Assembly (NCBI GenBank): GCA_963834265.1
Contig: CAWIAU010000003.1
Location: 12,475-76,474, forward strand
Source: an uncultured bacterium
GTDB lineage: Bacteria; Patescibacteriota; Saccharimonadia; Saccharimonadales; 2-12-FULL-41-12
Length of the DNA: 64,000 nucleotides
Reading direction: 5' to 3'
A program made the translations under genes and the position numbers. The notes under the pieces are model-generated. The model was not told where the DNA came from and searched no databases. It worked only from the letters and a program-made list of their open reading frames with translations. The stretch's first letter is position 1. Each line of letters begins with the position of its first letter. Shown piece by piece: positions 1 through 64,000 of the stretch.

Positions 1-1266
1 GTGGTTGGCGTCATAATATTAGTTTTTGCGAGACCACTGATTGACTACATCGTCGCTCCGACGATGACGCCCGAGCAGCTCGATAATGCGACCGCAATCA
101 TGCGACTGATTGCTTTTAATCCGTTACTGTTCACTATTTCGGCAATATTTATGAGTGTGCAACAAACATTCGGCAGATTCTTTTTCTATGCAATGGCGCC
201 TATATTTTATAACCTGTCCATAATTGCCAGTATCTTCATATTCGATGATAATATCGGGATAGTCGGACTGGGAATCGGCGCATTAGTGGGAGCTGTACTG
301 CAGCTCCTGTTCAGCTTATTAGGATTTGTAGGACTTAAATACAAGTATAAAACCGGAATCAAATGGCAGAGTCCGGACTTCAGGAAAATTCTGCACCAGC
401 TACCGACACGATCACTTGACCAGGGAATTGATTCAGTGAATAGCATTGTGGAAACTAATCTGGCCCGTCGTTTGGGCGAGGGCAAGCTGAGCTTTTATGA
501 AAACGCGTATGTTCTGCATACGGCACCAACATTTCTGATCGGTACGACCATATCAACGGCGGCATTTCCGCGTCTGAACGATCGACTGTCGCAGGGGCGA
601 AAGGACCTGTTCCGGCGTGATTTCCTGCAGATTCTGCGCATCATCATCTGGCTTACTTTGCCTGTGGTGGTGGTCTGTTTCTTTGCACGGGGTTATCTGG
701 CCCGTTTGATTTATACGCAGCATGCGCCGGAAATCGCCGTAATCTTCGGATTCTTCACCGTTGCAATATTATTCCGGACAATTTATACATTAATTTCGCG
801 GTGGTTCTACGCACAAAAAGACAGCAAAACGCCACTCTACGTATCGCTTTTTGCGATAACATTGAATATCGGATTAGCCTATGTCCTTTCCCGTCCTGAA
901 CCTGGCGGCTACGGTGTGGCAGGACTGGCGATGGCTTCCTCTATAGTGGCCGCAGCAGAAGTATTCATCCTGTTCCTGATTATGACATTACGCGACCATA
1001 AATTACTTGACATCAACTTCTGGAACGGATTATTCAAGATATTTTCGGTTACCGGCTTCACCGTTATCACTGCGTTTATTATGCTCAGTATATTCCCTCT
1101 GACACTCGCCGACCGTGGTTTCATAACTCTGGGCAGCAAGGTGGCTGCTATTGCAGCAGTGACATTCCTGGTACACATTGCAATGTCGATTTTGTTTGAT
1201 CTGGAAGAAGCGAAGCCCGTTATCCGCAAAATCCGGAGCATAATCATGTCGACGGTTAAAATCTGA
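1..1266 (+). CDS. murJ: MurJ/MviN-like lipid II flippase (MOP superfamily), 5' end outside window
   Basis: The ORF is open from base 1. The product is a polytopic hydrophobic protein with a MurJ-like conserved loop (AAFPRLNDRLSQGRKD). Confidence 0.6.
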   Translation: MVGVIILVFARPLIDYIVAPTMTPEQLDNATAIMRLIAFNPLLFTISAIFMSVQQTFGRFFFYAMAPIFYNLSIIASIFIFDDNIGIVGLGIGALVGAVLQLLFSLLGFVGLKYKYKTGIKWQSPDFRKILHQLPTRSLDQGIDSVNSIVETNLARRLGEGKLSFYENAYVLHTAPTFLIGTTISTAAFPRLNDRLSQGRKDLFRRDFLQILRIIIWLTLPVVVVCFFARGYLARLIYTQHAPEIAVIFGFFTVAILFRTIYTLISRWFYAQKDSKTPLYVSLFAITLNIGLAYVLSRPEPGGYGVAGLAMASSIVAAAEVFILFLIMTLRDHKLLDINFWNGLFKIFSVTGFTVITAFIMLSIFPLTLADRGFITLGSKVAAIAAVTFLVHIAMSILFDLEEAKPVIRKIRSIIMSTVKI

Positions 1267-1274
1267 GTAATATT

Positions 1275-3062
1275 ATGTCTGTAAAACAAGAACACATCCG
1301 GAATTTCTGTATTATTGCCCATATTGATCATGGGAAATCAACACTGGCTGACCGTTTGCTGGAACTGACAGGTACAGTGCAACAGCGTGATATGAAAGCC
1401 CAGATGCTGGACAAAATGGATCTCGAGCGTGAAAAAGGTATCACCATCAAACTGGCTCCTGTCAGGATGGAGTACAAAGGCTACCAGCTGAACCTGATAG
1501 ATACTCCGGGACATGTGGATTTCAGCTACGAAGTTTCGCGTAGCCTGCAAGCCTGTGAAGGAGCTCTGCTGGTAGTTGATGCCAGCCAGGGAATACAGGC
1601 ACAAACACTGGCAAATCTGTATCTGGCGATGTCAGCAGACTTGAAGATTATTCCGATACTGAATAAGATTGATCTGCCGGCAGCCGATGTTGAGCGGGTA
1701 AGTAAAGAAGTTATTAGTCTGATCGGATGCAGCAAAGAAGACATTTTGCTGATCTCTGCCAAAACCGGGCAAGGTGTGGAAGATGTTCTGGGAAGCGTTA
1801 TATCTGATATTCCTCCGCCCAAAGAAGAAGTCGATGGCAGTGTCAGGGCACTGATTTTTGACAGTTATTACGATGATTATCGTGGAGTGGTCCTGTATAT
1901 TCGTATCATTGACGGTGGGATCAAAAAGAACGATACGATCAAAATGATTGCTACCGGTGCTGAGGGACTGGCATTGGAAGTCGGCAGCCTGAAGCCGCAG
2001 ATGAGTCCGGGCAGTGAAATTCTGCAAGGTGAAATCGGATATATTATTACCAACCTGCGTTCTACCCGCGAGGCAAAAGTCGGCGATACGATTACTCTTG
2101 CTTCCAATCCTACCGATCAGCCATTGCCGGGATACAAAGAAGTCCGTCCTTTTGTATATGCCGGATTTTTCCCGGAAAGTAATGAATATTATCAGGCACT
2201 CAAAGACGCCATTGAGAAATTAAGCCTTAGTGACTCCGCACTGCAATATTTGCCCGAGAATTCTCCCGTACTGGGCTTCGGTGTGCGGGTTGGATTCCTG
2301 GGTCTTCTGCATATGGACATTGTCCGCGAGCGGTTGGAGCGGGAATACGACCTGACATTGATTGTCACCAATCCGAGTACTGACTATAAAATCACACTGC
2401 AAAATGGCACGCAGGTTGATATCCAGTCCGCAGCTGATACGCCCGATCCGTCGCAGATACTTGAGATCAGGGAGCCATGGATCAAAGGAGAGATAGTTGT
2501 ACCCAAGCAGTATGTCGGAGCAGTTATTCAGCTAATTTCATCCAAGCGTGGACTACAAACAAATTTGAGCTACGTTGATGCTCAATTGGCCCTGGTTGCT
2601 TTTGAAGCGCCGCTTGCCAACTTGCTGACAGATTTTTATGATCAGCTCAAGAGTGTTACGAGCGGCTACGGCTCATTCAACTACGAGCTGGATGATTATC
2701 GGGCAGAAGACCTTGTACGATTAGACTTCTATGTGGCCGGAGAGATAGTTAATGCCCTGTCTACCATGGTGCACCGCAGCGAAGCGCAGCTGATAGGCCG
2801 TGAAACTACAGAGAAACTTAAAAAAGTAATTCCCCGCCAGAACTTCCAGGTCAGTTTGCAGGCCGCTATCGGCGGCAAGTTCATCGCCCGTGAGGATATC
2901 AGCGCCTTTCGTAAAGATGTGACGACCGGATTGTATGGTGGAGACGTATCACGCAAAAAGAAAGTACTGGCTAAACAGGCTAAAGGCAAAGCCCGTATGA
3001 AACGCTTCGGCAAAGTCGATATCCCCGCCGAAGCCTTCACCGTACTCCTGAAACGCGACTGA
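1275..3062 (+). CDS. lepA: Translation elongation factor 4 (LepA)
   Basis: 595 aa. It has the GTPase motifs AHIDHGKST, DTPGH and NKID, and the LepA-specific C-terminal region (GGDVSRKKKLL-like). Confidence 0.95.
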   Translation: MSVKQEHIRNFCIIAHIDHGKSTLADRLLELTGTVQQRDMKAQMLDKMDLEREKGITIKLAPVRMEYKGYQLNLIDTPGHVDFSYEVSRSLQACEGALLVVDASQGIQAQTLANLYLAMSADLKIIPILNKIDLPAADVERVSKEVISLIGCSKEDILLISAKTGQGVEDVLGSVISDIPPPKEEVDGSVRALIFDSYYDDYRGVVLYIRIIDGGIKKNDTIKMIATGAEGLALEVGSLKPQMSPGSEILQGEIGYIITNLRSTREAKVGDTITLASNPTDQPLPGYKEVRPFVYAGFFPESNEYYQALKDAIEKLSLSDSALQYLPENSPVLGFGVRVGFLGLLHMDIVRERLEREYDLTLIVTNPSTDYKITLQNGTQVDIQSAADTPDPSQILEIREPWIKGEIVVPKQYVGAVIQLISSKRGLQTNLSYVDAQLALVAFEAPLANLLTDFYDQLKSVTSGYGSFNYELDDYRAEDLVRLDFYVAGEIVNALSTMVHRSEAQLIGRETTEKLKKVIPRQNFQVSLQAAIGGKFIAREDISAFRKDVTTGLYGGDVSRKKKVLAKQAKGKARMKRFGKVDIPAEAFTVLLKRD

Positions 3063-3063
3063 T

Positions 3064-3921
3064 TTATATACTTGCATACAGGACCAGCGTAAGTCCGAGG
3101 ACTGCCGTAATCGCGGCTATGATTTTGCGCGTCAGATAATCCCGTTCGTTTAGTAGAACTGCTCCGAGAATTACCATAAATATAACACTCATTCCTGAGA
3201 TATAGTTTGCGGTGCTAATCAATGCTCCTGCCGCTAAAGATCCGGAGAATCCATATGCTGAGAAAGCCCGAAGAGTCATGAGCTGCAGCATCTTTGGCTG
3301 ACGTAATAACCCGGGGTCAAATTTACGTTTGCCTGCCAATAGATATGACCACATAAGGATTCCGCACACCACAGAAACAAACGGAAAGTAATTAATGAAT
3401 CCAATGCTGTTGATTAATAACTTTTCAAATACATTTAACATACTGATTACAATTGCCGCAATAATTCCCCAGGCTATGCCCGTGAGTCTGAGTGACTTAC
3501 TGCCCTTTTGTTTGACGACCAAAATTGCAATCAGAATCAGCAGGCCGCCGAGTATCCGTAACCACACAACATCTTCATTCAGAAACAATATTCCAAGGCC
3601 GGTCGTGAATATAATTCTCAGGTTGTACAGAACTGAGAATACGCTCGCTTCCAGATATTGCAATGCTTTTACGTTGGTTGTCTGAAGAGCTATCGTAAAT
3701 AAAATCGCACAAATGAGGTACAGGAAATCTAATCCCGAAAATGTATGAAAGTCCGGAGGATAAATAATCAGCAACAAAATTGCAGGCAGTGCGATCCCCG
3801 TTTGCGCGACTGTCGCGAGGGTAAAGCGATCTGTTTTCTGAAGAATTGATCTGCGCAAAATCAGATTGAATCCAACCAGTCCGACCAAATGCAAGCAGAG
3901 CAATGCTAACCACATATTCAC
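3064..3921 (-). CDS. EamA/DMT-family transporter (about 10 TM)
   Basis: 285 aa and entirely hydrophobic, with a two-fold 5-TM organisation typical of EamA domains. The family call rests on architecture only. Confidence 0.5.
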   Translation of the reverse strand: MNMWLALLCLHLVGLVGFNLILRRSILQKTDRFTLATVAQTGIALPAILLLIIYPPDFHTFSGLDFLYLICAILFTIALQTTNVKALQYLEASVFSVLYNLRIIFTTGLGILFLNEDVVWLRILGGLLILIAILVVKQKGSKSLRLTGIAWGIIAAIVISMLNVFEKLLINSIGFINYFPFVSVVCGILMWSYLLAGKRKFDPGLLRQPKMLQLMTLRAFSAYGFSGSLAAGALISTANYISGMSVIFMVILGAVLLNERDYLTRKIIAAITAVLGLTLVLYASI

Positions 3922-3978
3922 TCAATCATAGCATTTGTCGTGCCCGCCGCCGTTGCAAATAAAGTAAAATAGAGAACA

Positions 3979-4692
3979 ATGGGACAATTACTTACGAATT
4001 CAGAATTACAGGTTTTTGAGCATCTGCTGAGTGATTACCGGCCGGATTTCGGTACTTTAGAAGTTTTTCGTCGCAGTAACTTTATAGTAATTGCCGGTCC
4101 GGCAGGAGCGGGGAAAGACACGCTCAGGAATGCCTTAGTGCAAAAGGACCCACGGGTCTATGCTCCGATTATATCTACGACCACCAGGCCGGCGCGTACC
4201 GGCGAGTTGGACGGGCGGGAATATCACTTTCGCCTGGGCGAGGAAATCAGATCAGGATTAATTGCCAGGCAGTATTTCCAGGCACGTTTAGTGCATAATC
4301 AACAGGTGTCATGCCTGCACGCAGCAGAAATACGCAAGCTTGCACCCGATCAGATAGGACTCAGTATTCTGGTAGTACAGCAGGAAGAAGATCTGCAGAT
4401 GCTCAAGTCTGATCTAAAAACTATTTTTCTGGTACCCCCGGGGCCGGATATTCTGAAGGCACGCATGCAGGCTGACCGCGGGTTTGCACCAGACGAGTTC
4501 GATCGCAGGCTGGCTGCTGCCAGAACAGAACTAAAATTTGCTCTGACAAGACCGCACTACTATTGTTTGATAAGTGATAATATTGATAACCTTACAGTTA
4601 CAGCAGACCGTTTCTTGCAAAAAAAAGAATGGGAATCGCATTACGATAGCGAAGCCCGTCATACGATAGAACAGATACTTAACGAACTCTGA
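3979..4692 (+). CDS. Guanylate-kinase-like P-loop protein, divergent paralogue
   Basis: It has the P-loop GPAGAGKDT and an STTTRPARTGELDGREYHF block matching the Gmk signature. It lacks the downstream YGT motif. Confidence 0.55.
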   Translation: MGQLLTNSELQVFEHLLSDYRPDFGTLEVFRRSNFIVIAGPAGAGKDTLRNALVQKDPRVYAPIISTTTRPARTGELDGREYHFRLGEEIRSGLIARQYFQARLVHNQQVSCLHAAEIRKLAPDQIGLSILVVQQEEDLQMLKSDLKTIFLVPPGPDILKARMQADRGFAPDEFDRRLAAARTELKFALTRPHYYCLISDNIDNLTVTADRFLQKKEWESHYDSEARHTIEQILNEL

Positions 4693-4721
4693 CAGATATG
4701 TGAATATGATAGGATTGTGGT

Positions 4722-4982
4722 ATGTCAAAAAAAGATTTTATACCCTTCACTCATGCCGAGGAAAAATTCATAGAGAAGGTAGTTGAGAAGCGACATAAAG
4801 CTGAGGTACGCTTTCCGCTGATTTATACCCTGCTTGGAACCTTTGGGTTCGTCTCGACCCTTTATGGGTTCGAAAAGTTGATCGATAAAGTAGATTTATT
4901 CAGTGAACAGCCATGGATTCTGCTTATTGTGGGAGTAGCAACGCTTACAATAACAGGGACAATTTACAGGAAGCTAGGATAG
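4722..4982 (+). CDS. Small two-TM membrane protein
   Basis: 86-aa ORF with two hydrophobic helices, lying tightly between the two kinase-like genes. Confidence 0.4.
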   Translation: MSKKDFIPFTHAEEKFIEKVVEKRHKAEVRFPLIYTLLGTFGFVSTLYGFEKLIDKVDLFSEQPWILLIVGVATLTITGTIYRKLG

Positions 4983-4985
4983 TTC

Positions 4986-5696
4986 ATGAATCCTTTGTTA
5001 CTTGAAAAACTGAATAATTATCATATGCCGGATCATGTGACACAGTTGATTAACAATACACGAATCGTTTTTCTTGTAGGAGTAACCGGGGCGGGCAAAG
5101 ATACTGTCATACATCAGCTGCTCAAGTCCGGCGAATATCATAATATTGTTTCACACACTACACGCGCCCCGCGGCATAACCACGGCATTCCGGAACAAAA
5201 CGGCGTCGAGTATCATTTTGTAGATCTTAAGACGATTGAAACTATGCTGGACGACGGTGGTTTTGTAGAAGCCAAGCAATTCAGCGGCAATGTCTACGGT
5301 ACAAGTGTGGCAGAGATTCAAATGGCCCATGACGAGGGCAAGATTGCTATTACAGAGATAGAAGTACAGGGTGTTGCAGAATACCGAAAAGTATCCGATA
5401 GTGTGATTCCAATTTTTCTTCTGCCACCTGATTTTGACACCTGGCAAAAGCGACTTAGCGGACGGCACGGAGAAACTGTTAATCCTGATGATCTGGCTAA
5501 GCGTCTAAATACTGCCAAAATTGAGTTACGAGAAGCGCTCGAAAAAGATTATTTCGAATATGTCGTTAACCAGGACCTGCAAGAAACAATCAAAATTGTA
5601 GATGAAATAGCCCACGGAAATTTCTCCACAGCAAAAAACGACCAGGCCAAAGCTGTAGCCCAACAGCTATTGATTGACTTACAGGATCACCTTTAG
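4986..5696 (+). CDS. gmk: Guanylate kinase-like protein
   Basis: It has the P-loop GVTGAGKDT, SHTTRAPR...GVEYHF and NVYGTS motifs of guanylate kinases. There is a small insert in the GMP-binding loop. Confidence 0.65.
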   Translation: MNPLLLEKLNNYHMPDHVTQLINNTRIVFLVGVTGAGKDTVIHQLLKSGEYHNIVSHTTRAPRHNHGIPEQNGVEYHFVDLKTIETMLDDGGFVEAKQFSGNVYGTSVAEIQMAHDEGKIAITEIEVQGVAEYRKVSDSVIPIFLLPPDFDTWQKRLSGRHGETVNPDDLAKRLNTAKIELREALEKDYFEYVVNQDLQETIKIVDEIAHGNFSTAKNDQAKAVAQQLLIDLQDHL

Positions 5697-5702
5697 TAAG
5701 TT

Positions 5703-5729
5703 CTGGCACTCTTGACACCTGAGTGCTAA
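5703..5729 (+). promoter_or_regulatory. CIRCE operator (HrcA binding site) with embedded promoter, upstream of hrcA-grpE
   Basis: CTGGCACTC-N9-GAGTGCTAA compared with the CIRCE consensus TTAGCACTC-N9-GAGTGCTAA. The N9 spacer starts with TTGACA (5712-5717), and TATAAT lies at 5736-5741. Confidence 0.85.
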
Positions 5730-5750
5730 AAACAGTATAATCAAAACATT

Positions 5751-6455
5751 ATGACGCAGCGACAACAGGAAATTCTGAGAGCGATTGTCGAGCAATATGC
5801 CGAGGTAGCCAGTCCTGTCGGCAGCAGCCTGCTGGCCAAAGTTTTCGATGTCAGCAGTGCAACTATCCGATCAGAGATGGTTGAGCTTGAGCGTCTGGGA
5901 TATATCGCCCAGCCGCATACCAGTGCCGGTCGTGTACCTACGGACAGAGGTTATAGGTTCTATGTCAATAATCTCACCGAAATTCCGGAAACAGCTATAG
6001 AACGCCGCGCCGAACGGGCGTTGAGCGCCAGAGTAGATAGTGGCGGATTACCGGACCATACTATACGTAGTACAGTTGACACATTGGTTGAACTGACTCA
6101 TAACCTGGGATTGGCAACAATAGGGGATCAGCTCTACATGTCGGGTCTGAGTAATCTGTTCGGCCAACCGGAATTTGCTACAGGTGAGCACGTGCGTGAA
6201 GTAGCGCGTTTGCTCGATAACCTGGAACCGTGGCTGCGTGAGACCGCTCCGAATGAAGCACTGAGTGTATACATCGGGCAGGAGAATCCTATCGGTCGTA
6301 ATTCCGGCTGCAGCCTGATTATTAGTCGGTTCCGAAGCCCGTACAGTGACCGCAGCTACATTGGCGTACTCGGACCAACGCGCCAGAGTTACCGCGGTAC
6401 TATGAACCTTGTTCAGCGGGCTGGCAAAGCTCTGCAGGAGTCAATGTATGCCTAA
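5751..6455 (+). CDS. hrcA: Heat-inducible transcription repressor HrcA (short form, 234 aa)
   Basis: The N-terminal winged-helix region matches HrcA (ILRAIVEQY...SATIRSEMVELERLGYI..PHTSAGRVPTDRGYRFYV). A CIRCE element lies upstream. It is shorter than the roughly 340 aa typical of HrcA. Confidence 0.85.
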   Translation: MTQRQQEILRAIVEQYAEVASPVGSSLLAKVFDVSSATIRSEMVELERLGYIAQPHTSAGRVPTDRGYRFYVNNLTEIPETAIERRAERALSARVDSGGLPDHTIRSTVDTLVELTHNLGLATIGDQLYMSGLSNLFGQPEFATGEHVREVARLLDNLEPWLRETAPNEALSVYIGQENPIGRNSGCSLIISRFRSPYSDRSYIGVLGPTRQSYRGTMNLVQRAGKALQESMYA

Positions 6456-6939
6456 AGAAAAAAGTTCAAAGTTCAAAGATCAAAGTTCAGAAATTAAAGC
6501 CCTTGATCAGAAGATTGCTGAGCTGACTGAGGCATTACAGCGAGAGCGGGCAGACGTGATAAATATTCGCCGTCGACATGAGGAGCTAATGGCCAATCTG
6601 AAAAATATGATTAAATCTCAGGTTATTCGTGAGATCTTACCAGCTATCGATAATCTGGAAAGGGCGCTTCTTCACACACCAAAAGATCTAATGGGCCATG
6701 ACTACATCAAAGGCGTCGAAGGAGTTATTAAACAATTTGGAAAAGCCCTGCATGACCTTGGTGTATCCAAAATCAAGACAATCGGCGAAGCATTCGACCC
6801 GCGATTGCACGAGGCTGTCAGCATGGAGGGTGAAGGCGTACAAGAAGTTGTCAGCGAAGAGCTCCGGTCCGGCTACACCATAGGAGACGAAGTACTTCGC
6901 CACGCTATGGTCAAAGTTATTGCAAAACAACCTAGATAG
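6448..6939 (+). CDS. grpE: Nucleotide exchange factor GrpE
   Basis: It has a coiled-coil N-terminus and the GrpE C-terminal beta domain (FDPRLHEAV...GY..GDEVLRHAMVKV). The start ATG at 6448 overlaps the hrcA stop (ATGCCTAA). The track ORF begins earlier, at 6409. Confidence 0.9.
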   Translation: MPKEKSSKFKDQSSEIKALDQKIAELTEALQRERADVINIRRRHEELMANLKNMIKSQVIREILPAIDNLERALLHTPKDLMGHDYIKGVEGVIKQFGKALHDLGVSKIKTIGEAFDPRLHEAVSMEGEGVQEVVSEELRSGYTIGDEVLRHAMVKVIAKQPR

Positions 6940-7291
6940 TTTTATTTCGGAGCCGGGTACGCTCTAATTGTGCACACTTCATTATTGATGTTGAGACTGC
7001 AGTTCCGCTTACCCGTTCGGCAGCATTATTCATTGTTTTTAATGTTCTGTTAATTTTTTGATCGACCGTCAAGCGAGGAATCAAATTAGGGCTTTCAGGG
7101 CTAAGAGGTACTTCCAGTGCCTCTATAGTTTGATGCAGGGCGGATGCGGCAAACTGGCTGTAATGCACCGTGTCATTTTTGGCTTCTAAATCCTGAATAA
7201 ATTTGCGCACAGGGCAATCGTCGCAGATAGCAGCACTATCCAGTACTCTGATAACAGCTGATTCAAACTCAGGACACGCATATTCACTCAT
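6932..7291 (-). CDS. Hypothetical protein (119 aa, Cys-containing N-terminus)
   Basis: ORF convergent with grpE, with 8-nt tail overlap. No motif was recognised. Confidence 0.3.
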   Translation of the reverse strand: MSEYACPEFESAVIRVLDSAAICDDCPVRKFIQDLEAKNDTVHYSQFAASALHQTIEALEVPLSPESPNLIPRLTVDQKINRTLKTMNNAAERVSGTAVSTSIMKCAQLERTRLRNKTI

Positions 7292-7352
7292 AGTAACCCA
7301 TAGATAGGGCTTACTATTCTAGCATATATATTAATGCGTGTCAATTATATGT

Positions 7353-7379
7353 CTGGCACTCTTGACACTTGAGTGCCAG
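7353..7379 (+). promoter_or_regulatory. CIRCE operator with embedded promoter, upstream of dnaK
   Basis: CTGGCACTC-N9-GAGTGCCAG. TTGACA lies at 7362-7367 inside the spacer, and TATACT at 7385-7390 (17-nt spacing). Confidence 0.85.
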
Positions 7380-7431
7380 TTTACTATACTGGCAATACGT
7401 ACATAGGACTGCTAAGTAGTAAGGAATCATT

Positions 7432-7680
7432 ATGGCAAATCATCGAAGCAAAAAAGTTATTGATATGACCCCGTCAAAAAATGACACAAAAAAACGCCCG
7501 CTCCGTGAACCGCGTTCCCCTAAGACTAATCTGATCTGGGCGCTGATAATATCTGCTTTCTTAGTATTGCTTACGGGCGATGTAGGTTATGCGCTGAGTG
7601 GCGGCATATTTGGCTTTCTTTTCTTCAACACCGTTGATTACATGATTTTTTATTATCGTTACAAAAAAGGAGATTTATAA
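7432..7680 (+). CDS. Small membrane protein (82 aa)
   Basis: A basic N-terminus followed by two hydrophobic helices. It ends 4 nt before dnaK. Confidence 0.4.
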   Translation: MANHRSKKVIDMTPSKNDTKKRPLREPRSPKTNLIWALIISAFLVLLTGDVGYALSGGIFGFLFFNTVDYMIFYYRYKKGDL

Positions 7681-7683
7681 ATT

Positions 7684-9615
7684 ATGGGAAAAATTATCGG
7701 AATCGATTTAGGTACAACTAACAGCGCGATGGCTGTCATGCAGTCTGGCAAGCCGGAAATTATCGCGAACAGCGAAGGCAATCGCACAACGCCGAGTGTC
7801 GTGGCTATCAATAAAAACGGCGAACGACTGGTAGGTCAGGTTGCGAATCGTCAGCGGGTGACGAATCCGACCAACACTATCTTCGGCGTCAAGCGCCTGG
7901 TCGGGCGCAAAATTACTGACAAAGAAGTTCAAAAAGACATCGAATTGATGCCATACAAGATCAAGAAAGCAAATTCGCACGTCAAAGTCGAAATGGCCGA
8001 CAAAGATTACAGTCCCGAGGAAGTCAGCGCTATGATCCTGAGCAAGCTCAAGGCCGATGCCGAAGCTTTCCTGGGTGAGCCAGTAACTGAAGCAGTCATT
8101 ACTGTTCCCGCATACTTCGACGACTCGCAGCGCCAGGCCACCAAAGATGCGGGCAAGATTGCCGGTCTGGAGGTAAAACGTATTATCAATGAGCCGACTG
8201 CCGCCGCTCTGGCTTACGGTCTGGACAAGGGCAAAGAAGAAAAGATTGCTGTTTTCGATCTGGGAGGTGGCACATTCGATGTGTCAATTATGCAGCTTGG
8301 CGACGGTGTATTCGAAGTACTGGCTACTAACGGCGATACCCACCTTGGCGGTGAGGACTTCGATATGCGTATCGTCAATCACTTTGTCGACGAGTTCAAA
8401 AAAGAATCCGGAATCAACGTCAAGGACGACAAAGCCGCTATGCAGCGTCTCAAGGAAGAAGCCGAAAAGGCCAAGAAAGAATTGTCTACGACCGAAGTCG
8501 CTGATATTAACCTGCCATTCCTTACAGCCGATGCCGATGGCCCGAAGCATTTTGAATACAAACTGACCCGTTCCAAACTAATCGATCTCGTGTCGGATCT
8601 GATTGACAAGACAGCATCACCGTCAGAAAAAGCGCTCAAAGACGCCAAACTGAAAGCCAGCGACATTAATGAAGTCATCCTGGTCGGCGGCATGACCCGT
8701 ATGCCAGCTGTTATTGAAAAGGTAAAGAGCATATTTGGCAAAGATCCCAAGCAAGGCGTTAATCCTGACGAAGTCGTAGCCGTCGGTGCAGCCATCCAGG
8801 GTGGTGTACTGCAAGGCGATGTCAAAGACGTACTGTTGCTGGACGTAACACCACTTTCCCTGGGTATCGAGACTATGGGCGGCATCGCTACTAAGCTGAT
8901 CGAGCGTAACACCACTATTCCCTCGTCCAAAAGCGAGACATTCAGCACAGCTGCTGACAACCAGCCACAGGTTGAAATTCACGTGGTACAGGGCGAGCGG
9001 GAAATGGTTGCTGACAACAAATCACTCGGCCGCTTCGTATTGGATGGTATCCCGCCAGCACCGCGCGGCGTTCCGCAGATCGAAGTTACATTTAACCTGG
9101 ATGCCAACGGCATACTGAACGTAAGCGCCAAAGACAAAGGATCCGGCAAAGAGCAGAGTATCACCATCTCCGGCAGTGGCAATCTGAACAAAGAAGAAGT
9201 AGAAAAGGCTGCTCAGGAAGCCGAAGCACACGCCGAGGAAGACAAGAAAAAGCGCGAAGAAGTTGAGATTCGCAATACTCTGGAAAATGCAGTTTACCAG
9301 GCTGAGAAAATGAAGACTGAGCACAAAGATAAGCTGGGTGACGATGATATGAAAACTCTGAACGAAGCTATCGACGCAGCGAAGAAAGTTCAGTCAGATG
9401 AAAAAGCTGACAAAGATGCGCTGGAAGCGGCCGCTAAAGAATTGTCCGAAAAGATCATGCCAATCGGTGCCAAAATGTACGAAGCGGCCTCCAAAGAAGC
9501 CGAACCAGCTGAAAGCGACGAAGCTGCTTCTGATGACAAAAAAGGCAAAAAGAACAAAAAATCTGACAAAGAAGAACCCGTAGAAGGCGAAGTAGTCGAC
9601 GACAAGGAAAAATAG
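7684..9615 (+). CDS. dnaK: Chaperone DnaK (Hsp70)
   Basis: 643 aa with the Hsp70 signatures [18 protein letters not shown] and [11 protein letters not shown], and an acidic/lysine-rich tail. Confidence 0.97.
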
Positions 9616-9631
9616 TGTAAGTTTTTACTTC

Positions 9632-9802
9632 TTAAAACGTGATGCTATTGCCAATGAATAGTAGTGTACAAAACAACAGAATTACGGCGATTGCTGTAAA
9701 TAATAGTTTTCCGGATATTTTCTTATGGTTAATCAGATATGTTACTACACTAGCAATGATGAGTAAAATTCCGAGGCCAAGTAAAATTTGCGGTATGCTC
9801 AT
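9632..9802 (-). CDS. Possible small two-TM membrane protein (56 aa, below ORF-track cutoff)
   Basis: My own translation gives MSIPQILLGLGILLIIASVVTYLINHKKISGKLLFTAIAVILLFCTLLFIGNSITF. This is more protein-like than the overlapping plus-strand track ORF 9639-9878. Confidence 0.3.
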   Translation of the reverse strand: MSIPQILLGLGILLIIASVVTYLINHKKISGKLLFTAIAVILLFCTLLFIGNSITF

Positions 9803-9871
9803 TTCAATATCGTACAGTTATCTTATGATTTTACTTAGATTAAGAATCAGTATCAAGTATAGGAGGCTGAA

Positions 9872-10336
9872 ATTGTAAACGCTATCAAAGTAAAGCGAGT
9901 AAATACAACCGATGATCTATCGGTTATTGCGCGGAGTATTTTTGATGCAAAGTGGGATAAGGATAACGACATTAAGAATTATGACGAAGAATCTATCAGA
10001 AAGTTTGTCGCCGTTCCGGATAATGTTCTATTGATTGCTTATGTTGACAACAATCCTGCCGGCATAGTGCTGGCCATGAAGTTGCTCAAGCCGTACAAAG
10101 ATGAAGATTGGTTCTATGTTGATGAAGTGGATGTGCTACCTGAATTTCGCCGACAAGGAGTCGCACGGGCAATGATGCAAAAAGTATTGGAAATAGCAGC
10201 AGAATGGGGTTTGGATGAAGTGTGGTTGGGGACAGAGCCGGACAATATGGCTGCAAACAAACTATACAAATCTATGAATCCGAGCGAAGTTGAAGAGTTT
10301 ATCGGCTATACTTACAAGACTAAGACGAAAGATTGA
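9872..10336 (+). CDS. GNAT-family N-acetyltransferase, probable non-canonical ATT start
   Basis: It has the acetyl-CoA motif RRQGVARAMM. The frame is open from 9863, and the upstream 53 codons look like GNAT beta1/alpha1-2. There is no ATG/GTG/TTG before 10028. AGGAGG at 9861-9866 lies 5 nt before ATT at 9872. Confidence 0.55.
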   Translation: MVNAIKVKRVNTTDDLSVIARSIFDAKWDKDNDIKNYDEESIRKFVAVPDNVLLIAYVDNNPAGIVLAMKLLKPYKDEDWFYVDEVDVLPEFRRQGVARAMMQKVLEIAAEWGLDEVWLGTEPDNMAANKLYKSMNPSEVEEFIGYTYKTKTKD

Positions 10337-10355
10337 TTTAAAGATTACAGATTAT

Positions 10356-10664
10356 ATGAAACATCACCATAATGTTAAGCATAATTTACTAACGCAGAAG
10401 TGGCATCAGCTCACTTCGCTAGATCAGTTTGTGCTGATCATTGGTGTTGTAGAACCATTTTTTACAATTCCTCAGCTTATCCAGATTTTTTCGACAAAAA
10501 ATGCCCAGGGACTCTCTATAATAACGTGGCTTCTGTTTGTGTTTTCTACATCAGTATTATTCTACTGGGGAGTAAAGAGAAAACTAAAGCCAATTTATAT
10601 TCCTCAGGCAGTCTGGCTGATTTCTGAGCTAATAATGATCTACGGGATTATCATGTATGGCTAA
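10356..10664 (+). CDS. SemiSWEET/PQ-loop-like 3-TM membrane protein
   Basis: It has three helices and a PQ motif (FFTIPQLIQIF). The start was chosen at the internal ATG (MKHHHNV) to avoid a long overlap with the GNAT gene. Confidence 0.5.
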   Translation: MKHHHNVKHNLLTQKWHQLTSLDQFVLIIGVVEPFFTIPQLIQIFSTKNAQGLSIITWLLFVFSTSVLFYWGVKRKLKPIYIPQAVWLISELIMIYGIIMYG

Positions 10665-11760
10665 GCGGGATTATTATGAAGTTTTGGGGCTGAGCAAAGG
10701 TGCTTCTGATGACGAGATCAAGAAGGCTTTTCGTCGTATGGCCGTCGAGCATCATCCGGACAAAGCTGGCGGCGATGAGACTAAGTTTAAAGAAATAAAT
10801 GAGGCTTATGAAGTGCTCAAAGACTCCTCAAAGCGTCAGCGCTATGATCAGTTCGGCCATGCCGGAGTGGGTGGAACATCAGGAGATGGCGGTAATCCGT
10901 TTGCAGGATTCGGCGGTCAGGGTCAGGATGTAAATTTTGATTTCGGCGATCTGGGACTTGGCGATATTCTGGGTAGCTTTTTTGGGGGCGGCCAGAATGC
11001 CCGCGGACAAAGGCAGTCGAGAGGCAACGACGTCGAAACCTCTATTGAGCTGGATTTTGAAGAAGCAGTCTTCGGGGTGGAGCGTGAGCTCAAACTAACT
11101 CTGCAGGATACGTGTTCGCACTGCAAAGGCACGACGGCCGAACCCGGCCATGAGCTCAAAGCCTGCGGAACATGTAAAGGCTCCGGACAGGTAATTCAGG
11201 AAATGCGGACAATATTCGGCAACATACAACAAGCTGCAGTCTGTAAGACCTGCAAAGGTTCCGGTAAAATACCGGAAAAAGTATGTACCGTTTGCAAGGG
11301 ATCGGGGACTGAGCGACGAAGCCAGATAATCAAGTTGAAGGTACCGGCTGGTGTTGATGACGGAGCGACTATCCGGCTGCGGGAACACGGTGAGGCGATA
11401 GCTAACGGTGCCAAAGGCGACCTGTATGTGCACCTGCGTGTAAATCCTCACAAGAAGTTTACACGTGAAGACGAGCTGATACTTAGTGAAGAACATGTGG
11501 ATATGGTGGATGCAGCTCTGGGAATAGAAATAGAAGTTGAGACTGTCGACGGGCCAATCAAGATGAAAGTTCCTGCCGGTACACAGAGTGGTACAGATTT
11601 CAAGCTGTCCGGTCATGGAGTTCCTCATCTTCGCAATGAGCAGCGGGGTGCCCATATCGTGACGATCACCGTGGATACTCCGACGAGGTTGTCCAAAGAT
11701 CAGGTTGAATTATTGGAACAATTCAAAAATTTTCACAAAAAAGGGTTTTTCGGTCTTTAA
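10657..11760 (+). CDS. dnaJ: Co-chaperone DnaJ
   Basis: It has a J domain with HPD (HHPDK), a G/F-rich linker, and four CxxCxGxG zinc-finger repeats. Confidence 0.95.
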   Translation: MAKRDYYEVLGLSKGASDDEIKKAFRRMAVEHHPDKAGGDETKFKEINEAYEVLKDSSKRQRYDQFGHAGVGGTSGDGGNPFAGFGGQGQDVNFDFGDLGLGDILGSFFGGGQNARGQRQSRGNDVETSIELDFEEAVFGVERELKLTLQDTCSHCKGTTAEPGHELKACGTCKGSGQVIQEMRTIFGNIQQAAVCKTCKGSGKIPEKVCTVCKGSGTERRSQIIKLKVPAGVDDGATIRLREHGEAIANGAKGDLYVHLRVNPHKKFTREDELILSEEHVDMVDAALGIEIEVETVDGPIKMKVPAGTQSGTDFKLSGHGVPHLRNEQRGAHIVTITVDTPTRLSKDQVELLEQFKNFHKKGFFGL

Positions 11761-11792
11761 ATTGCTCATTTATCGTAAAATATATAACACAT

Positions 11793-11909
11793 ATGTCTGA
11801 TAACAAAAACCAAGGCGGATTTATCACCATGATCATAATACTGGTCTTGATTCTGGTGGCAGCGATATTCTTTGCTTATATGCGCGTAAAAACGCATCAA
11901 CAGAGGTAG
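11793..11909 (+). CDS. Possible 38-aa single-TM peptide
   Basis: My own translation gives MSDNKNQGGFITMIIILVLILVAAIFFAYMRVKTHQQR. It is very short, so the call is weak. Confidence 0.2.
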   Translation: MSDNKNQGGFITMIIILVLILVAAIFFAYMRVKTHQQR

Positions 11910-11913
11910 ACTA

Positions 11914-11943
11914 TTGACCTTGTAGCATTATTTATGCTATAAT
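11914..11943 (+). promoter_or_regulatory. Sigma70-type promoter of the rimK-like operon
   Basis: TTGACC (11914-11919), an 18-nt spacer, then TATAAT (11938-11943), about 48 nt upstream of the 11991 start. Confidence 0.4.
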
Positions 11944-11990
11944 AATAAGAATTAATATTAGAAAGTATCTCAGAACCGGTAATCATACAT

Positions 11991-12944
11991 ATGAAAGACG
12001 TATTAATAATTACTTCAAGGTCAGAAAAAACGGTTGCCTGGAAAAAACGTGAAGTGTATGTACGTAATTTTTGTGATGCAGTGAGTGCCCGGAATCCGAA
12101 AATTCGTGCGCGGTATACCACCTATCAGGATTTGCAACACTCTATCCGAAACGGGAAAGCGGTTATATTCGATAGTCTGAACCAAACGGATGTCAGCAAA
12201 GTACAATTTGTTCACTTTAAAAACTGGAATTCTGAGCGTGGCCAGGCTCCGGTAGTTGCAGCTTATCTGAAAATGCACAAAATATCTTTTGCTAATAGCG
12301 AGGTCGGAGGTTTGTCTACACCTCCCGGCAAGTTGGCACAGATGTTTCTGCTCGGTACTCACGGAATACCCGTACCTGATACGTTCTATGCTTCCAGAGG
12401 AGTGTTAAAAGAAATTTTTATCAATAACAAATTGCCCGAAGGTTTTAATTATCCTTTGATTATGAAAGCGAACGATGGGGCGCAGGGCCATAATAATCAT
12501 CTGATAACGAAAGCACAACAGGCGGTTGACGCTATAAATACGAGTGAAGATGAGACTGAATATATTTTGCAGAATTATATTCCGAATGATGGTGATTACC
12601 GCATATTATATATGGGATTTGAGAGTGACCCGCTTATTTTTCATCGCAAAGCTGTAGCCGGCAACCATCTGAATAATACATCGCAAGGCGGATCCGGACG
12701 GTTTATTGATATAAAAAGTCTGCCTGAAGAGTATCTGCGTAACGCAAGGAAAGCGGCAGAGCTTATGGGCCGGGAATTCGGAGGGGTTGATATATTGGTG
12801 GACAAAACGACCTCTCTACCCTATGTACTGGAAGTAAATGGCACGCCGGCACTGGCGACCGGATACGGGGTGGATATCAAGATCAGTCACTTTGCACGTT
12901 ATGTAGAAAAATCACTATATCCGGGAAAAAAACGTTATGAATAA
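11991..12944 (+). CDS. ATP-grasp ligase, RimK-like paralogue
   Basis: 317 aa. The C-terminal ATP-grasp core resembles RimK-family ligases (GGVDILVDKTTSLPYVLEVNGTPA). Confidence 0.65.
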   Translation: MKDVLIITSRSEKTVAWKKREVYVRNFCDAVSARNPKIRARYTTYQDLQHSIRNGKAVIFDSLNQTDVSKVQFVHFKNWNSERGQAPVVAAYLKMHKISFANSEVGGLSTPPGKLAQMFLLGTHGIPVPDTFYASRGVLKEIFINNKLPEGFNYPLIMKANDGAQGHNNHLITKAQQAVDAINTSEDETEYILQNYIPNDGDYRILYMGFESDPLIFHRKAVAGNHLNNTSQGGSGRFIDIKSLPEEYLRNARKAAELMGREFGGVDILVDKTTSLPYVLEVNGTPALATGYGVDIKISHFARYVEKSLYPGKKRYE

Positions 12945-13419
12945 ATTTCAAATTGTTATAGGACGTTCTGAGAATCTTGATATCGTTGACATTGCTTTGG
13001 ATGTACCGGCCAAGATTGATACGGGTGCATTCCGGTCATCAATCCATGCGCGTGATATTAAGATTATTATCAAAGATGGCAGGCAGGTACTGTCCTGTAA
13101 TCTGCTGGGTCATCCCTGCTCTCCCGTTACCAGACCTTTTAGTTCAACAGAGTTCAACAAAGTTACCGTAATGAGCTCATTTGGCAAAGAAGAAGAACGC
13201 TATGAGGTAGTACTGAAAATTAAACTGGGACCCAAAGTTTTCAAAACTTCATTTACACTGGCTGATCGTTCTAACAATCTTTTTCCGGTTCTGGCGGGCA
13301 GGACACTTCTAAAAGATCGTTATCTGATAGATGTTGCCAAATCAAATGTTGATCGTTCTAAACTAAAGAGAACTTTCGGTATACAATCAACAGGTGATGC
13401 TGAGGATGTGGAAGATTAA
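12937..13419 (+). CDS. RimK-associated retropepsin-like 'ATP-dependent zinc protease' domain protein (PF05618-like)
   Basis: It has the AKIDTGAFRSSIHA motif characteristic of this family. It is translationally coupled to the upstream ligase (ATGAATAA overlap). Confidence 0.6.
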   Translation: MNKFQIVIGRSENLDIVDIALDVPAKIDTGAFRSSIHARDIKIIIKDGRQVLSCNLLGHPCSPVTRPFSSTEFNKVTVMSSFGKEEERYEVVLKIKLGPKVFKTSFTLADRSNNLFPVLAGRTLLKDRYLIDVAKSNVDRSKLKRTFGIQSTGDAEDVED

Positions 13420-13427
13420 GGTATAGA

Positions 13428-14339
13428 ATGAGCTCAATGAACATTGTAATTTTGTCTAAAGGGCCGGGAAATTACAGCACGCGGCGCCTCAAAGAAGAAG
13501 CCAGGCTCCGTGGACATAGCGTCCGTGTCGTAAATTACGGCGCCTGCTATATGGCAATTGAAAAAGGAAATCCTGTGGTTTTTTATAAGGGTGAACCGCT
13601 GACCGACATTGACGCGATCATACCGCGTATTGCCCAGAGTTACACAAGATATGGCACTGCCGTTGTACGGCAGTTCGAAATGCAGGGCATATATACGACC
13701 ACAAGTTCAATCGCAATCAATCGTGTGCGTGATAAACTACGCTCATATCAACTACTGGCAAAATCAGACATTGGTATACCCAAAACGGTCCTTGCCCGTG
13801 AAACCTCAGATTTTGATGATGTGATCGCCCATGCCGGCGGCACCCCGCTGATTATCAAAGTAGCTCGCGGCACTCATGGCAACGGTGTAGTACTGGCCGA
13901 GACCAAAAAAGCTGCTCAGGCTGTGATGCAGGCTTTTTATGTGGAGGGAGTGAACTTCCTGGTACAGGAATTTGTTGCCGAGGCAGCGGGTACAGATATA
14001 CGTGCAGTCGTTGTAGGCGGTAAGGTTGTAGCCAGCATGAAGCGACAAAGTCTGAATGACGACTTCCGGTCCAATCTGCATCAGGGCGGTGAAGGAACAA
14101 TGATCAAATTAACAGATGATGAACGCAAAATTGCAGTCAAAGCAGCCAAAGCTATGGGGTTGCCGGTGTGCGGAGTGGATATGATGCGCAGCGACCGCGG
14201 ACCATTGGTTCTGGAAGTAAATGCCAGCCCCGGTTTTAATATCGAAAAAGTGACAGGACGCAACGTGGCCGGTAAGATTATAGAATATGTTGAACAAAAC
14301 GCCCGTGGCAAAAAACGCAAAGACCGGGTCGGCGCTTAG
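13428..14339 (+). CDS. rimK: Alpha-L-glutamate ligase RimK (ribosomal protein S6 modification type)
   Basis: 303 aa, collinear with the RimK family (ILS..PGNYSTRRL.EEA..RGH; ATP-grasp GLPVCGVDMMRSDRGPLVLEVNASPG). Confidence 0.85.
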   Translation: MSSMNIVILSKGPGNYSTRRLKEEARLRGHSVRVVNYGACYMAIEKGNPVVFYKGEPLTDIDAIIPRIAQSYTRYGTAVVRQFEMQGIYTTTSSIAINRVRDKLRSYQLLAKSDIGIPKTVLARETSDFDDVIAHAGGTPLIIKVARGTHGNGVVLAETKKAAQAVMQAFYVEGVNFLVQEFVAEAAGTDIRAVVVGGKVVASMKRQSLNDDFRSNLHQGGEGTMIKLTDDERKIAVKAAKAMGLPVCGVDMMRSDRGPLVLEVNASPGFNIEKVTGRNVAGKIIEYVEQNARGKKRKDRVGA

Positions 14340-14829
14340 AAATAAACTGGCAGTTGTTGGTTTAGGTTTGTTTGTTTGCGCACTCTTTATTCTGCTTGTA
14401 CTAACATCGTTGGTGCGTGACAAAAATAATCAACCGGATGTGGCATCTGTCAGCAAACCGGACAGTTATTGTTTGAAAACAATGGCTGATAACTATTCCG
14501 ATTGCAGCATCAGGCTGGAACTTGCAGGGACAGATGCACAGCGAACAAAAGGATTATCGGGACGTGATTCATTAGCCGTGGATCACGGTATGTTATTCCG
14601 TTTTGACCAGGCTGGTACGCATTGCATGTGGATGAAAGATATGAAACTCCCGATTGATATTTTGTGGCTCGACGACAGTGATAAAATTGTTAAAATAGAA
14701 CACAATTTGTCTCCGGATACATATCCTGCGAGTTTCTGTGCAGATAATTCCAAGCAGGTGGTTGAGCTTAGTTCAGGAAGTGCTTTGCGTTTAGGGTTGC
14801 ATCCGGGAGATAAAACTGTAGTAGACTAG
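14287..14829 (+). CDS. DUF192-family secreted/membrane-anchored protein
   Basis: An N-terminal TM helix followed by the DUF192 core (GMLFRF......MWMKDMKLPIDILWLD). The start is uncertain because it overlaps the rimK 3' end. Confidence 0.6.
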   Translation: MLNKTPVAKNAKTGSALRNKLAVVGLGLFVCALFILLVLTSLVRDKNNQPDVASVSKPDSYCLKTMADNYSDCSIRLELAGTDAQRTKGLSGRDSLAVDHGMLFRFDQAGTHCMWMKDMKLPIDILWLDDSDKIVKIEHNLSPDTYPASFCADNSKQVVELSSGSALRLGLHPGDKTVVD

Positions 14830-14833
14830 TCTC

Positions 14834-15313
14834 ATGACAGAAACGCTTATACTCGGCGCTATCGTATCGTCGCTATGGATTGCTTTTGTATGGCTTCGGG
14901 TGCCAGCAGCATTATTATTCCTAAGCTTGCTTGTAGGGCGACAATTGGTCAGTGAAGTCGGCTATGATGCGTACGAATTTACCGCAACAGTTGTTAAAGT
15001 TAATGATCCGAAGATAGTACAGCTAATCCTGTTTTTATCACCTGTAGTACTAAGCTTGTTATTCCTTCACGGAAAACTGGCCAAATCAAAAATGTTAATA
15101 GAAGCAATTCCATTGTTGTTTGCCGCTGCTATGCTGGTACTGTTTATGGCGCCTTTAATCCCTCATTTGCAACAACTGCTCGATAATGTTCTGAATAATC
15201 AGACAGATACATATCGTAGTCTGGTAGTGGTCTGCGGTTCTGTAGCTATTCTGGTTCTTACCTGGTTCAGCTATGCCCGCACCAGTCACGAAAAGCACGG
15301 CAAGCATCATTGA
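14834..15313 (+). CDS. Multi-TM membrane protein, unknown function
   Basis: 159-aa hydrophobic ORF with no recognised motif. Confidence 0.4.
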   Translation: MTETLILGAIVSSLWIAFVWLRVPAALLFLSLLVGRQLVSEVGYDAYEFTATVVKVNDPKIVQLILFLSPVVLSLLFLHGKLAKSKMLIEAIPLLFAAAMLVLFMAPLIPHLQQLLDNVLNNQTDTYRSLVVVCGSVAILVLTWFSYARTSHEKHGKHH

Positions 15314-15328
15314 CACTTGTTGCATAGA

Positions 15329-15356
15329 TTGACATTTCGCTCAAAATATCGATAAT
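15329..15356 (+). promoter_or_regulatory. Promoter preceding a structured leader and tRNA-Lys
   Basis: TTGACA (15329-15334), a 16-nt spacer, then GATAAT (15351-15356). Two extended hairpins follow at 15401-15430 and 15451-15509. Confidence 0.4.
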
Positions 15357-15526
15357 CTAAGGAGTTATTTCTACTTTTTTACGCCGTAGGCAGCCAAATG
15401 ATTAAACTAAGCAATTTATTGCTGTTTAATCTTTTGAGAGGAAGAACTGCGGAGAGCTGAGCAAGTGATACGAGCAAACTTGTTTTGTCGTATCACCAGA
15501 TCAGCTCCATTAGCAGATTCTGACGA

Positions 15527-15603
15527 GGGTCCATAGCTCAGCCGGTTAGAGCACCTGCCTTTTAAGCAGGGTGTCGTGGGTTCGAGTCCCACTGGACCCT
15601 CCA
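15527..15603 (+). tRNA. tRNA-Lys (anticodon UUU), CCA encoded
   Basis: The cloverleaf was folded by hand: acceptor GGGTCCA/TGGACCC, anticodon arm CCTGC-CTTTTAA-GCAGG, T arm GTGGG-TTCGAGT-CCCAC. The 3' end ...ACCCTCCA contains the element core CCCTCCA (15597-15603). Confidence 0.95.
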
Positions 15604-15616
15604 GTCTAGTAAAATC

Positions 15617-15638
15617 AGCCCCTTCGGGGGCTTTTTTG
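15617..15638 (+). terminator. Rho-independent terminator after tRNA-Lys
   Basis: AGCCCC-TTCG-GGGGCT followed by a T-run. It lies inside the inserted (relic) DNA, not in ancestral flank. Confidence 0.7.
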
Positions 15639-15639
15639 T

Positions 15640-16628
15640 TACTCCGTATCTGTAAATAGGGCTAATTTCTGGTATATAAACATTTTTGTCTGGTGAAAGC
15701 TGTATTCCGCAGGGAAATAACATTTGTTTACATACTCGCATTGTAGCCTTGTCTAGCTCCCACCATTCGTACCCTGTAAGTTGTCCATGATGTCAAAAGC
15801 GAAGACTATGAACTCATGAAAGTCCTTTTCGAAGTTTTGAGCTTCTGATGCGGTCTTGCTCGGCTGTAACAATATCGATCTTTAACTTGCTCAATTGATT
15901 CTTTAATGTCTATCTGCGAGGTCAGGGTTGGCTACCAAGCTGTCTATGAACTTAGTCTTCTTATCTTTCAGTATAGCAAGACGTCCTAAGGCGATTCTAG
16001 CTTGCTCAATCCTTACTTTCTCGTATGACCGCCATACCTTTCTAGCAGTGTTCTTTTAGCTTTTCTCTTTCTGCTCATAAGACAAGAGGAGCTGTGATAG
16101 CTCCTCCGTAATGTCTTTATGGAGTGTTTCTTGTCTCACTCCGAGATTGCAGTCCCGACAGCGATACCTCCTATATCGCTTGAAACCTTTCTTTTGGCCA
16201 TTGTTCTGCCAATATCCTACTAACCTAGGATAAGGATTACCAGCAAATATACACCTTGTACATTCAGCTTCGTTTGAGAATGGGAACTCTGGGTTGTTTT
16301 TATTTACGATGAATCGTTTACCTTTATTTTTAGCCAATGACACAAGTACCTCGTGTTCAGCCTTGGTTATCATAGCCGTGTGCAAGCCCTCCTCATTTTC
16401 CGCTGGCCAATCACCTAGTTTGAGAAAGCCATAATAGTAGGGGTCGCACATAAGGTTCTTCCAGCGGAACATATCTATTTTTTTACCACCGACTGCTTTT
16501 GGCCCATAGTTCTTTGTTCGTAAGCCCCGCTCAGTGACTTTCTTTAGTCCCTCGCTTACAGTTAATTCACCGGCAACCATTTCTTTGAATGTATCTCGCA
16601 TAGCTGACCAATTAGGCTCACCCTCCAA
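15640..16628 (-). pseudogene. Relic of a second large serine recombinase (no catalytic N-domain, frameshifted C-terminus)
   Basis: The 190-aa ORF (16056-16628) parallels the recombinase plus zinc-ribbon region of the intact LSR (DPYYYGFLKLG vs SDFYLGYYYHLG; CTRC...CRDC vs CGEC...C). Downstream, 15640-16055 still translates to LSR-like coiled-coil/C-terminal pieces in three different frames with stops. Confidence 0.7.
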
Positions 16629-18268
16629 GATTCAAATATTTGCGCTAAAGCTGGTTCTAACTGTTTAGAATCGGCTTTTTCTTTAGTTCCGACCTTGAGG
16701 TAGGATTCTTGTAATGGTGAATAATGGTCAGCTATCGGTTTAAGCCAAGCACTCGGCTCTATTACCAGATGATTGTCTTTCAATGTGAGTTGCTGACCTA
16801 AGGTTTTGAGGATATCCCTCTTTGTTCCGACCGTACCTGACGCAAAGTTCTCCTTAGCGTGTACTGCGAAACTAAATGCCCGTTCATTCAACTCATCATA
16901 GCTATCCGCTCTGCGTTCAGTCTTTCGTAATTGTTCATCAACTTGAGCAAGTTCAGTTTTTAAGTTGTTGCGGATACGGTTGTAATCGTCTTCATCAATT
17001 TGCTCGCGGTTTAGGTTTCTAACTAGCTCATCAACTTCTTTTCGCAGGTTAGCACGTTGCTTAATCAATGTTTCATAGAGCTTAGAGCGGTCTTTAACTT
17101 CTTCTTTGTGGTTTCGTTTAAGAATATCTAATGCCATGTCCTTAAACTCTGGAATAATAGTGTATTTCTCAAGTTCGGTCTGTATATCTCTCTCTATATC
17201 TTCAACTTGTGTGTATACGGTTTGAGTACACGGTCTTTTCATACTCTTGCGAGAACAATAGTAGTAAACATAAGTAACGTACTTGTTTTTGCTTTTAATA
17301 AAACGTGTATTGTGTCTTGCTTGAACTAAGCAACCACATTCACCACAGCGAATCATACCGGCATAGGCGTAATCAAAGCCACCAGTTCGTTTGTTGGCCT
17401 TTTTGCCTAGTAAATCTTGGGCTAGGTGATATTCTTCGGCTGTAATCATTGATTCGTAGTTCCCCTCATATTTTACGCCGAGATGATAGTAATAGCCTAA
17501 GTAAAAGTCGCTCTGAAATATGCGGTACACCATACTCTTAGTCATTGGTTGGCCGCCTAATGGTAAACCGTCTTTCCTGCGTTTATACGGAGGCGTTGTA
17601 TAGCTTGTTTCGCTAATAACGTGTTTCCATATTTGCGAAGGGGTCATTCGCTCATTTAGGAACTGATTCCACATATTTTTAACGATGTCATAGCGTTCAG
17701 GGTCTTTAACAGTTTCAGTTACAATTTTTTTCCCACGCATTACAGGATTTCCGTATTGGTCTAATATAGGCGATTTCTTGTAGCCGGGCATTACTCGTCC
17801 GGGCTTTTCGCCAGTGGCGGCCTTAGTTTTTAAGCCCCTTGAAACGTCCACACCTTGCTTAGAGGACTGATATTGCCCTTGGTTCATAACGATTTGCAAC
17901 ATCATGATACCCTCTGGTGTGTTATCAAAGTTATAGGAGCAGAATTGCAGGTCTTTTAATTTGCCTCGTAGAGCATAGGTGATTTCAGCACTATCTATTT
18001 CATTTCTAGAAAGACGGTTTGGGTGCCAACATACTATTGCGTCAGCCTCGCCATTTTCTATCATATTCATCATTTGCCTGAATATTGTTCGTCCGGTTGT
18101 AAAGGCACTTCGGCTTTCAGGTTCAAGCCATTTAACGATGTTAAGGTCTGGGTACTTTGCTTTAATGTTTTCTATTTGGCTTAAATGGGAAAGTTCTTGT
18201 TTTTCTTTATCTTCGCTAGACTTACGAACGTAAGCGATATAGCGTAAATTGTTTTTAGTCTTTTTCAT
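16562..18268 (-). CDS. Large serine recombinase (integrase/invertase), intact, 568 aa
   Basis: It has an N-terminal resolvase domain (YVRKSSEDK catalytic Ser region; NRLSRN), a recombinase domain, a Cys4 zinc ribbon (CGECGC...CSRKS...C) and a long coiled-coil. The last 60 or so codons lie in repeat A and read across the att core. Confidence 0.9.
   Translation of the reverse strand: MKKTKNNLRYIAYVRKSSEDKEKQELSHLSQIENIKAKYPDLNIVKWLEPESRSAFTTGRTIFRQMMNMIENGEADAIVCWHPNRLSRNEIDSAEITYALRGKLKDLQFCSYNFDNTPEGIMMLQIVMNQGQYQSSKQGVDVSRGLKTKAATGEKPGRVMPGYKKSPILDQYGNPVMRGKKIVTETVKDPERYDIVKNMWNQFLNERMTPSQIWKHVISETSYTTPPYKRRKDGLPLGGQPMTKSMVYRIFQSDFYLGYYYHLGVKYEGNYESMITAEEYHLAQDLLGKKANKRTGGFDYAYAGMIRCGECGCLVQARHNTRFIKSKNKYVTYVYYYCSRKSMKRPCTQTVYTQVEDIERDIQTELEKYTIIPEFKDMALDILKRNHKEEVKDRSKLYETLIKQRANLRKEVDELVRNLNREQIDEDDYNRIRNNLKTELAQVDEQLRKTERRADSYDELNERAFSFAVHAKENFASGTVGTKRDILKTLGQQLTLKDNHLVIEPSAWLKPIADHYSPLQESYLKVGTKEKADSKQLEPALAQIFESWRVSLIGQLCEIHSKKWLPVN
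16621..16801. repeat. Inverted repeat A (181 bp), left end of element, includes LSR 3' coding end
   Basis: Exact reverse complement of 19790-19970, compared block by block with no mismatch seen. Confidence 0.9.
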
Positions 18269-18334
18269 AGTGATTACCTCTAATAATTATCAATTAATTG
18301 AGCGGTAATATCACTGAAAGTTATTTATGATATT

Positions 18335-18420
18335 TTATATAAACCTAGTATTAGGTACATACCTCGTACTTATATAAACCTAATACTTTTATATACCTTA
18401 TACCTTATAAATCTAATACC
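18335..18420. repeat. AT-rich short direct repeats in the LSR upstream region
   Basis: TTATATAAACCTA occurs twice about 35 bp apart. ATACCTT x2 and CTAATAC x2 also occur, all between the 129-aa ORF stop and the LSR start. Confidence 0.4.
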
Positions 18421-18453
18421 CGCATTTTTCACTAATGAATAAAGGCGTGCGCT

Positions 18454-18843
18454 CTATCTCCAAGCACATATAATTATTTCATCATCGTGGTTATTTTCTT
18501 TTTCTTGTCTAGTAATTTCAATATCATCTGCATACTCCACCGCTTGCAAACAGCTTCCTTCTATTAAATCCCAGAACAGAGAGTTAGTATCAAACTCACA
18601 GTGTGATATATAAGGTTTTTTCTTCTTGTCTGTTCTGTATTCTGGATTTGGGCTACTCGGACAGTAAACTTTATACTGGCCAGTTTCAGCTTCATATAGG
18701 ACGAGCTTTAAACCATTAAAGTAGATTCCTGCCTTTGGAAACTCTACTTTAATAAGATACGTCGTATAGTCATCAGACGCTTTTTTGCTATATACATTTG
18801 CAACAGGATTACCAATATTCATCAGGAAGTCGTCGTTTAACAT
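18454..18843 (-). CDS. Hypothetical protein (129 aa)
   Basis: ORF directly upstream of the LSR in the same operon. A weak SpoVG-like beta pattern was noted but is not diagnostic. Confidence 0.4.
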   Translation of the reverse strand: MLNDDFLMNIGNPVANVYSKKASDDYTTYLIKVEFPKAGIYFNGLKLVLYEAETGQYKVYCPSSPNPEYRTDKKKKPYISHCEFDTNSLFWDLIEGSCLQAVEYADDIEITRQEKENNHDDEIIICAWR

Positions 18844-19241
18844 AACGACCTCCCATTAATTTGGTGCCAAGCGAGATGTAAATAATCAAAGCGGTCAAAG
18901 CTGAAACTATCATTAGAACAGTAACGATTATCTACACCAGCTTCAACAAGAACGCGATTGAGTTCACTTTTCCGAAGCCTATTAATACGAAACTTACATC
19001 GTAGCCAGCCGGGCTTTTTTATATCGTACTGCCTATAAAGCCAGATAAATGAGTCAAGTTGTTGGCGACTAAGATTTATTTGTGTTCTATCTTTTGAACT
19101 AAGGAGTAAAGTCCGTACTAAATCCTCTTTAGAAGATAGCAGTTGAGTGTTTGTGTGGTTTAGCTTTGATTGTTTATTTTGAGTTGGAGTTTCTAGATGA
19201 GTTGAGTTCATTGCTTTTTCCATATTCATATTCATATTCAT
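18837..19241 (-). CDS. Hypothetical protein (up to 134 aa; true start probably internal)
   Basis: The ORF overlaps the upstream gene by 68 nt if the first ATG is used. The 5' end is an (ATGAAT)3 repeat. No motif was recognised. Confidence 0.3.
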   Translation of the reverse strand: MNMNMNMEKAMNSTHLETPTQNKQSKLNHTNTQLLSSKEDLVRTLLLSSKDRTQINLSRQQLDSFIWLYRQYDIKKPGWLRCKFRINRLRKSELNRVLVEAGVDNRYCSNDSFSFDRFDYLHLAWHQINGRSLC

Positions 19242-19545
19242 TATTAATAGAGCGATTTGAAGACTCGCCGTATATTCTGGCTTTGATTAGCCGTATATGT
19301 TCCAGCAGAATAGTTGCCGAAAGTTTTAATTCGCTAGCCCAAAACTTTTCAACCTGCTTTTTTAGTTCTGGCGTATTTATAAACAAAAAGACAACCCGCC
19401 TTGGATTGTCTTTATTTATTCTTGCCAGTTTAAATCCGCTTGCTGATAGGGTAGCGGCTAAACCCATGTCTGATGTTTGAAAATAACGAGGGACGCCAGT
19501 AATAGGCGAATTGTCATCTTCATTTCGTGGAGTTTTGCTTTCCAC
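19174..19545 (-). CDS. DUF5659-like small protein (123 aa)
   Basis: The central block DMGLAATLSASGFKLARINKDNPRRVVFLF resembles the DUF5659 pattern common in phage and mobile elements. It is the first gene of the recombinase operon. Confidence 0.4.
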   Translation of the reverse strand: MESKTPRNEDDNSPITGVPRYFQTSDMGLAATLSASGFKLARINKDNPRRVVFLFINTPELKKQVEKFWASELKLSATILLEHIRLIKARIYGESSNRSINNEYEYEYGKSNELNSSRNSNSK

Positions 19546-19691
19546 AATTTACCCCCTTTAGGGACGTGCGAGATACCTGCTTTCTCTAACAGGCTCGTAC
19601 TTTTTAAATTGTTAGCGTAAGTCTGGAGAGAATGACTTACAGCAAAAATCCTATATATTTACCCTCTTAAATTGCTAATTTGTATAAATAC

Positions 19692-19720
19692 ATTATATTA
19701 CACTTATGCTAATATTGCAA
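19692..19720 (-). promoter_or_regulatory. Promoter of the recombinase-module operon
   Basis: On the minus strand: TTGCAA (19715-19720), a 17-nt spacer, then TATAAT (19692-19697). Confidence 0.45.
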
Positions 19721-19789
19721 CATCTATTCGCTGTAATAAAAACATTATGGTATTTTTATGTATAATAAAAATTAACTTTACTTCTTAGG

Positions 19790-19970
19790 TTAGGTCAGCA
19801 ACTCACATTGAAAGACAATCATCTGGTAATAGAGCCGAGTGCTTGGCTTAAACCGATAGCTGACCATTATTCACCATTACAAGAATCCTACCTCAAGGTC
19901 GGAACTAAAGAAAAAGCCGATTCTAAACAGTTAGAACCAGCTTTAGCGCAAATATTTGAATCTTGGAGGG
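19790..19970. repeat. Inverted repeat A' (181 bp), internal copy
   Basis: Exact reverse complement of 16621-16801. It duplicates the LSR C-terminal codons, which is why the track shows ORF 19808-20032. Confidence 0.9.
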
Positions 19971-20130
19971 GCGTAGTTACTTCTATTGGAACTATCTTAC
20001 AGGAAAATACGCTAGTATTTATTGCTGTTTAATAGTGGATTAGGAATTGTGCGGTTCTCACTTCAATCGCTTGTTATAGGGCGAGTATGTAAGGCTAACG
20101 GCGAATTATCACTGTTCCTTCGCTGTATTT
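19964..20130. repeat. Inverted repeat B (167 bp), internal copy
   Basis: Exact reverse complement of 27613-27779. It overlaps A' by the 7-bp core TGGAGGG (19964-19970) and ends 1 bp before the stop codon of the 219-aa gene. Confidence 0.9.
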
Positions 20131-20131
20131 T

Positions 20132-20791
20132 CTAATTCAATAATTCCGAGATTAGTACTTTGAAGTTTAACTCACCAATATTTTTAGGCGAAATCACCAC
20201 ATTCTGTGCGCTACTGAGGGTCATATATGAATAGTCAGCCAACTCTGGAACTGCTTCTATCCATAAATTACGGCTCCGCATAATGACGATAGTTTTATTT
20301 TTTCGTATGGCTTCCCTTACAAGTTCAAACGAATAAAGTTGAGATGGAGTGTAGCGTCCAATATGCTTATAGTTCACAGAGTGATAAGGAAAATACTCTA
20401 TCATCATTATTTTTTTCTTTAGAACTTCCTCTGTAATCCCTTGCTGTATCAAGGGCTTTAGCTTAGCCGACCACCATTTGTAGCCACCGGTTTCTTCAAG
20501 CCCGCCCGCAAAGTAGTAAAAGTCAGATTTATACGGGTCATTTAGATTAGTCCTGCAACCATTAATAAATCTAGCAAGTTTCATATTTATATCTACATCA
20601 GAATCTGTAAATCCTGGGTTCAGTGCCAAGAATATAACCTTTGCATTATCTAAACCACCTACTAAAGGCTCAGGCAAAGTATCAAGTCTTAAACCAATGA
20701 AGTTCTTATGACTCTCAATAACATTACTATCTTCTTCTAATATATATGGTTCTTTTGTTGGTAATTTTATCCATGGGTTTTCTGTATTCAT
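20132..20791 (-). CDS. Hypothetical protein (219 aa), partner of the HEPN-like gene
   Basis: It lies 2 nt downstream of the 334-aa gene. FLALNPGF and YFPYHS are loosely reminiscent of uracil-DNA-glycosylase-superfamily motifs A and B. This is a weak, motif-only impression. Confidence 0.4.
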   Translation of the reverse strand: MNTENPWIKLPTKEPYILEEDSNVIESHKNFIGLRLDTLPEPLVGGLDNAKVIFLALNPGFTDSDVDINMKLARFINGCRTNLNDPYKSDFYYFAGGLEETGGYKWWSAKLKPLIQQGITEEVLKKKIMMIEYFPYHSVNYKHIGRYTPSQLYSFELVREAIRKNKTIVIMRSRNLWIEAVPELADYSYMTLSSAQNVVISPKNIGELNFKVLISELLN

Positions 20792-20793
20792 AA

Positions 20794-21798
20794 TTATTTC
20801 TTTGGATTTAGTTGCACCTTTAGAATTACACGCAGAAAGAAGAAAAACACTATATTAAAAGTCGTAAAGTTACATTCGTTTACCGCAATATCACCATGTG
20901 CAATTTTATGCCTAAATCGTTGTGCATTTGGGTCGTACAAAAAATATCCAAGCATATAGCAAAAGTCTTCACCCCAAACCTTTATGAACTCATCTGATTT
21001 TAATATCTCAACTGACAGTGTCTTATTTCTTGTGCTGGTCTGCTTGCCATTATATGTATAAACATCCAATCCTAATAAGCCTGAAAAATGCATGAATGTT
21101 TTATCAAATAATGGGACTAAAATATGCAGAGCAGAGAAGTAGTCATTAGCAAATCTGCGTTCTAATACAGCTTCAATCTTTAACAAGAACTCACCAGTAA
21201 AAATACCCTTGGACATTATTAAGTCCATTAGATTCTTTTGTGTAAACTGCTTATTGCTAATTAGCTCCGATACTATTCTGTTTAATGAACCAATAGAAAG
21301 ATTCATATTCATACCGTAGTTTTCTAAGAACCAACTGGTTTCAAAGTCATCAAAGGAAGTTACATGCCCTTCATCGCCAATAGTCATGTGTGTAACCAGC
21401 TGTGCGGTTATTGGCACTATTTCAGTAGAAGTTTTTTTGACGCTTGCAACGCTGGGAAGCAACTCTTTTGTATTAACAATATTTTCAAGGTTCTCGCCTA
21501 ACGAATCAGAAGATGTTAATTCTTTAACCATACTTTCAAGAAATGTAACTATATCCTTATCAAGCGGAACATCTATTTTATGGCTCTGCATAGCGTCTTC
21601 TGACTTTTTGGTATATGCAACCGATAGTTTTTTTAATTCCTGCACCGCTGTACTGTCATTTGCTTCCCCATATAATTTCAGCGATTTAATCGCATAAAAT
21701 GAAGCGCTCATGTAATCACCCTTTTCAGCCGCTTCATTGGCTTGCTGTTTGAGCTTTAATGCACTAGCAGTTTTCTCTTTATTAGTCGTTTTGGTCAT
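20794..21798 (-). CDS. HEPN-like (Rx4H) Abi-type protein, 334 aa
   Basis: The C-terminal RFRHKIAHGD fits the HEPN Rx4-6H motif, as in the Abi2/DUF4209-type families. The body is helical, and the gene sits in a defence-island context. Confidence 0.45.
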   Translation of the reverse strand: MTKTTNKEKTASALKLKQQANEAAEKGDYMSASFYAIKSLKLYGEANDSTAVQELKKLSVAYTKKSEDAMQSHKIDVPLDKDIVTFLESMVKELTSSDSLGENLENIVNTKELLPSVASVKKTSTEIVPITAQLVTHMTIGDEGHVTSFDDFETSWFLENYGMNMNLSIGSLNRIVSELISNKQFTQKNLMDLIMSKGIFTGEFLLKIEAVLERRFANDYFSALHILVPLFDKTFMHFSGLLGLDVYTYNGKQTSTRNKTLSVEILKSDEFIKVWGEDFCYMLGYFLYDPNAQRFRHKIAHGDIAVNECNFTTFNIVFFFFLRVILKVQLNPKK

Positions 21799-21953
21799 AC
21801 AGAGATTATACTCTGTTATTTTGTCGGCTTTTTAGGTAGCAAGCTATTCGGGTCTTTACGAATTGAACGTATCCATGTCTTATTCTCAAAATCGTTAAGG
21901 TCAATAGTGATTATCTTGGATTTAGGCATATATCCATATTAATACTTGTTACT

Positions 21954-22220
21954 CTATTTTTCCCGTTCACCGTACTCTGATTTCTTCTTTTCCTGATAAA
22001 TATCATAGATTAGATTAGCCATATTTTTGGCGTCTTTCTTAATCTGTAACTTGCGGCGAGCCGTTTCCAAAGAGTCCTTTGCTAATAGGTCAAGCGTTTC
22101 AACTACCTCAGATATCTCTTGGTCAGACATACTGATAGCGACATCGCCTAGAATATTTCTTGCCTCCTCAATGCTTACGATAGAATTAGAGCTACTCACA
22201 ATATTATTATCCTTTACCAT
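21954..22220 (-). CDS. Hypothetical small acidic/helical protein (88 aa)
   Basis: The ORF heads the minus-strand operon and is divergent from the DUF262 gene. No motif was recognised. Confidence 0.3.
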   Translation of the reverse strand: MVKDNNIVSSSNSIVSIEEARNILGDVAISMSDQEISEVVETLDLLAKDSLETARRKLQIKKDAKNMANLIYDIYQEKKKSEYGEREK

Positions 22221-22261
22221 GATTTTACTTTTTTTACCTGTAATAACCTATACTACTCATA

Positions 22262-23938
22262 ATGACCAATATTCAAGAAACCATTATTAAATCCGAAGGT
22301 ATTGCGCATTTATTGCAGGATAGAAAGCTAGTTGTGCCTCCTTATCAACGTTCTTATTCATGGGAAAAGCACAACGTAGAACAGTTCTTTCTGGACATTA
22401 CTGACGCATTCCTAGAAGGCCATCATGAATACTTCCTTGGTTCTATCGTTCTTATTAAATCTGATAACGGAAAACTTGAAATTGTTGACGGGCAACAGAG
22501 GCTTGCAACCACAGCTCTATTTATTGCCGCAATTAAAAATTATTTTATTAAGAACGGAGAGAAAATAAGAGCTGACGCAGTAGTATCTAAATATCTTTAT
22601 TCAATCGACGAACTAAGTATGGACATGGAGCAACACCTAGAATTGAATGTTCAAGACAACGGATTTTTTCAAGAATTATGTGAAAAGCCATGGCCGGTAA
22701 CACCTGTATCAAGAAAATCCGTAAAAAACTTATTTAGTGCCTCTGAGTTGGCAGAACAAAAAGTTGAGGATATTGCTAAAAATACCAAAGACCCAGTAAA
22801 CACACTCGCAAGATTAGTAAAATACCTAAAAGATAATGTGAAGGCTATTGCAGTTATTGTTCCGGATGAAGCGAATGCTTTTACAATATTTGAAACACTT
22901 AATGACCGAGGGCTTGCTTTATCTATTGCTGATTTACTAAAGAATTACTTATTCGGTAAATCCGAGAAACGTATAGAAGAAGCAAAGAGTCAGTGGGCTC
23001 TACTCAGCGGAATATTAGAAACAATTGGAGATGATTCTCTACTACCAACTTTTATAAGACATTTTTGGTCATCTCACTATGGCCCGACCACTGAAAAAGA
23101 ACTATTTAATAAAATAAAAACCAGAATTAATTCAAGTAAAGACGCAATAGATTTCATAGATAAACTTGTTAAACACTCTAAGGATTATGTAGCTTTATTA
23201 AATCCTGAGCATGAAAAATGGCAAAAGTTAAGCCCTGATGTACAGCAATCTATAAAAATTATTAACGATATGAGGCTAGAGCAACCGCGTCCATTGTTAC
23301 TAGCAATTGTTGGATATTTTTCGGACCGGGAGTTATCCAAGGCTCTAAAGAAGACGGTGGATTGGACGGTCAGACTACAAGTGGCTGGTAATACCAGAAC
23401 TGGTCAGTTTGCAAAAACACTATCTGATATTTCCATAAAAGTAGTAGAAGGAGAAATTGTTAACACAAAGCAATTAACAATTGAAATCCAAAAAATACTG
23501 CCTTCTAACGAGGACTTTAGTACTGCATTTGAAAACCTTGGTGCTACACGTTATATCGCCCGTTATTACTTGATTGAGTTTGAGAAAAAACAGCGTGAAT
23601 TAAGTGGAGAGAAAATTGAGCTTGTACCAAGTTATTCTACTGATGAAGTAAACCTTGAACATATACTTCCTATAACCCCGGGCAAAGAATGGCCTGATAC
23701 CGATACCGAAGTTTCACGGGCTTATTACAATCGCTTGGGCAACCTGACCATAATAAACTCTAAGGAAAACTCAAAATTAGGAAACCAGAGTTTTTCAAAA
23801 AAGAAAATAGTTTATAAAAGTTCAGCTTTTCAACTAACTAAGTCAATTTGTAAGTACACCGACTGGGACATTGACAGCATTAAAGACCGCCAAAAAGATA
23901 TGGCTAAATTAGCACCGAAGATATGGCCGATAATCTAG
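22262..23938 (+). CDS. DUF262/DUF1524 protein (GmrSD-like type IV, modification-dependent restriction enzyme family)
   Basis: N-terminal DUF262 motifs (PPYQRSYSW, DGQQRL) plus a C-terminal DUF1524 His-Me finger (EHILP...LGNLTIINSKENSKLGN). Confidence 0.85.
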   Translation: MTNIQETIIKSEGIAHLLQDRKLVVPPYQRSYSWEKHNVEQFFLDITDAFLEGHHEYFLGSIVLIKSDNGKLEIVDGQQRLATTALFIAAIKNYFIKNGEKIRADAVVSKYLYSIDELSMDMEQHLELNVQDNGFFQELCEKPWPVTPVSRKSVKNLFSASELAEQKVEDIAKNTKDPVNTLARLVKYLKDNVKAIAVIVPDEANAFTIFETLNDRGLALSIADLLKNYLFGKSEKRIEEAKSQWALLSGILETIGDDSLLPTFIRHFWSSHYGPTTEKELFNKIKTRINSSKDAIDFIDKLVKHSKDYVALLNPEHEKWQKLSPDVQQSIKIINDMRLEQPRPLLLAIVGYFSDRELSKALKKTVDWTVRLQVAGNTRTGQFAKTLSDISIKVVEGEIVNTKQLTIEIQKILPSNEDFSTAFENLGATRYIARYYLIEFEKKQRELSGEKIELVPSYSTDEVNLEHILPITPGKEWPDTDTEVSRAYYNRLGNLTIINSKENSKLGNQSFSKKKIVYKSSAFQLTKSICKYTDWDIDSIKDRQKDMAKLAPKIWPII

Positions 23939-24031
23939 AAAGTCTGTCGCTTGATGAAGATAGTCTAAATGCAATGGTTGATTACTTTAAATTACTAGCA
24001 GAAATAGAAGCTCAGCAAGGTGATTAAGTAG

Positions 24032-24202
24032 CTATTGTTTGAAAAGGTCTTTCAGCTCAGGGTGATTCTTTATCCAATAATGAAGCGTGTTTCTAGATAC
24101 ATTAAGTCGCTTTGCAATATCAACCTTACTCTCTTTATTTTTCACCGCCTCTTTGATTATCGGAATTACTTCGCTGAGTTCGTATTTCTTAGGTCTAGCC
24201 AT
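24032..24202 (-). CDS. Small helix-turn-helix protein (56 aa from MARPKKYE)
   Basis: It has an HTH-like stretch, VDIAKRLNVSRNTLHYWIKN. It lies 8 nt downstream of the putative nuclease as the last gene of the R-M operon. Confidence 0.45.
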   Translation of the reverse strand: MARPKKYELSEVIPIIKEAVKNKESKVDIAKRLNVSRNTLHYWIKNHPELKDLFKQ

Positions 24203-24210
24203 AATAGTAG

Positions 24211-25500
24211 TTAGCCCACAAGCTCCTGTAAACTTTCCAACCATGCATTACATGGTTCATCTATCGGAGCATATAGTCTTCTTTTTTGAGATAGTGATTC
24301 AGCATAAGCGATTAACCATGCCTTTGCAATAGGCAAACTTTTTTCATTCCCGTATTGCTTCGCATACTTATCTAACCAGTCGTCAAACACAAGAAGCTCG
24401 ATTTTATTGCCGGTTAACTCTTCAATTTCTGCCACTCTTGAATTGATTTCGTCATCTAAAATCGGACTAGAGCTTGTTACAAAACCCAATGCCTGTAACT
24501 CATAATTCTTTGCAGTTATTTTTTCATATATTTCTTCTATTTCATCACGCAAGTATTCTTTGCCATATTTTGCGTCCCAAGCGACTACAATCTCATTGCC
24601 ATCTAATAACTCAACATCGCCTATATTTCCATGCTTCTTATTCGCTGAACGCATTTGAGATAATGGCTTTACCGTAAGCCCTTCCAGTAATAACAAATCT
24701 TGCAGAGCTTGAAAGAAACTATGTATAGATATTTCAAAAAGTCTTGCCTTATAGCTTGAAGTGTCTATGTGTTTTTGGATTAGCTCTCTAACTTGGTCTA
24801 AACTACTAACCTCTATTTGGTTAACTTTGCCTAATACTTTTTCTGCCAATGTATTAAAATTACCTGCTCGGTTGATTAGTAAAGACAGCACATATTTTAG
24901 AGCTTCTTCTGCGGGGAGTTTGTTTTTCTCAAGCTGTGAAACAATCTCTAACCATTCATCTCTAGCTCCACGCAATTTTGCTTTGTATACTTTTGAATAA
25001 GGATAATTTTCCGCTAGACTTCGCGTCATCATAAAGCCATCTGCATTAAGTCTAATTAAATCGTAATGCCTTAGCACAGGCGTGATGTAATACTTGTCCA
25101 AAGAACGCATAGAAATGCCCTCTTTCCAAGAAAATGAAGCACTACTTGAACTGCCTTTATGGAGCATAACTGATTGCTCTGGGATGATTGCCTTAATAGT
25201 TAGTTGCATGATTGAGATTGCAACCAAGGCTCTACCAACTTCACTAGTAACCGAATTAACCAATCTATTTAAAATGTCCAACTGTTCGTCGGTTAACGTG
25301 TCAGAGGCATAAGTCGTACCTTCAACTAAGCCGTCAATAAGATTGCTTAAATAGCTAGCTTCTAGAGCCGTTTTTATTTGAGCATATCTACGTTTGGCTT
25401 CATCGCTAACCGTACCTTCTTCAAATACTAAATCAAGACCATCAGACGTTTCATGGAGTTCACTTTTATTTAGGTAGACTTTTAGAAAGATATCATCCAT
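24211..25500 (-). CDS. Putative type II restriction endonuclease (PD-(D/E)xK)
   Basis: It sits immediately downstream of the C5-methyltransferase (1-nt gap). It has the candidate catalytic motif GDVELL-x9-VVAWDAKYGK. No closer family assignment is possible. Confidence 0.5.
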   Translation of the reverse strand: MDDIFLKVYLNKSELHETSDGLDLVFEEGTVSDEAKRRYAQIKTALEASYLSNLIDGLVEGTTYASDTLTDEQLDILNRLVNSVTSEVGRALVAISIMQLTIKAIIPEQSVMLHKGSSSSASFSWKEGISMRSLDKYYITPVLRHYDLIRLNADGFMMTRSLAENYPYSKVYKAKLRGARDEWLEIVSQLEKNKLPAEEALKYVLSLLINRAGNFNTLAEKVLGKVNQIEVSSLDQVRELIQKHIDTSSYKARLFEISIHSFFQALQDLLLLEGLTVKPLSQMRSANKKHGNIGDVELLDGNEIVVAWDAKYGKEYLRDEIEEIYEKITAKNYELQALGFVTSSSPILDDEINSRVAEIEELTGNKIELLVFDDWLDKYAKQYGNEKSLPIAKAWLIAYAESLSQKRRLYAPIDEPCNAWLESLQELVG

Positions 25501-25501
25501 T

Positions 25502-27499
25502 TTAGAGAGCCTTAGCGTACTGTACTTTTCTAGATGTTAATGTGGGGAAGGCGTAGGGAATAATGTAATGCCCGGCTTTAATCTGGGGGTTAGTGTTCCT
25601 ATTCCTAATTTCATAACCGTAAAGTTTAAGTCTTCTCATAGCTTCTTCAATAACATTCTCTTTCTCACCGACAATCTCAACTAACTCAGCTAGGGTCTTT
25701 TCAACACCAACTATACTCTTTTTACCAAATGACTGTATTAAACGCCAAATGACATCTTGATTAATTTGCTCGTCTAGAACGGTAGTTATTTTTATAGTCG
25801 GAGAATATTGGTAGTAACCTGCGAACTGAACCATATCGGCATAGCCTAGGCATTCTTTAATTTCCATCTCAATAAACTTCCAACCAGCCAAGTAATGATT
25901 TAAGTCTGGTTCTTCAAGAATTAGTTGTATCTTCTCAAAGCTAAAAGGCCATGATTCACTCAACACTGGCTCTATTGTTGTTACTACTGGGGCTAATGTA
26001 GTTTTCAGTGATTTATATTTACCAACTTCATCGTTAGATGATGTAATTATTTGCCAAGTATTATTCTTGATTTTGGTTTCAATAAATACATTAATCCCTT
26101 TATCATTTCCTTCACTTAAATTGAGCTTGGCGTCCAAATGAAAAGGCTTTCTATTTTTAAATAGAATTGGTTTCAGCTCCGTTTTCTTTAGTTTTGCTAT
26201 GGCACCCTCTGCGATTTGTTGATATCTCGTAGTCAACTGTCGTTTGCGAGTTCTAAAACCTAATTTTTCGTTGGGAGCTAATAGAGGTAAGTTAAAAGGA
26301 AGTTTTGTATCAAATACTTGAGTTAATACTGACAGTGCAAGCATCCTTCCAAACTGTGGAGGTACGCTGTTACCAATCTGATGTATTGCTACGCCCCTTG
26401 AACCTACTAATTCAAAGTTATCAGGAAAAGTTTGTAATCGCTTTAATTCATCTGCATTAAACGGTCTATTGAACCAGCTAAAGGGGCCTGTGTACTTTCC
26501 GCCCTGCGCTTTAATTGCTCTAACTGGCATTGATGGGTCAGCTTTATATAAAAAGTCGGAGAACTTAGAACGCCATCCAAATACAGGTTGGGGGTGTCCT
26601 AATTTTTTTGTGTAGTAACTATAATTCAACCCCGGTGGAATACCTTCAAGTAAATGACCGTATTGACCACCTAATCCGTTGCCCTCGTTTGCGCTGTGGT
26701 CTGCCAACGCTTCTCCAGCAGTATAGTGATTCAACCCTATTCTAGAATCAGGGCCGTGAGTTGGCGCAGGGAACTTAAAGTCAATCTTAGGGTCTTTAAT
26801 TCCAACGATGATTAGCCGTTCACGGTGTTGAGGCACACCATAATCTGCGGCGTCTAAAATGCGATAATGGAGGCGATAACCGGCTTCATTAAAAGATTTG
26901 ATGATAAGCCTCCAAGGTTCTCCGCCTTGGGCACCGACAATCGCATACACATTTTCAAATAGAAAAGCCTTGGGCTTTAATGTATTTAAAAGCCGGACAT
27001 ATTCTTGGAATAACATTCCGCGAGGGTCTTCTATTCCTTTAACGCCCGCCGCGCGTCTTCCAGCGGCAGAAAAAGTCTGGCAAGGGGGGCCACCTACTAT
27101 CAAATCTATTTCGCCTATATTCTCAGGGTTGTATTTGCGAATATCTATTGTGTTAACTTTGCTACCTTGGAATATTTTGCCTTTTTCTGTATTTGCTTCC
27201 AGTGTCTTGGTAAACTTTGGTTCAATTTCCACCATTTCAACAATGTCAAAACCAGCCTGATGAAATCCTATGTCTAGTCCACCTGCGCCACTGAATAAGC
27301 TGAGGGTTCTTATTTTTTTCTTGCCTAATGTTTTAGCAGTAATGCCATTTATTATGGCTCCAAAGTCATCAACCCAGCCGGGCTTTTCAGTATCAATACC
27401 TAACTCACTCAAAAAGTTTTCTTTAACAGGCTCACTCACTTCGTCTATTAGAGATTGCTGTTTTGCTTTTGAATTAGTAAGCTGTTGAGCCGCGCCCAT
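25502..27499 (-). CDS. DNA (cytosine-5)-methyltransferase with about 260-aa C-terminal extension
   Basis: Motif I is LFSGAGGLDIGF, IV is GGPPCQTFS, VI is FLFENV, VIII is QHRERLIIVG and X is GNSVPP. The sequence after motif X has no recognisable domain. Confidence 0.92.
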   Translation of the reverse strand: MGAAQQLTNSKAKQQSLIDEVSEPVKENFLSELGIDTEKPGWVDDFGAIINGITAKTLGKKKIRTLSLFSGAGGLDIGFHQAGFDIVEMVEIEPKFTKTLEANTEKGKIFQGSKVNTIDIRKYNPENIGEIDLIVGGPPCQTFSAAGRRAAGVKGIEDPRGMLFQEYVRLLNTLKPKAFLFENVYAIVGAQGGEPWRLIIKSFNEAGYRLHYRILDAADYGVPQHRERLIIVGIKDPKIDFKFPAPTHGPDSRIGLNHYTAGEALADHSANEGNGLGGQYGHLLEGIPPGLNYSYYTKKLGHPQPVFGWRSKFSDFLYKADPSMPVRAIKAQGGKYTGPFSWFNRPFNADELKRLQTFPDNFELVGSRGVAIHQIGNSVPPQFGRMLALSVLTQVFDTKLPFNLPLLAPNEKLGFRTRKRQLTTRYQQIAEGAIAKLKKTELKPILFKNRKPFHLDAKLNLSEGNDKGINVFIETKIKNNTWQIITSSNDEVGKYKSLKTTLAPVVTTIEPVLSESWPFSFEKIQLILEEPDLNHYLAGWKFIEMEIKECLGYADMVQFAGYYQYSPTIKITTVLDEQINQDVIWRLIQSFGKKSIVGVEKTLAELVEIVGEKENVIEEAMRRLKLYGYEIRNRNTNPQIKAGHYIIPYAFPTLTSRKVQYAKAL

Positions 27500-27612
27500 T
27501 CCTATACCCTCTTTTAGTCTTTTGACGTTTATTTCCTGGTAAACATTATAACTCTTTATTCAGCCTATTGCTTACCTTTACAGTTATTAATAAATTAAAG
27601 CTAATTTATTCT

Positions 27613-27779
27613 AAATACAGCGAAGGAACAGTGATAATTCGCCGTTAGCCTTACATACTCGCCCTATAACAAGCGATTGAAGTGAGAACCGCACAATTCC
27701 TAATCCACTATTAAACAGCAATAAATACTAGCGTATTTTCCTGTAAGATAGTTCCAATAGAAGTAACTACGCCCCTCCA
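27613..27779. repeat. Inverted repeat B' (167 bp), right end of element
   Basis: Exact reverse complement of 19964-20130. It ends with the core CCCTCCA at 27773-27779. Confidence 0.9.
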
Positions 27780-27808
27780 CGGTGAACCTAGTAGAAAGAT
27801 AGGAACTA

Positions 27809-27830
27809 AGAGTCATTATGGCTCTTTTTT
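27809..27830 (+). terminator. Orphan rho-independent terminator just outside attR
   Basis: AGAGTC-ATTAT-GGCTCT followed by TTTTTT. No plus-strand gene lies upstream in the present arrangement, which fits it being the ancestral tRNA-Lys terminator. Confidence 0.55.
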
Positions 27831-27853
27831 ATTGACACCACGAATACAAATAG

Positions 27854-27872
27854 TATACCCTAGGGGGGTATA
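27854..27872 (+). promoter_or_regulatory. CsoR-type operator overlapping the copper-operon promoter
   Basis: The GC-cored palindrome TATACCC-TAGGG-GGGTATA is of the type bound by CsoR repressors. TTGACA lies at 27832-27837 upstream. Confidence 0.5.
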
Positions 27873-27885
27873 GGAATTACTAAAT

Positions 27886-28374
27886 ATGCGCAATAATCAT
27901 CAGCAAAATGAACATAGTGTAAATGAAATGGCTGTCAGCGCAACCCTTCACTGCTTAACTGGCTGTGCCATTGGCGAGGTCTTAGGACTCATTATTGGCA
28001 CTATACTTGGATTAAGTACTGTAATTACAATACTGTTAGCAGTTATTCTGGCATTTATCTTTGGCTTTAGCCTTTCAACGCTGCCATTAGTTAAAGCTGG
28101 AATAGGCTTTACTGCCGCACTAGCTGTTGTAGCTGCAGCGGATACACTTTCAATTGCCACCATGGAACTGGTTGATAACCTAGTAATGATGGGAATTCCA
28201 GGCGCCTTACATGCAGGGCTTGTAGACCCATTATTTTGGATTAGTATGCCTATTGCACTTACTGCTGCCTTCTTTGCGGCGGTGCCCGTTAATAAACACT
28301 TGCTAAAGCGTAATAAAGGTCATGCCCTGACAATGAAATTGTTGGACGAGCAGGGTCACGGACATAACCACTAA
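27886..28374 (+). CDS. DUF4396-family membrane protein
   Basis: It has the TLHCLTGCAIGEVLG motif and 4 TM helices. A His-rich C-terminus (GHGHNH) suggests metal handling. Confidence 0.55.
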   Translation: MRNNHQQNEHSVNEMAVSATLHCLTGCAIGEVLGLIIGTILGLSTVITILLAVILAFIFGFSLSTLPLVKAGIGFTAALAVVAAADTLSIATMELVDNLVMMGIPGALHAGLVDPLFWISMPIALTAAFFAAVPVNKHLLKRNKGHALTMKLLDEQGHGHNH

Positions 28375-28380
28375 GGAGGT

Positions 28381-28659
28381 ATGATGAAGTACGGTTCTAC
28401 AGATACCAAACCTGACCTACTTAAGCGTCTAAATCGCATAGAGGGTCAAGTGCGGGGTGTATCAAAAATGGTGCAAGACGATAAGTATTGTATAGATATT
28501 CTTACCCAAGTAAGCGCAGCAAAAGCAGCTTTGGATAAAGTTGCGTTAGAACTTCTACGTGACCATGCCAAGCACTGCTTAACGAATTATGATATTCAAG
28601 AGCACAGCAAAGAAAATAAGGCCGATGAACTAGTCGGCGCAATTAGCAGAATGCTTTAA
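28381..28659 (+). CDS. csoR: Copper-sensing repressor CsoR/RcnR family
   Basis: It has LKRLNRIEGQVRGV, YCIDILTQ and a C-terminal H..HC, giving the C-H-C ligand pattern. Confidence 0.8.
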   Translation: MMKYGSTDTKPDLLKRLNRIEGQVRGVSKMVQDDKYCIDILTQVSAAKAALDKVALELLRDHAKHCLTNYDIQEHSKENKADELVGAISRML

Positions 28660-28669
28660 GGAGGAAATT

Positions 28670-29065
28670 ATGCAAACTAAACCACTACTTTACGGATTAA
28701 TCGGCTTCTTCATCGGCGGATTTTTGGTTTCTGTGGCTGCCACCACATTTGATAAACCAGAGAATAAAGAAACCGCAAGCAACAATTCAATAGTGAGCAG
28801 TAAATCTATGGAAGACATTATGTCTAGCTTAAAAAACAAATCTGGCGACGAGTATGACAAATCGTTCATATCAAGCATGATTGGTCACTACGAAGGCGCA
28901 GTTGAAATGGCAAAACTATCTGCAATGAATGCAAAACATGATGAAATTAAGAAGCTTTCAGAAGCAATTATTACTGCACAAGAACAAGAAATTGCTGAAA
29001 TGAAGCAGTGGCAAAAAGATTGGGGCTATTCATCTAGCGAAAGTCCTTCACATTCTACTCACTAA
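28670..29065 (+). CDS. DUF305-family protein with N-terminal membrane anchor
   Basis: It has DUF305 repeats (FISSMIGHYEGAVEMA; AIITAQEQEIAEMKQW). Confidence 0.65.
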   Translation: MQTKPLLYGLIGFFIGGFLVSVAATTFDKPENKETASNNSIVSSKSMEDIMSSLKNKSGDEYDKSFISSMIGHYEGAVEMAKLSAMNAKHDEIKKLSEAIITAQEQEIAEMKQWQKDWGYSSSESPSHSTH

Positions 29066-29227
29066 ACAGGAGCTTTTTATATACTAGGTTTTTCCTCTGC
29101 GATTTTAGTTGTAATAGATTGCACTTTAATCCACCACGAAATGACTTATATTAAAGGCAGGTTATTTTTTGAATATTTAGCTCGATACTTTCCAATAAGC
29201 ACCTTTTAAGCTGTTATAATAAGGATA

Positions 29228-29953
29228 ATGTCAGGGCATAGCAAGTGGTCAACAATCAAGCGGCAAAAAGGCGTGAACGACGCCAAGCGTGGAGCGATAT
29301 TTACGAAACTGGGCAATAATATTGCAGTAGCAGCCCGAGGAGGCTCTGAACCGGAAACTAATTTCTCGCTTCGCCTGGCAATAGACAAAGCCAAAGCGGC
29401 TAATATGCCAACGAATAATATACAGCGGGCAATTGACCGTGGATCAGGCAAGCTGGGAGGTGAGCAGATACAGGAAGTTATGTATGAAGGCTATGGCCCG
29501 GGCGGTGCGGCTATCCTGATAGAATGCGCCACGGATAATATCAATCGTACTTATCCAGAAGTAAAAAATGCCTTTACAAAAACAGGTGGCAGCATAGCAG
29601 AAAAAGGCTCAGTAGCCTTTCAGTTTGAACATAAAGGCTTGATCGTGATCAACGGCTCCGGTGAAGATTTATTGCTGGAGGTTTTGGATGCCGGGGCTGA
29701 AGACGCCGAAGAAGATGACGGCGAAATGACGATTTATACTGATCCGAAAGATTTGGCTCGAGTACGCGATGCACTCAAGGCAAAAGGTACCGAAATAATT
29801 GAAGCTCAGCTGACCTATGTACCAAAAAATATAATAGAAATCAGCGATGCAGCCACGGCAGGCAAAATCGAACGCTTAATGGATGCACTAGAAAATCTCG
29901 ACGATGTCAGCCAAACACACGTCAACTTCGTTATTAGCGATATTAACGGATGA
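29228..29953 (+). CDS. yebC: YebC/PmpR-family transcriptional regulator
   Basis: It starts MSGHSKWSTIKRQKG and is collinear with the family. It is preceded by an extended -10 (TGTTATAAT). Confidence 0.9.
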   Translation: MSGHSKWSTIKRQKGVNDAKRGAIFTKLGNNIAVAARGGSEPETNFSLRLAIDKAKAANMPTNNIQRAIDRGSGKLGGEQIQEVMYEGYGPGGAAILIECATDNINRTYPEVKNAFTKTGGSIAEKGSVAFQFEHKGLIVINGSGEDLLLEVLDAGAEDAEEDDGEMTIYTDPKDLARVRDALKAKGTEIIEAQLTYVPKNIIEISDAATAGKIERLMDALENLDDVSQTHVNFVISDING

Positions 29954-29963
29954 ATAAATACCG

Positions 29964-30311
29964 ATGGTAAAAGTATTAGTGCTGGCTGTTGTTGGCTTTG
30001 CCTTAGCGCTTGCCAGCCAATCATTAACCGTGAAGGATAATACGCGGGAGGGCAAGTATGGCTATTCAGAAAGAATTATTGAATATGGCATACCTCTGCC
30101 AAGTAAAAGAACCGAAGAAAAAATAATAGATGTTAATAAATATTGCGCGCTAATTTTTGAATGTAATGTACCGCCGCTGTCTAAAACACTAACAGATCAT
30201 AAAATTGGAGCATTTGCTCTAAATACTTTATTTTGGGCGCTGCTCGCAGCAGGTATATATATGGCTGCGGAAAGGTTAATAAGGCGAAAGCATGCGCATA
30301 CTGGGCATTGA
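29964..30311 (+). CDS. Hypothetical membrane protein (115 aa)
   Basis: It has N- and C-terminal hydrophobic helices and overlaps the ruvC start by 20 nt. Confidence 0.3.
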   Translation: MVKVLVLAVVGFALALASQSLTVKDNTREGKYGYSERIIEYGIPLPSKRTEEKIIDVNKYCALIFECNVPPLSKTLTDHKIGAFALNTLFWALLAAGIYMAAERLIRRKHAHTGH

Positions 30312-30771
30312 TCCGGGGACGGGGATTATGGGATTCGGTGTGATTGATGCTGACGCCACCGGAAAGGCGAAACTGGTAGACGGCGGGGTGATTAGAACGC
30401 CGGCTAATCAGGCGGATAGTCTGCGGTTACTAACTATATTTGACGAGCTATCCGAAATAATAGAGCTGCACAAACCGGAAATAATGGCAGTCGAGAAGCT
30501 GTTTTTTGCACAGAATGTAACAACAGCTATGACTGTAGCTCAAGCACGCGGCGTGGTGCTTTTGTGCGGAGAACAGAGTGGATTAACATTATATGAGTAC
30601 ACTCCGCTGCAAATCAAACAGGCACTGACTGGTTATGGACGTGCCGACAAAAAACAAATTCAGGAAATGGTACGGGTCATATTAGCACTCGACACGGTAC
30701 CCAAACCTGACGACTGCGCCGACGCACTTGCCGTTGCTATCTGCCACAGTATGACGGCACGCTTTTCTTAG
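30292..30771 (+). CDS. ruvC: Holliday junction resolvase RuvC
   Basis: It starts MRILGIDPG and has the EKLFF and DAADALA(V)A catalytic acidic residues. Confidence 0.9.
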   Translation: MRILGIDPGTGIMGFGVIDADATGKAKLVDGGVIRTPANQADSLRLLTIFDELSEIIELHKPEIMAVEKLFFAQNVTTAMTVAQARGVVLLCGEQSGLTLYEYTPLQIKQALTGYGRADKKQIQEMVRVILALDTVPKPDDCADALAVAICHSMTARFS

Positions 30772-31368
30772 CTAAAACAGACTTTTGATTCCTGTTACCA
30801 ATGCTGCGCCAATAGTGAATGTCAGTACGCAGCCAATTAAGCCGATAAGTCCGCCCGTACCTATAAGCACAATGTCCCCCAGGATTAGCCCGAGAGACAA
30901 AATGACTACACCAAGTGCAGGCAAAGTATCAAGTCCGGAAAAGGGTGGGGCAAAAAAAGCTACTAAACTGAAGCCAAAAACTACCACGCCAATCAAACGT
31001 AGAAATAAGGGATGCTCAGTAAGCGCGGTCATGCGTGGCCGGCTGTACTTTTCGGCCCAAGCAATACGACGCTTCAGAGCAGGTAATATTCGTCTGCGAA
31101 GGGAGCCGGGAATCTCGTGTCTGCTCCAGGCTTTTGGCAACCATATGGTCTTTCGTCCGATTATTAATTCAAGCGCTAACAGCATTACCACGAGCTCCAG
31201 CACATGAGTGATGCCGCCCGTTGGAATAGGTAGTGCCGGAATGAACATCAGCACCAGAAATATAACGGCAAAACTTTTTTCTCCAAAAACACTATCAAGC
31301 GACTGAACAGTCTTACGGCCTTTGCCGGACAGCCATTTTTCCAGTTCCTCACTAAATCTTTTGTCCAT
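30772..31368 (-). CDS. ExoD-like membrane protein
   Basis: The N-terminal segment (SFAVIFLVLMFIPALPIPTGG) and TM layout resemble the exopolysaccharide synthesis ExoD family. Confidence 0.5.
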   Translation of the reverse strand: MDKRFSEELEKWLSGKGRKTVQSLDSVFGEKSFAVIFLVLMFIPALPIPTGGITHVLELVVMLLALELIIGRKTIWLPKAWSRHEIPGSLRRRILPALKRRIAWAEKYSRPRMTALTEHPLFLRLIGVVVFGFSLVAFFAPPFSGLDTLPALGVVILSLGLILGDIVLIGTGGLIGLIGCVLTFTIGAALVTGIKSLF

Positions 31369-31425
31369 AACTGTAATATAGCAGGTTAGGGGAACACATA
31401 GGTGTAAATGGTATACTCATAGGTA

Positions 31426-32007
31426 ATGATTGCAACATTAAACGGGGTAGTGAGCGAGAAGCTCGCAGATGTTATCGTACTTGAGGTCAATGGAGTGGGC
31501 TACGGTTTATTTGTTACGAGCGAAGATTTTGTTCAGCTTGCAACGGGCAGGTCAGCTAAATTTTACGTTTATGAGCATATTCGTGAGGATTCTCATGACT
31601 TGTTCGGATTCGTGAAGCAAGCTACGAAAGAGTTATTTGAAAAACTGCTCAGTGTAAAAAATGTTGGTCCGAAAGTTGCATTGGCTGTACTGGGTATTGG
31701 GACTGACGGCAGAGTACGGACGGCCATAGCTGCAGGAGACGTGAAGTTCCTTCAAACAGCCAAAGGCGTAGGCAAGCGGGCAGCCGAGCAGATTGTGGTA
31801 GAACTGCGGGATAAGGTCGGGCTTGTGTCCGGTTCTGAAGCAGAGAACATAGTCTACCGTGGCTCCTTAGATCCGAACGATGAGACAGTACAGGCCCTCG
31901 TAGCCCTGGGATATAACGAGTCAGATGCTCAGCGTGCCGCTGACATGACTGATAAAAGTCTGCCCACTGAAGAACGTATCAAATTGGCATTGAAAGGCAG
32001 GTTCTGA
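31426..32007 (+). CDS. ruvA: Holliday junction helicase subunit RuvA
   Basis: It has an OB-fold N-terminus (GVGYGLFV), HhH motifs ([13 protein letters not shown]; [12 protein letters not shown]) and a C-terminal domain III. Confidence 0.9.
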
Positions 32008-32008
32008 G

Positions 32009-33040
32009 GTGGCAGTTGAGCGGATAATGCAGCCGGTTCCGCCGGATGACAATAGTCAGGAAGCCGAAATTGAAGTTACTCTCAGGCCAAAAGACTTTGC
32101 AAGTTATATCGGTCAGGACCGGCTGAAAAAGAGTTTGCAACTTGCGATAGCTGCTGCCAAAAAAAGAGGTGAACCTATTGATCATGTATTACTGTACGGT
32201 CCTCCGGGATTGGGTAAGACCACCATGGCCAGTATTATTGCTCACGAAATGGGAGCACAGATTCGTATAACTTCCGGGCCAGCCATAGAACGCGCCGGTG
32301 ATCTGGCGAGTTTGCTTACGAATTTGCAGGATGGTGACATATTATTTATTGACGAAATTCACCGCTTGCACCGCAGTATCGAAGAGGTCTTATATTCGGC
32401 TATGGAGGATTTCAAGTTGGATATCATGCTGGGAAAGGGGCCGAGTGCCAAAAGTCTGCGCCTGGACCTGCCAAAATTTACAATCATCGGAGCCACAACC
32501 CGCACTGGTTCTCTGGCGGCACCTCTGCGCGATCGTTTCGGGTTGCAGCACCGGCTGGAATTTTATACCGATGCAGAAATAGCACAGATAATAACGCGTG
32601 CTGCCGGCATTTTATCTGTCAAAATCGATGATGAGGCTGCCGGACATCTGGCTATCCGTGCCAGGCTAACACCCAGAATTGCCAATCGTTTGCTCAAGCG
32701 GGTCCGGGACTATGCGGATATTAACGGAGACGGTATTATTGATACGAAAATTACCGCATCTGCTATGCAGTTACTCGAGATAGATGAGCTCGGGCTGGAT
32801 CCGGCTGACCGGCGGGTACTGCTGGCGCTCATTGAGCACTACAAAGGTGGCCCGGTCGGTGTTGAAACACTGGCAGCAATTACGGGCGATGAGCGTTCCA
32901 CCATCGAGGATTTTTTTGAGCCATATCTGATGCAAATCGGTTTACTGGAGCGAACACCCCGGGGACGTAAGGCAACCGTAAGGGCTTATGAGCATCTGGG
33001 CAAAAAACGACCAGGGCCTGAACAGGCGAGCCTGGTATAA
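32009..33040 (+). CDS. ruvB: Holliday junction helicase RuvB
   Basis: It has Walker [10 protein letters not shown], Walker B FIDEIHRL and sensor motifs. It uses a GTG start 1 nt after ruvA. Confidence 0.95.
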
Positions 33041-33051
33041 TATTTAAAACT

Positions 33052-33681
33052 ATGGAAGATCAGACATCACCAACCGGACCAAAAGAAAGTGATATTGCCG
33101 AAAAAGCTGCTGAAAGGCGCCGGCCGGTGTTCAATCCTTTAGGTCGCGTTGAGCAACTCACAAGCGAAGAAACCAAAATTGCTGATATTCGTCGTCACCC
33201 ATTTGGTTTGTTTTTAATTTTTCTGCAAACAATAGTCGGATTTAGTCTGGCTTTATTATTGATCTTCGGACTAATGCCGGATGCACTGAGTGCTCTTGGT
33301 TTGACGTCAAGCGGTGCAGAAGCACTGTTATTTTTATTCGGGCTCACCTCTATTGTGCTGGCCGTGCTATTTTTGATCCTGGCAGCCAAAGTGTATAACG
33401 GCAATCAATTAATTGTCAGTGATATAAATATTACTCAGGTACTACAGATCGGGATATTTAACCGGAAAATATCGGAACTTGGCATGGGTAATATCGAAGA
33501 CGTGACCGCTGAACAGAGCGGAATCTTTCCAACTCTGTTGAACTACGGTACCCTAAAAGTTGAGACAGCCGGCGAGCAAAATAACTTCACTTTTATATAT
33601 TGCCCCAATCCCAATGCTTATGCCAAAGCCTTGCTGGATGCACGCCAAAAGTTCGTGTCATCGCATCCACCAAGTCATTAA
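33052..33681 (+). CDS. Membrane protein with bacterial PH (bPH_2/YdbT-like) domain
   Basis: The IRRHPFGLF motif is followed by two TM helices and a C-terminal beta-rich domain. Confidence 0.45.
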   Translation: MEDQTSPTGPKESDIAEKAAERRRPVFNPLGRVEQLTSEETKIADIRRHPFGLFLIFLQTIVGFSLALLLIFGLMPDALSALGLTSSGAEALLFLFGLTSIVLAVLFLILAAKVYNGNQLIVSDINITQVLQIGIFNRKISELGMGNIEDVTAEQSGIFPTLLNYGTLKVETAGEQNNFTFIYCPNPNAYAKALLDARQKFVSSHPPSH

Positions 33682-33987
33682 TTATTCCTGAAAAGGATTA
33701 TCGCGGGCTGCCTTGAATAATGATTGTACGCCAATATTCTGGTCTTCAAGTTGTTCAATTTTATCTACTGATGCCTGATCAATTTTTAGCCGTTTTGTTC
33801 GACCAAGCTGCTCGTTAATGGCCGTTTCTTCAGGTTCAACCTGACTTAATACTCCGATCTGATAAACTAGGAATCCGTAGAGTCCTAGAATTGTAACTGT
33901 GAATATGACGACTGCATATTGCAATAACATGCGTTTGAGAGATCGCAGAAATGATTTAATTGTAGATAAAGACAGTGTATTTTTCAT
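33682..33987 (-). CDS. Single-TM protein, last gene of the pilus cluster
   Basis: 101-aa ORF downstream of the pilO-like gene. No motif was recognised. Confidence 0.3.
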   Translation of the reverse strand: MKNTLSLSTIKSFLRSLKRMLLQYAVVIFTVTILGLYGFLVYQIGVLSQVEPEETAINEQLGRTKRLKIDQASVDKIEQLEDQNIGVQSLFKAARDNPFQE

Positions 33988-34084
33988 CCCGTTAGAGTCC
34001 TTTCTGATAACAGGCCGTGGGTACGGTATAATATGAATAAACCGGTGTCTTTACTTATTAGATTGATTGTGGCTCTAACGGGAT

Positions 34085-34726
34085 TCATGGCTTTAAGTAC
34101 GCATTAAGCGTTAAATCAAATGATACCGCTTTTCGGTCTTTACTGGGAGTAATTGATATTCTTTCAACATGGGCTGTTCGCCGATTACCCTCCAGTGCTG
34201 CCAAAAAGTCCAGAAACTTGCGATATTCCACCGGTTGTTCTTCTACTGAACTCACACTGACTTCCAGTGCGTAGACACCGGGAATACCAGAAACAGCCTT
34301 GGCCTGCGAAGGTATAGTCACGGCTGGTTCTGAAGGTGTAGCAGGAGCTTGTTCACCGGTTATCGGAGTAGGTTTAGGGGCAACAGCTTGTCCGAGGTTC
34401 GAAGCACCGAAAGTAATTGCTTCGAGCCGAATGCCATTTTGTGCAGCTATTGCGGATATCTCTCTGACTGTTTTGGCCTGATCTTTGTCTTGCGGTACGA
34501 TTGTCCGTGCGATCGCATCCAGCTCTGTATATTTTTCGATGTCATTTTTGGCGCGAACAAGTGATTTTTGCTGCTCTTGTACAACCCTGTTTTGAAGCTT
34601 GAGATCATATAGTACACTTGATTTTTCTTTAAGCATCACATTACCTCCGAAAACCGCACCAATTATCAGGGCGGCGCAAAGCACCAGGCCACCAACCATG
34701 ATATAAAAAAATCGTTTTGGTCTCAT
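34085..34726 (-). CDS. pilO: PilO-like pilus assembly protein
   Basis: It has an N-terminal TM helix, a coiled-coil and a C-terminal domain. It is translationally coupled downstream of pilN. Confidence 0.5.
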   Translation of the reverse strand: MRPKRFFYIMVGGLVLCAALIIGAVFGGNVMLKEKSSVLYDLKLQNRVVQEQQKSLVRAKNDIEKYTELDAIARTIVPQDKDQAKTVREISAIAAQNGIRLEAITFGASNLGQAVAPKPTPITGEQAPATPSEPAVTIPSQAKAVSGIPGVYALEVSVSSVEEQPVEYRKFLDFLAALEGNRRTAHVERISITPSKDRKAVSFDLTLNAYLKP

Positions 34727-35337
34727 TGCTTCGAATCCCCGCTGGTATTTGATGGTTTTGTTGTGGGTATGTACACAAAGGGATTATCCTGGAAAAAGAG
34801 TGCGCGTAATTGAATTGTGCATGGGTACTGGAGCTTGGGATCAGGACTACAGTTGATGCTTTCGATATCGGCCTTTTCAAATATTTTATTTTTTGGATCA
34901 GCCAGATTAACCTGCAACTGCGAAGCAGTCTGAAAATCAGTTGCTATGGCTTTGAGCGATAATCCACCCTGAATCTTATCAAGCTGAAAATCCTGCAGAA
35001 CAGTATTTGCGGGTATGGAAGCCCCGAGTTGTCTTAGAAGTTTAGAGAAGAGTATCTCGCGTGAAAGGACCTGAAGTATGAGTTTGGTATTGGTAGATAT
35101 TTCCTCAACTCTTTTTTGAGTAGGACCCGGATTCTGGGCGGCTAGCGCAACTTTTGTACTATCAAGTGCTATCTGATAGTTGTTTACAGAATTTTGTATA
35201 TATAATGCCCCTCCGAATATGACTACCCCTACGCCAACGAAAGATAAGCCGAAAGCGAATAGCCAGCCCCGCAATTTGGTATTACGTCTGGCGTAAAGCA
35301 TGTCTTCTTTGACACCAGGGGGTAATAAGTTGATCAT
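34723..35337 (-). CDS. pilN: PilN-like pilus assembly protein
   Basis: It starts MINLLPP, followed by a TM helix. It overlaps the pilM stop. Confidence 0.6.
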   Translation of the reverse strand: MINLLPPGVKEDMLYARRNTKLRGWLFAFGLSFVGVGVVIFGGALYIQNSVNNYQIALDSTKVALAAQNPGPTQKRVEEISTNTKLILQVLSREILFSKLLRQLGASIPANTVLQDFQLDKIQGGLSLKAIATDFQTASQLQVNLADPKNKIFEKADIESINCSPDPKLQYPCTIQLRALFFQDNPFVYIPTTKPSNTSGDSKQ

Positions 35338-36401
35338 GAAAAAAGCTCCGATGGTTCAATCAGAGAAAGCCCCGAAACAGAAACGTACATTGATTTTTCG
35401 CTGTTTGCCGGTGGCTGTAATTTATGAAGTTGCAGATTTTGCCAGGGATCACACATACGAACAGGTAATCGTAACATGCTTGTCAGATATTCGCTGAGTC
35501 CGGGCATATTTGCTCCACCACCCATGGTGACGATCTGACCAATTTTTTGTTTTGAGTCCGATCGTTCCTCGTGATATCGAATCATACGTCGGATTTCTTT
35601 GGTTAATTGCTCCAGGTTTGGACTCAGGGCTTCGGCTATCTCGGTTTGCTTTTTGCTCTTACTTAATCCGTACTTCGTTTTTATTATGTGGGCTTCGTCA
35701 TGGCCAACACCGAGCTTTTTACCAATAAGCTCAGTAAATATATCACCCCCACACGCGATAGTTCCGGTTACTACAATGGTACTGTCATGCAGAGTCAGGT
35801 CTGCCGATCCCGATCCAAAATCAATCAAAATAGCGGGAATATCATTATTTTCGCCTTGTTTATTAAATAATCGGGCTCCTGCACTAATACTTGTATCGAA
35901 TGCTACAGGTTCTAACCCAAGCACTCTAATGAGTAGCATATATGAATCAATAATCTTTTTGGAGACGCCTACAGCTAATAGTTCTATTCCTTTATCCGTT
36001 TTATTAATAACGTTATAGTCAACATACAATTCATCAATCGGAACCGGAATATACTGTTCGGCTTCCAGAGATACTGCTCCCCGAAGTTCTTCATCGTGAA
36101 TATTCGGAGGCAAATTCATAGTACGTATAAATGTGCGAGTTGCCGGAATAGTTACTGCAACACGCCGTGTTGTAATCTCACCTATAATGCTACTTTTGAA
36201 AAGATCATTAATGGATTTGGCGAGGCTTTCATGATTGATTACCACCCCGTTCTTAATTGCCTTGCTATCAAAGCTACCTACACCGTAGCCGAGTACCTGC
36301 TCATGATTGCCATGACGTTCCATCTGCATGACTTTAATAGAACTAAAGCCGATATCCAGTCCAAGTATTGGTTTGTCTTTATAAAAATAAGTTGAATTCA
36401 T
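35334..36401 (-). CDS. pilM: Type IV pilus assembly ATPase-fold protein PilM
   Basis: It has actin-like fold motifs (LGLDIGFSSIKV; IDFGSGSADL; GGGANMPGL). Confidence 0.8.
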   Translation of the reverse strand: MNSTYFYKDKPILGLDIGFSSIKVMQMERHGNHEQVLGYGVGSFDSKAIKNGVVINHESLAKSINDLFKSSIIGEITTRRVAVTIPATRTFIRTMNLPPNIHDEELRGAVSLEAEQYIPVPIDELYVDYNVINKTDKGIELLAVGVSKKIIDSYMLLIRVLGLEPVAFDTSISAGARLFNKQGENNDIPAILIDFGSGSADLTLHDSTIVVTGTIACGGDIFTELIGKKLGVGHDEAHIIKTKYGLSKSKKQTEIAEALSPNLEQLTKEIRRMIRYHEERSDSKQKIGQIVTMGGGANMPGLSEYLTSMLRLPVRMCDPWQNLQLHKLQPPANSEKSMYVSVSGLSLIEPSELFS

Positions 36402-36483
36402 GCCACCCTGCGACGCGACTATCTGTGTATTTTTTAGTACTTAATCTACACTTGTCTATTTTAAGCTTTATCGTTATAAAATA

Positions 36484-37881
36484 CTACTCAAAAACACGCT
36501 TGTAGCCATCAATTATCCAGGTAAGTTCGATCGTGCCGGTAACATTGGCACCAAATGTTACCGCCAGACTGTTCTTAAGATCAACCGTTTGAGCGGCAAG
36601 CGCACCTATACTCCCGCTATTGCCGGCCGTTAACTTAGACCAGCGCGCATAGTACTCGGTATTTGGTCCGCTGGCACTCTGATCCAGATCTATAGTTATA
36701 AGGTTGCGGCTGTTGTAAAGGGCGGTTCCTGTTACATCGGCACAGTCAGGCGAGCATCCTGCAGCACTAGCGTATGTTATCACGCGAAAACCTATGGAGT
36801 CGGAATTTGATTTCATCTCTGAGGAATTGCGCATATTTACCCCGCTTGCACCATCTATCATGACTACGGGAGGTGCGGTTAAGCCGTTCTTTACAATAAG
36901 CTTTGATGAAGAGTTTCGCATGATCAGGTTACCAGTGATCCATATATTGCCCTCTACTGTAACCTGGCAACTATTTGATATGGTTACATTGCCGGCTATT
37001 TTTAAATTGGCCGGCCAGATAACATTACCTGAATTACAAGACCAGTTTGTGTTATAAGGTGCAACGGGGGGTATTGCGGCAGTTTTTTGAGCATCACGGT
37101 CATAAGTAGGCAACGGAATCGTTGCAGCTGAACCACCTGTAACCAGACCCGTATCAGTCATTCCGGAGCCATTTGTTTGATTTGTCGCTCTGACTTCTCC
37201 ATATATATGAGCCGATGTATTGAGCGTAATTGGCTGTCCGTTTTCACCAGAAGCACAAACCCGCGGGTATTCGGCGTTGAATAATGGATTTGCCGGCAAC
37301 GGACAAGATTGATGGGCTACTTTGACATCTACAGGTTCTATTGACAGGCCGATCTGGGCCGTATTACTCATAGTGAGGTCTCCGTTGATATAAACATTTC
37401 CGCTTACAATTTTGGCACTGTTGCTCATGACCAAACCTCCTACTCCGCTAACAATACTGAATCCTCCGGATTCAACGCCCCTGATGTTAACGCTAACACG
37501 GACGGTGTTTTCGGGTGTAGTCAGATTTGATGATTTATAGTACCTTCCTTCAGAAACCAGAGTCTTATTCCGGGAGTCAATATCGGTGACCGTAATTACA
37601 AATGCTGATTTTCCCCGACCGTCATTTGGATGCACTTCGACTTCAGAAACACCAGTACCCATCCAGGTAATATCCTGATTAATTTTTTCCATTGCGTAAT
37701 CAACACCGGCATCAGTGGCAAACTGCGCATTTGTCCGGGATAAATCTTTATAAGCAATTTTGTAACCAACTGTAGTCAGATTCAAATACGATGTAGTTAT
37801 AAGTAAAAAGAACGGCATCATAATCAGAATTGCCACCAAAACCGATCCACTTTGCTGATTTTTCAAAAAGTTGCGCATCAA
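36484..37881 (-). CDS. Large pilus-associated protein with PilX-like N-terminus (candidate tip/adhesin)
   Basis: It has an N-terminal hydrophobic PilX_N-like segment (GSVLVAILIMMPFFLL). The body carries repeated GN[VI]x[IV]xG[DN]L-type motifs (GNVYINGDL, GNVTISNSC, GNIWITGNL). Confidence 0.45.
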   Translation of the reverse strand: MMRNFLKNQQSGSVLVAILIMMPFFLLITTSYLNLTTVGYKIAYKDLSRTNAQFATDAGVDYAMEKINQDITWMGTGVSEVEVHPNDGRGKSAFVITVTDIDSRNKTLVSEGRYYKSSNLTTPENTVRVSVNIRGVESGGFSIVSGVGGLVMSNSAKIVSGNVYINGDLTMSNTAQIGLSIEPVDVKVAHQSCPLPANPLFNAEYPRVCASGENGQPITLNTSAHIYGEVRATNQTNGSGMTDTGLVTGGSAATIPLPTYDRDAQKTAAIPPVAPYNTNWSCNSGNVIWPANLKIAGNVTISNSCQVTVEGNIWITGNLIMRNSSSKLIVKNGLTAPPVVMIDGASGVNMRNSSEMKSNSDSIGFRVITYASAAGCSPDCADVTGTALYNSRNLITIDLDQSASGPNTEYYARWSKLTAGNSGSIGALAAQTVDLKNSLAVTFGANVTGTIELTWIIDGYKRVFE

Positions 37882-38552
37882 AAAGTATTCCTCAAAGTAG
37901 TTCTGATGCTGTTTTCAAAGATGAGGGGCGAGCCAAAGGTGTCCTCTTCCAATATCAAATCAATCTTTACGGAGCGTGCCAGGAGAGGATTAGTAGTTGA
38001 GCCATTATCCTGATCGTAAAGGCTAAAAACTATAGACTGCAGACTTTCAGCTAATTTGGCATCTGCAGGACAGCTGGCGCTGGCAGATACAGGAGGACAA
38101 GAGGTTTTTAGCTGATTACCAATAGCCCCTGGGTCTGCCAGAGTTCTTTTATAGAGGAATGAGCCTTGCTTATAGTATACATATTCATTCAGGTAAGGTT
38201 CACCGGTGTCTGAATCTATAATATAATTCTTAGCAGAGTCAAGTGCAGGAATAGTTGTAATGATGACAAAATTAGCATTTCCCGTATTCCATCCACCTGC
38301 ATTATTAGGATCGCTGATTGCGTTGGTTTGGCGGACACCTGCTCCGTAGCGTAGTTCCTCGACAAATGCCCTCAGCAGGTTTTGAGATTGGTTTGTCATC
38401 TCAATAGAATGATTTGTGCGACTTATAGTAACTATAAAACTGGAAAAGATTGCCAAGAAACCTATAGCCAAAAGCGCCATCATGCTCATTGTTATATTGA
38501 GCTCAACCAGAGTGAAACCTGCTTCCTGCTTTGAATTATTGGCCGACACCAA
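37878..38552 (-). CDS. Minor (pseudo)pilin, prepilin-type N-terminus
   Basis: It has a G/FTLVEL cleavage-methylation motif followed by a hydrophobic helix. Confidence 0.65.
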   Translation of the reverse strand: MVSANNSKQEAGFTLVELNITMSMMALLAIGFLAIFSSFIVTISRTNHSIEMTNQSQNLLRAFVEELRYGAGVRQTNAISDPNNAGGWNTGNANFVIITTIPALDSAKNYIIDSDTGEPYLNEYVYYKQGSFLYKRTLADPGAIGNQLKTSCPPVSASASCPADAKLAESLQSIVFSLYDQDNGSTTNPLLARSVKIDLILEEDTFGSPLIFENSIRTTLRNTF

Positions 38553-38934
38553 GTTCTCCTATATATGTCGAATAGCTATGAGTTCGTGGCTTGCCCAAGT
38601 CGTTGTAAGTAACAGAAATTTCAATTTTCTTTACAGAAGTCGAAGCCGTACTTATGACGAGCGAAGCGCTACGGGGAACTAATAACTCTGCAGGTAATTC
38701 CTCGGTGATGCTGGTTGTTCCGTTAGACAGGCTTAAATATCCGGCACTTCTGAGCGCCTCAACTTTATTTTCGGCATAAGAATTAACTACAGCCAGATCG
38801 CGGGTACGATGGGCAATATGATTATTTGTAATGATCAGGTTATTAACGGCCAACATAAACACACTCCCGATGGCTATTGCTACCAAAAGCTCTACAAGCG
38901 TAAAACCACTTTCCTGAGATTTTTTAATGCTCAT
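38536..38934 (-). CDS. Minor pilin, prepilin-type N-terminus
   Basis: It has the SGFTLVELLVAIAIG motif. Confidence 0.7.
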   Translation of the reverse strand: MSIKKSQESGFTLVELLVAIAIGSVFMLAVNNLIITNNHIAHRTRDLAVVNSYAENKVEALRSAGYLSLSNGTTSITEELPAELLVPRSASLVISTASTSVKKIEISVTYNDLGKPRTHSYSTYIGELGVGQ

Positions 38935-38995
38935 CCTTAGTATTAAGTATAACTAACTTTGCATATTTTATCTCATATAATAAGCGATATAAATT

Positions 38996-39026
38996 CAGAA
39001 ACCCCGGTAAAGTACCGGGGTTTCTG
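38996..39026 (-). terminator. Hairpin downstream of pilA (attenuating terminator)
   Basis: CAGAAACCCCGG-TAAAGTA-CCGGGGTTTCTG lies 22 nt after the pilA stop. The trailing U-tract is weak. Confidence 0.45.
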
Positions 39027-39047
39027 ATGAGCACCCAAAACGAATGA

Positions 39048-39512
39048 TTAGTTATTGGCGCCGTTCTTGACGAATGGTGCGCCTTGCTCAAGTGTGCCAG
39101 TTAGTATATAGCCGGTACACTCGTTGCCTACGGAGTTATCGCAGGCACCAGGGATAGTAACGTATCCATAGCTGGAGGTTGTGCCGGCGCCCGATACCAA
39201 AGCAGCCGTACCGCCAGGTGCCGTGATAAGAGCATCCTTGAGGTCTTTCATGTTATCGAATCTCCAGTCACCTACTGCGGCGTTCGCTGAGTTTAGATTA
39301 CTAAGCGTAGGGTACTGGCCCTTATCAGCGAAGTAGACCTCTAGTAACCCGCTGATTGCATTAACGTCAGACTTACGGTCAGAATCCCGAGCTTTTTTCT
39401 GAACACCGGTAAATGTCACAATTACTATTGCTGCCAGTATACCAATGACTACGATGACGATCAGGAGCTCTACGATTGTGAAACCTTTTTGCTTATTTTT
39501 AAGTGAGATCAT
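39048..39512 (-). CDS. pilA: Major type IV pilin
   Basis: It has KGFTIVELLIVIVVIGILAAI and the typical N-terminal helix. It has its own downstream hairpin and follows pilC. Confidence 0.8.
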   Translation of the reverse strand: MISLKNKQKGFTIVELLIVIVVIGILAAIVIVTFTGVQKKARDSDRKSDVNAISGLLEVYFADKGQYPTLSNLNSANAAVGDWRFDNMKDLKDALITAPGGTAALVSGAGTTSSYGYVTIPGACDNSVGNECTGYILTGTLEQGAPFVKNGANN

Positions 39513-39643
39513 GAGGACCCACCCTCCTTCTTTTAATTATTTTAATCATATGATCTCAACCCTTAATGTATAGGTTTGAGTATCTGAGAATGATTATTAA
39601 GCATTAGCGTGCTCCGGTCAATAGTTTTTTTATCAGAAAGCTA

Positions 39644-40864
39644 TTAACCGTCGGTTCCGACGTTCTGGCTCAGGCTGGAAATTGGCCCCATCACACTGGC
39701 GGCAATTGCTCCTACCATGGCGCCAAGCACAATAATCATCATAGGTTCTATCAACGAGCTCAACCCATCGATTACCGCATCTACCTCTTCTTCGTAAAAG
39801 TCAGCGACTTTAATAAGTATAGTGTCGACCTGGCCGGTTTCCTCACCAACAGCAAGCATCTGGGCAACAATTGGCGGGAAGTGCGGGCTGGCACTAAGCG
39901 GTTCCGATAGTGGCTTGCCGTTTTTAACGGCCCGGGCAGCATCTTTCAACTCCTTTTCGATAACTTTATTACCGATAGCTCCACCAGTTACTTCCAGGGC
40001 ATCTAATACTCCCACGCCAGCTGACATCAGTGAGGCAAAAGTGCGTGCGAAGCGGGCAACAGCGATTTTGATAATAAGGGTTTTGAGAACAGGGATCCGC
40101 AGAAGCACAGCGTGAAACCGGTATTTACCGGCAGGTGTTTTGATATAGCGCCTGAAAAAGTAGACTCCCGCAAAACCTATTATCAGCAAAAAGATGATAT
40201 TGCTGCGAATAAAGTCGCTGAAGCCCAGCATAATTTCGGTATAAACGGGTAATTTGGCATTGGGGCCGCCAAGATCTTTGATAATAGCGCCAAGTTTGGG
40301 GATAACAAAAATCATAATTCCGAAGAAAGCTATAACCGTGATCCCCATAATAACCGTCGGATATGCCATAGCACTTTTAATCTTTTTGCGTATGCTGGCG
40401 TCTTTTTCTACCTGAGCTGCAAGGCGCTTGAGAATTTCATCGAGAATACCTCCGGCTTCGCCGGCTTTAACCATGTTGACGTAAACCTCGCTGAAAACTT
40501 TGGGGTGTTTGGCGAATGTTTCACCCAGTGCCTGTCCGCCCTCAATATCTTTAGCAATAGAAGCTATAACCGTTTTGAAGTACTTATTATTTGCCTGAGA
40601 CTGGAGTGTGGCAAGTGATCTGTTCAGAGGAACTCCGGCTGATATCATAGTGGATAATTGCCGCGTAAAAACAACCAGATCCTTTGACTTAACTTTGCCA
40701 CGCTTGTTCCCGCCTAACAGAGCGGCATGCGAGCCTTCTTTAATAACCAGTGGCCTGATTCCCTGATGAGTCAGTGTTGCCATTGCTACTGATTTATCTG
40801 AAGACTCAATTGAACCGGTGAGAGTCTTTCCTTCCTTTAATGCTGTGTATTCAAATTTTGGCAT
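39644..40864 (-). CDS. pilC: Type IV pilus platform protein PilC
   Basis: 406 aa with duplicated T2SF domains (GVPLNRSL; GVGVLDAL) and 3 TM segments. Confidence 0.9.
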   Translation of the reverse strand: MPKFEYTALKEGKTLTGSIESSDKSVAMATLTHQGIRPLVIKEGSHAALLGGNKRGKVKSKDLVVFTRQLSTMISAGVPLNRSLATLQSQANNKYFKTVIASIAKDIEGGQALGETFAKHPKVFSEVYVNMVKAGEAGGILDEILKRLAAQVEKDASIRKKIKSAMAYPTVIMGITVIAFFGIMIFVIPKLGAIIKDLGGPNAKLPVYTEIMLGFSDFIRSNIIFLLIIGFAGVYFFRRYIKTPAGKYRFHAVLLRIPVLKTLIIKIAVARFARTFASLMSAGVGVLDALEVTGGAIGNKVIEKELKDAARAVKNGKPLSEPLSASPHFPPIVAQMLAVGEETGQVDTILIKVADFYEEEVDAVIDGLSSLIEPMMIIVLGAMVGAIAASVMGPISSLSQNVGTDG

Positions 40865-40873
40865 ATTTGTACA

Positions 40874-42700
40874 TTATCTTTCTGAGGTTACGCGCAGAAT
40901 TTCTTCGATGGATGTTTGTCCCCGAAGCGCCTTAATAAATCCGTCCAGCTGCATGGTAGGCATGCCATCTGCTACTGCCTGGTCCTGAATCTGGTCGCTG
41001 GTACCATTGGCAACAATCAGATTCTGAATTTTCTCTGAACTGGATAGTACCTCATAGACTCCCATCCGGCCCTTGTATCCAACGTGCCCGCAAGTCTCGC
41101 AGCCGCCATCATGAGCTTTCCATAATCGCTCTATCTTTGTAGGAGAACTTGATAACTGAGAGGCGGCGGTTGGTTTTTCAGTATTACTCTTTCCTATTCC
41201 ACTTTCAAGAGCTTGTTTTTCAAGCTCGTGGATGTACTTCATGTATGCAGCGTCTTTGATGTGGAACGTATCGGTAACTTGCTTCAGAATGACAGCATCG
41301 GGCTCGTAGCTTTCCCGACAGTCAACACAAAGACGACGAACAAGTCTCTGACCGATGACTGCCCGTACTGTACTGGCTATCAAAAATGGCTCTATGCCCA
41401 TATCAAGCAGACGGGGGAGGCAGGTAGCAGCATTGTTGGTGTGAAGCGTTGCGAACACCAGATGGCCTGTCAGGGCTGCCTGAACGCCCAGATTGGCTGT
41501 TTCGGTATCACGGATTTCCCCGACCATAATTATATTCGGATCCTGACGAAGCAGAGCCCGCAGGCCGGCAGCGAATGTCATACCGGCTTTGACATTGACC
41601 TGCGTCTGGTTCGCTCCCTGGATTTTGTATTCTACCGGATCTTCGATGGTAGAAATATTTACTGTCGGACGATTAAGCAGACTGAGCGTGCTGAACAGAC
41701 TGGTTGACTTACCCGAACCGGTCGGCCCGGTAACGAGAATCATACCATGGGGCTGAATCATTGCTTCGTTAACAACTTTGAGCGAGTATCCCCAGTAGCC
41801 AAGGTCTTCCAGAGTTATGGCCTGACCGGATTCATTTAGTATACGCATAACGACTTTTTCACCTTCACTTATCGGCAAAGTTGATACACGCAATGCGAAT
41901 ACACCACTTCCAACCTGAATCTTGAAGCGACCATCCTGAGGTACCCGGCGTTCATCAATTTTCAGATTGCTCAGGATTTTTATACGGCTGACCAGTGCAC
42001 CATGGACTTTTTTGGGTAATTTATTGGCTTCCCGAAGGACCCCATCCACACGATATCTGACACTAACGTAACCGTCGCGCGGTTCGATATGTATATCGCT
42101 GGCTCCGGCTTTGATAGCATATTCAATGATCAGATTTACGGTCTGTGCAATAGGAGAGTCTTCGGCCAGATCTTCTTCGTCAACGGAGATATCTTCTTCA
42201 GTTTCTGTTTCTTCAGGACTCAGTACCTTAGTCAGTTCAGTACTGGCGCTGCCACGGTATTGGTCGAGGGCTGCGACTATATTTGAGCTGCAGGCAACAT
42301 GTACCTTAATTCCCGAGCCCAACTCTTTCTGCAAAAAGTTAATAGCCTGAATATCATCAGGATCTTCCATAGCCAGCAGCTTTGAGCCATCTTCTTCGAT
42401 ACCGAACAGAACCACCCGGTATTGTCTGGCAATCCTTTCGGGGATGAGCTTCAGTACCTCGCGGGGTACTTCTTTGGAATTAAGTTCAATGAACGGGACT
42501 TCAATCTCTTTGGCGTAGAGTTTCGTCAGCTCCTTTTCATTTAGCAGGCCGTTCCTGATCACTAAGTCCTGAAGTGGTTTTTTCTCAGTTTTTTCCTGCG
42601 CACGGAGAGCCAGCACCTGTTCATCAGTGACTTTGTTGGCTTTACGCAGCAGGTTTTCTACCAGAGAATCAGAAATTCGCATATCTATAGGATTATACAA
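40874..42700 (-). CDS. pilB: Type IV pilus extension ATPase PilB (GspE family)
   Basis: It has Walker A GPTGSGKST, Asp/His boxes, a tetracysteine motif (C..C...C..C) and N-terminal MshEN-like repeats. Confidence 0.9.
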   Translation of the reverse strand: MYNPIDMRISDSLVENLLRKANKVTDEQVLALRAQEKTEKKPLQDLVIRNGLLNEKELTKLYAKEIEVPFIELNSKEVPREVLKLIPERIARQYRVVLFGIEEDGSKLLAMEDPDDIQAINFLQKELGSGIKVHVACSSNIVAALDQYRGSASTELTKVLSPEETETEEDISVDEEDLAEDSPIAQTVNLIIEYAIKAGASDIHIEPRDGYVSVRYRVDGVLREANKLPKKVHGALVSRIKILSNLKIDERRVPQDGRFKIQVGSGVFALRVSTLPISEGEKVVMRILNESGQAITLEDLGYWGYSLKVVNEAMIQPHGMILVTGPTGSGKSTSLFSTLSLLNRPTVNISTIEDPVEYKIQGANQTQVNVKAGMTFAAGLRALLRQDPNIIMVGEIRDTETANLGVQAALTGHLVFATLHTNNAATCLPRLLDMGIEPFLIASTVRAVIGQRLVRRLCVDCRESYEPDAVILKQVTDTFHIKDAAYMKYIHELEKQALESGIGKSNTEKPTAASQLSSSPTKIERLWKAHDGGCETCGHVGYKGRMGVYEVLSSSEKIQNLIVANGTSDQIQDQAVADGMPTMQLDGFIKALRGQTSIEEILRVTSER

Positions 42701-42822
42701 GATAAAAGCTTAAGGTTTTATCTTTTTAAGTTCCCGGAGTCTACGAAATGTACGTTTTTTCATTCTGGTATACTATTCTTCAGTGGGAATGATGTAAATA
42801 TACTTCCGGAAAGAGGAATACT

Positions 42823-43872
42823 ATGACAGCCAAATCAGATAAATCAGACAAGAATGATAAAGCAGAAAAAGCTACCGACAGTCAGAAAGACGGCAAGTCC
42901 AAAGCTCTCGGTCTTGCCTTGGAAACCATAGAAAAACAATTCGGTAAAGGTTCGATCATGAAGCTTGGCGATGCGCACAAGACAGCGGTGGAGTGCGTGC
43001 CAACCGGAAGTCTGAGTTTGGACATCGCCCTCGGAGGCGGTATACCAAAGGGTAGAATTATTGAGATTTACGGTCCGGAGAGTTCGGGCAAAACCACGCT
43101 GACACTGCACGCTATTGCCGAGATGCAAAAAACCGGTGGTACAGCAGCCTTTATTGATGCGGAGCATGCCCTTGATCCTGCCTATGCCAAACGGTTGGGC
43201 GTAGATACCGAAAACTTACTTATTTCCCAGCCCGACAACGGCGAACAGGCACTGGAGATTGCCGAAACACTGGTACGAAGTAACGCGGTGGATCTGGTGG
43301 TAATTGACTCAGTTGCGGCACTTGTACCGCGCGCGGAGATAGAAGGTGATATGGGCGACAGTCACATGGGTTTGCAGGCACGTCTGATGAGTCAGGCATT
43401 ACGCAAACTTACCGGTGTTATCAGTCGGTCTAATACGACCGTTATATTTATCAATCAGATACGTATGAAAATCGGAGTTATGTTCGGTAATCCCGAGACA
43501 ACAACCGGCGGAAATGCTCTGAAGTTCTATGCCAGTGTGAGAATGGACATTCGCAGGATTTCGCAGATCAAAGTTGGCGACGAGATCGTAGGTAATCGCA
43601 CTCGTGTCAAAGTCGTCAAAAACAAGATCGCGCCACCGTTTCGCCAGGCCGAATTCGATATCATGTACAACAAAGGCATCAGTAAATCCGGCGACATCCT
43701 GGATCTGGCAGTAGAAAAGGGTATTGTCGAAAAATCCGGCGCCTGGTTCGCCTATAAAGATGCCAAAATTTCTCAGGGCCGCGAAGCCGGCAAGGAATAT
43801 CTGGAAGCCAACACGAAAGTAATGGAAGAAATAGCCAAAAAAGTCACCGAAGCCGTCAACAAGGAAGCCTGA
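42823..43872 (+). CDS. recA: Recombinase RecA
   Basis: It has [18 protein letters not shown] and the L1/L2 loops. The match is full-length. Confidence 0.97.
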
Positions 43873-44012
43873 GAATTGAGAAAAACCGGCATTATTGGCG
43901 CAGGTATAATGCCGGCCGGGATGGCACAAAGTGATTTCGATAAGGCGATAAAAGCTGGTCTTGCTGATCGTGACCGGACTGCCATTATTGAACTATACCA
44001 AAATCGCACAGT

Positions 44013-44474
44013 ATGACAGCTACCACTCATCTTCTCACTGGCACCGCCATTGGTTTGTTGATCAAAGAACCGTTTGTTGCACTGCCTTTAGCTTTGGCCT
44101 CGCATTATATTTGCGATACATTGCCTCATTTTGGTTTAAACACCTGGGAAAAACGACAGCAAAATCTAAAAATATTTAAAGTGGTCACCATTATAGATGT
44201 TATATTTTTTTTGAGTTTACTTATATTTCTATTTTCTATTCAGATAAACTGGTTTGTAATTGCTTGCGGCATTGCTGCTTATCTACCGGATTCAGCTTGG
44301 CTATACAGATTTGTAATAGTGGAAAATATGGGTACCAAGCCGTTTCCACCCATGAACAGGCTCAATCAGTTTCATGTAGATATTCAGAAATATGAATCAG
44401 TTTGGCCGGGAAGTTTGGTGGAATTCATATTTCTGGCTTTAAGTTCACTGATTATAGCGAGCACGGTAATATGA
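44013..44474 (+). CDS. YdjM/DUF457-like membrane protein
   Basis: The THLLTG...H motifs and 4 TM helices resemble membrane-bound metal-dependent hydrolases. It lies between recA and recX. Confidence 0.4.
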   Translation: MTATTHLLTGTAIGLLIKEPFVALPLALASHYICDTLPHFGLNTWEKRQQNLKIFKVVTIIDVIFFLSLLIFLFSIQINWFVIACGIAAYLPDSAWLYRFVIVENMGTKPFPPMNRLNQFHVDIQKYESVWPGSLVEFIFLALSSLIIASTVI

Positions 44475-45106
44475 AAATTACGAAAATTGCGGCACAGATC
44501 AAAACACAAGGAAGGTATTCGATATTTATTGATGATAAATATGCATTCGGCTTGAGCGAGCTTGGATTGATAAACAGCGGATTGAAAGCCGGTATGGAGC
44601 TTAGTGAGACAGAGCTCAATGAGTATAAGGGACAGGCCGAAATCGATAAAGCTTATAACCGGGCACTCGGTCTGCTGGCACGTCGCCCGCGGAGTTGTTG
44701 GGAAATGGAGCAATATTTAAAAAAGAATCTAAGAAGTAAATCATCTGATTCTGTAGATACTTATCCGGAGACGCAGTATGTAGCAGAAGTGCTCGCTAAA
44801 CTAAGCGACCGTGGATTCATTAATGATATGGATTTCGCAAGTCGCTGGGTAGAAAGTCGAAGATTACTTAAATCTACAAGCAAACGCAAATTAAGTCTGG
44901 AGCTTAAGCAAAAACGAGTTGACGACGCTATAATACGCCGGGTTCTGGCCGATGATGAAACTGACGAACAAAAAGTATTAAAAGAACTCATTGTCAGGAA
45001 ACGTACCCAAAGCCGCTACCGCGATCAGACCAAACTTATTCGATATCTGGCTGGCCAGGGCTTTAGATATGGTGATATTAAACAGGCGTTAAATGACAGT
45101 GATTAA
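44471..45106 (+). CDS. recX: RecA regulator RecX
   Basis: It has three-helix repeats (YLAGQGFRYGDIKQAL). The start was chosen at MKITKI, whereas the track ORF starts at 44402. Confidence 0.8.
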   Translation: MKITKIAAQIKTQGRYSIFIDDKYAFGLSELGLINSGLKAGMELSETELNEYKGQAEIDKAYNRALGLLARRPRSCWEMEQYLKKNLRSKSSDSVDTYPETQYVAEVLAKLSDRGFINDMDFASRWVESRRLLKSTSKRKLSLELKQKRVDDAIIRRVLADDETDEQKVLKELIVRKRTQSRYRDQTKLIRYLAGQGFRYGDIKQALNDSD

Positions 45107-45642
45107 CCGGCCGCACTTGTCGCCACGGCCCCGGCTTTGATTTTTTCGGTCGCATCTTCGATTATAATGCGGCGGGTAGTAATTTCGACAATCTGGGTAC
45201 GATCGATACTCAGCGTGCCACCGGCAAAATTCTTGACAATTGACTGGCTGGCATACAATTTTTTGACAAAAAGACTGGACGAGTCTACTGCATAGTCGCT
45301 GATTTTGCCCAACTTTTTGCCGCTCTGAGTAGTTACGGGTTTTCCGATAAGTTCAAAGTCGAGTTCCAGAAGAGCTTGCAGACGTATCAGATCTTCTGCC
45401 GGAGACAGAGCGGAATGATCGTTAACAGCAATGCCCTGCTCTATGATGTCTCTTACCTCTGAGGATAACAGAATAAGCCGTTCATCACTCTTATCTAAGA
45501 CATGCCACCCCTCAATCTTAAGATTATCAGGATTAATAATAGCCTGCGTTACCACTGCAATCGGTCCACCGGTTCTGAGGGACAGAACTTCTTTCCCTAT
45601 AAATGACTGGCTTAGCTTCAGCATGAACTTATTATAATACAA
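45103..45642 (-). CDS. Tandem PRC-barrel-like domain protein
   Basis: Two repeats resemble PRC barrels (GKEVLSLRTGGPIAVV; GKPVTTQSGKKLGKISDY). Confidence 0.4.
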   Translation of the reverse strand: MYYNKFMLKLSQSFIGKEVLSLRTGGPIAVVTQAIINPDNLKIEGWHVLDKSDERLILLSSEVRDIIEQGIAVNDHSALSPAEDLIRLQALLELDFELIGKPVTTQSGKKLGKISDYAVDSSSLFVKKLYASQSIVKNFAGGTLSIDRTQIVEITTRRIIIEDATEKIKAGAVATSAAG

Positions 45643-45682
45643 CCGGCTATGACTCTGGTGTTGATAGATATATTATATTTTA

Positions 45683-46132
45683 GTGGAACATACTATAACT
45701 TGTACCGGGGCAGACGATACTGAAGCTTATGGCGAGCGGTTGGGGCGTCATCTAAGGGGCGGGGAAGTATTCGAATTGATTGGTGATGTAGGCTCAGGTA
45801 AGACAACTTTCGTGCGGGGTCTGGCGAAGGGTCTTGGTAGTACGGATCATGTTTCGAGCCCGACGTTTGTAGTAAGCAAAGTATATAATGGAAGGCTGAT
45901 GCTTCATCACCTGGACTTGTATCGCCTGAATAAGCCGGGGCTGGTAAGTCACCAGCTATCAGAAATTGTACAGGACCCGGAGACTGTAATAGCGATTGAA
46001 TGGGGTGTAGATGTAGCTGGAATTCTGCCCGACGTCCGGATAAAAATTCATTTTGAACTAACTGACGACGAGAGCAGACGATTAAAGATATTAATTCCCG
46101 GGGAACTGGATTACATAAAATGCTGGTTCTGA
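45683..46132 (+). CDS. tsaE: tRNA t6A biosynthesis ATPase TsaE
   Basis: It has GDVGSGKTTFVRG, SPTF and HLDLYRL motifs. Confidence 0.85.
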   Translation: MEHTITCTGADDTEAYGERLGRHLRGGEVFELIGDVGSGKTTFVRGLAKGLGSTDHVSSPTFVVSKVYNGRLMLHHLDLYRLNKPGLVSHQLSEIVQDPETVIAIEWGVDVAGILPDVRIKIHFELTDDESRRLKILIPGELDYIKCWF

Positions 46133-46512
46133 CAATAAGAACCGACAATCCGCAGGCTGAACTCGGACTCTATGATGGCACCGTACAATTAGCATATATA
46201 TCCTGGGAAGCCCACCGTAAACTTTCGGATACTATTCATTATAAACTCAAAGAGTTGCTTCAATCTGCTGATAAGGATTGGAATGATCTGAGAGGTATTT
46301 TATGCTATATGGGCCCGGGAAGTTTCACGGGTTTGCGTATTGGCATAAGTGTCGGTAATGCACTGGCCGTCAGCTTGAATATACCGATTGTAGCCGAAAT
46401 TGGGGATAACTGGCTGAAAAAAGGATTGAAAAATTTAGAGGACGACAAGGGCGACAAAATCATAACACCAGAATACGGTGCGGCTCCTCACATAACATTG
46501 CCCCGCAAGTAG
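46120..46512 (+). CDS. tsaB: TsaB-like protein (short, 130 aa)
   Basis: It has the GPGSFTGLRIGISVGNALA motif and overlaps the tsaE stop. Confidence 0.7.
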   Translation: MLVLTIRTDNPQAELGLYDGTVQLAYISWEAHRKLSDTIHYKLKELLQSADKDWNDLRGILCYMGPGSFTGLRIGISVGNALAVSLNIPIVAEIGDNWLKKGLKNLEDDKGDKIITPEYGAAPHITLPRK

Positions 46513-46720
46513 CGCGGGACCCGAAAAATCTGTATACTGGAAACGTAAGACCGTGAGTGGTCCGATAAGTTTTTACTGTATTTATTAGATATTAATCAGA
46601 TCGATAGTCCGGGTTTTCCGGGATAAACAACTTTGTAAGACAGACTAAAGAAGTGATAGTGATCGTCTGGATCCAGCGAAGCGACGAGCCCCCGCCCGTA
46701 CCGATAGAAAGGAATCCATT

Positions 46721-48235
46721 ATGGATCCAATAACCATTATATTGGCCCTTGCCGGCATTGGCGCTGGCTATGGCGCAAGCACATATACCAGTAAGAAAAA
46801 ACTAGGTAGCGCTGAAGCGCGTGTAGAAAAAGAGTTAAAAAAGGCTAAGCATGAAGCCGAAAAAGAGCTGTCAAAAGCCAGGGCAGAAGCCGGAGAACTG
46901 GTAGACGAAGCCCGCAAGGAAGATCAAAAGCGCCGTAATGAGTTCAAAGATATTGAGAAGCGTCTTTTGTCACGGGAGGAAAATCTCGATAAAAAGCTGG
47001 AGGACATAGACAAACGCTCAGAAAGCCTGCGCAAAGGTGAAGACGAAGTAGAAGCACTCAAAAGTGAAATACGTGAGATTCGCGGTCGCCAGCAGGAAAA
47101 ACTGGAAAAAATTGCCAAACTGACCAAAGCTGAAGCCGCCGAGAAGTTAACAGCTATGACAGAGCGTGATATCAGACAGGATTTAGTCGGATTGGTATTT
47201 AAGCTTCAGAATGAAGCCAAAGAACAAGCCGAAGAAAATGCCGCTGTCATCATTACAGAAGCCATGGAACGCATGGCTAGTGACGTAACCGCTGAGCGTA
47301 CTATAACCTCCGTAAAACTGGATGACGAGGAAATGAAAGGCCGTATTATCGGCAAAGAAGGTCGCAATATTCAGGCATTACAGCGTGCAACCGGGGTCGA
47401 CATTATGGTGGACGATACTCCGGGTATGATTATTCTGAGTTCATTTGATCCGGTGCGCCGCGAGGTAGCGAGAGTAGCACTGGAGATGTTGCTTAAAGAT
47501 GGACGAGTGCATCCGGGCCGTATCGAAGAAGTTGTCGAAAAAGCTCAGAAGCAGGTACAGAAAGATATTGTACGTACCGGCGAAGATGCGGCCCGCGAAG
47601 TCGGCATTGTCGGTATACCAAAAGAAATTCTGCAGTATCTGGGAGAGCTGAAGTTTCGTACAAGCTATGGCCAGAACGTGCTTAAGCACAGTACAGAAAT
47701 GGCACATATGGCCGGTGTAATTGCCGAGCAGATCGGTGCTGATACAAAGACAGTCAAATACGCCGCTTTACTACATGATATGGGCAAAGCTTTAACGCAT
47801 AAACTCGAGGGTAAGCATCATCACATAGGTGCAGAAATTGCCCGTAAATACGGTGTGCCAGAACCTATTTGCCATGCGATAGAAGCGCACCATGATGATG
47901 TTGAAGCAACTACAGTGGAAGCTTTGGTTGTACGTGTTGTTGACTCTATCAGTGCTGCGCGTCCCGGAGCCCGCAATGTCAGCCAGGAAAACTTTGCCGA
48001 ACGAATGCGCGATCTCGAGAATATAGCCTCGGGATTCAAGGGAGTAGAAAAAGTCTACGCTATAAGTGCCGGTCGCGAAGTACGTGTCTTCGTCAAACCA
48101 ACTGACATGGATGATCTGGGCGCTATAAAGCTGGCCCGTGACGTCGCCACTAAAATTGAATCGACTATGCAGTATCCGGGCACAATCAAAGTCAACGTCA
48201 TCCGTGAAACGCGCGCCATAGAGTTCGCCAAGTAG
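46721..48235 (+). CDS. rny: Ribonuclease Y
   Basis: It has an N-terminal TM helix, a long coiled-coil, a KH domain (GRIIGKEGRNI) and an HD domain (LLHDMGK). Confidence 0.92.
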   Translation: MDPITIILALAGIGAGYGASTYTSKKKLGSAEARVEKELKKAKHEAEKELSKARAEAGELVDEARKEDQKRRNEFKDIEKRLLSREENLDKKLEDIDKRSESLRKGEDEVEALKSEIREIRGRQQEKLEKIAKLTKAEAAEKLTAMTERDIRQDLVGLVFKLQNEAKEQAEENAAVIITEAMERMASDVTAERTITSVKLDDEEMKGRIIGKEGRNIQALQRATGVDIMVDDTPGMIILSSFDPVRREVARVALEMLLKDGRVHPGRIEEVVEKAQKQVQKDIVRTGEDAAREVGIVGIPKEILQYLGELKFRTSYGQNVLKHSTEMAHMAGVIAEQIGADTKTVKYAALLHDMGKALTHKLEGKHHHIGAEIARKYGVPEPICHAIEAHHDDVEATTVEALVVRVVDSISAARPGARNVSQENFAERMRDLENIASGFKGVEKVYAISAGREVRVFVKPTDMDDLGAIKLARDVATKIESTMQYPGTIKVNVIRETRAIEFAK

Positions 48236-48295
48236 AATCGTTCCTGGAAAAACTAAGCTCTATCTGTTACAATCAACGATGTTAACCACCCTTGT

Positions 48296-48371
48296 CGGGG
48301 TGTGGCGCAGTTGATAGCGCGCTCGGTTTGGGACCGAGAGGTCGAAGGTTTGAGTCCTTTCACCCCGACCA
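48296..48371 (+). tRNA. tRNA-Pro (anticodon UGG), CCA encoded
   Basis: Hand-folded cloverleaf: acceptor CGGGGTG/CACCCCG and anticodon arm CTCGG-TTTGGGA-CCGAG. An upstream extended -10 reads TGTTACAAT. Confidence 0.93.
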
Positions 48372-48378
48372 TGAAATG

Positions 48379-48401
48379 ACCCCGGTTTGTCGGGGTTTTT
48401 T
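48379..48401 (+). terminator. Rho-independent terminator after tRNA-Pro
   Basis: ACCCCG-GTTTGT-CGGGGT followed by a T-run. Confidence 0.7.
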
Positions 48402-48541
48402 CATGGTCATGACGCTTAAAACTTCGACCCAAATTTGCTGTAGCAAATATGACAGGTCAAAGGTCTGGTCATCAATGCCACGTCCAGAAGCTTGCTTCGA
48501 GCATGACTGCAGATGTGCTTTGTCTCCAACCCCGTCAATTG

Positions 48542-48570
48542 AAAACAGGTTCTGCGACAGAACCTGTTTT
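48542..48570. terminator. Bidirectional terminator hairpin
   Basis: AAAACAGGTTCTG-CGA-CAGAACCTGTTTT, with A/T runs on both sides. Confidence 0.6.
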
Positions 48571-48584
48571 CAAACAAAGTATTT

Positions 48585-48692
48585 TTAGCGACTTTTATTC
48601 ACAAGCTTTCGTAGCTCTCCCCAATCTTCACGAAATTCTTTGGGCATACTGTGAAATTGTTCATCAGCAATTCTTTTCCAGGTTTTATTCAT
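48585..48692 (-). CDS. Possible 35-aa protein
   Basis: My own translation gives MNKTWKRIADEQFHSMPKEFREDWGELRKLVNKSR. AGGAGA lies 8 nt upstream, and the bidirectional terminator lies downstream. Confidence 0.35.
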   Translation of the reverse strand: MNKTWKRIADEQFHSMPKEFREDWGELRKLVNKSR

Positions 48693-48870
48693 AGTTTAAA
48701 TCTCCTGCATTTTATATAAACCATAACTATCTTAGCTAACAATTAAAATATTCTCTGCGATATATCTAACAGTCCGATTAAAAGGGCAGCACTTTGGTAC
48801 AATAGTTATCATGGCTACAAAGATCTCTCGTATTGTAAGTCGTGAGGTCAAAAAATGATGATTTTTGATC

Positions 48871-48932
48871 AAAACCGGCAAACTCTGACAAGGCATAAAC
48901 TGATTTATGGTGTGAAAGAGTTTGCCGGTTTT
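48871..48932 (+). promoter_or_regulatory. Long perfect hairpin in the leader of the membrane-protein/Clp-like operon
   Basis: AAAACCGGCAAACTCT (48871-48886) pairs perfectly with AGAGTTTGCCGGTTTT (48917-48932), with a 30-nt loop. It lies downstream of an extended -10 (TGGTACAAT at about 48795). Confidence 0.45.
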
Positions 48933-48970
48933 GGGCAAGAAGGGCATTTTTGGAGCCACGGAGTTATTTT

Positions 48971-49339
48971 ATGAGAGGTCTTCTGTATTTGCTCAGCTGG
49001 TGGTATGGGCAGGGCTGGGGCCGGGTACTTAAAAGTGCTCAAAAGCGGCTCCACGCGATTAACCAGACCTTCTCAGTACTGATACTGTTGCGAACATTAT
49101 TTGCGCCATGGAAACAAATTCAATCGCCTAAATCATTTCGGAATTTCTTTCAGTCATCACTAGATAACTTTATTTCGCGCTGTATAGGTGCGACAGTACG
49201 ACTTGGTATGCTGCTTATAGCTGCTATTGCGACCTTGTTGGTTGGACTTGCCGGACTCACAGCTTTTCTGCTATGGCCATTATTACCCCTGCTTATTATC
49301 GGATTGCCGGTTGCAGCCATTACGAGGATAGGTCTATAG
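48971..49339 (+). CDS. Membrane protein (about 122 aa) preceding the Clp-like ATPase
   Basis: The start was chosen at MRGLLY, with GGAG 9 nt upstream. It has C-terminal TM helices, and its stop abuts the next ATG. Confidence 0.4.
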   Translation: MRGLLYLLSWWYGQGWGRVLKSAQKRLHAINQTFSVLILLRTLFAPWKQIQSPKSFRNFFQSSLDNFISRCIGATVRLGMLLIAAIATLLVGLAGLTAFLLWPLLPLLIIGLPVAAITRIGL

Positions 49340-51739
49340 ATGAATCCTGCGCTTAACCTCAGCAGCCCCAGGGCACAAAAAGCACGCTATGCCCGCACTT
49401 TGCGAAGCGGCAGTGTGCATATGACTTTGCTTGTCACCGGTATTATTTCAGTAATATCCGGTAGTTATTTGTTAGTAATTGATAACTCACTTGGTTATGT
49501 AGCTTTAATACCTGCACTGGTATGTCTGATTGTCTGGCTTTGGTACAAAGGCGAACTATCTGTATTGGACGAAGCGATTGTTGCTAATCCTGACAGTGCC
49601 TCTATCGACAGCCTTCTGTCAGCCCGTACGTTGGCCCTGCTTAAGACACGGGATCCGTCGGCCTATGATTTATGGCAAGCCGTGCAGAAAACCCAGGCTC
49701 AGTACTTTTACTGCAATCGTTACTTGCTGAATCCGGTTATTTTCGAGCAAATGCTTAGCCGCGACAAAGGCTCTGCGTCAGCGGTGTGGCAGCATGCCGG
49801 GAATCTTCGGCAGCGTTATAATCGTCCTATTATTGAAAACTCAGTATTGATGGTGGCTATGCTCAAAACTATTCCTGAAATTGAAAGTCTGCTGCGTTCC
49901 ATAAAGCTCGAGATTACAGACCTGGAAGAAGGCATAGAATGGATGGCTGATACCAATGAAAAACGACGTCTCGCCCGCGAAAAGCAGTACTTCGGCGGTC
50001 TGGCCCGCGATTGGGCTTATGGCTATACGCCTATGCTGCGATATCTGGGGCATAATATCAGCGAAGAAATTCAGCGCTACGGATTCTTTTCTGATACCGC
50101 CGTTCATGAACAGATCGTGAATCAAATGACTCAAACATTGTCCGGCGGAAGTAATACGGCTACACTAATCGGTGATATCGGAGCGGGCAAGACAACTTGT
50201 GTTTATGGATTTGCGGAGAGATTACTCAAAGACAGCAGTTTATCGCCACGTATCCGTTACCATCAGGTTATAAGTCTGGATGCTCCTGCGTTACTGGCAC
50301 AAGCCAAAGGACGGGGCGAATTAGAATCATTAGTTATCCAGCTACTGAATGAGGCCGGCAAAGCCAAAAATATGATCCTGTTTTTTGACGACTCGCAGGT
50401 GTTCTTTTCTAACGAAAACGGGGTTGATCTGAGTAATGTACTGCAACCGGCCCTGGAGTCCGGATCTGTACGTTTGCTATTTGCGATGACGCCTAAGGAA
50501 TGGCAGCATCTCAGTGCCTCCAATGCGGCTGTTTCTGCCAGACTACAGGCAATACAGCTACAGCCGACTGATGAGAAGCAAACCATTCAGGTTCTGAGGG
50601 ATCAGATAATGGTATTGGAGTATGAGCGCAAAGTTGTTTTTACTTATCAGGCACTACGCGAAGCGTATCGGTTGGGCAGTCGTTATATTGACAGTCAGGT
50701 CATGCCCGGTGCGGCTTTGAGCGTGCTCAGCAGTGCGGCCAGTTTTGCGACAGACGGATTAGTGACTGAGGAGATTGTCCAGCGTAGTATCGAGTCATCG
50801 GTGGGCGTCAAACTGGCTCATGCTGAAGCTGATGAATCACAGGTTTTACTTAATCTGGAAGAACAGCTCAAAAGTCAGGTTATCAGCCAACGCCATGCTA
50901 TCAGTGTGATTGCCAACGCCCTGCGTCGTTCGCGTAGCGGTGTGGGCAATCCGGACCGGCCGATCGGCACATTCCTGTTTCTCGGTCCGACAGGCGTTGG
51001 CAAGACTGAACTTTCCAAAGCTCTGGCCAGAACTTATTTTGGCAGCGAGGAGTCTGTTGTCCGCGTAGATATGAATCAGTACGTGCAACCGTCAGATGTA
51101 AACCGACTTATAACCCCTATGCTTGGTGATCAACTGGGTTTCCTGGGACAGGTGCGTCGCCAGCCATTCAGCGTTATCCTGCTGGACGAAATCGAAAAAG
51201 CGCATCCGAACGTAGTAAATCTGCTGCTACAAACCTTAGATGAAGGTGTTATGCGCGACATTGATAACAAGGCAGTGTCATTTAAGGACGCAATAATCAT
51301 AGCTACTTCTAATGCCGGCGCAGACGAGATACGCCGGATGATCGAAGCCGGTGAAGATATCAATGAGGGAGAGTCTGCATTTATAGACAAAATAATTCAC
51401 GATGGCATCTTCGCACCGGAATTTATCAACCGCTTCGATGAAGTAGTGCTATTCAAGCCACTGACACAAGATGAGCTGGTTCAGGTAGTGGACCTTATAG
51501 TTGCCGGTATCAATAAAACACTCGATCGCCAGAAAGTCAGCGTTAATTTAACAGACGCCGCTAAACGCTGGTTGGTGGAAAAGGGCTATGATTCCCGTCT
51601 CGGCGCCCGCCCCATGCGTCGTATGGCCCAGCGCTACGTTGAGAATATTCTGGCCAAACGGCTTCTTGATCAAAGTATGCAGCCGGGAGCCACCCTGTTG
51701 CTGGATATCACAGATTTTGAACAGCTGGAAGACAGTTAA
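49340..51739 (+). CDS. Membrane-anchored double-AAA+ Clp/Hsp100-like ATPase
   Basis: It has two N-terminal TM helices instead of a Clp_N domain. D1 has GDIGAGKTT and the Walker B-like ILFFDDSQ. D2 is canonical (LGPTGVGKTELSKALA; ILLDEIEKAH). No long M-domain is evident. Confidence 0.8.
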   Translation: MNPALNLSSPRAQKARYARTLRSGSVHMTLLVTGIISVISGSYLLVIDNSLGYVALIPALVCLIVWLWYKGELSVLDEAIVANPDSASIDSLLSARTLALLKTRDPSAYDLWQAVQKTQAQYFYCNRYLLNPVIFEQMLSRDKGSASAVWQHAGNLRQRYNRPIIENSVLMVAMLKTIPEIESLLRSIKLEITDLEEGIEWMADTNEKRRLAREKQYFGGLARDWAYGYTPMLRYLGHNISEEIQRYGFFSDTAVHEQIVNQMTQTLSGGSNTATLIGDIGAGKTTCVYGFAERLLKDSSLSPRIRYHQVISLDAPALLAQAKGRGELESLVIQLLNEAGKAKNMILFFDDSQVFFSNENGVDLSNVLQPALESGSVRLLFAMTPKEWQHLSASNAAVSARLQAIQLQPTDEKQTIQVLRDQIMVLEYERKVVFTYQALREAYRLGSRYIDSQVMPGAALSVLSSAASFATDGLVTEEIVQRSIESSVGVKLAHAEADESQVLLNLEEQLKSQVISQRHAISVIANALRRSRSGVGNPDRPIGTFLFLGPTGVGKTELSKALARTYFGSEESVVRVDMNQYVQPSDVNRLITPMLGDQLGFLGQVRRQPFSVILLDEIEKAHPNVVNLLLQTLDEGVMRDIDNKAVSFKDAIIIATSNAGADEIRRMIEAGEDINEGESAFIDKIIHDGIFAPEFINRFDEVVLFKPLTQDELVQVVDLIVAGINKTLDRQKVSVNLTDAAKRWLVEKGYDSRLGARPMRRMAQRYVENILAKRLLDQSMQPGATLLLDITDFEQLEDS

Positions 51740-51742
51740 AGC

Positions 51743-52384
51743 ATGGCAGAGATAATCCTTGCGCTGGGAATTATTGCTTTTTTATTACTTCTGGCCGAAT
51801 CTTTGTGGCGATTAAAGCTGGTATCTACGGAAGTAGCGCGCAAGTTAATCCATGTACTCGGCGGTGTCAGCGTAGCTTTCTGGCCGTATTTTATGAGTTT
51901 TCAGATGATTCAGCTCCTGAGCCTGGCGCTACTAATCGGCATCGGAATTTCATATCGGTTTCGTATCCTGGGATCAATCCATGATGTCAGAAGATCTACA
52001 AAAGGAGAATTAATCTATCCGATTGGTATCGGGATTTGTGCGCTATTAACTCAGGATTCATGGATTTTCACCGCAGCAATATTACATCTGGCTGTAGCCG
52101 ATGGCCTGGCGGCAGTGATAGGAGCAAAATGGGGCAGACGGACAAAATATCGCCTCGGACCTTTGCATAAATCATTACTCGGAACGGGTGCTTTTTTTAT
52201 AGCATCACTCCTTATTATTACTATCAGTTACGCATTGCTTGGTGGCCAGCAGCTAATGAATGCCAGCTCATTGGCTTTACTCGGTATTGCCGGACTAGCG
52301 ACTGTAGTCGAGAATATTTCGCCCTATGGCTTCGATAACTTAGCCGTACCGGTAATTATAGCTCTTGCGTTAAACTTAGCTTAA
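51743..52384 (+). CDS. Polytopic membrane protein, dolichol/phytol-kinase-like (CTP-dependent kinase family?)
   Basis: The RKLIHVLGG motif and 6-7 TM helices suggest the family. The assignment is tentative. Confidence 0.35.
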   Translation: MAEIILALGIIAFLLLLAESLWRLKLVSTEVARKLIHVLGGVSVAFWPYFMSFQMIQLLSLALLIGIGISYRFRILGSIHDVRRSTKGELIYPIGIGICALLTQDSWIFTAAILHLAVADGLAAVIGAKWGRRTKYRLGPLHKSLLGTGAFFIASLLIITISYALLGGQQLMNASSLALLGIAGLATVVENISPYGFDNLAVPVIIALALNLA

Positions 52385-52857
52385 TTCATTATTTCTTCGC
52401 CTTCTTGAATAGGTTCTTCGAAGCGGTTAATAAAACTGTTTAAATCTTTTTCACTAACAGGTATTGCCTCAGGTCCGGTGTTTTTATTTCTTTCAATAAG
52501 TCTTTCGAGCAGAATGTCTTTTGGAACTTTAAAATAAAGCAGTCGCCAGATTCCTCCGTTTTCTTCGATAATCCTCTTATGCTCATCTCTGCTTTTCTGT
52601 TTCCAGAAGCCATAGTCCAAAACCACATCTCTGCCGTTGCCGAGCAACTTAATCAGTTGTTTTTCAAGATCTGGTTTTACTTTTGCTTCAAGTTCAAATA
52701 TTTTCTCTTCGGGGTAATCAACGCCGTACATACCAAACTTATCAAAAACAGCGTGGTCAATGGATAGAATATATGCACCGGATTGACTGAGTTTGCATGC
52801 ATAAGTACTTTTTCCTGCGCCCGTAAGACCGCAGAGCATGTAGGCAGTTGGTTTCAT
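52381..52857 (-). CDS. P-loop kinase-like protein (AAA_33-type)
   Basis: It has Walker A GLTGAGKST at the N-terminus and is about 158 aa. Confidence 0.5.
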   Translation of the reverse strand: MKPTAYMLCGLTGAGKSTYACKLSQSGAYILSIDHAVFDKFGMYGVDYPEEKIFELEAKVKPDLEKQLIKLLGNGRDVVLDYGFWKQKSRDEHKRIIEENGGIWRLLYFKVPKDILLERLIERNKNTGPEAIPVSEKDLNSFINRFEEPIQEGEEIMN

Positions 52858-52902
52858 CGGCTTGTAAAAGTAAATTCCTAAATAATAAGTCTAAGTTAAA
52901 TA

Positions 52903-52980
52903 TGGGGTGGCTGATGGGGCTTGAACCCACGGCCTTCGGTACCACAAACCGACGCTCTAACCAACTGAGCTACAGCCACC
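52903..52980 (-). tRNA. tRNA-His (anticodon GUG) with encoded G-1 and C73, CCA encoded
   Basis: Hand fold: G-1 plus acceptor GTGGCTG/CAGCCAC, anticodon arm TCGGT-TTGTGGT-ACCGA, T arm GTGGG-TTCAAGC-CCCAT. Confidence 0.9.
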
Positions 52981-53030
52981 AAAACAGGGGTGATTATACA
53001 GTAAAAATAAGATGATAACAACTAAAGCGA

Positions 53031-53606
53031 CTACTTGTATTCCGGTAGATTAAGTAATTCATCCAACGTTTGGGTTTTATCCAACAATTCTTTGGGAAAA
53101 TAGCGGTTACTGGGGTCGTTTACAAGATTTTTTAAATCGTCAAAATCTATCAGTTGCACATCAATCTTTTCTCCTGAATCAAGATTTTGATCTGTTTGAT
53201 TAATAAAATCAGTCGCCAGGAATATATATACGAGCCAGTCAATCTTGCCGTGGGGCTGCACAATATCAAGCAATTTCCAGGTATTGAATGTCATACCGGT
53301 TTCTTCCAGCGTCTCACGTTTAGCTGCGTCTAACTCGGTCTCATTTTCTATATCATGCCGACCGCCAGGCAGGTCATAAAAGGATTTTAGCTGATCCGGT
53401 TGCTGCTGATCCAGAATGACAAGTTTATCGTCTTTTATTGAAAGGATTTTGATCGTATCGGGTCGCTTTAACATCTCGAAAGTTTCAGTCGTATTATCGT
53501 ACATTTCTTGCTGCCAATGATAGACATCAAAAATAATGCCCTTAAAAACCCGTTTTGCCTGAGACGGAACTAGTTTGGAATTCGGTGGGATTATTGTTCT
53601 CATGAG
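53031..53606 (-). CDS. NUDIX hydrolase
   Basis: It has the Nudix box GGRHDIENETELDAAKRETLEETG. The start was chosen at MRTIIPP, whereas the track ORF starts at 53660. Confidence 0.8.
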   Translation of the reverse strand, partial: LMRTIIPPNSKLVPSQAKRVFKGIIFDVYHWQQEMYDNTTETFEMLKRPDTIKILSIKDDKLVILDQQQPDQLKSFYDLPGGRHDIENETELDAAKRETLEETGMTFNTWKLLDIVQPHGKIDWLVYIFLATDFINQTDQNLDSGEKIDVQLIDFDDLKNLVNDPSNRYFPKELLDKTQTLDELLNLPEYK

Positions 53607-53711
53607 ACTATTGCCGCCGCAACCGCTATGACCCCGGCAGCCAGAGCGAGGTCCCACCATTTATTTCTTTTTCTTTCTTTGCCCTGAACTTTTTCTGCCA
53701 CAATAGTCTAA

Positions 53712-54176
53712 TTATAACAATCTCTTGCGGAAAGTGCAGATTATAGTCCAGGCTACGATCATGCCGGTTGTGTTAGCAACAAAATCCCGCCACGTATCAT
53801 GAATATCAAAGGCAAACTGACCAAAACCGAGTAACTCAAAGAAATACTCAGCCAGTTCATTAAGTACCCCCAGCATAGACACAAATGCAAAAAGTACGAG
53901 CAGTGTTACGCGCCAGTTAACAAACTTCAGGTTCAAAGTCTTGCAAGTATAGACAAACAAAAATGTTGCAGATATTCCACCGCTGGCATGCAGCAGGAAA
54001 TTTCCGAATTTGCTGTAGGACAGAGAACTATAAATCAAACTACCGATAATCCCTGCCGCAAAAGCTGCAGCAACCCAAAGCCAATGAGTTTTCAGATTGT
54101 ACTTGCGCTTCAATTCAAACCCCAGCCAGGCAGTAAAAAGCAGGATAAAAGCAACATAGGCAATAGCATGTATCAT
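53712..54176 (-). CDS. Membrane protein, unknown function (4 TM)
   Basis: 154-aa hydrophobic ORF with no diagnostic motif. Confidence 0.35.
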   Translation of the reverse strand: MIHAIAYVAFILLFTAWLGFELKRKYNLKTHWLWVAAAFAAGIIGSLIYSSLSYSKFGNFLLHASGGISATFLFVYTCKTLNLKFVNWRVTLLVLFAFVSMLGVLNELAEYFFELLGFGQFAFDIHDTWRDFVANTTGMIVAWTIICTFRKRLL

Positions 54177-54186
54177 AAGAATTTTG

Positions 54187-54263
54187 TGGTGCCCCGGGCT
54201 GGATTCGAACCAGCGACCTTAGGCTTAGAAGTCCTCTGCTCTATCCAGCTGAGCTACCAGGGC
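54187..54263 (-). tRNA. tRNA-Arg (anticodon UCU), CCA encoded, imperfect anticodon stem
   Basis: Hand fold: acceptor GCCCTGG/CCGGGGC and T arm GCTGG-TTCGAAT-CCAGC. The anticodon arm GAGGA-CTTCTAA-GCCTA has only 3 Watson-Crick pairs (G27.A43 and A31.G39 are mismatched). Confidence 0.75.
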
Positions 54264-54335
54264 GCACTATGTAAAATCTATGTTATTGTATCAGTTTTCC
54301 GTGATTGAGTAGACGAACTATCAGATATGAACTAT

Positions 54336-55223
54336 TTAAGTCTTAACGCAGCCGGAAGCGTAGACCTTAAGTTTTTCTTCGAATGCCGGAGAAACGGTCC
54401 CTGATTTTCGTGCCTCGATATCTTCTTTTACAAATTCATCATAAGCTACATTTTCCTGAATTTTATCGTAAATGCACGAGCAGACCGTTTCTGACAAATT
54501 TACTTTACAAGTATCAATAAAATTTGTTTCCACTGCAGCAGGATATGAATTTTTTGTACTTGAAGCTTGGGAGGATGAGTTTTTATTTCTATCTTTTTCA
54601 GCAGCTTTTTCAAAGCCGCTTATAAAGCTCAAAACAAATACTACCACAATAATAATTACTGTCAGATTCACGACAATGAAAGCCGGTCCGGAATACTTTT
54701 TATTCTGTTTTTTTGCTTTTTTGGTCAGTATATACAGACCGATAAGTGCAGCAAGGGATGCGAGTCCAAGGATTAAGCTAAACACATCATTCGCAATCAC
54801 TACGCTCAGAATAGTAGGTAGGATCAGGTTTGCTATATTCGCAATGAGTAATGGTAGTGCTGATCCGGCAGGAATCTGCTGTAGTGGTGGCTGAGTAATC
54901 TGGTTCTGAGGATAATTTTGCGGCTGAGTCTGAGGAGGAATCTGATCAGGATAATGATTCGCTAATGGCAAGACGGGTTGTGCCGGTGCTTGTGGCTGCA
55001 TGAATGGAGGCGGTGCCTGAGGCTGTGGTGGCAGTGCCTGCGGGAACACCTGAGGATTTTGTAGTTCCTGACCGGCTACCTGAGGCTGTGGCGCTGTAGC
55101 AGCTGGTTGTTGTGGTAGTGGTACAGCCATTTGTTGGGGTGTCTGTGTCTGTAGAGTAAATCCGCAGTTACCGCAAAATTGGGCACCCGGCACATTGGCA
55201 TGTGAGCAATTAGGACAGTTCAT
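54336..55223 (-). CDS. Zinc-ribbon / Pro-Gln-rich / TM protein with Cys-containing C-terminal domain
   Basis: It has an N-terminal CPNC...CGNCG ribbon, then about 110 aa of low-complexity P/Q, two TM helices and a C-terminal domain with 4 Cys. Confidence 0.5.
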   Translation of the reverse strand: MNCPNCSHANVPGAQFCGNCGFTLQTQTPQQMAVPLPQQPAATAPQPQVAGQELQNPQVFPQALPPQPQAPPPFMQPQAPAQPVLPLANHYPDQIPPQTQPQNYPQNQITQPPLQQIPAGSALPLLIANIANLILPTILSVVIANDVFSLILGLASLAALIGLYILTKKAKKQNKKYSGPAFIVVNLTVIIIVVVFVLSFISGFEKAAEKDRNKNSSSQASSTKNSYPAAVETNFIDTCKVNLSETVCSCIYDKIQENVAYDEFVKEDIEARKSGTVSPAFEEKLKVYASGCVKT

Positions 55224-55269
55224 ATATTATCCCTAGATTAGGGGTATTCGGATCAAATGTCAAAGCCGT

Positions 55270-56049
55270 TTATGCTTTTTGACCGCAGTGATTGCAGTAT
55301 AAGTTCTTGTCAGGATTTGGTTGTCCGCAGTTCCGACAGAATTTATTGACGCCAATCGCGCTTATACCAAGTTTTTCGTCGCTTGCCCGGGCTTTTTTGA
55401 ACAATACAAATACCGTTGCGTTAACTGCGATTGCCATTGCCAGTACGAGTAAGGCCGTGATAGCAGTTCCGGTAAAAGCAAAAAAGTCGTACAGACCATG
55501 TGCCAGAATTGCGCTCAGGAATAAGACAACAGGGACCAGTAAGGTTGTTTTCTGAACTTTATATCTGGCAAGTCCCCATCCGGCCAGTGCACTGAAGCCT
55601 GCATGGAGAAAAGGGGCCAGTATTAAGCGTAAAATTCCGACTTTGGGACCAAAAGCGACAGTATACCCGATACTCTCAATTGCGCCAAACCACATACCGC
55701 ATAAGCCGAAGTACACGATACCATCAGTCGTTTCATTAAAATACGGCTTTCGATAGATCAGAAATGCCAGAGGTATAAACTTAAGACTTTCTTCAATAAT
55801 ACCTACCATAAGTGCACTGGTAAACAAGACTGTTGCTTCTGGTTTACCGAATCCGGTATCGAGATAGTACAGAAGAGATTCCGGCAGGAAATGTTCGTTC
55901 AGCGTGCCGGCAAAAATTGTTGCGACAACGCCCATTGCGCAAGCCAGACGCAAAGCATTTATGGGTTCTTTTGCCCCCCGGTCGTTTGAGACGAAATAGC
56001 GGTACAGCCAGTATGCTAATCCCAGATATGCGATTACAAAAAAATTCAT
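55270..56049 (-). CDS. prsW: PrsW-family intramembrane protease with C-terminal zinc ribbon
   Basis: It has the IIEESLKF (EExxK) and HGLYDF (HxxxD) motifs in a polytopic protein, and a C-terminal CRNCG...CNHCG. Confidence 0.6.
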   Translation of the reverse strand: MNFFVIAYLGLAYWLYRYFVSNDRGAKEPINALRLACAMGVVATIFAGTLNEHFLPESLLYYLDTGFGKPEATVLFTSALMVGIIEESLKFIPLAFLIYRKPYFNETTDGIVYFGLCGMWFGAIESIGYTVAFGPKVGILRLILAPFLHAGFSALAGWGLARYKVQKTTLLVPVVLFLSAILAHGLYDFFAFTGTAITALLVLAMAIAVNATVFVLFKKARASDEKLGISAIGVNKFCRNCGQPNPDKNLYCNHCGQKA

Positions 56050-56129
56050 TTGGTGATTTTGTTGACTTTCTAAGAGCTAGGGATGCTGTTATGTATGAAC
56101 TGCAGCAATTATATCACTCAGAATATGTC

Positions 56130-56918
56130 TTATGCTAAACCCAGAAAATCCAGAATATCATCGCCGATAAATGCATTAGATGTAACTGTCAGACGCTGTA
56201 GATTTATAGACTCAATGTCATCCGGACTTACGTATACTGAGCCTCCGGCCTGCTCAACTATGAATTTGGGTGCTTCCAGATCCCAAAGCGCAGAAGGAAC
56301 TTCGACATAGCCGTCAGCCGCACCTTCGGCTACCAGCATATACCCCAGAAAGTCTCCCGGACAACGATGTCTGTACGCATACCGCATCAGCTCGAATACC
56401 TTCAATGGATCCAGGCCGACATGCTCCATACTATTGAAACTGCCGTGAAGCATAAATGAGTCAGTTAATTTTTCGACAGAGGAAACCTTAATTGCGCGGG
56501 TTTTACCACCCACATCCCGGGTAAAAGCTCCCTGACCTTTGACGGCCCACCACCGTCGACCTAGTGCGGGAGCAGATACGCTGGCGACAATTACTTCATT
56601 GCCATCTTTTAGTGATATCAGACTTCCCCAGACAGGATAGCCGCGAAGAAAGTTTTTTGTCCCGTCGATCGGATCAATAAGCCACCGTCTCGTACTTTTG
56701 CCGCTATTTACACCCTCTTCGCCAATATAACTGTCTTTATATTCGTCGGTAACAATTGCGCTCAAGGTTTTTTCTATTTCTAAATCAGCCTGAGTAACCG
56801 GCGAGTTATCCGGCTTGGTTTTGATGTTGAGATCACGCGACAGATAATAGCGCATGCCAATCTCATCGGCCTTATCAGCCAAACAGAAAGCTTTATTCAG
56901 ATCGTCAGTATGATTCAT
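56130..56918 (-). CDS. Inositol monophosphatase-family phosphatase (IMPase/HisN-like)
   Basis: It has the EE...WLIDPIDGTKNF and WD motifs. Confidence 0.8.
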   Translation of the reverse strand: MNHTDDLNKAFCLADKADEIGMRYYLSRDLNIKTKPDNSPVTQADLEIEKTLSAIVTDEYKDSYIGEEGVNSGKSTRRWLIDPIDGTKNFLRGYPVWGSLISLKDGNEVIVASVSAPALGRRWWAVKGQGAFTRDVGGKTRAIKVSSVEKLTDSFMLHGSFNSMEHVGLDPLKVFELMRYAYRHRCPGDFLGYMLVAEGAADGYVEVPSALWDLEAPKFIVEQAGGSVYVSPDDIESINLQRLTVTSNAFIGDDILDFLGLA

Positions 56919-56929
56919 AAAAATCTATG

Positions 56930-57004
56930 TGGTGCGGGATGGGGTAATCGAAACCCCATCTCAAGTTTGGAAAACTTGCATACTAGCCGTTGTACGAATC
57001 CCGC
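56930..57004 (-). tRNA. tRNA-Gly (anticodon UCC), CCA encoded
   Basis: Hand fold: acceptor GCGGGAT/ATCCCGC, anticodon arm CAAGT-TTTCCAA-ACTTG, T arm GGGGT-TTCGATT-ACCCC. Confidence 0.9.
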
Positions 57005-57028
57005 GCGTAAGTAACAGGGGTTATTTTA

Positions 57029-58549
57029 TCATATATCGTGGAGTATAGTGATTTTGGCACCCAGACTGTTCAGGCGCTCGGCGAGATATTCATAGCCGCG
57101 GTTGATAGAGTAAACATTTCGTAGCATGGAGGTACCATTAGCTGCCAGCATACCGATAAGCAGTAAGACTGCCGGTCGAAGCGCAGGCGGACAGACGATA
57201 TCAGCTACATGCCATTTGGTCGGGCCGTCAATATAGGCACGGTGCGAATCAGCCAGCGTTACATTCACGCCAAGTTTGCGCATCTCAGTATAATAAATGG
57301 CTCGTTCTTCATAGACCCAGTCGTGGATGAGGGTGCGACCTTTTGCTACGGCCGATATAGGCACAAACAACGGCAGATTGTCGATATTCAAACCGGGATA
57401 AGGACGGGCATAAATTTTCTCTTCCAGTGCTATTAGTGCCCCATTATGTTTAAGTACTGTAATGTCTGCCAGGTCGCTTGCGCCGTTGGCGGCTTTGTAA
57501 TATTTGCTGATCTTAAGTTTCAGACCCATTTTTCTGAGCTTGAGTAGCTCCAGTTCCAGAAAGTCAATTGGGGCACGGGTAACAGTTATGGATGAATTCG
57601 TAGCAACGGCTGCGGCAACAAAGGTCATGGCTTCGATAGGATCTTCACTGGGATAGTAGGTAATATTTTTTTTAATTTCTTTGACGCCTCGTATTTTGAG
57701 CGTACTTGTTCCGATGCCATCGATTTTGACACCCAGCTTCTTCAGAAAATAGCAAAGATCCTGAACCATATAATTCGCACTGGCCATTTTGATGATAACT
57801 TCTTTTTCCTGCAGAGCAGCAGCCATAATCACATTTTCAGTTGTGGTGTCGCCCGACTCATACATAACGATATAATCCGGCTGTTTGGGAGTCACTTTGA
57901 CGTTATAAAATCCACTTTTTGTGTCGACATTCACACCAAATTCTTCCAGCGCAAATAAGTGCGGCTGGACTGTGCGGGTGCCGAGTTTACAACCGCCGGC
58001 ATAAGGAATTTTGAATTCACTGAGCATATGCATCAATGGTCCCAGCAGCATAATTACACTTCTGGTTTTGCGGGCCGAGATCTTATCCATTTTTTCCAGC
58101 TCGAGTTTCTCGGGCGGGCGAATTTCCAGATCATTGCCGGCCATCCACCGTACCTTAACGCCAATACTTACCAGGACCTCAATCAGGCGGTTGACTTCCT
58201 CGACGCGCGGCATGCGTTTGAGCCGTGTTGTGCCTTTATTGAGCAATGCCGCAAATAGCAGACAGACTGCAGCATTCTTGGAAACCTTTGTTTCGATAGT
58301 GCCGGATAATTCGTAACCACCTTCTATCTGGAGATTTACTGCTCCGCCGCCCAAAGATATAATCTGCTTATTCAGTACATCACTAATCCGTCCTACCGTA
58401 TCAAGACTCAGATTCTGCCGGCCTTTCTCGATGCGGTTTACAGCCGACTGGCTGGTTCCGAGTCGACGAGCAAACTCAGCTTGAGTTAGTCCGCGTTCCT
58501 GTCTGATCTGATAAATAAGATGACCAATTTTTTCGTTTGTTGTCTGCAT
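57029..58549 (-). CDS. murA: XRE-type HTH domain fused to UDP-N-acetylglucosamine 1-carboxyvinyltransferase (MurA)
   Basis: Residues 1-65 form a Cro/C1-type HTH (LTQAEFARRLGTSQSAVNRIEKGRQN). The remaining 440 or so aa are collinear with MurA, including the active-site loop GGCKLGTRTVQPH. Confidence 0.85.
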   Translation of the reverse strand: MQTTNEKIGHLIYQIRQERGLTQAEFARRLGTSQSAVNRIEKGRQNLSLDTVGRISDVLNKQIISLGGGAVNLQIEGGYELSGTIETKVSKNAAVCLLFAALLNKGTTRLKRMPRVEEVNRLIEVLVSIGVKVRWMAGNDLEIRPPEKLELEKMDKISARKTRSVIMLLGPLMHMLSEFKIPYAGGCKLGTRTVQPHLFALEEFGVNVDTKSGFYNVKVTPKQPDYIVMYESGDTTTENVIMAAALQEKEVIIKMASANYMVQDLCYFLKKLGVKIDGIGTSTLKIRGVKEIKKNITYYPSEDPIEAMTFVAAAVATNSSITVTRAPIDFLELELLKLRKMGLKLKISKYYKAANGASDLADITVLKHNGALIALEEKIYARPYPGLNIDNLPLFVPISAVAKGRTLIHDWVYEERAIYYTEMRKLGVNVTLADSHRAYIDGPTKWHVADIVCPPALRPAVLLLIGMLAANGTSMLRNVYSINRGYEYLAERLNSLGAKITILHDI

Positions 58550-58649
58550 TTGTTTAAATATTTATACCATATGTGGTATTTGATGACAAGAATTTTTTTA
58601 TCTTATCAGGCCGGGTTACAATAAGATGTAACTGCTAAGAGGAGAAAAA

Positions 58650-59927
58650 ATGAGCGATGATATTATTGCCGGATTAATTATTGCCGAAGAAAAACGCCAG
58701 CGCGAGGGCCTGGAGCTTATACCAAGTGAAAACTATGTCAGTCGGGATGTACTGACAGCTGCCGGTAGTGTATTTACTAACAAATACTCAGAAGGATATC
58801 CGGGAAAGCGTTATTATGGTGGTCAGGAAAACACTGACAAAGTTGAACAACTGGCTATAGACCGGGCTAAGCAGCTATTCAAAGCCGACCACGCTAATGT
58901 GCAACCACATGCCGGGGCCCCGGCTAACGAAGCCGTCTATAGCGCCTGGCTGGAACCGGGCGATACTATTCTGGCTATGGACCTGAGCCACGGCGGACAC
59001 TTAACGCACGGTGCACCAGTTACCCGTTCGGCAAAGCTCTACAATTACATCCGTTATAAAATGAAAGACATCACGACAGGAGAAATTGATTATGAAGAGC
59101 TGCGCCAACTGGCTTTGAAGCATAAACCAAAGTTAATCATTGCCGGCTTTAGCGCCTATCCGCGTGAGCTGGATTATCAAAAATTTGCTGCGATTGGCAA
59201 CGAAGTCGGAGCTCTTTTAATGGCAGATATGGCGCACATCGCCGGGCTGATCGTAGCTGGTGTTGCTAAGAATCCGTTTGATTACGGATTTCATGTAATT
59301 ACCAGCACGACACATAAGACATTGAGAGGCCCCCGCGGTGGTTTGATCCTTAGCAAGGGGAGTGTCAGCACTCCGCTAAAAGCTCCGGAAAAAACTCTGG
59401 AAAATATACCGACACTGATTGACCGCTCAGTTTTTCCTGGTATGCAAGGTGGCCCTTTAATGCATATCATTGCTGCCAAAGCTATTGCTTTTGGTGAAGC
59501 TCTTAAACCGGAATTCAAAACGTATGCAGAGCAGACCGTCAAAAATGCAAGCGTATTGGCAGACGCCATGCTTGCCCGCAACTTCTCACTCGTTACAGGG
59601 GGGACAAGCAATCACTTAATCCTGGCTGATATGTACAAAAGCTTTGAAATTGACGGCAAAATCGTCGAAGAAGTTTTAGATAGAATCGGCCTGACACTCA
59701 ACAAAAATTCTGTACCCGATGATGTTCTGCCAATGTTTCGTCCCAGTGGTATACGTTTGGGCACGCCTGCCATTACTACCCGGGGCATGAAAGAGAAAGA
59801 CATGGAACTTGTGGCTGAATGGATGTATCAGGCCATTCAAAACAGGGATAATGAAAAAAAGCTTAATCAATTGCATAGCGAAGTAAAAGAATTCGCTCTG
59901 GGATTTCCTTTGCCCAGTGATGCATAA
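58650..59927 (+). CDS. glyA: Serine hydroxymethyltransferase
   Basis: It has the PLP site TSTTHKTLRGPRGG. The match is full-length. Confidence 0.95.
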   Translation: MSDDIIAGLIIAEEKRQREGLELIPSENYVSRDVLTAAGSVFTNKYSEGYPGKRYYGGQENTDKVEQLAIDRAKQLFKADHANVQPHAGAPANEAVYSAWLEPGDTILAMDLSHGGHLTHGAPVTRSAKLYNYIRYKMKDITTGEIDYEELRQLALKHKPKLIIAGFSAYPRELDYQKFAAIGNEVGALLMADMAHIAGLIVAGVAKNPFDYGFHVITSTTHKTLRGPRGGLILSKGSVSTPLKAPEKTLENIPTLIDRSVFPGMQGGPLMHIIAAKAIAFGEALKPEFKTYAEQTVKNASVLADAMLARNFSLVTGGTSNHLILADMYKSFEIDGKIVEEVLDRIGLTLNKNSVPDDVLPMFRPSGIRLGTPAITTRGMKEKDMELVAEWMYQAIQNRDNEKKLNQLHSEVKEFALGFPLPSDA

Positions 59928-59947
59928 ATCATGATAAGATTAAGAAC

Positions 59948-60313
59948 ATGAAAAAAGTACTTATTGTAGACGATGACGGACTTGCACGTGGTGCACTGAA
60001 GCGTGCTCTTCAGGAAGCCGGTTACGAAACAGCAGAGGCTGCAGATGGTAAACAGGGACTGGAATTATGCGAAAGCGAAAAACCGGATATCGTAATTGCA
60101 GATCGCAAAATGCCGGTAATGGATGGCCAGGAAATGGTTCGGGCAATTCGATCTGCTGACTGGGGCAGGACACTACCCATTATCATGTTAAGCGCGGATG
60201 AGCATCCCTCGGCTTTGAATGAGGCACTTGAAGCCAAAGTAACGGTCTATTTATCCAAGGGCAGTGCAACTCTCGATGATGTGGTTGCTGCCATCAAACA
60301 AAAAGTAGGTTAG
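59948..60313 (+). CDS. Stand-alone response-regulator receiver domain (CheY-like)
   Basis: It has the DD pair (VDDDG), the phospho-acceptor context IVIADRKMPVMDG and a conserved K (LSKG). No kinase gene is nearby. Confidence 0.8.
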   Translation: MKKVLIVDDDGLARGALKRALQEAGYETAEAADGKQGLELCESEKPDIVIADRKMPVMDGQEMVRAIRSADWGRTLPIIMLSADEHPSALNEALEAKVTVYLSKGSATLDDVVAAIKQKVG

Positions 60314-61341
60314 TCATACTTAATTAATTCAGGTTCCTGCTCGAGCGTAATACCAAATTTTTTCTGAACGGCTTCAATAATCGCATCACGAAAAGCTAAC
60401 AAAGCTGCAGTGTTAGGAGCGTTTTCATTGACGAATACCAAAGCTTGCTTATCCCATATAGCCATTCCGGTAGTTGGCTCATGGTATCCTTTGAGCCCCA
60501 GCTTTTCTAACAGCCAGCCCGCTGATACCTTAGCCTTGCCCTCAGCAGTTGGCCAGTAAGCAATAGTAGGGTACTGACCTCGCAGATCATCAAGCTGCTC
60601 CATGGGGATAACCGGATTATGAAAAAATGATCCGCAGTTCGCGACCACAGCGGGGTCGGGTAGTTTTGCATTTCTGATAGCAATTACCGCTTCACGGATA
60701 TCCGCAGAGCCTGGTCGCTTGATTTCATGTTCGCGCAAATAGCTTTCTACTGCGGCATAATAAGGTGGAAAAGGAGGCGTTCTGGTAAGTGCCAAAGTAA
60801 CTGATGTGATGAGAAACCGGCCCTTATCAGTTGTTTTAAAACGACTGCTCCGATAGGAAAATCCGCATTCACTCTGAGGCAGAATGATCATTTTTTTATC
60901 CTTTAGATCATAGGCTTGTACGCAGACCAGAACTTCGGCAATTTCGCGTCCGTATGCTCCTACATTCTGTACGGGAGTGGCCCCGGTACTGCCGGGAATC
61001 AATGACAATTGCTCGATACCTGACAGTCCTTCGGCTACTGTACGGTCCACAACGCTATCCCATGGTTCGCCGGCACCAACAGTCACGAACACCTGAGTAG
61101 TCTGGTCCTGTAGTTCATAGCCGTTTATTCTGTTGACCATTACAAGTCCGGCATAACCCTCATCCGGCCATATAATATTGCTGCCTCCTCCAATCATGAC
61201 TGCTGGAAGATTTCGTTCCGTGGCCCATGCTACCGCGGGCTCTACTTCCGGTGCCGAATGTATCTCGATCAGATAACGGGCCGGACCGCCCAGGCGCATA
61301 GTGGAATAATTACTTAAGAGAACATTTTCAAGCGGCGTCAT
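60310..61341 (-). CDS. murB: UDP-N-acetylenolpyruvoylglucosamine reductase MurB
   Basis: It has an FAD-binding domain (MRLGGPARYL; GGGSNI), and the C-terminal MurB domain has the GCGFSYRSS and AGWLLE motifs. Confidence 0.9.
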   Translation of the reverse strand: MTPLENVLLSNYSTMRLGGPARYLIEIHSAPEVEPAVAWATERNLPAVMIGGGSNIIWPDEGYAGLVMVNRINGYELQDQTTQVFVTVGAGEPWDSVVDRTVAEGLSGIEQLSLIPGSTGATPVQNVGAYGREIAEVLVCVQAYDLKDKKMIILPQSECGFSYRSSRFKTTDKGRFLITSVTLALTRTPPFPPYYAAVESYLREHEIKRPGSADIREAVIAIRNAKLPDPAVVANCGSFFHNPVIPMEQLDDLRGQYPTIAYWPTAEGKAKVSAGWLLEKLGLKGYHEPTTGMAIWDKQALVFVNENAPNTAALLAFRDAIIEAVQKKFGITLEQEPELIKYD

Positions 61342-61601
61342 ACGTACTTAATAGTACCAGCTTCTTAAGCGGAATGATTCAATATAGTTAGTGCCCGTAC
61401 TTGCAAAATATATGCATCGGCGTACCATAAATATATGAGAGAGCGTAGAACTCGTTTCAAATCCTTATCCGTTCTGCAAATAGAATTGCCGACAAGCTTC
61501 TCATTTTATACTTCGCAAAGTAGCAATAGCTACTTTTTGTCGCAACAAAATGATAATTTTGCACGCATATTACTTTTTTCAAAATTCGGAAAGGATTTGA
61601 A

Positions 61602-62138
61602 ATGAGTTCTAAATTCGAACCATTTGAGGCACTGGGAGCACGACTCAGATTTCTGCGTGAGCAATGGCAACAAAGTCTGAGTGAAGTTTCGCAGACGCTT
61701 GAAATCGACGAACGTACTCTTCAAGCTATTGAAGCCGGCAAGGCAATGCCGGCAGAGGAAATACTGGACTTACTGATTAGTCATTTTTTGTTAACGGAAG
61801 ATCAGGCCGAAGATTTGCGTGAGCTCGCAGAGCTGAATCGTATACAAGCCAGCGGTTCTTTGTCGGGTGGGCTTGATGATTTGCTGGCCAAACAAATAGT
61901 TATGTTTCTGCCGGTTGACAGCAGAGTTGTCTATACGGATAGTGTGCAGGCAACTGTCAATAATAACGGGGTAGTTCTGCGTTTTCTCCAGTCTTCTCCC
62001 AATGCTCAACAGGTTCCTGTCAGTCAGGTGGGTATGAGTCGTGATCATGCCGAACGTTTGCTGGAAGTTCTGCGCGCCACTCTTGATCAGCACGATCGTT
62101 CCGGCGAACAAAAACTTTTGCCTGCTCCAAAAGAATAG
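61602..62138 (+). CDS. XRE-like HTH protein with unknown C-terminal domain
   Basis: It has an N-terminal HTH (SLSEVSQTLEIDERTLQAIEAG). Confidence 0.45.
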   Translation: MSSKFEPFEALGARLRFLREQWQQSLSEVSQTLEIDERTLQAIEAGKAMPAEEILDLLISHFLLTEDQAEDLRELAELNRIQASGSLSGGLDDLLAKQIVMFLPVDSRVVYTDSVQATVNNNGVVLRFLQSSPNAQQVPVSQVGMSRDHAERLLEVLRATLDQHDRSGEQKLLPAPKE

Positions 62139-62158
62139 TTAAGTCACTACCTGCGTTT

Positions 62159-62620
62159 TTAGGGTTTCCACCCTATTCTGGTATTGTGTGGAAAATTCTG
62201 CTCATCGAATAACACGAACATGCCAGGCGTAAGTTTATATAGTCTGTGCTCTGTTTTGAGGTTTATAAAGTTTTCAGTCCATTGTTCATCACGATCGAAT
62301 TTTTTTGCATATTTTTGAACTATAGGTTTAAATTTTGTGGGCGAATCTATCATTACTGCTTTGCCCTCAACTTGAATACCTATAACTTCTTCGCCTTTTA
62401 CATGTTTGACCGGAACCGCAGCGGCAACTTCACTATGTACCGCAATTTCCTGGCTATGGCGACGGGACGGCAAACTGGCCCAATAAAGATTTAACTCTTC
62501 ATCGGCCACAAAGTAAACCGTACATACCCATGGCTGTCCATTACTTAGCGTTGCCACCTGCATCATATGTTTTTCGTCCAAATACGATCGTATAAAACCC
62601 TCAACATTCATATCTACCAA
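62159..62620 (-). CDS. Pyridoxamine 5'-phosphate oxidase-like FMN-binding split-barrel protein
   Basis: 153 aa with a pattern typical of the PNPOx-like/general stress protein 26 family (MQVATLSNGQPWVCTVYF). Confidence 0.55.
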   Translation of the reverse strand: MVDMNVEGFIRSYLDEKHMMQVATLSNGQPWVCTVYFVADEELNLYWASLPSRRHSQEIAVHSEVAAAVPVKHVKGEEVIGIQVEGKAVMIDSPTKFKPIVQKYAKKFDRDEQWTENFINLKTEHRLYKLTPGMFVLFDEQNFPHNTRIGWKP

Positions 62621-62633
62621 CTATACCAAATTA

Positions 62634-62710
62634 TGGTACCCGCGGACGGATTCGAACCGCCGACCCTCTGTTCCGAAGACAGATGCTCTAATCCGCTGAG
62701 CTACGCGGGC
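62634..62710 (-). tRNA. tRNA-Arg (anticodon UCG), CCA encoded
   Basis: Hand fold: acceptor GCCCGCG/CGCGGGT, anticodon arm TCTGT-CTTCGGA-ACAGA, T arm GGCGG-TTCGAAT-CCGTC. Confidence 0.9.
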
Positions 62711-62744
62711 GCAACCCTATCTTATCAGAGCGGGCTAAAGCCTG

Positions 62745-63506
62745 CTATTTTACTTTCTTTTTGCGTCCGCCTTTTTGCCACTTTACGGAATTCAGGAAAG
62801 GTGCGAATATATCTTCGTTTTTATCCTGTATATAGAATGATTCAAGTTCTTCAGAACTCGGATTGCGGTTCTGAAAAGTTACAAAAGGTAGATCTTTTAT
62901 CACTACAATTGGTGTCTGTTCATCGCCTTCGCCCATCACCATACAGGATGTCGCAGCCATGCCACCGGCAATATTGGAGCGGCTGACTTGTAACGGCCGT
63001 CCGAATAAATCCGGCTTGCCCCGATAATCATTCAGAGCCCGGAAGCCGCTATGGCCAATGACGATACCGTGGGTGCCGTAGCGTAGCGGGGAACAAGTGC
63101 TATCCGTAATTATGACTCCGACTTTCTTCAGCTTGAAACGCTTTCTCAAATAAGCGCGAATTTCGTTGGCTGATTTCTGAGAATCTGCCGGCCACAGCAC
63201 ATAACTGCCATCGGCATTTGACTCATCAACCCCTGCGCTGGCTATAAGCGTGCTATCAGTGATCGTGAAAGTATGGCCATAATTGCTGATATGGGCAGGC
63301 AGGTAATAGTCAGCTTCCTGTTTGATCAGGTCCTCCCTGTTTACAGAATCGATCGGCACCACTCGTCCTTCGCACATTGCTACGACTTTAGAACTGATTG
63401 CTACAACGCTGCTTTCCGGTAGTTCTGACAGAGACTCGTCGAGCAGTTCATATATAGTAAGTTCATTTGCCGTTACTTTTTGGGTTTTTATGGCGGTGGT
63501 TATCAT
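62745..63506 (-). CDS. CofE-like (F420-0:gamma-glutamyl ligase family) protein
   Basis: It has IAISSKVVAMCEGRVV and GVIITDS motifs typical of the F420_ligase fold. The actual substrate is unknown. Confidence 0.5.
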   Translation of the reverse strand: MITTAIKTQKVTANELTIYELLDESLSELPESSVVAISSKVVAMCEGRVVPIDSVNREDLIKQEADYYLPAHISNYGHTFTITDSTLIASAGVDESNADGSYVLWPADSQKSANEIRAYLRKRFKLKKVGVIITDSTCSPLRYGTHGIVIGHSGFRALNDYRGKPDLFGRPLQVSRSNIAGGMAATSCMVMGEGDEQTPIVVIKDLPFVTFQNRNPSSEELESFYIQDKNEDIFAPFLNSVKWQKGGRKKKVK

Positions 63507-64000
63507 GACTTATTCTTCAGTATTTTATAATGTGCCAGCAAGGTACCACGGCTATTAAGTTGTTTAATACTCAATAACTTCAGTGACATATCAGGTTGTA
63601 TACCAGCTGCAAAATCAGTACCTTTACCGAACAATTTAGGTTCAACCGTAAGATATATTTCATCCACCAGCCCCGCCGTAATGAATAACGAGTGTATCTG
63701 GCCTCCACCGAGCAGCAACATTTCGGAGTACCCTTGATCCTCCAGTTTCCCGATTAGGACTGTGGGTGATTCATTACTAAATTCCAGCTGACCGTTTACC
63801 GTTTCTGCTTTATAGCTTTCAGGAGAATTAGTAAGTACAACGCGTAGTTTACCGGAACTAAGCCTTATTTTCGGCCGCATTGCTTCATAAGTTTTGCGAC
63901 CCATAACTAAGAGATTGCGACTTGCTCTCAGGTTGGCAAAATGGTCGGCATCTTCGGCAGATGTCCACTTACTGACATCCGAATCCGCGCCTCGGGTTAT
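63503..64000 (-). CDS. RibD_C/dihydrofolate-reductase-like protein, 5' end outside window
   Basis: It has the MGRKTYEAM and LLGGGQI motifs. The frame stays open upstream of the track start to the window edge. It overlaps the cofE-like start by 4 nt. Confidence 0.5.
   Translation of the reverse strand: MTRGADSDVSKWTSAEDADHFANLRASRNLLVMGRKTYEAMRPKIRLSSGKLRVVLTNSPESYKAETVNGQLEFSNESPTVLIGKLEDQGYSEMLLLGGGQIHSLFITAGLVDEIYLTVEPKLFGKGTDFAAGIQPDMSLKLLSIKQLNSRGTLLAHYKILKNKS

Follow-up and report, generated by a model that had tools for sequence, protein, structure and literature searches.

In the stretch of DNA analysed here (64,000 nucleotides, hereafter the window), which comes from a Candidatus Saccharimonadales (Saccharibacteria) host, positions 15604-27779 form a composite genomic island made up of the relic of one element, E1, and of an intact second element, E2. 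The island begins at the end of an intact tRNA-Lys(UUU) gene (15527-15603, plus strand; ARAGORN, anticodon ttt; Rfam tRNA, 73.8 bits), whose end reads ...GGACCCTCCA. ARAGORN, Rfam and the sequence itself uphold the statement of the first-pass annotation that this gene ends in the element core CCCTCCA (15597-15603, plus strand), and these last 7 nt of the tRNA are also the left junction of the relic element. Along the island the order is: core at 15597, relic large serine recombinase (LSR), core at 16621, the E2 recombinase (LSR2) with the rest of E2, and core at 27773. The window contains 7 copies of CCCTCCA against 4.5 expected, and the 7-mer alone is not significant because at least 7 copies were reached in 15 of 100 shuffles, a caution that the annotation had itself expressed. 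The plus-strand copies at 15597, 16621 and 27773 are validated by their context.

Behind the tRNA gene, on the minus strand (15604-16620), lies what remains of E1: an LSR pseudogene of a second lineage, recognised from its translations, from alignment with the homologues P0002-P0007 and by hhalign. In the minus-strand translation the reading frame meets a nonsense codon after 190 residues and is interrupted again by three in-frame stops, at least four in all, and by one or more frameshifts. Of the protein, the pseudogene has kept just the recombinase, zinc-ribbon and C-terminal parts; the relic begins at the equivalent of residue ~188 and therefore lacks the catalytic domain, as had been claimed when it was described as cut off at the core at 16621. 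In the homologue P0007, an N-terminal PF00239 (Resolvase) domain stands immediately before ...PDEPNWTAM.... Pfam recognised no domain in the relic, and BLASTP did not recognise it against the intact LSR (E = 2.7). Its similarity to serine recombinases was then checked by profile-profile comparison (hhalign) with the family of the intact LSR, which gave 96% probability and E = 3.4e-9 over 292 columns; this result and the domain of P0007 confirm the earlier reading of a relic of another LSR at this place. The 3' end of the relic runs into tRNA-Lys, and its orientation towards the tRNA, noted before, is borne out by its relatives: the reading frame of the relic-family proteins P0004 and P0006 continues into tRNA antisense, and the relic-family LSR in locus L001 stops 20 nt from tRNA-Lys, the relic being 84% identical in nucleotides to the 3' end of the L001 LSR plus the tRNA. 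These comparisons identify an LSR pseudogene whose family, like that of LSR2, targets tRNA-Lys.

Within the conserved C-terminal coding sequence of the relic (KAPEGA; compare the C-termini of P0004 and P0006), the terminator scan found a GC-rich hairpin followed by a T-run (15617-15632, plus strand; -13.9 kcal/mol, z = -3.1). The tRNA-Lys gene is now terminated by this hairpin, and thus in inserted DNA, in agreement with the first-pass annotation.

The intact element E2 spans 16621-27779 (~11.2 kb). Its recombinase LSR2 (568 aa; 16562-18268, minus strand) is an intact LSR according to Pfam, the family alignment and the C-terminal tails. PF00239 (Resolvase) was found at residues 11-154 (E = 4.3e-18), whilst PF07508 (Recombinase, 6.9e-5) and PF13408 (Zn_ribbon_recom, 1.1e-7) both exceed the curated cut-offs, and all the invariant positions of the family are present, R15 and S17 being among the invariant columns. 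Upstream of LSR2 there are three small ORFs (18454-19545, minus strand) coding for 129 aa, 134 aa and a 123-aa DUF5659 protein (Pfam, 3e-12). No resolvase domain was found in them by Pfam, and there is no second small serine recombinase of the DsiA/CcrA type among them. As revealed by tblastn, DUF5659 and the 134-aa ORF are located upstream of the LSR in many relative loci, so that this module is conserved with the LSR.

The LSR2 ORF spans the core at codons W548-R549, and its final 19 codons come from relic DNA. Both residues are invariant in the family, whose consensus C-terminus is ...WRAxxDSNPRHPA, and TGGAGG, the invariant codon pair, marks the junction with the tRNA in dozens of genomes. 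The tails of the LSR2 homologues are tRNA-antisense in 97 of 121 cases and attP-type in 5 of 121; 65 of the 80 genome loci of the family adjoin a tRNA, and the closest 20 all adjoin tRNA-Lys. The nearest homologue (L004, 90% identical) reads ...TGGAGGG and then cccagtgggactcgaacc into tRNA-Lys; its host locus is RimK-DUF192, as in the window, and no relic lies between the LSR and tRNA-Lys. The excised form of an element of this family is represented by a circular 8-kb contig (L095) in which the LSR reads through attP. These junctions indicate that the LSR2 family targets tRNA 3' ends, and from those of the window, L004, L007-L028 and the circular L095 we infer that LSR2 would recombine attP with attB at a 2-bp crossover. 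Both LSR families abut tRNA-Lys, in line with the earlier proposal of two related LSR elements inserted in tandem at the tRNA 3' end, but the term "related" has to be restricted, the two LSRs being only distantly related, at profile level.

On the left side of E2, attL contains the second copy of the core (16621-16627, plus strand), identified from the sequence and the repeats, and its chromosomal half-site consists of relic DNA instead of tRNA: by direct reading, a single one of the 15 positions before the core agrees between this left arm and the tRNA arm. The final 58 codons of the LSR gene make up the P' arm of E2 (16628-16801), which, together with the core, is the left arm of an inverted repeat, I1 (16621-16801). 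On the right side, the P arm (27613-27772) and core copy 4 (27773-27779) make up attR (27613-27779, plus strand), which is the right arm of a further inverted repeat, I2, and carries the conserved attP-tail signature that is present at attR of relatives.

Just outside the right-hand core, the segment 27780-27830 (plus strand) contains a hairpin (27808-27826; -9.6 kcal/mol, z = -2.7) followed by a T-run. The terminator scan thus recovered the plus-strand terminator reported in the first-pass annotation, and the window ORFs include no plus-strand gene upstream of it; the copper operon comes next. Orthology supports the interpretation of this right flank as the native 3' trailer of tRNA-Lys, terminator included, which would now be 12.2 kb away from the tRNA. 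The flank is orthologous to the attR flank of an independent element in L013, and also to positions 585-640 of L087, located between tRNA-Lys and the same DUF4396-CsoR-DUF305 operon, where there is no LSR; the order in L087 is tRNA-Lys, homologous terminator, promoter, palindrome and then the operon. In relatives, the attR flanks typically consist of CCA, a few bases and a terminator. The ancestral locus had been reconstructed as tRNA-Lys-CCA followed at once by CGGTGAACC..., the terminator and the copper operon, a proposal to be checked in relatives with an uninterrupted tRNA-Lys. The orthology in L013 and L087 favours this arrangement, and L087 does combine tRNA-Lys, homologous flank and copper operon in a locus free of LSRs, but the exact empty junction, with CGGTGAACC immediately after tRNA-Lys-CCA, was found in no relative: between CCA and the shared motif there are 12 extra bases in L013 and 557 nt, including a 150-aa ORF, in L087. 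The linkage of tRNA-Lys to the copper operon was observed only in L087, 75 other DUF4396 loci being without it.

If the 7-mer and the likeness of the flanks were coincidental, the relic and E2 could be one element of uncertain bounds, unrelated to the tRNA, as the non-significant 7-mer count in the window would allow. Nevertheless, the repeats start exactly at the cores, TGGAGG is an invariant codon pair at the tRNA junction across the family, and the flank is orthologous in two other loci; repeats, family junctions and flank orthology already contradict such a coincidence, which is hardly credible.

The ~12 kb island is probably the product of two LSR-made insertions in series at the 3' end of tRNA-Lys(UUU). 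According to the proposed history, each element would have put its recombinase gene beside tRNA-Lys, on the opposite strand, with the crossover within CCTCCA (end of the acceptor stem, discriminator base and CCA), inside the 3' end of the recombinase ORF. Because of this position of the crossover, integration would keep the tRNA intact, exchange the last 10-25 residues of the recombinase and deposit a further core copy on the opposite side of the element. Later on, the tRNA-proximal E1 would have been shortened by a deletion that began midway in its recombinase gene, took in all the rest of the element and stopped within ~3 bp of the core, and its remainder would have decayed. A deletion flush with the core would be a coincidence unless it was made by a recombinase, and the relic arm is unlike the tRNA half-site. 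Besides, a resident LSR element offers no full attB at either its attL or its attR, and the second insertion would therefore need a relaxed site requirement.

A different order of events would result if E2 had used a pseudo-attB inside the E1 recombinase gene and a second event had then lost the rest of E1 and joined the right end of E2 to the trailer. LSRs are known to use pseudo-sites, and the relic stops within ~3 bp of the core, as could be expected from such an insertion. However, the single match among the 15 positions before the core is little for a site resembling the tRNA half-site, the homologues have PDEPNW at that spot without CCCTCCA, and a core-flush deletion would still be required on the other side, so this reading is no simpler and is regarded as rather unlikely. 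Returning to serial insertion at the tRNA followed by partial loss of E1, the left junction of E2 now has relic DNA in place of the tRNA half-site, and its canonical excision is therefore probably disabled.

The stacking of islands at a tRNA gene is an ordinary route of island growth; the exception in this locus is a complete inverted copy of the E2 attP, 341 bp long, located at 19790-20130 (minus strand) between the recombinase module and the cargo. It is a perfect match to the reconstituted attP of E2 and consists of a P' copy (19790-19963), a core (19964-19970, minus strand) and a P copy (19971-20130). It thereby completes the inverted repeats I1 (16621-16801 and 19790-19970, 181 nt) and I2 (19964-20130 and 27613-27779, 167 nt), both 100% complementary and ending at the core, so that the recombinase module and the cargo module are each bracketed by inverted recombination sites (attL, attP and attR types). 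On the plus strand, the inverted copy encodes the last 58 codons of the LSR and an attP-type tail, ...ESWRGVVTSIGTILQENTLVFIAV and a stop codon, which resembles the tail of P0029. The core at 19964-19970 was absent from the account given in the first-pass annotation.

Since the window is a metagenome-assembled contig, and excised circles of the LSR2 family do get assembled, the inverted attP inside E2 and the repeats I1 and I2 could be seen as assembly artefacts arising from mixed integrated and excised reads. This is very improbable and already largely refuted, however, by an independent assembly made with k = 31: a Logan contig (7,542 nt) coincides with window positions 20101-27642 and comprises the cargo plus, on either side, exactly k-1 = 30 nt of the P arm, which places the two cargo-to-P junctions in the reads with no branching to other DNA. 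Moreover, the P' repeat (102 nt, 100%) recurs with sequence variants of its own in L004, which comes from a different sample and a different assembler, the arms being only 84-87% identical between L004 and E2. The inverted repeats are real.

No standard serine-recombinase reaction from which the inverted copy could be derived was identified, and an invertase of the small Hin/Gin type acting on identical short sites was not found, the sole recombinase of E2 being the 568-aa LSR. The inverted copy is common only to E2 and L004, 87 other family loci being without it, and may have arisen by inverted duplication in an ancestor shared by both elements, gene conversion probably keeping the attP copies of E2 identical. 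It could also be supposed that the inverted attP is a maintained functional device of this LSR sub-lineage, by which the recombinase and cargo modules can flip. Each of the two elements has perfect repeats, with ~15% divergence between the elements, the P' arm has its inner limit within 6 nt of the same point in E2 and L004 despite different neighbouring DNA, and the attP-type tail is conserved in the LSR2 family. Nonetheless, gene conversion between the repeats accounts for their identity without any function, the conservation of the tail can be conservation of the P half-site at DNA level, the inverted copy is restricted to these two loci, and neither a flipped form nor its protein is recorded in the 90% cluster; the Logan contig stops in the repeats and is compatible with either orientation. 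Recombination of attP with attL, or between two attP sites, is not known as a normal activity of LSRs, and a functional device is considered unlikely. If it were true, flipping of the recombinase module would swap the junction-encoded tail for a native attP-type tail with its terminator, and the excised circle, with two inverted attP sites, would be a serine-recombinase counterpart of the layout of the yeast 2-micron plasmid, able to integrate via either site or to use inversion during replication. In that plasmid inversion has been demonstrated and serves copy-number amplification. The E2 circle would likewise have two identical inverted repeats, each with a recombinase site, separating two unique segments of which one encodes the recombinase, but Flp is a tyrosine recombinase, and inversion, replication and excision of E2 are hypothetical.

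Whatever the origin of the inverted copy, the segment between the inverted P arms (20131-27612), delimited with Pfam, PADLOC and the independent Logan contig, holds the cargo of E2, which is anti-phage defence: a 219-aa ORF, a DUF4209 protein (PDC-S39), a GmrSD-type enzyme (HEC-06), a 429-aa ORF and a C5 cytosine methyltransferase (Pfam, PADLOC). Restriction-modification units described by Furuta et al. 2010 (PMC2853133) also consist of a methyltransferase and its neighbours in a block between long inverted repeats, and a unit with an integrase has been reported there in a tRNA gene; the repeats of E2 differ in being perfect copies of the arms of its own attachment site that end at the crossover core, without target duplication.

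As for the recombinases, phage serine integrases such as φC31 and Bxb1 share with LSR2 the resolvase, recombinase and zinc-ribbon domains and the conversion of attP and attB into attL and attR with minimal identity at the crossover; they have protein-coding or intergenic targets and an attP outside their own ORF, whereas LSR2 is predicted to act at a tRNA 3' end, with its attP inside its ORF. Both the tandem insertion of elements and their decay have been described for tRNA and tmRNA genes (10.1101/2020.12.28.424599, PMC3146451). In the ssrA islands of Dehalococcoides (DsiB; McMurdie et al. 2011, PMC3146451), a serine recombinase of ~540 aa is likewise encoded on the reverse strand, immediately beside attL, where the 3' end of a tRNA-like gene lies, and the islands form tandem stacks with short target 3'-end repeats between them, some being fixed or degraded. 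However, their target is a tmRNA, the repeat has 20 bp and DsiA is present, whereas here the target is tRNA-Lys, the repeat has 7 bp, DsiA is lacking, the host is a Saccharibacterium, the recombinase ORF crosses the crossover into the target and there is an internal inverted attP.

The islands of tRNA genes catalogued by Islander (Hudson et al. 2015, PMC4383910) have an intact tRNA, an integrase inside and a displaced tRNA 3' fragment on the far side, and their tandem arrays are recognised too. The same signature is present here, with intact tRNA-Lys at one end, CCCTCCA repeated at 16621 and 27773 and LSR2 inside, and two units lie in series with copies of the target repeat between them, each having its present or former integrase by its left junction. 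Islander requires an integrase of the tyrosine recombinase family (PMC4383910), whereas both integrases of this island are serine recombinases and the tRNA 3'-end repeat is only 7 bp long. Finally, the tycheposons of Prochlorococcus (Hackl et al., 10.1101/2020.12.28.424599) are cargo elements at tRNA genes in which newcomers enter beside the tRNA, fragmented integrases and partial tRNA repeats remain, and a minority use a large serine recombinase; most of them have tyrosine recombinases and repeats of ~40 nt, whereas the island described here has LSRs of two lineages and an anti-phage defence cargo.

The tRNA-Lys gene (anticodon ttt) lies on the plus strand at 15527-15603, where ARAGORN and Rfam are concordant, and its 3' end reads ...CACTGGACCCTCCA; this end is the core heptamer CCCTCCA. 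The window has seven copies of the heptamer where 4.5 would be expected, and at least seven were reached in 15 of 100 shuffles. As the first-pass annotation had cautioned, the copy number by itself is evidence of nothing. That annotation relied on three plus-strand copies (15597, 16621 and 27773), the latter two being attL and attR of the intact element E2 (16621-27779), and overlooked the minus-strand copy at 19964 with its inverted repeats. A terminator scan located hairpins at 15617-15632 and 27808-27826, both with stronger folds than shuffled sequence. The second is the orphan terminator proposed just outside the right-hand core, with no real plus-strand gene ahead of it among the window ORFs. 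The first lies inside conserved coding sequence (KAPEGA) of the relic recombinase family. At the related locus L001 a gene of that family stops 20 nt short of tRNA-Lys, and this gene end and the tRNA-Lys region share 84% DNA identity with window 15527-15688; the hairpin is therefore element DNA, and tRNA-Lys is terminated within inserted DNA, as had been noticed.

The relic element E1 (15604-16620, minus strand) comprises a 190-residue open stretch followed by a nonsense codon, three further in-frame stops and a frame shift. It had been read as a frameshifted large serine recombinase (LSR) without its catalytic domain. The alternative, that it is not a recombinase, would agree with the absence of any domain recognised by Pfam and with a BLASTP comparison to LSR2, the intact enzyme of E2, that gave E = 2.7. 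These negatives are overturned by the homologues, although the database search returned only six, and by profile comparison. In protein P0007 a Resolvase domain precedes ...PDEPNWTAM...GLRTKNYGPKAVGGK, the same sequence that opens the relic, and the relic relatives match the LSR2 family with 96% probability (E = 3.4e-9, 292 columns). In the profile alignment, which was the protein comparison recommended as a check, the first residue of the relic corresponds to LSR2 residue ~188, the onset of the recombinase domain, and the catalytic domain is therefore gone. The C-termini of P0004 and P0006 read ...KAPE.A.FTRLEG, and P0006 then continues with PVGLEPTT..., which is a tRNA 3' end in reverse complement. 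The description of the two enzymes as related holds insofar as both are LSRs, but they belong to separate lineages, and their kinship, judged from sequence, appears at profile level only. In L001 (9433-10954), and likewise in L002 and L003, two ORFs with a 35-nt overlap make up the relic-family recombinase, a Resolvase ORF of 200 aa and another of 317 aa; the frame changes within ~60 nt of the truncation point of the window relic.

On the right-hand side, the attR of related elements was located via the conserved tail-encoding motif behind TGGAGG, and beyond it the relatives typically show CCA and then, after a few bases, a hairpin with a T-run. The attR flank of L013, an independent element, reads ...ACAGATGACCCTAGTAGGAAAGTCACAGCCCAAAAGTCATTGATCGGTTCTTTTT and that of the window CGGTGAACCTAGTAGAAAGATAGGAACTAAGAGTCATTATGGCTCTTTTTT; sequence comparison indicates that they are orthologous. 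The contig of L087, in which no recombinase was found, starts within tRNA-Lys, and its stretch 585-640 is the same as the window right flank and is followed by the same TTGACA box, palindrome ATACCCTAGGGGGGTAT, DUF4396-CsoR-DUF305, ComEC, YebC and RuvCAB. Because the flank is orthologous in L013 and L087, the proposed ancestral junction between tRNA-Lys and the right flank is supported, but the exact empty site, with tRNA-Lys-CCA followed at once by CGGTGAACC, was not found among the relatives examined. L013 has 12 extra bases behind CCA relative to the window, and L087 has a 557-nt block (30-586) between tRNA-Lys and the orthologous stretch; this block contains an ORF of 150 aa, has a terminator of its own right behind CCA and may be an older remnant. 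The bases ahead of the orthologous stretch in L087 are weakly similar to a decayed core. The 159-aa host protein beside the tRNA gave no match in a scan of a genome collection, a metagenome scan for DUF4396 gave 75 loci, none with tRNA-Lys upstream, and the DUF4396 contexts L088-L093 are unrelated to the window locus. The palindrome ATACCCTAGGGGGGTAT is conserved behind the TTGACA box and before DUF4396-CsoR-DUF305 (window 27855-27871; L087 666-682) and is probably the operator of a CsoR-type repressor.

LSR2 (568 aa, 16562-18268, minus strand) has Resolvase, Recombinase and zinc-ribbon domains in Pfam, and belongs to a large family (681 matches below 1e-20) of Saccharibacteria and other members of the Patescibacteria, in which almost every recombinase gene is placed at a tRNA 3' end and has a reading frame that spans the recombination site. 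W548 and R549, encoded by TGG AGG of the core, are invariant in a 19-member alignment with the consensus tail WRAxxDSNPRHPA. Among P0017-P0138, the 121 best family proteins have a tRNA-antisense tail in 97 cases; 14 end at WRxx through the contig end, and five carry another, mutually similar tail. The closest relative of LSR2 is P0017, of the same 90% cluster, whose gene at L004 reads straight into tRNA-Lys, ...gaatctTGGAGGGcccagtgggactcgaacc; beyond this tRNA lie DUF192 and RimK, as in the host DNA of the window, and the relic is absent. In 65 of 80 loci (L007-L086) from species-representative genomes, nearly all Patescibacteria, the LSR gene ends at or close to the 3' end of a tRNA encoded on the other strand, and its ORF runs into the tRNA. 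All 20 loci closest to LSR2 have tRNA-Lys, and the targeted tRNA shifts with distance from LSR2, from Lys-ttt and Lys-ctt to Ser, Asn, Gln, Asp, Tyr and Trp. One protein with the second, attP-type tail is borne by L095, a contig of 8,060 nt whose 30-nt terminal overlap makes it a circle of 8,030 bp; with the recombinase ORF running through attP, it is the excised form. It also encodes HTH, BLIP-like, DUF5659 and DnaD_N-like ORFs, and possibly replicates. Viral contigs contained four distant LSRs only, so the family is apparently not phage-borne. When LSR2, the relic ORF and a 134-aa ORF were looked up by exact sequence, no contig was matched. A few tRNA-targeting serine integrases have been reported after 2015, and literature searches found no paper describing the LSR2 family in Saccharibacteria. 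In a 2015 reference resource, serine integrases targeting tRNA genes were not known (PMC4383910). With natural targets that are short and conserved, these enzymes could become genetic tools in bacteria that resist manipulation. At L015 (3555-6616) and L026 (113-3148), five serial attR-like sites each, consisting of TGGAGG and the conserved tail motif, stand upstream of the recombinase, those of L026 with a repeated left flank in common; they may represent arrayed remnants or a series of small units that lack a recombinase.

Besides this broad tRNA-targeting family, the noteworthy part of the locus is an inverted copy of attP. A repeat search gave two perfect inverted repeats: I1, of 181 nt, pairs 16621-16801 with 19790-19970, and I2, of 167 nt, pairs 19964-20130 with 27613-27779. 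They overlap at the minus-strand core (19964), and 19790-20130 is a complete attP, as the rejoined ends of E2 would restore, but inverted. Its plus strand encodes the last 58 LSR2 codons and then ...ESWRGVVTSIGTILQENTLVFIAV up to the stop, similar to the attP-type tail of P0029. Inverted P' arms (the recombinase-side half of attP) thus flank the recombinase module 16802-19789, and inverted P arms (the cargo-side half) flank the cargo 20131-27612. An assembly error or a mixed-population graph artefact is contradicted by an independent k = 31 assembly of the sequencing run ERR12037361, in which a 7,542-nt contig, placed on the window through gene coordinates, equals 20101-27642 and so covers the cargo with exactly 30 nt of P arm on either side; this layout means that both cargo-to-P junctions are present in the reads and that the cargo has no branch to other DNA at either end. 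Outside the window, such inverted repeats at the 3' end of the LSR gene were seen only in L004, at whose start the 3' end of its own recombinase gene is repeated in inverted orientation, perfectly over 102 nt, and in none of 87 other related loci. The arms are perfect within each element but 84-87% identical between the window and L004, hence the copies evolve in concert per element.

In methyltransferase-bearing relatives the methyltransferase gene is divergent from the recombinase, and the window can accordingly be described as a canonical element with a 341-bp inverted insertion and a cargo flip; the simplest description places this insertion in the intergenic space that separates the methyltransferase from the DUF5659 operon. 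None of the standard serine-recombinase reactions, worked through on paper, yields the inverted copy. Integration of a dimer or tandem array gives direct, not inverted copies; an attP x pseudo-attB inversion duplicates nothing; exchange of attP with attL or attR in antiparallel alignment would give palindromic junctions, and CCCTCCA has no palindromic dinucleotide; a tandem array with inversion and deletion requires three coinciding end points. Our best guess is that a one-off inverted duplication occurred while the element was circular, e.g. through a template switch. The inverted attP copy is a minor structural peculiarity, of importance only if functional.

The present order would result from two insertions and one deletion, the latter having taken E1 from mid-gene to its far end and stopping within ~3 bp of the core. 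The earlier proposal of tandem insertion followed by deletion at a core fits this history, in which either insertion may have been first. The relic arm at the left junction of E2 is unlike the tRNA half-site, so canonical excision of E2 has probably been lost, despite LSR2 retaining every residue invariant in the 19-member alignment. The cargo, from its database matches, is predicted to be defensive: a GmrSD-type enzyme (HEC-06, 1.9e-176), a DUF4209 protein with a match to the candidate system PDC-S39, and a C5 methyltransferase neighbouring an uncharacterised 429-aa protein. This history would account for 12 kb of the genome, including the borrowed tRNA-Lys terminator, the orphan terminator before the copper operon and the source of the defence genes. 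That integrative elements stack and decay at tRNA or tmRNA genes is already established. Dehalococcoides ssrA islands likewise carry a serine recombinase of ~540 aa on the reverse strand beside attL and form tandem islands (PMC3146451), and tycheposons also occur in tandem at tRNA genes, together with fragmented integrases and partial repeats of the tRNA, a large serine recombinase being present in 27 of 937 integrase-carrying ones (10.1101/2020.12.28.424599).

Some minor features were observed upstream of tRNA-Lys. A 17-nt sequence, ATTTATTGCTGTTTAAT, at 15414-15430, ~100 nt upstream of the gene, is exactly matched in the P arm at 20017-20033 and 27710-27726, where it codes for the end of the attP-type tail; the match did not extend on alignment and is possibly due to chance, for which a rough estimate is ~0.02. 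A long imperfect hairpin (GAGCTGAGCAAGTGATACGA...TCGTATCACCAGATCAGCTC, 15446-15506) lies in the leader between a predicted promoter (15329-15356) and tRNA-Lys, and is missing from L004, whose leader is shorter. Finally, tRNA-Lys points towards YebC-RuvC in the window (15527-29953) and in L087 and away from it in L001, L012 and L027, which suggests an old inversion at the locus.

What the first reader, a model, noticed from the sequence alone, without database searches (positions are those of the whole stretch)
16621..27779. Serine-recombinase element carrying an internal, inverted, base-perfect copy of its own joined ends (two back-to-back invertible modules, 2-micron-like topology)
Seen directly:
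- 16621-16801 is the exact reverse complement of 19790-19970 (181 bp).
- 19964-20130 is the exact reverse complement of 27613-27779 (167 bp).
- The two internal copies overlap by 7 bp (TGGAGGG, 19964-19970).
- The same 7-mer (CCCTCCA) is the outermost block of both outer copies (16621-16627 and 27773-27779). Identity stops at the very next base outside each.
- Hence rc(19790-20130) equals 27613-27779 fused to 16628-16801. This is exactly the junction that circularising 16621-27772 would create.

Inference:
- The outer sites behave as attL/attR of a large-serine-recombinase element with a 7-bp common core.
- The internal 341-bp block is a second attP-type site in inverted orientation.
- The excised circle (11,152 bp) would consist of two 341-bp inverted repeats. 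These would separate a 2,988-bp recombinase module (16802-19789) from a 7,482-bp defence module (20131-27612).
- This is the layout of the yeast 2-micron plasmid, where recombination across the inverted repeats flips the unique segments.
- In the integrated state each module is independently bracketed by perfect inverted repeats and could flip.

I do not know of a described LSR integrative element with this organisation.
Basis: partly seen in the sequence, partly recalled or inferred. Interest (0 to 1): 0.85.

Follow-up and report, generated by a model that had tools for sequence, protein, structure and literature searches.

The report
Integrative element with internal inverted attP
A mobile DNA island that inserts next to a lysine tRNA gene in a Saccharibacteria-type genome carries a second, flipped, letter-perfect copy of its own attachment site, and the same odd layout recurs in distantly related elements of ultra-small bacteria, so it is probably a maintained design, not an accident.

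Summary
16621-16801 is the reverse complement of 19790-19970, and 19964-20130 of 27613-27779. The inner 341 bp equal the joined ends.

The element belongs to a family of large-serine-recombinase (LSR) islands of Ca. Saccharimonadales. These insert at the 3' end of tRNA-Lys, and the 7-bp core is the last 7 nt of that tRNA. A relative with a direct LSR-core-P-arm junction shows the inner block is a genuine attP, here inverted.

An independent k=31 assembly breaks exactly 30 nt into both cargo-flanking arms, so an artefact is unlikely.

- The left junction is not a canonical attL. It abuts a decayed recombinase gene, and the tRNA with a fourth core copy lies 1 kb further left.
- The layout is not unique. 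The closest relative and at least 8 elements of a distant Patescibacteria LSR clade share it.
- Arms are more alike within an element than between relatives, which indicates concerted evolution.
- In 10 of 10 elements the recombinase gene points toward the outer junction, so free flipping of that module is not supported.

The function is unproven: 2-micron-like isomerisation of the excised circle, a cis-regulatory site, or a maintained scar. It is a new variant of a known kind.

The parts
15527..15603 (+). tRNA-Lys(ttt). It is the true bacterial half of the attachment site. Its last 7 nt (15597-15603, CCCTCCA) are a fourth copy of the core (c0).
   Evidence: ARAGORN and Rfam tRNA at 73.8 bits. 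In relatives of the family with a tRNA called nearby, the LSR 3' end overlaps a tRNA-Lys 3' end.
15604..16620 (-). Piece A: the 3' two-thirds of a decayed serine-recombinase gene of another family. It also reads across the core into tRNA-Lys antisense. A terminator hairpin lies at 15617-15632.
   Evidence: Translation with in-frame stops, ending ...LLDWRVQWDSNPRHPA. Homologues are P0125-P0129; P0129 carries a Resolvase domain joined to this region. The right flank of the element does not continue the gene.
16621..16627 (.). Core copy c1 (CCCTCCA), the left outer junction. It is attL-like but lacks a tRNA-type half-site on its outer side.
16628..16801 (-). Outer P' arm. It encodes the last ~60 codons of the recombinase and contains a 14-bp-stem hairpin plus T-run (16647-16678, + strand).
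16562..18268 (-). Large serine recombinase, 568 aa. Its last 19 codons lie outside the element, in piece A.
   Evidence: Pfam Resolvase, Recombinase and Zn_ribbon_recom. PHROG integrase. 682 homologues.
18454..19545 (-). Three small genes upstream of the recombinase (129 aa, 134 aa, and a 123-aa DUF5659 protein). A promoter-like site lies at 19720-19692. The same gene set sits upstream of the LSR in relatives.
19790..20130 (+). Internal inverted attP: the P' arm copy (19790-19963), core c2 (19964-19970, TGGAGGG) and the P arm copy (19971-20130). It encodes a 74-aa ORF (19808-20032), which is the recombinase C-terminus with the attP-type tail.
   Evidence: It matches the direct attP junction of L045 and the conserved P-arm motif.
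20131..27612 (.). Cargo module with seven genes: a 219-aa protein with a weak Brig1-like match, a DUF4209/PDC-S39-like protein, an 88-aa protein, GmrSD/HEC-06 (+ strand), a 70-aa HTH protein, a 429-aa protein of unknown function (possible restriction partner), and a 665-aa C5 cytosine methylase.
   Evidence: The same seven ORFs, plus two short extra gene calls, lie on an independent 7,542-nt Logan contig.
27613..27779 (+). Outer P arm (27613-27772) plus core c3 (27773-27779). This is attR. It is followed by a terminator-like hairpin at 27808-27826.

Best explanation
**Shown**
- 16621-27779 is a horizontally acquired island with lower G+C than its flanks.
- It belongs to a Saccharimonadales family whose large serine recombinase inserts the element at the 3' end of tRNA-Lys.
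- The crossover region is the 7-bp core. The recombinase gene runs across attP, so its C-terminal tail changes with the state of the element.
- In this copy a complete second attP (160-nt P arm, core, 174-nt P' arm) sits in inverted orientation just upstream of the recombinase operon. The recombinase module and the cargo module are therefore each bracketed by perfect inverted repeats.
- The same layout occurs in the closest relative and throughout a distant Patescibacteria LSR clade that targets other tRNAs.
- The two copies of each arm evolve in concert.

**Inferred**
- The arms exchange sequence by homologous recombination or gene conversion. This keeps them identical and can invert either module.
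- Excision would give an 11,152-bp circle with two inverted attP sites. Weak attPxattP activity of the LSR, or host recombination, could interconvert its isomers, and either site could be used for re-insertion.
- In the chromosome the orientation with the recombinase gene converging on the tRNA is the selected resting state.
- The inner site also places a terminator and a recombinase-binding site directly upstream of the recombinase operon.
- This particular copy is probably immobilised at its left end, because c1 has no tRNA-type half-site.
- A possible origin is a head-to-head dimer of the circular form, trimmed by deletions down to the present arms.
For: - **Repeat geometry:** exact.
- **Composition:** G+C is 0.35-0.40 inside the element and 0.42-0.51 outside.
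- **LSR domains:**
- **Family and target:** 40 genome loci, mostly Ca. Saccharimonadales. In every locus of this LSR family where a tRNA was called next to the gene, the LSR 3' end overlaps the tRNA-Lys 3' end.
- **Protein tails:** roughly 100 of about 115 homologues end in the tRNA-antisense tail. Five, all on contigs of at most 14.5 kb, carry the P-arm-coded tail.
- **Direct attP junction:** seen in L045.
- **Half-site geometry:** the P half-site carries its GAAC/TTCGAA motif 4-5 nt further from the core than the tRNA half-site. This is the attP versus attB geometry described for LSRs (PMC11722253).
- **Independent assembly:**
- **Same layout elsewhere:** L001 (90% LSR, same RimK neighbourhood). 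L088, L089 (two elements), L091 and L108 each have both repeat pairs with a 4-5-nt overlap. L087, L090 and L041 have the recombinase-flanking pair. In each case except L108 the outer arm ends at a tRNA 3' end; L108's outer arm abuts a second LSR element that lies next to tRNA-Glu.
- **Concerted evolution:**
  - Window versus L001: 97/97 and 96/96 within an element, 79/97 between.
  - L088 versus L089, P' arm: 108/108 and 104/107 within, 100-101/108 between.
  - L088 versus L089, P arm: 70/71 and 71/71 within, 61-62/71 between.
- **Regulatory features:** terminator-like hairpins in both P' arm copies, and an operon promoter 70 nt from the inner arm.
- **LSR behaviour on two attP sites:** attPxattP recombination has been measured (PMC3556126) and attPxattP synapsis has been seen by cryo-EM (PMC11722253).
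Against: - No read-level data were available. No second isomer, no circle junction and no empty site were seen for this element.
- All 10 elements with the layout have the recombinase gene facing the outer junction (about 0.1% likely if orientation were random). Inversion of that module is therefore rare or counter-selected.
- Cargo orientation is the same in L088, L089-2 and L108.
- Most members of the element's own family (about 60 loci) have no internal inverted site, so the site is not required for mobility.
- No replication gene was recognised in this element, which weakens the plasmid-amplification analogy.
- The arms (70-180 nt) are much longer than an LSR site needs, and the site-specific part of the model does not explain this.
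- L086 has an upstream arm of a different type from its own 3' arm, so homogenisation is not universal.
Confidence: 0.55

Rival explanations
1. Cis-regulatory site only. The inverted attP is not used for strand exchange. It survives because it places a recombinase-binding site (auto-repression), a terminator/insulator and possibly a promoter directly upstream of the recombinase gene. It is kept identical to the real attP by gene conversion.
For: - In every example the inverted arm ends 35-100 nt before the recombinase start codon. In the window it ends 70 nt before the promoter-like site of the recombinase operon.
- The orientation is fixed in 10 of 10 elements.
- The arm hairpin is oriented to stop read-through from the cargo operon into the recombinase operon.
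- A promoter-like TTGAGC-18-TATGAA lies in the inverted arm of L088; I read this from the sequence.
Against: - A binding site needs about 50 bp, not 340.
- It does not explain why the P arm is also duplicated and why the cargo is bracketed.
- There is no expression data.
- Most family members do without it.
Confidence: 0.2
2. Maintained scar. The layout is an inverted duplication with no role of its own, for example what is left of a head-to-head dimer or a nested insertion. It persists because inverted repeats cannot be deleted by homologous recombination and are homogenised by gene conversion.
For: - Arm lengths differ between lineages (71-181 nt) and look arbitrary.
- Degenerate similarity continues beyond the perfect part of the arms.
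- Most relatives lack the feature.
- This copy seems immobilised.
Against: - The layout recurs in at least two unrelated LSR lineages and across a clade that has switched between five tRNA targets, always with the same geometry.
- It is retained over 7-19% sequence divergence with arms still at least 97% identical.
Confidence: 0.17
3. Phase-variable cargo. The repeats exist to flip the defence module, or the recombinase module, as an on/off or isoform switch in the chromosome, as in invertons.
For: - Each module is bracketed by perfect inverted repeats.
- Flipping the recombinase module would swap the recombinase's C-terminal tail and place the gene in the sense direction behind the tRNA promoter.
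- L096 has a solo P' arm next to tRNA-Lys. It is cut at the same codon, with a cargo-type gene abutting it, which would fit a flipped isomer.
Against: - Promoters of the cargo genes lie inside the module, so flipping should not change their expression.
- 10 of 10 recombinase modules and 3 of 3 comparable cargo modules have one orientation.
- The L096 contig is too short to tell a flip from a deletion.
Confidence: 0.05
4. Assembly artefact: a chimeric or mis-joined contig, for example from amplification chimeras or from a mixture of integrated and excised forms.
For: The repeats are longer than common k-mer sizes, and the window's own reads could not be inspected.
Against: - An independent k=31 assembly supports both cargo/arm junctions.
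- A mixture of integrated and circular forms would give direct, not inverted, repeats (reasoning from graph structure).
- The same geometry, ending exactly at att cores next to tRNA genes, appears in at least 9 unrelated assemblies made with different assemblers.
Confidence: 0.03

Closest known systems
Large serine integrase elements and prophages (phiC31, Bxb1, A118, SPbeta type)
   Same: The enzyme class is the same (Resolvase + Recombinase + Zn-ribbon domains). The sites are short with a small common core, and the P-type half-site motif lies 4-5 bp further from the centre than the B-type motif. Integration gives attL and attR.
   Different: A second complete attP is kept inside the integrated element in inverted orientation, with arms of 160-174 nt. 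The recombinase gene itself spans attP, so integration changes its C-terminus. No directionality factor was identified.
Yeast 2-micron plasmid (Flp/FRT)
   Same: For the predicted excised circle, the topology matches: two long inverted repeats, each containing the recombinase target, split the circle into two unique regions, one of which encodes the recombinase. Copies of the repeat stay identical.
   Different: The recombinase is a serine enzyme, not a tyrosine one. The element is seen integrated. No circle, no origin or replication gene and no second isomer were observed. In 2-micron the two isomers are about equimolar (my own knowledge), whereas here 10 of 10 elements show one orientation.
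Hin/Gin/Cin/Pin invertible segments
   Same: A serine recombinase gene lies next to or inside a segment bounded by inverted sites (hin lies inside its segment; my own knowledge).
   Different: Those are small serine invertases with 26-bp sites and an enhancer. Here the enzyme is a 568-aa integrase-type LSR, the repeats are 167-181 nt, and the outer sites are hybrid att sites at a tRNA.
SCCmec-type tandem accretion by Ccr large serine recombinases
   Same: Several elements or remnants stack at one chromosomal site. Examples here are piece A plus the element in the window, the two elements in L108, and the cassette arrays in L024 and L013.
   Different: In such arrays the internal junctions are direct repeats. 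Here the internal site is inverted.
Engineered recombinase-mediated cassette exchange with inverted att sites
   Same: A cargo is flanked by two inverted copies of the same att half-sites. This prevents excision of the cargo and permits exchange or inversion.
   Different: That is a laboratory design. There is no evidence that natural exchange occurs here, beyond L088 and L089-2 sharing arms while carrying different cargo.

Membership tests
Large serine recombinase (protein family) | N-terminal resolvase catalytic domain with the conserved serine | tested here: met
   PF00239 at residues 11-154, E 4e-18. S17 in the YVRKSS motif is invariant in 26 homologues.
Large serine recombinase (protein family) | C-terminal recombinase domain plus zinc ribbon, followed by a long helical segment | tested here: met
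   PF07508 at residues 191-288 and PF13408 at 303-364. The Cys positions are invariant. The coiled-coil was not modelled.
LSR integrative element | Element bounded by direct copies of a short core, one at a conserved host target (attB) | tested here: met
   Cores lie at 16621-27 and 27773-79, and the same 7-mer ends tRNA-Lys at 15597-15603. Relatives sit at tRNA-Lys, with a core plus P arm at their far end.
LSR integrative element | attL is a hybrid of a bacterial half-site and an element half-site | tested here: not met
   For this copy the outer flank of c1 is a truncated recombinase gene with no tRNA-type motif. The closest relative, L001, has the canonical tRNA/P' junction.
LSR integrative element | attP exists as the joined ends (circular or pre-integration form) | tested here: met
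   For the family, L045 shows a direct junction, and five homologues have the P-arm-coded tail on short contigs. This was not seen for this exact element.
LSR integrative element | An empty attB exists in related genomes lacking the element | not tested
   No syntenic genome without an insertion was recovered. Exact look-ups of flanking proteins found nothing.
2-micron-type amphimeric plasmid | Two long inverted repeats, each holding the recombinase target, separate two unique regions | tested here: met
   This follows from the sequence for the predicted 11,152-bp circle.
2-micron-type amphimeric plasmid | Autonomously replicating circular form with an origin and replication/partition genes | tested here: not met
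   No replication or partition family was found in any of the element's proteins. The analogous element L091 does carry an AEP-like primase.
2-micron-type amphimeric plasmid | Two isomers coexist through recombination across the repeats | tested here: inconclusive
   No reads were available. Across 10 elements only one recombinase-module orientation is seen. Concerted evolution shows that the arms do interact.
Small serine invertase system (Hin/Gin) | A recombinase of about 190 aa with a C-terminal HTH, acting on ~26-bp inverted sites with an enhancer | tested here: not met
   The protein is 568 aa with integrase-type domains. It matches PHROG integrase at 1.9e-64 and PHROG DNA invertase at only 5e-15.

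The most novel reading that the evidence does not exclude
The internal inverted attP is a functional part of a previously undescribed design of serine-integrase elements that is widespread in Patescibacteria. By keeping a full attP beside attL and attR, the element either isomerises and amplifies as a 2-micron-like circle, or uses the extra recombinase-bound site to control directionality and expression without a separate directionality factor. The recombinase switches between a chromosome-coded and an element-coded C-terminal tail.
Probability: 0.3. Interest if true: 0.85.

Novelty: new variant of a known kind. Interest (0 to 1): 0.68.

Why it matters
Serine integrases are valued as strictly directional two-site enzymes, and natural elements are thought to carry one attP.

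This is a natural, recurrent, evolutionarily maintained layout with a second inverted attP inside the integrated element. It occurs across a recombinase clade with thousands of members in ultra-small bacteria that lack most classical gene-transfer machinery. Three explanations remain open:
- an unknown way of regulating or using these enzymes, such as three-site control, attPxattP isomerisation or tail switching;
- a route by which such elements copy or stabilise themselves;
- a general rule about how inverted duplications are kept identical.

The question is directly testable with the recombinase and about 50-bp sites. The family also offers a set of tRNA-targeting integrases with defined attP/attB pairs.

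Tried and rejected
- **Exact-protein look-ups.** I looked up the recombinase, RimK, the CsoR-like protein and two small ORFs to find the source contig, empty sites or other isomers. None were on record. One of these used wrong coordinates and was wasted.
- **Viral collection.** No relatives were found.
- **Rfam.** Nothing in the arms; only the tRNA matched.
- **Right flank as the other half of piece A.** Rejected: a stop codon lies about 15 codons upstream of the core.
- **Window from a cyanobacterial excision element.** This was my first guess and is rejected. All relatives are Saccharimonadales/Patescibacteria.
- **Each module as an independent transposon with terminal inverted repeats.** Rejected, because the repeat ends coincide with att cores at tRNA 3' ends and the inner arms share one core.
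- **One-step origins by site-specific recombination.** I considered attP x pseudo-attB inversion, tandem integration, antiparallel synapsis, and recombination between elements at two tRNA genes. None reproduces the structure. All give direct repeats, hybrid sites or palindromic junctions. This is paper reasoning, not computation.
- **P0136.** I chose it as a possible flipped isomer because of its non-tRNA tail on a 56-kb contig. It turned out to be another element in the usual orientation, lying next to a second element.
Full report
**1. The observation**

The repeat finder reports two inverted pairs in 14000-31000:
- 16621-16801 / 19790-19970: 181 nt, 100%, 2,988 nt apart.
- 19964-20130 / 27613-27779: 167 nt, 100%, 7,482 nt apart.

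A direct string comparison shows that rc(19790-20130) equals 27613-27779 + 16628-16801, and that identity ends at the next base at all four boundaries. The finding is correct as written, and chance is not an issue.

**2. What the region encodes**

The 2,988-bp segment (all on the minus strand):
- A 568-aa large serine recombinase (LSR) with Resolvase, Recombinase and zinc-ribbon domains (16562-18268).
- Three small genes upstream of it, one of them DUF5659.

The 7,482-bp segment is defence cargo:
- a GmrSD/HEC-06 type IV nuclease;
- a 665-aa C5 methylase with an adjacent 429-aa unknown protein;
- a DUF4209/PDC-S39-like protein;
- a weak Brig1-like match.

G+C is 0.35-0.40 inside the element against 0.42-0.51 outside. 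The flanks are ordinary chromosomal genes: RimK, DUF192, DUF4396, a CsoR-like repressor and YebC.

**3. The target is tRNA-Lys**

ARAGORN finds tRNA-Lys(ttt) at 15527-15603.

The LSR has 682 homologues. Of the 40 genome loci recovered with it, most are in Ca. Saccharimonadales. In every locus of this family where a tRNA was called next to the gene, the 3' end of the gene overlaps the 3' end of a tRNA-Lys gene on the other strand. Roughly 100 of about 115 homologues therefore end in a tail translated from tRNA antisense (...WRAQWDSNPRHPA).

At the far end of these 8-12-kb elements the core recurs, followed by a conserved arm (TGGAGGGcc..g....cTATyGCAAC).

One metagenome contig, L045, shows the LSR running through the core straight into such an arm and on into cargo. 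That is a direct attP junction. Four further homologues, all on contigs of at most 14.5 kb, carry this P-arm-coded tail.

The window's inner block has the same anatomy, so it is a true attP of this family, but inverted relative to the outer sites. It is the only such case among the family loci scanned, apart from L001.

The GAAC motif sits about 5 nt further from the core in the P arm than in the tRNA (sequences). That matches the attP/attB geometry described for LSRs (PMC11722253).

**4. The left junction is not a canonical attL**

They hold the 3' two-thirds of a decayed serine-recombinase gene of another family:
- It has in-frame stops, and it too ends by reading across a core into tRNA-Lys antisense.
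- Its homologues include P0129, which carries a Resolvase domain.

The sequence right of 27779 does not continue this gene. The outer flank of c1 has no tRNA-type half-site.

I infer that an older element at the same tRNA was truncated when, or after, the present one arrived, and that the present copy may no longer be able to excise cleanly. I did not test this.

Similar LSR-next-to-truncated-LSR arrangements are common in the distant clade. There they appear as 817-894-aa fusion proteins, such as P0133.

**5. Is it an artefact?**

The cargo methylase and GmrSD proteins are found, letter for letter, on a Logan contig of run ERR12037361. Its length (7,542 nt) and gene positions place it at window 20101-27642. 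That is the cargo plus exactly k-1 = 30 nt of each arm, which is the signature of a unitig bounded by a repeat on both sides.

A mixture of integrated and excised forms would produce direct repeats, not inverted ones. The same geometry also appears in many unrelated assemblies (section 6). I put the artefact reading at about 3%.

**6. The layout recurs**

*L001.* This is an ENA k141 contig from a related organism with the same RimK/DUF192 neighbourhood. Its LSR is 90% identical in protein and 84% in DNA, and the gene abuts tRNA-Lys directly. A perfect inverted copy of the LSR 3' end lies 39 nt upstream of the start codon, and the contig ends inside that arm. The inner boundary of the arm is within 6 nt of the window's.

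*A distant clade.* These LSRs are 25-31% identical to the window's and at least 49% identical to each other. The clade has more than 6,000 homologues, mostly Patescibacteria. It shows the same layout wherever the contig allows it to be seen:
- L087 (tRNA-Pro), L090 and L041 (tRNA-Lys ctt) and L089-1 (tRNA-Gln) have near-perfect repeats of 100-120 nt bracketing the LSR gene.
- L088, L089-2 (both tRNA-Glu), L091 (tRNA-Gly) and L108 also have a second pair bracketing the cargo. The two inner arms overlap by 4-5 nt, and that overlap is the core.
- The outer arm ends at the tRNA 3' end in each case except L108, whose outer arm abuts a second LSR element lying next to tRNA-Glu.

Cargo differs widely:
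- L088: SDR, glyoxalase, methyltransferase and EamA transporter.
- L089-2: a single 195-aa ORF.
- L091: an AEP-like primase and a wHTH protein.
- L108: melibiase, PHP and a glycosyltransferase.

**7. The arms evolve in concert**

| Comparison | Within an element | Between elements |
|---|---|---|
| Window vs L001, P' arm | 97/97 and 96/96 | 79/97 |
| L088 vs L089-2, P' arm | 108/108 and 104/107 | 100-101/108 |
| L088 vs L089-2, P arm | 70/71 and 71/71 | 61-62/71 |

For reference, the LSR body is 83% identical between the window and L001, and 92.5% between L088 and L089-2.

The arm boundaries are shared within each pair. The duplication therefore predates the splits, and the copies have been homogenised since. 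Where mismatches exist they lie toward the inner ends of the arms. This is the strongest evidence that the two copies interact physically.

L086 is an exception. Its upstream arm is of another type than its own 3' arm.

**8. Do the modules flip?**

In all ten elements the LSR gene points toward the outer junction: window, L001, L041, L087, L088, L089-1, L089-2, L090, L091 and L108. The outer junction is the tRNA 3' end in eight of them; in the window it is piece A, and in L108 a second element. With random orientation that outcome has a probability of about 0.1%.

The cargo ends of L088, L089-2 and L108 are also co-oriented.

Consensus assemblies hide minorities. Even so, free 50:50 flipping of the recombinase module is not supported.

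One possible flipped case is L096. A solo P' arm, covering LSR residues 491-550 and cut at the same codon as the window's arm, sits next to tRNA-Lys with an SDR gene abutting it. An SDR homologue lies about 3 kb upstream of the LSR in L035, possibly as cargo. The contig is too short to tell a flip from a deletion.

Characterised LSRs do not recombine attP with attL or attR, and they recombine two attP sites only weakly (PMC3556126). A tetramer synapsing two attP sites has been seen by cryo-EM (PMC11722253). Recombinase-driven inversion is therefore plausible in an excised circle. In the chromosome, host homologous recombination is the likelier agent.

**9. What the inner site could do**

These are inferences.

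(a) After excision the circle would have two inverted attP sites. Isomerisation and re-insertion through either site follow from the topology. No replication function was found here, though L091 carries a primase.

(b) The inner site always lies just upstream of the recombinase gene or operon. In the window the arm hairpin is oriented to terminate the cargo operon before the recombinase operon, whose promoter-like site lies 70 nt away. A role as insulator and auto-regulatory binding site is equally consistent with the fixed orientation.

(c) Flipping, or integration through the other site, would give the recombinase the P-arm-coded tail and put the gene in the sense direction behind the tRNA promoter.

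(d) It may be a maintained scar.

A head-to-head dimer of the circle, trimmed by two deletions, reproduces the structure on paper. None of the single site-specific events I tried does.

**10. Verdict**

The structure is real. The element is a member of a known kind, an LSR integrative element at a tRNA gene. It carries a layout I could not find described, and that layout turns out to be recurrent and evolutionarily maintained in Patescibacteria.

The mechanistic inference, independently flipping modules driven by the LSR in the chromosome, is not supported by orientation statistics or by known LSR behaviour. It needs read-level and biochemical tests.

Noticed in passing
L024:1-3300 (also L013:3555 and 4906): Downstream of a tRNA-Lys LSR element lies an array of five single-gene cassettes. 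Each has the TGGAGGG core, a conserved P arm, one ORF (120-372 aa), a terminator hairpin and a conserved ~25-nt flank. These are direct internal attP-type junctions and resemble an integron-like cassette array run by a serine integrase.
   Followed up: partly
window 15604-16620; proteins P0133, P0138, P0147, P0149, P0161: An intact LSR is repeatedly found fused or abutted to an N-terminally truncated second LSR that itself faces the tRNA. It seems to be a systematic outcome of elements stacking at one tRNA, possibly deletion between an internal att junction and a pseudo-site in the resident recombinase gene.
   Followed up: partly
L086:880-1016 versus L086:2400-2510: The inverted arm upstream of this LSR resembles the L090 (tRNA-Lys) type by eye, while the gene's own 3' arm and target are of the tRNA-Pro type. 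The two arms are not homogenised here, which suggests exchange of recombinase 3' ends between elements.
   Followed up: no
window 27854-27872: A near-perfect palindrome (7 pairs, 5-nt loop), TATACCCCCCTAGGGTATA, lies just upstream of the DUF4396 + CsoR-like operon (27886-28659). It is probably the operator of the metal-sensing repressor.
   Followed up: no
window 29228-29953 versus L025:8705-9415 and L010:17818-18516: YebC lies on the 5' side of tRNA-Lys in two relatives, but on the far side of the element and in the opposite relative orientation in the window. This could reflect a chromosomal inversion with an endpoint at the attachment site.
   Followed up: no
window 16647-16678 (+) and 19913-19944 (-): The P' arm contains a 14-bp-stem hairpin followed by a T-rich run, inside the recombinase coding sequence on the opposite strand. 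At attL it would terminate read-through from the tRNA. In the inner copy it would terminate the cargo operon.
   Followed up: partly
L088 and L089:3103-4886: Two elements share 91% identical recombinase, arms and tRNA-Glu target but carry different cargo (4.8 kb versus 1.1 kb) between the same inverted P arms. This is consistent with cargo replacement between conserved arms.
   Followed up: partly
L108:11502-16549: A second LSR element without the inverted-repeat layout lies between the inverted-repeat-type element and tRNA-Glu. This is tandem accretion, analogous to piece A plus the element in the window.
   Followed up: no
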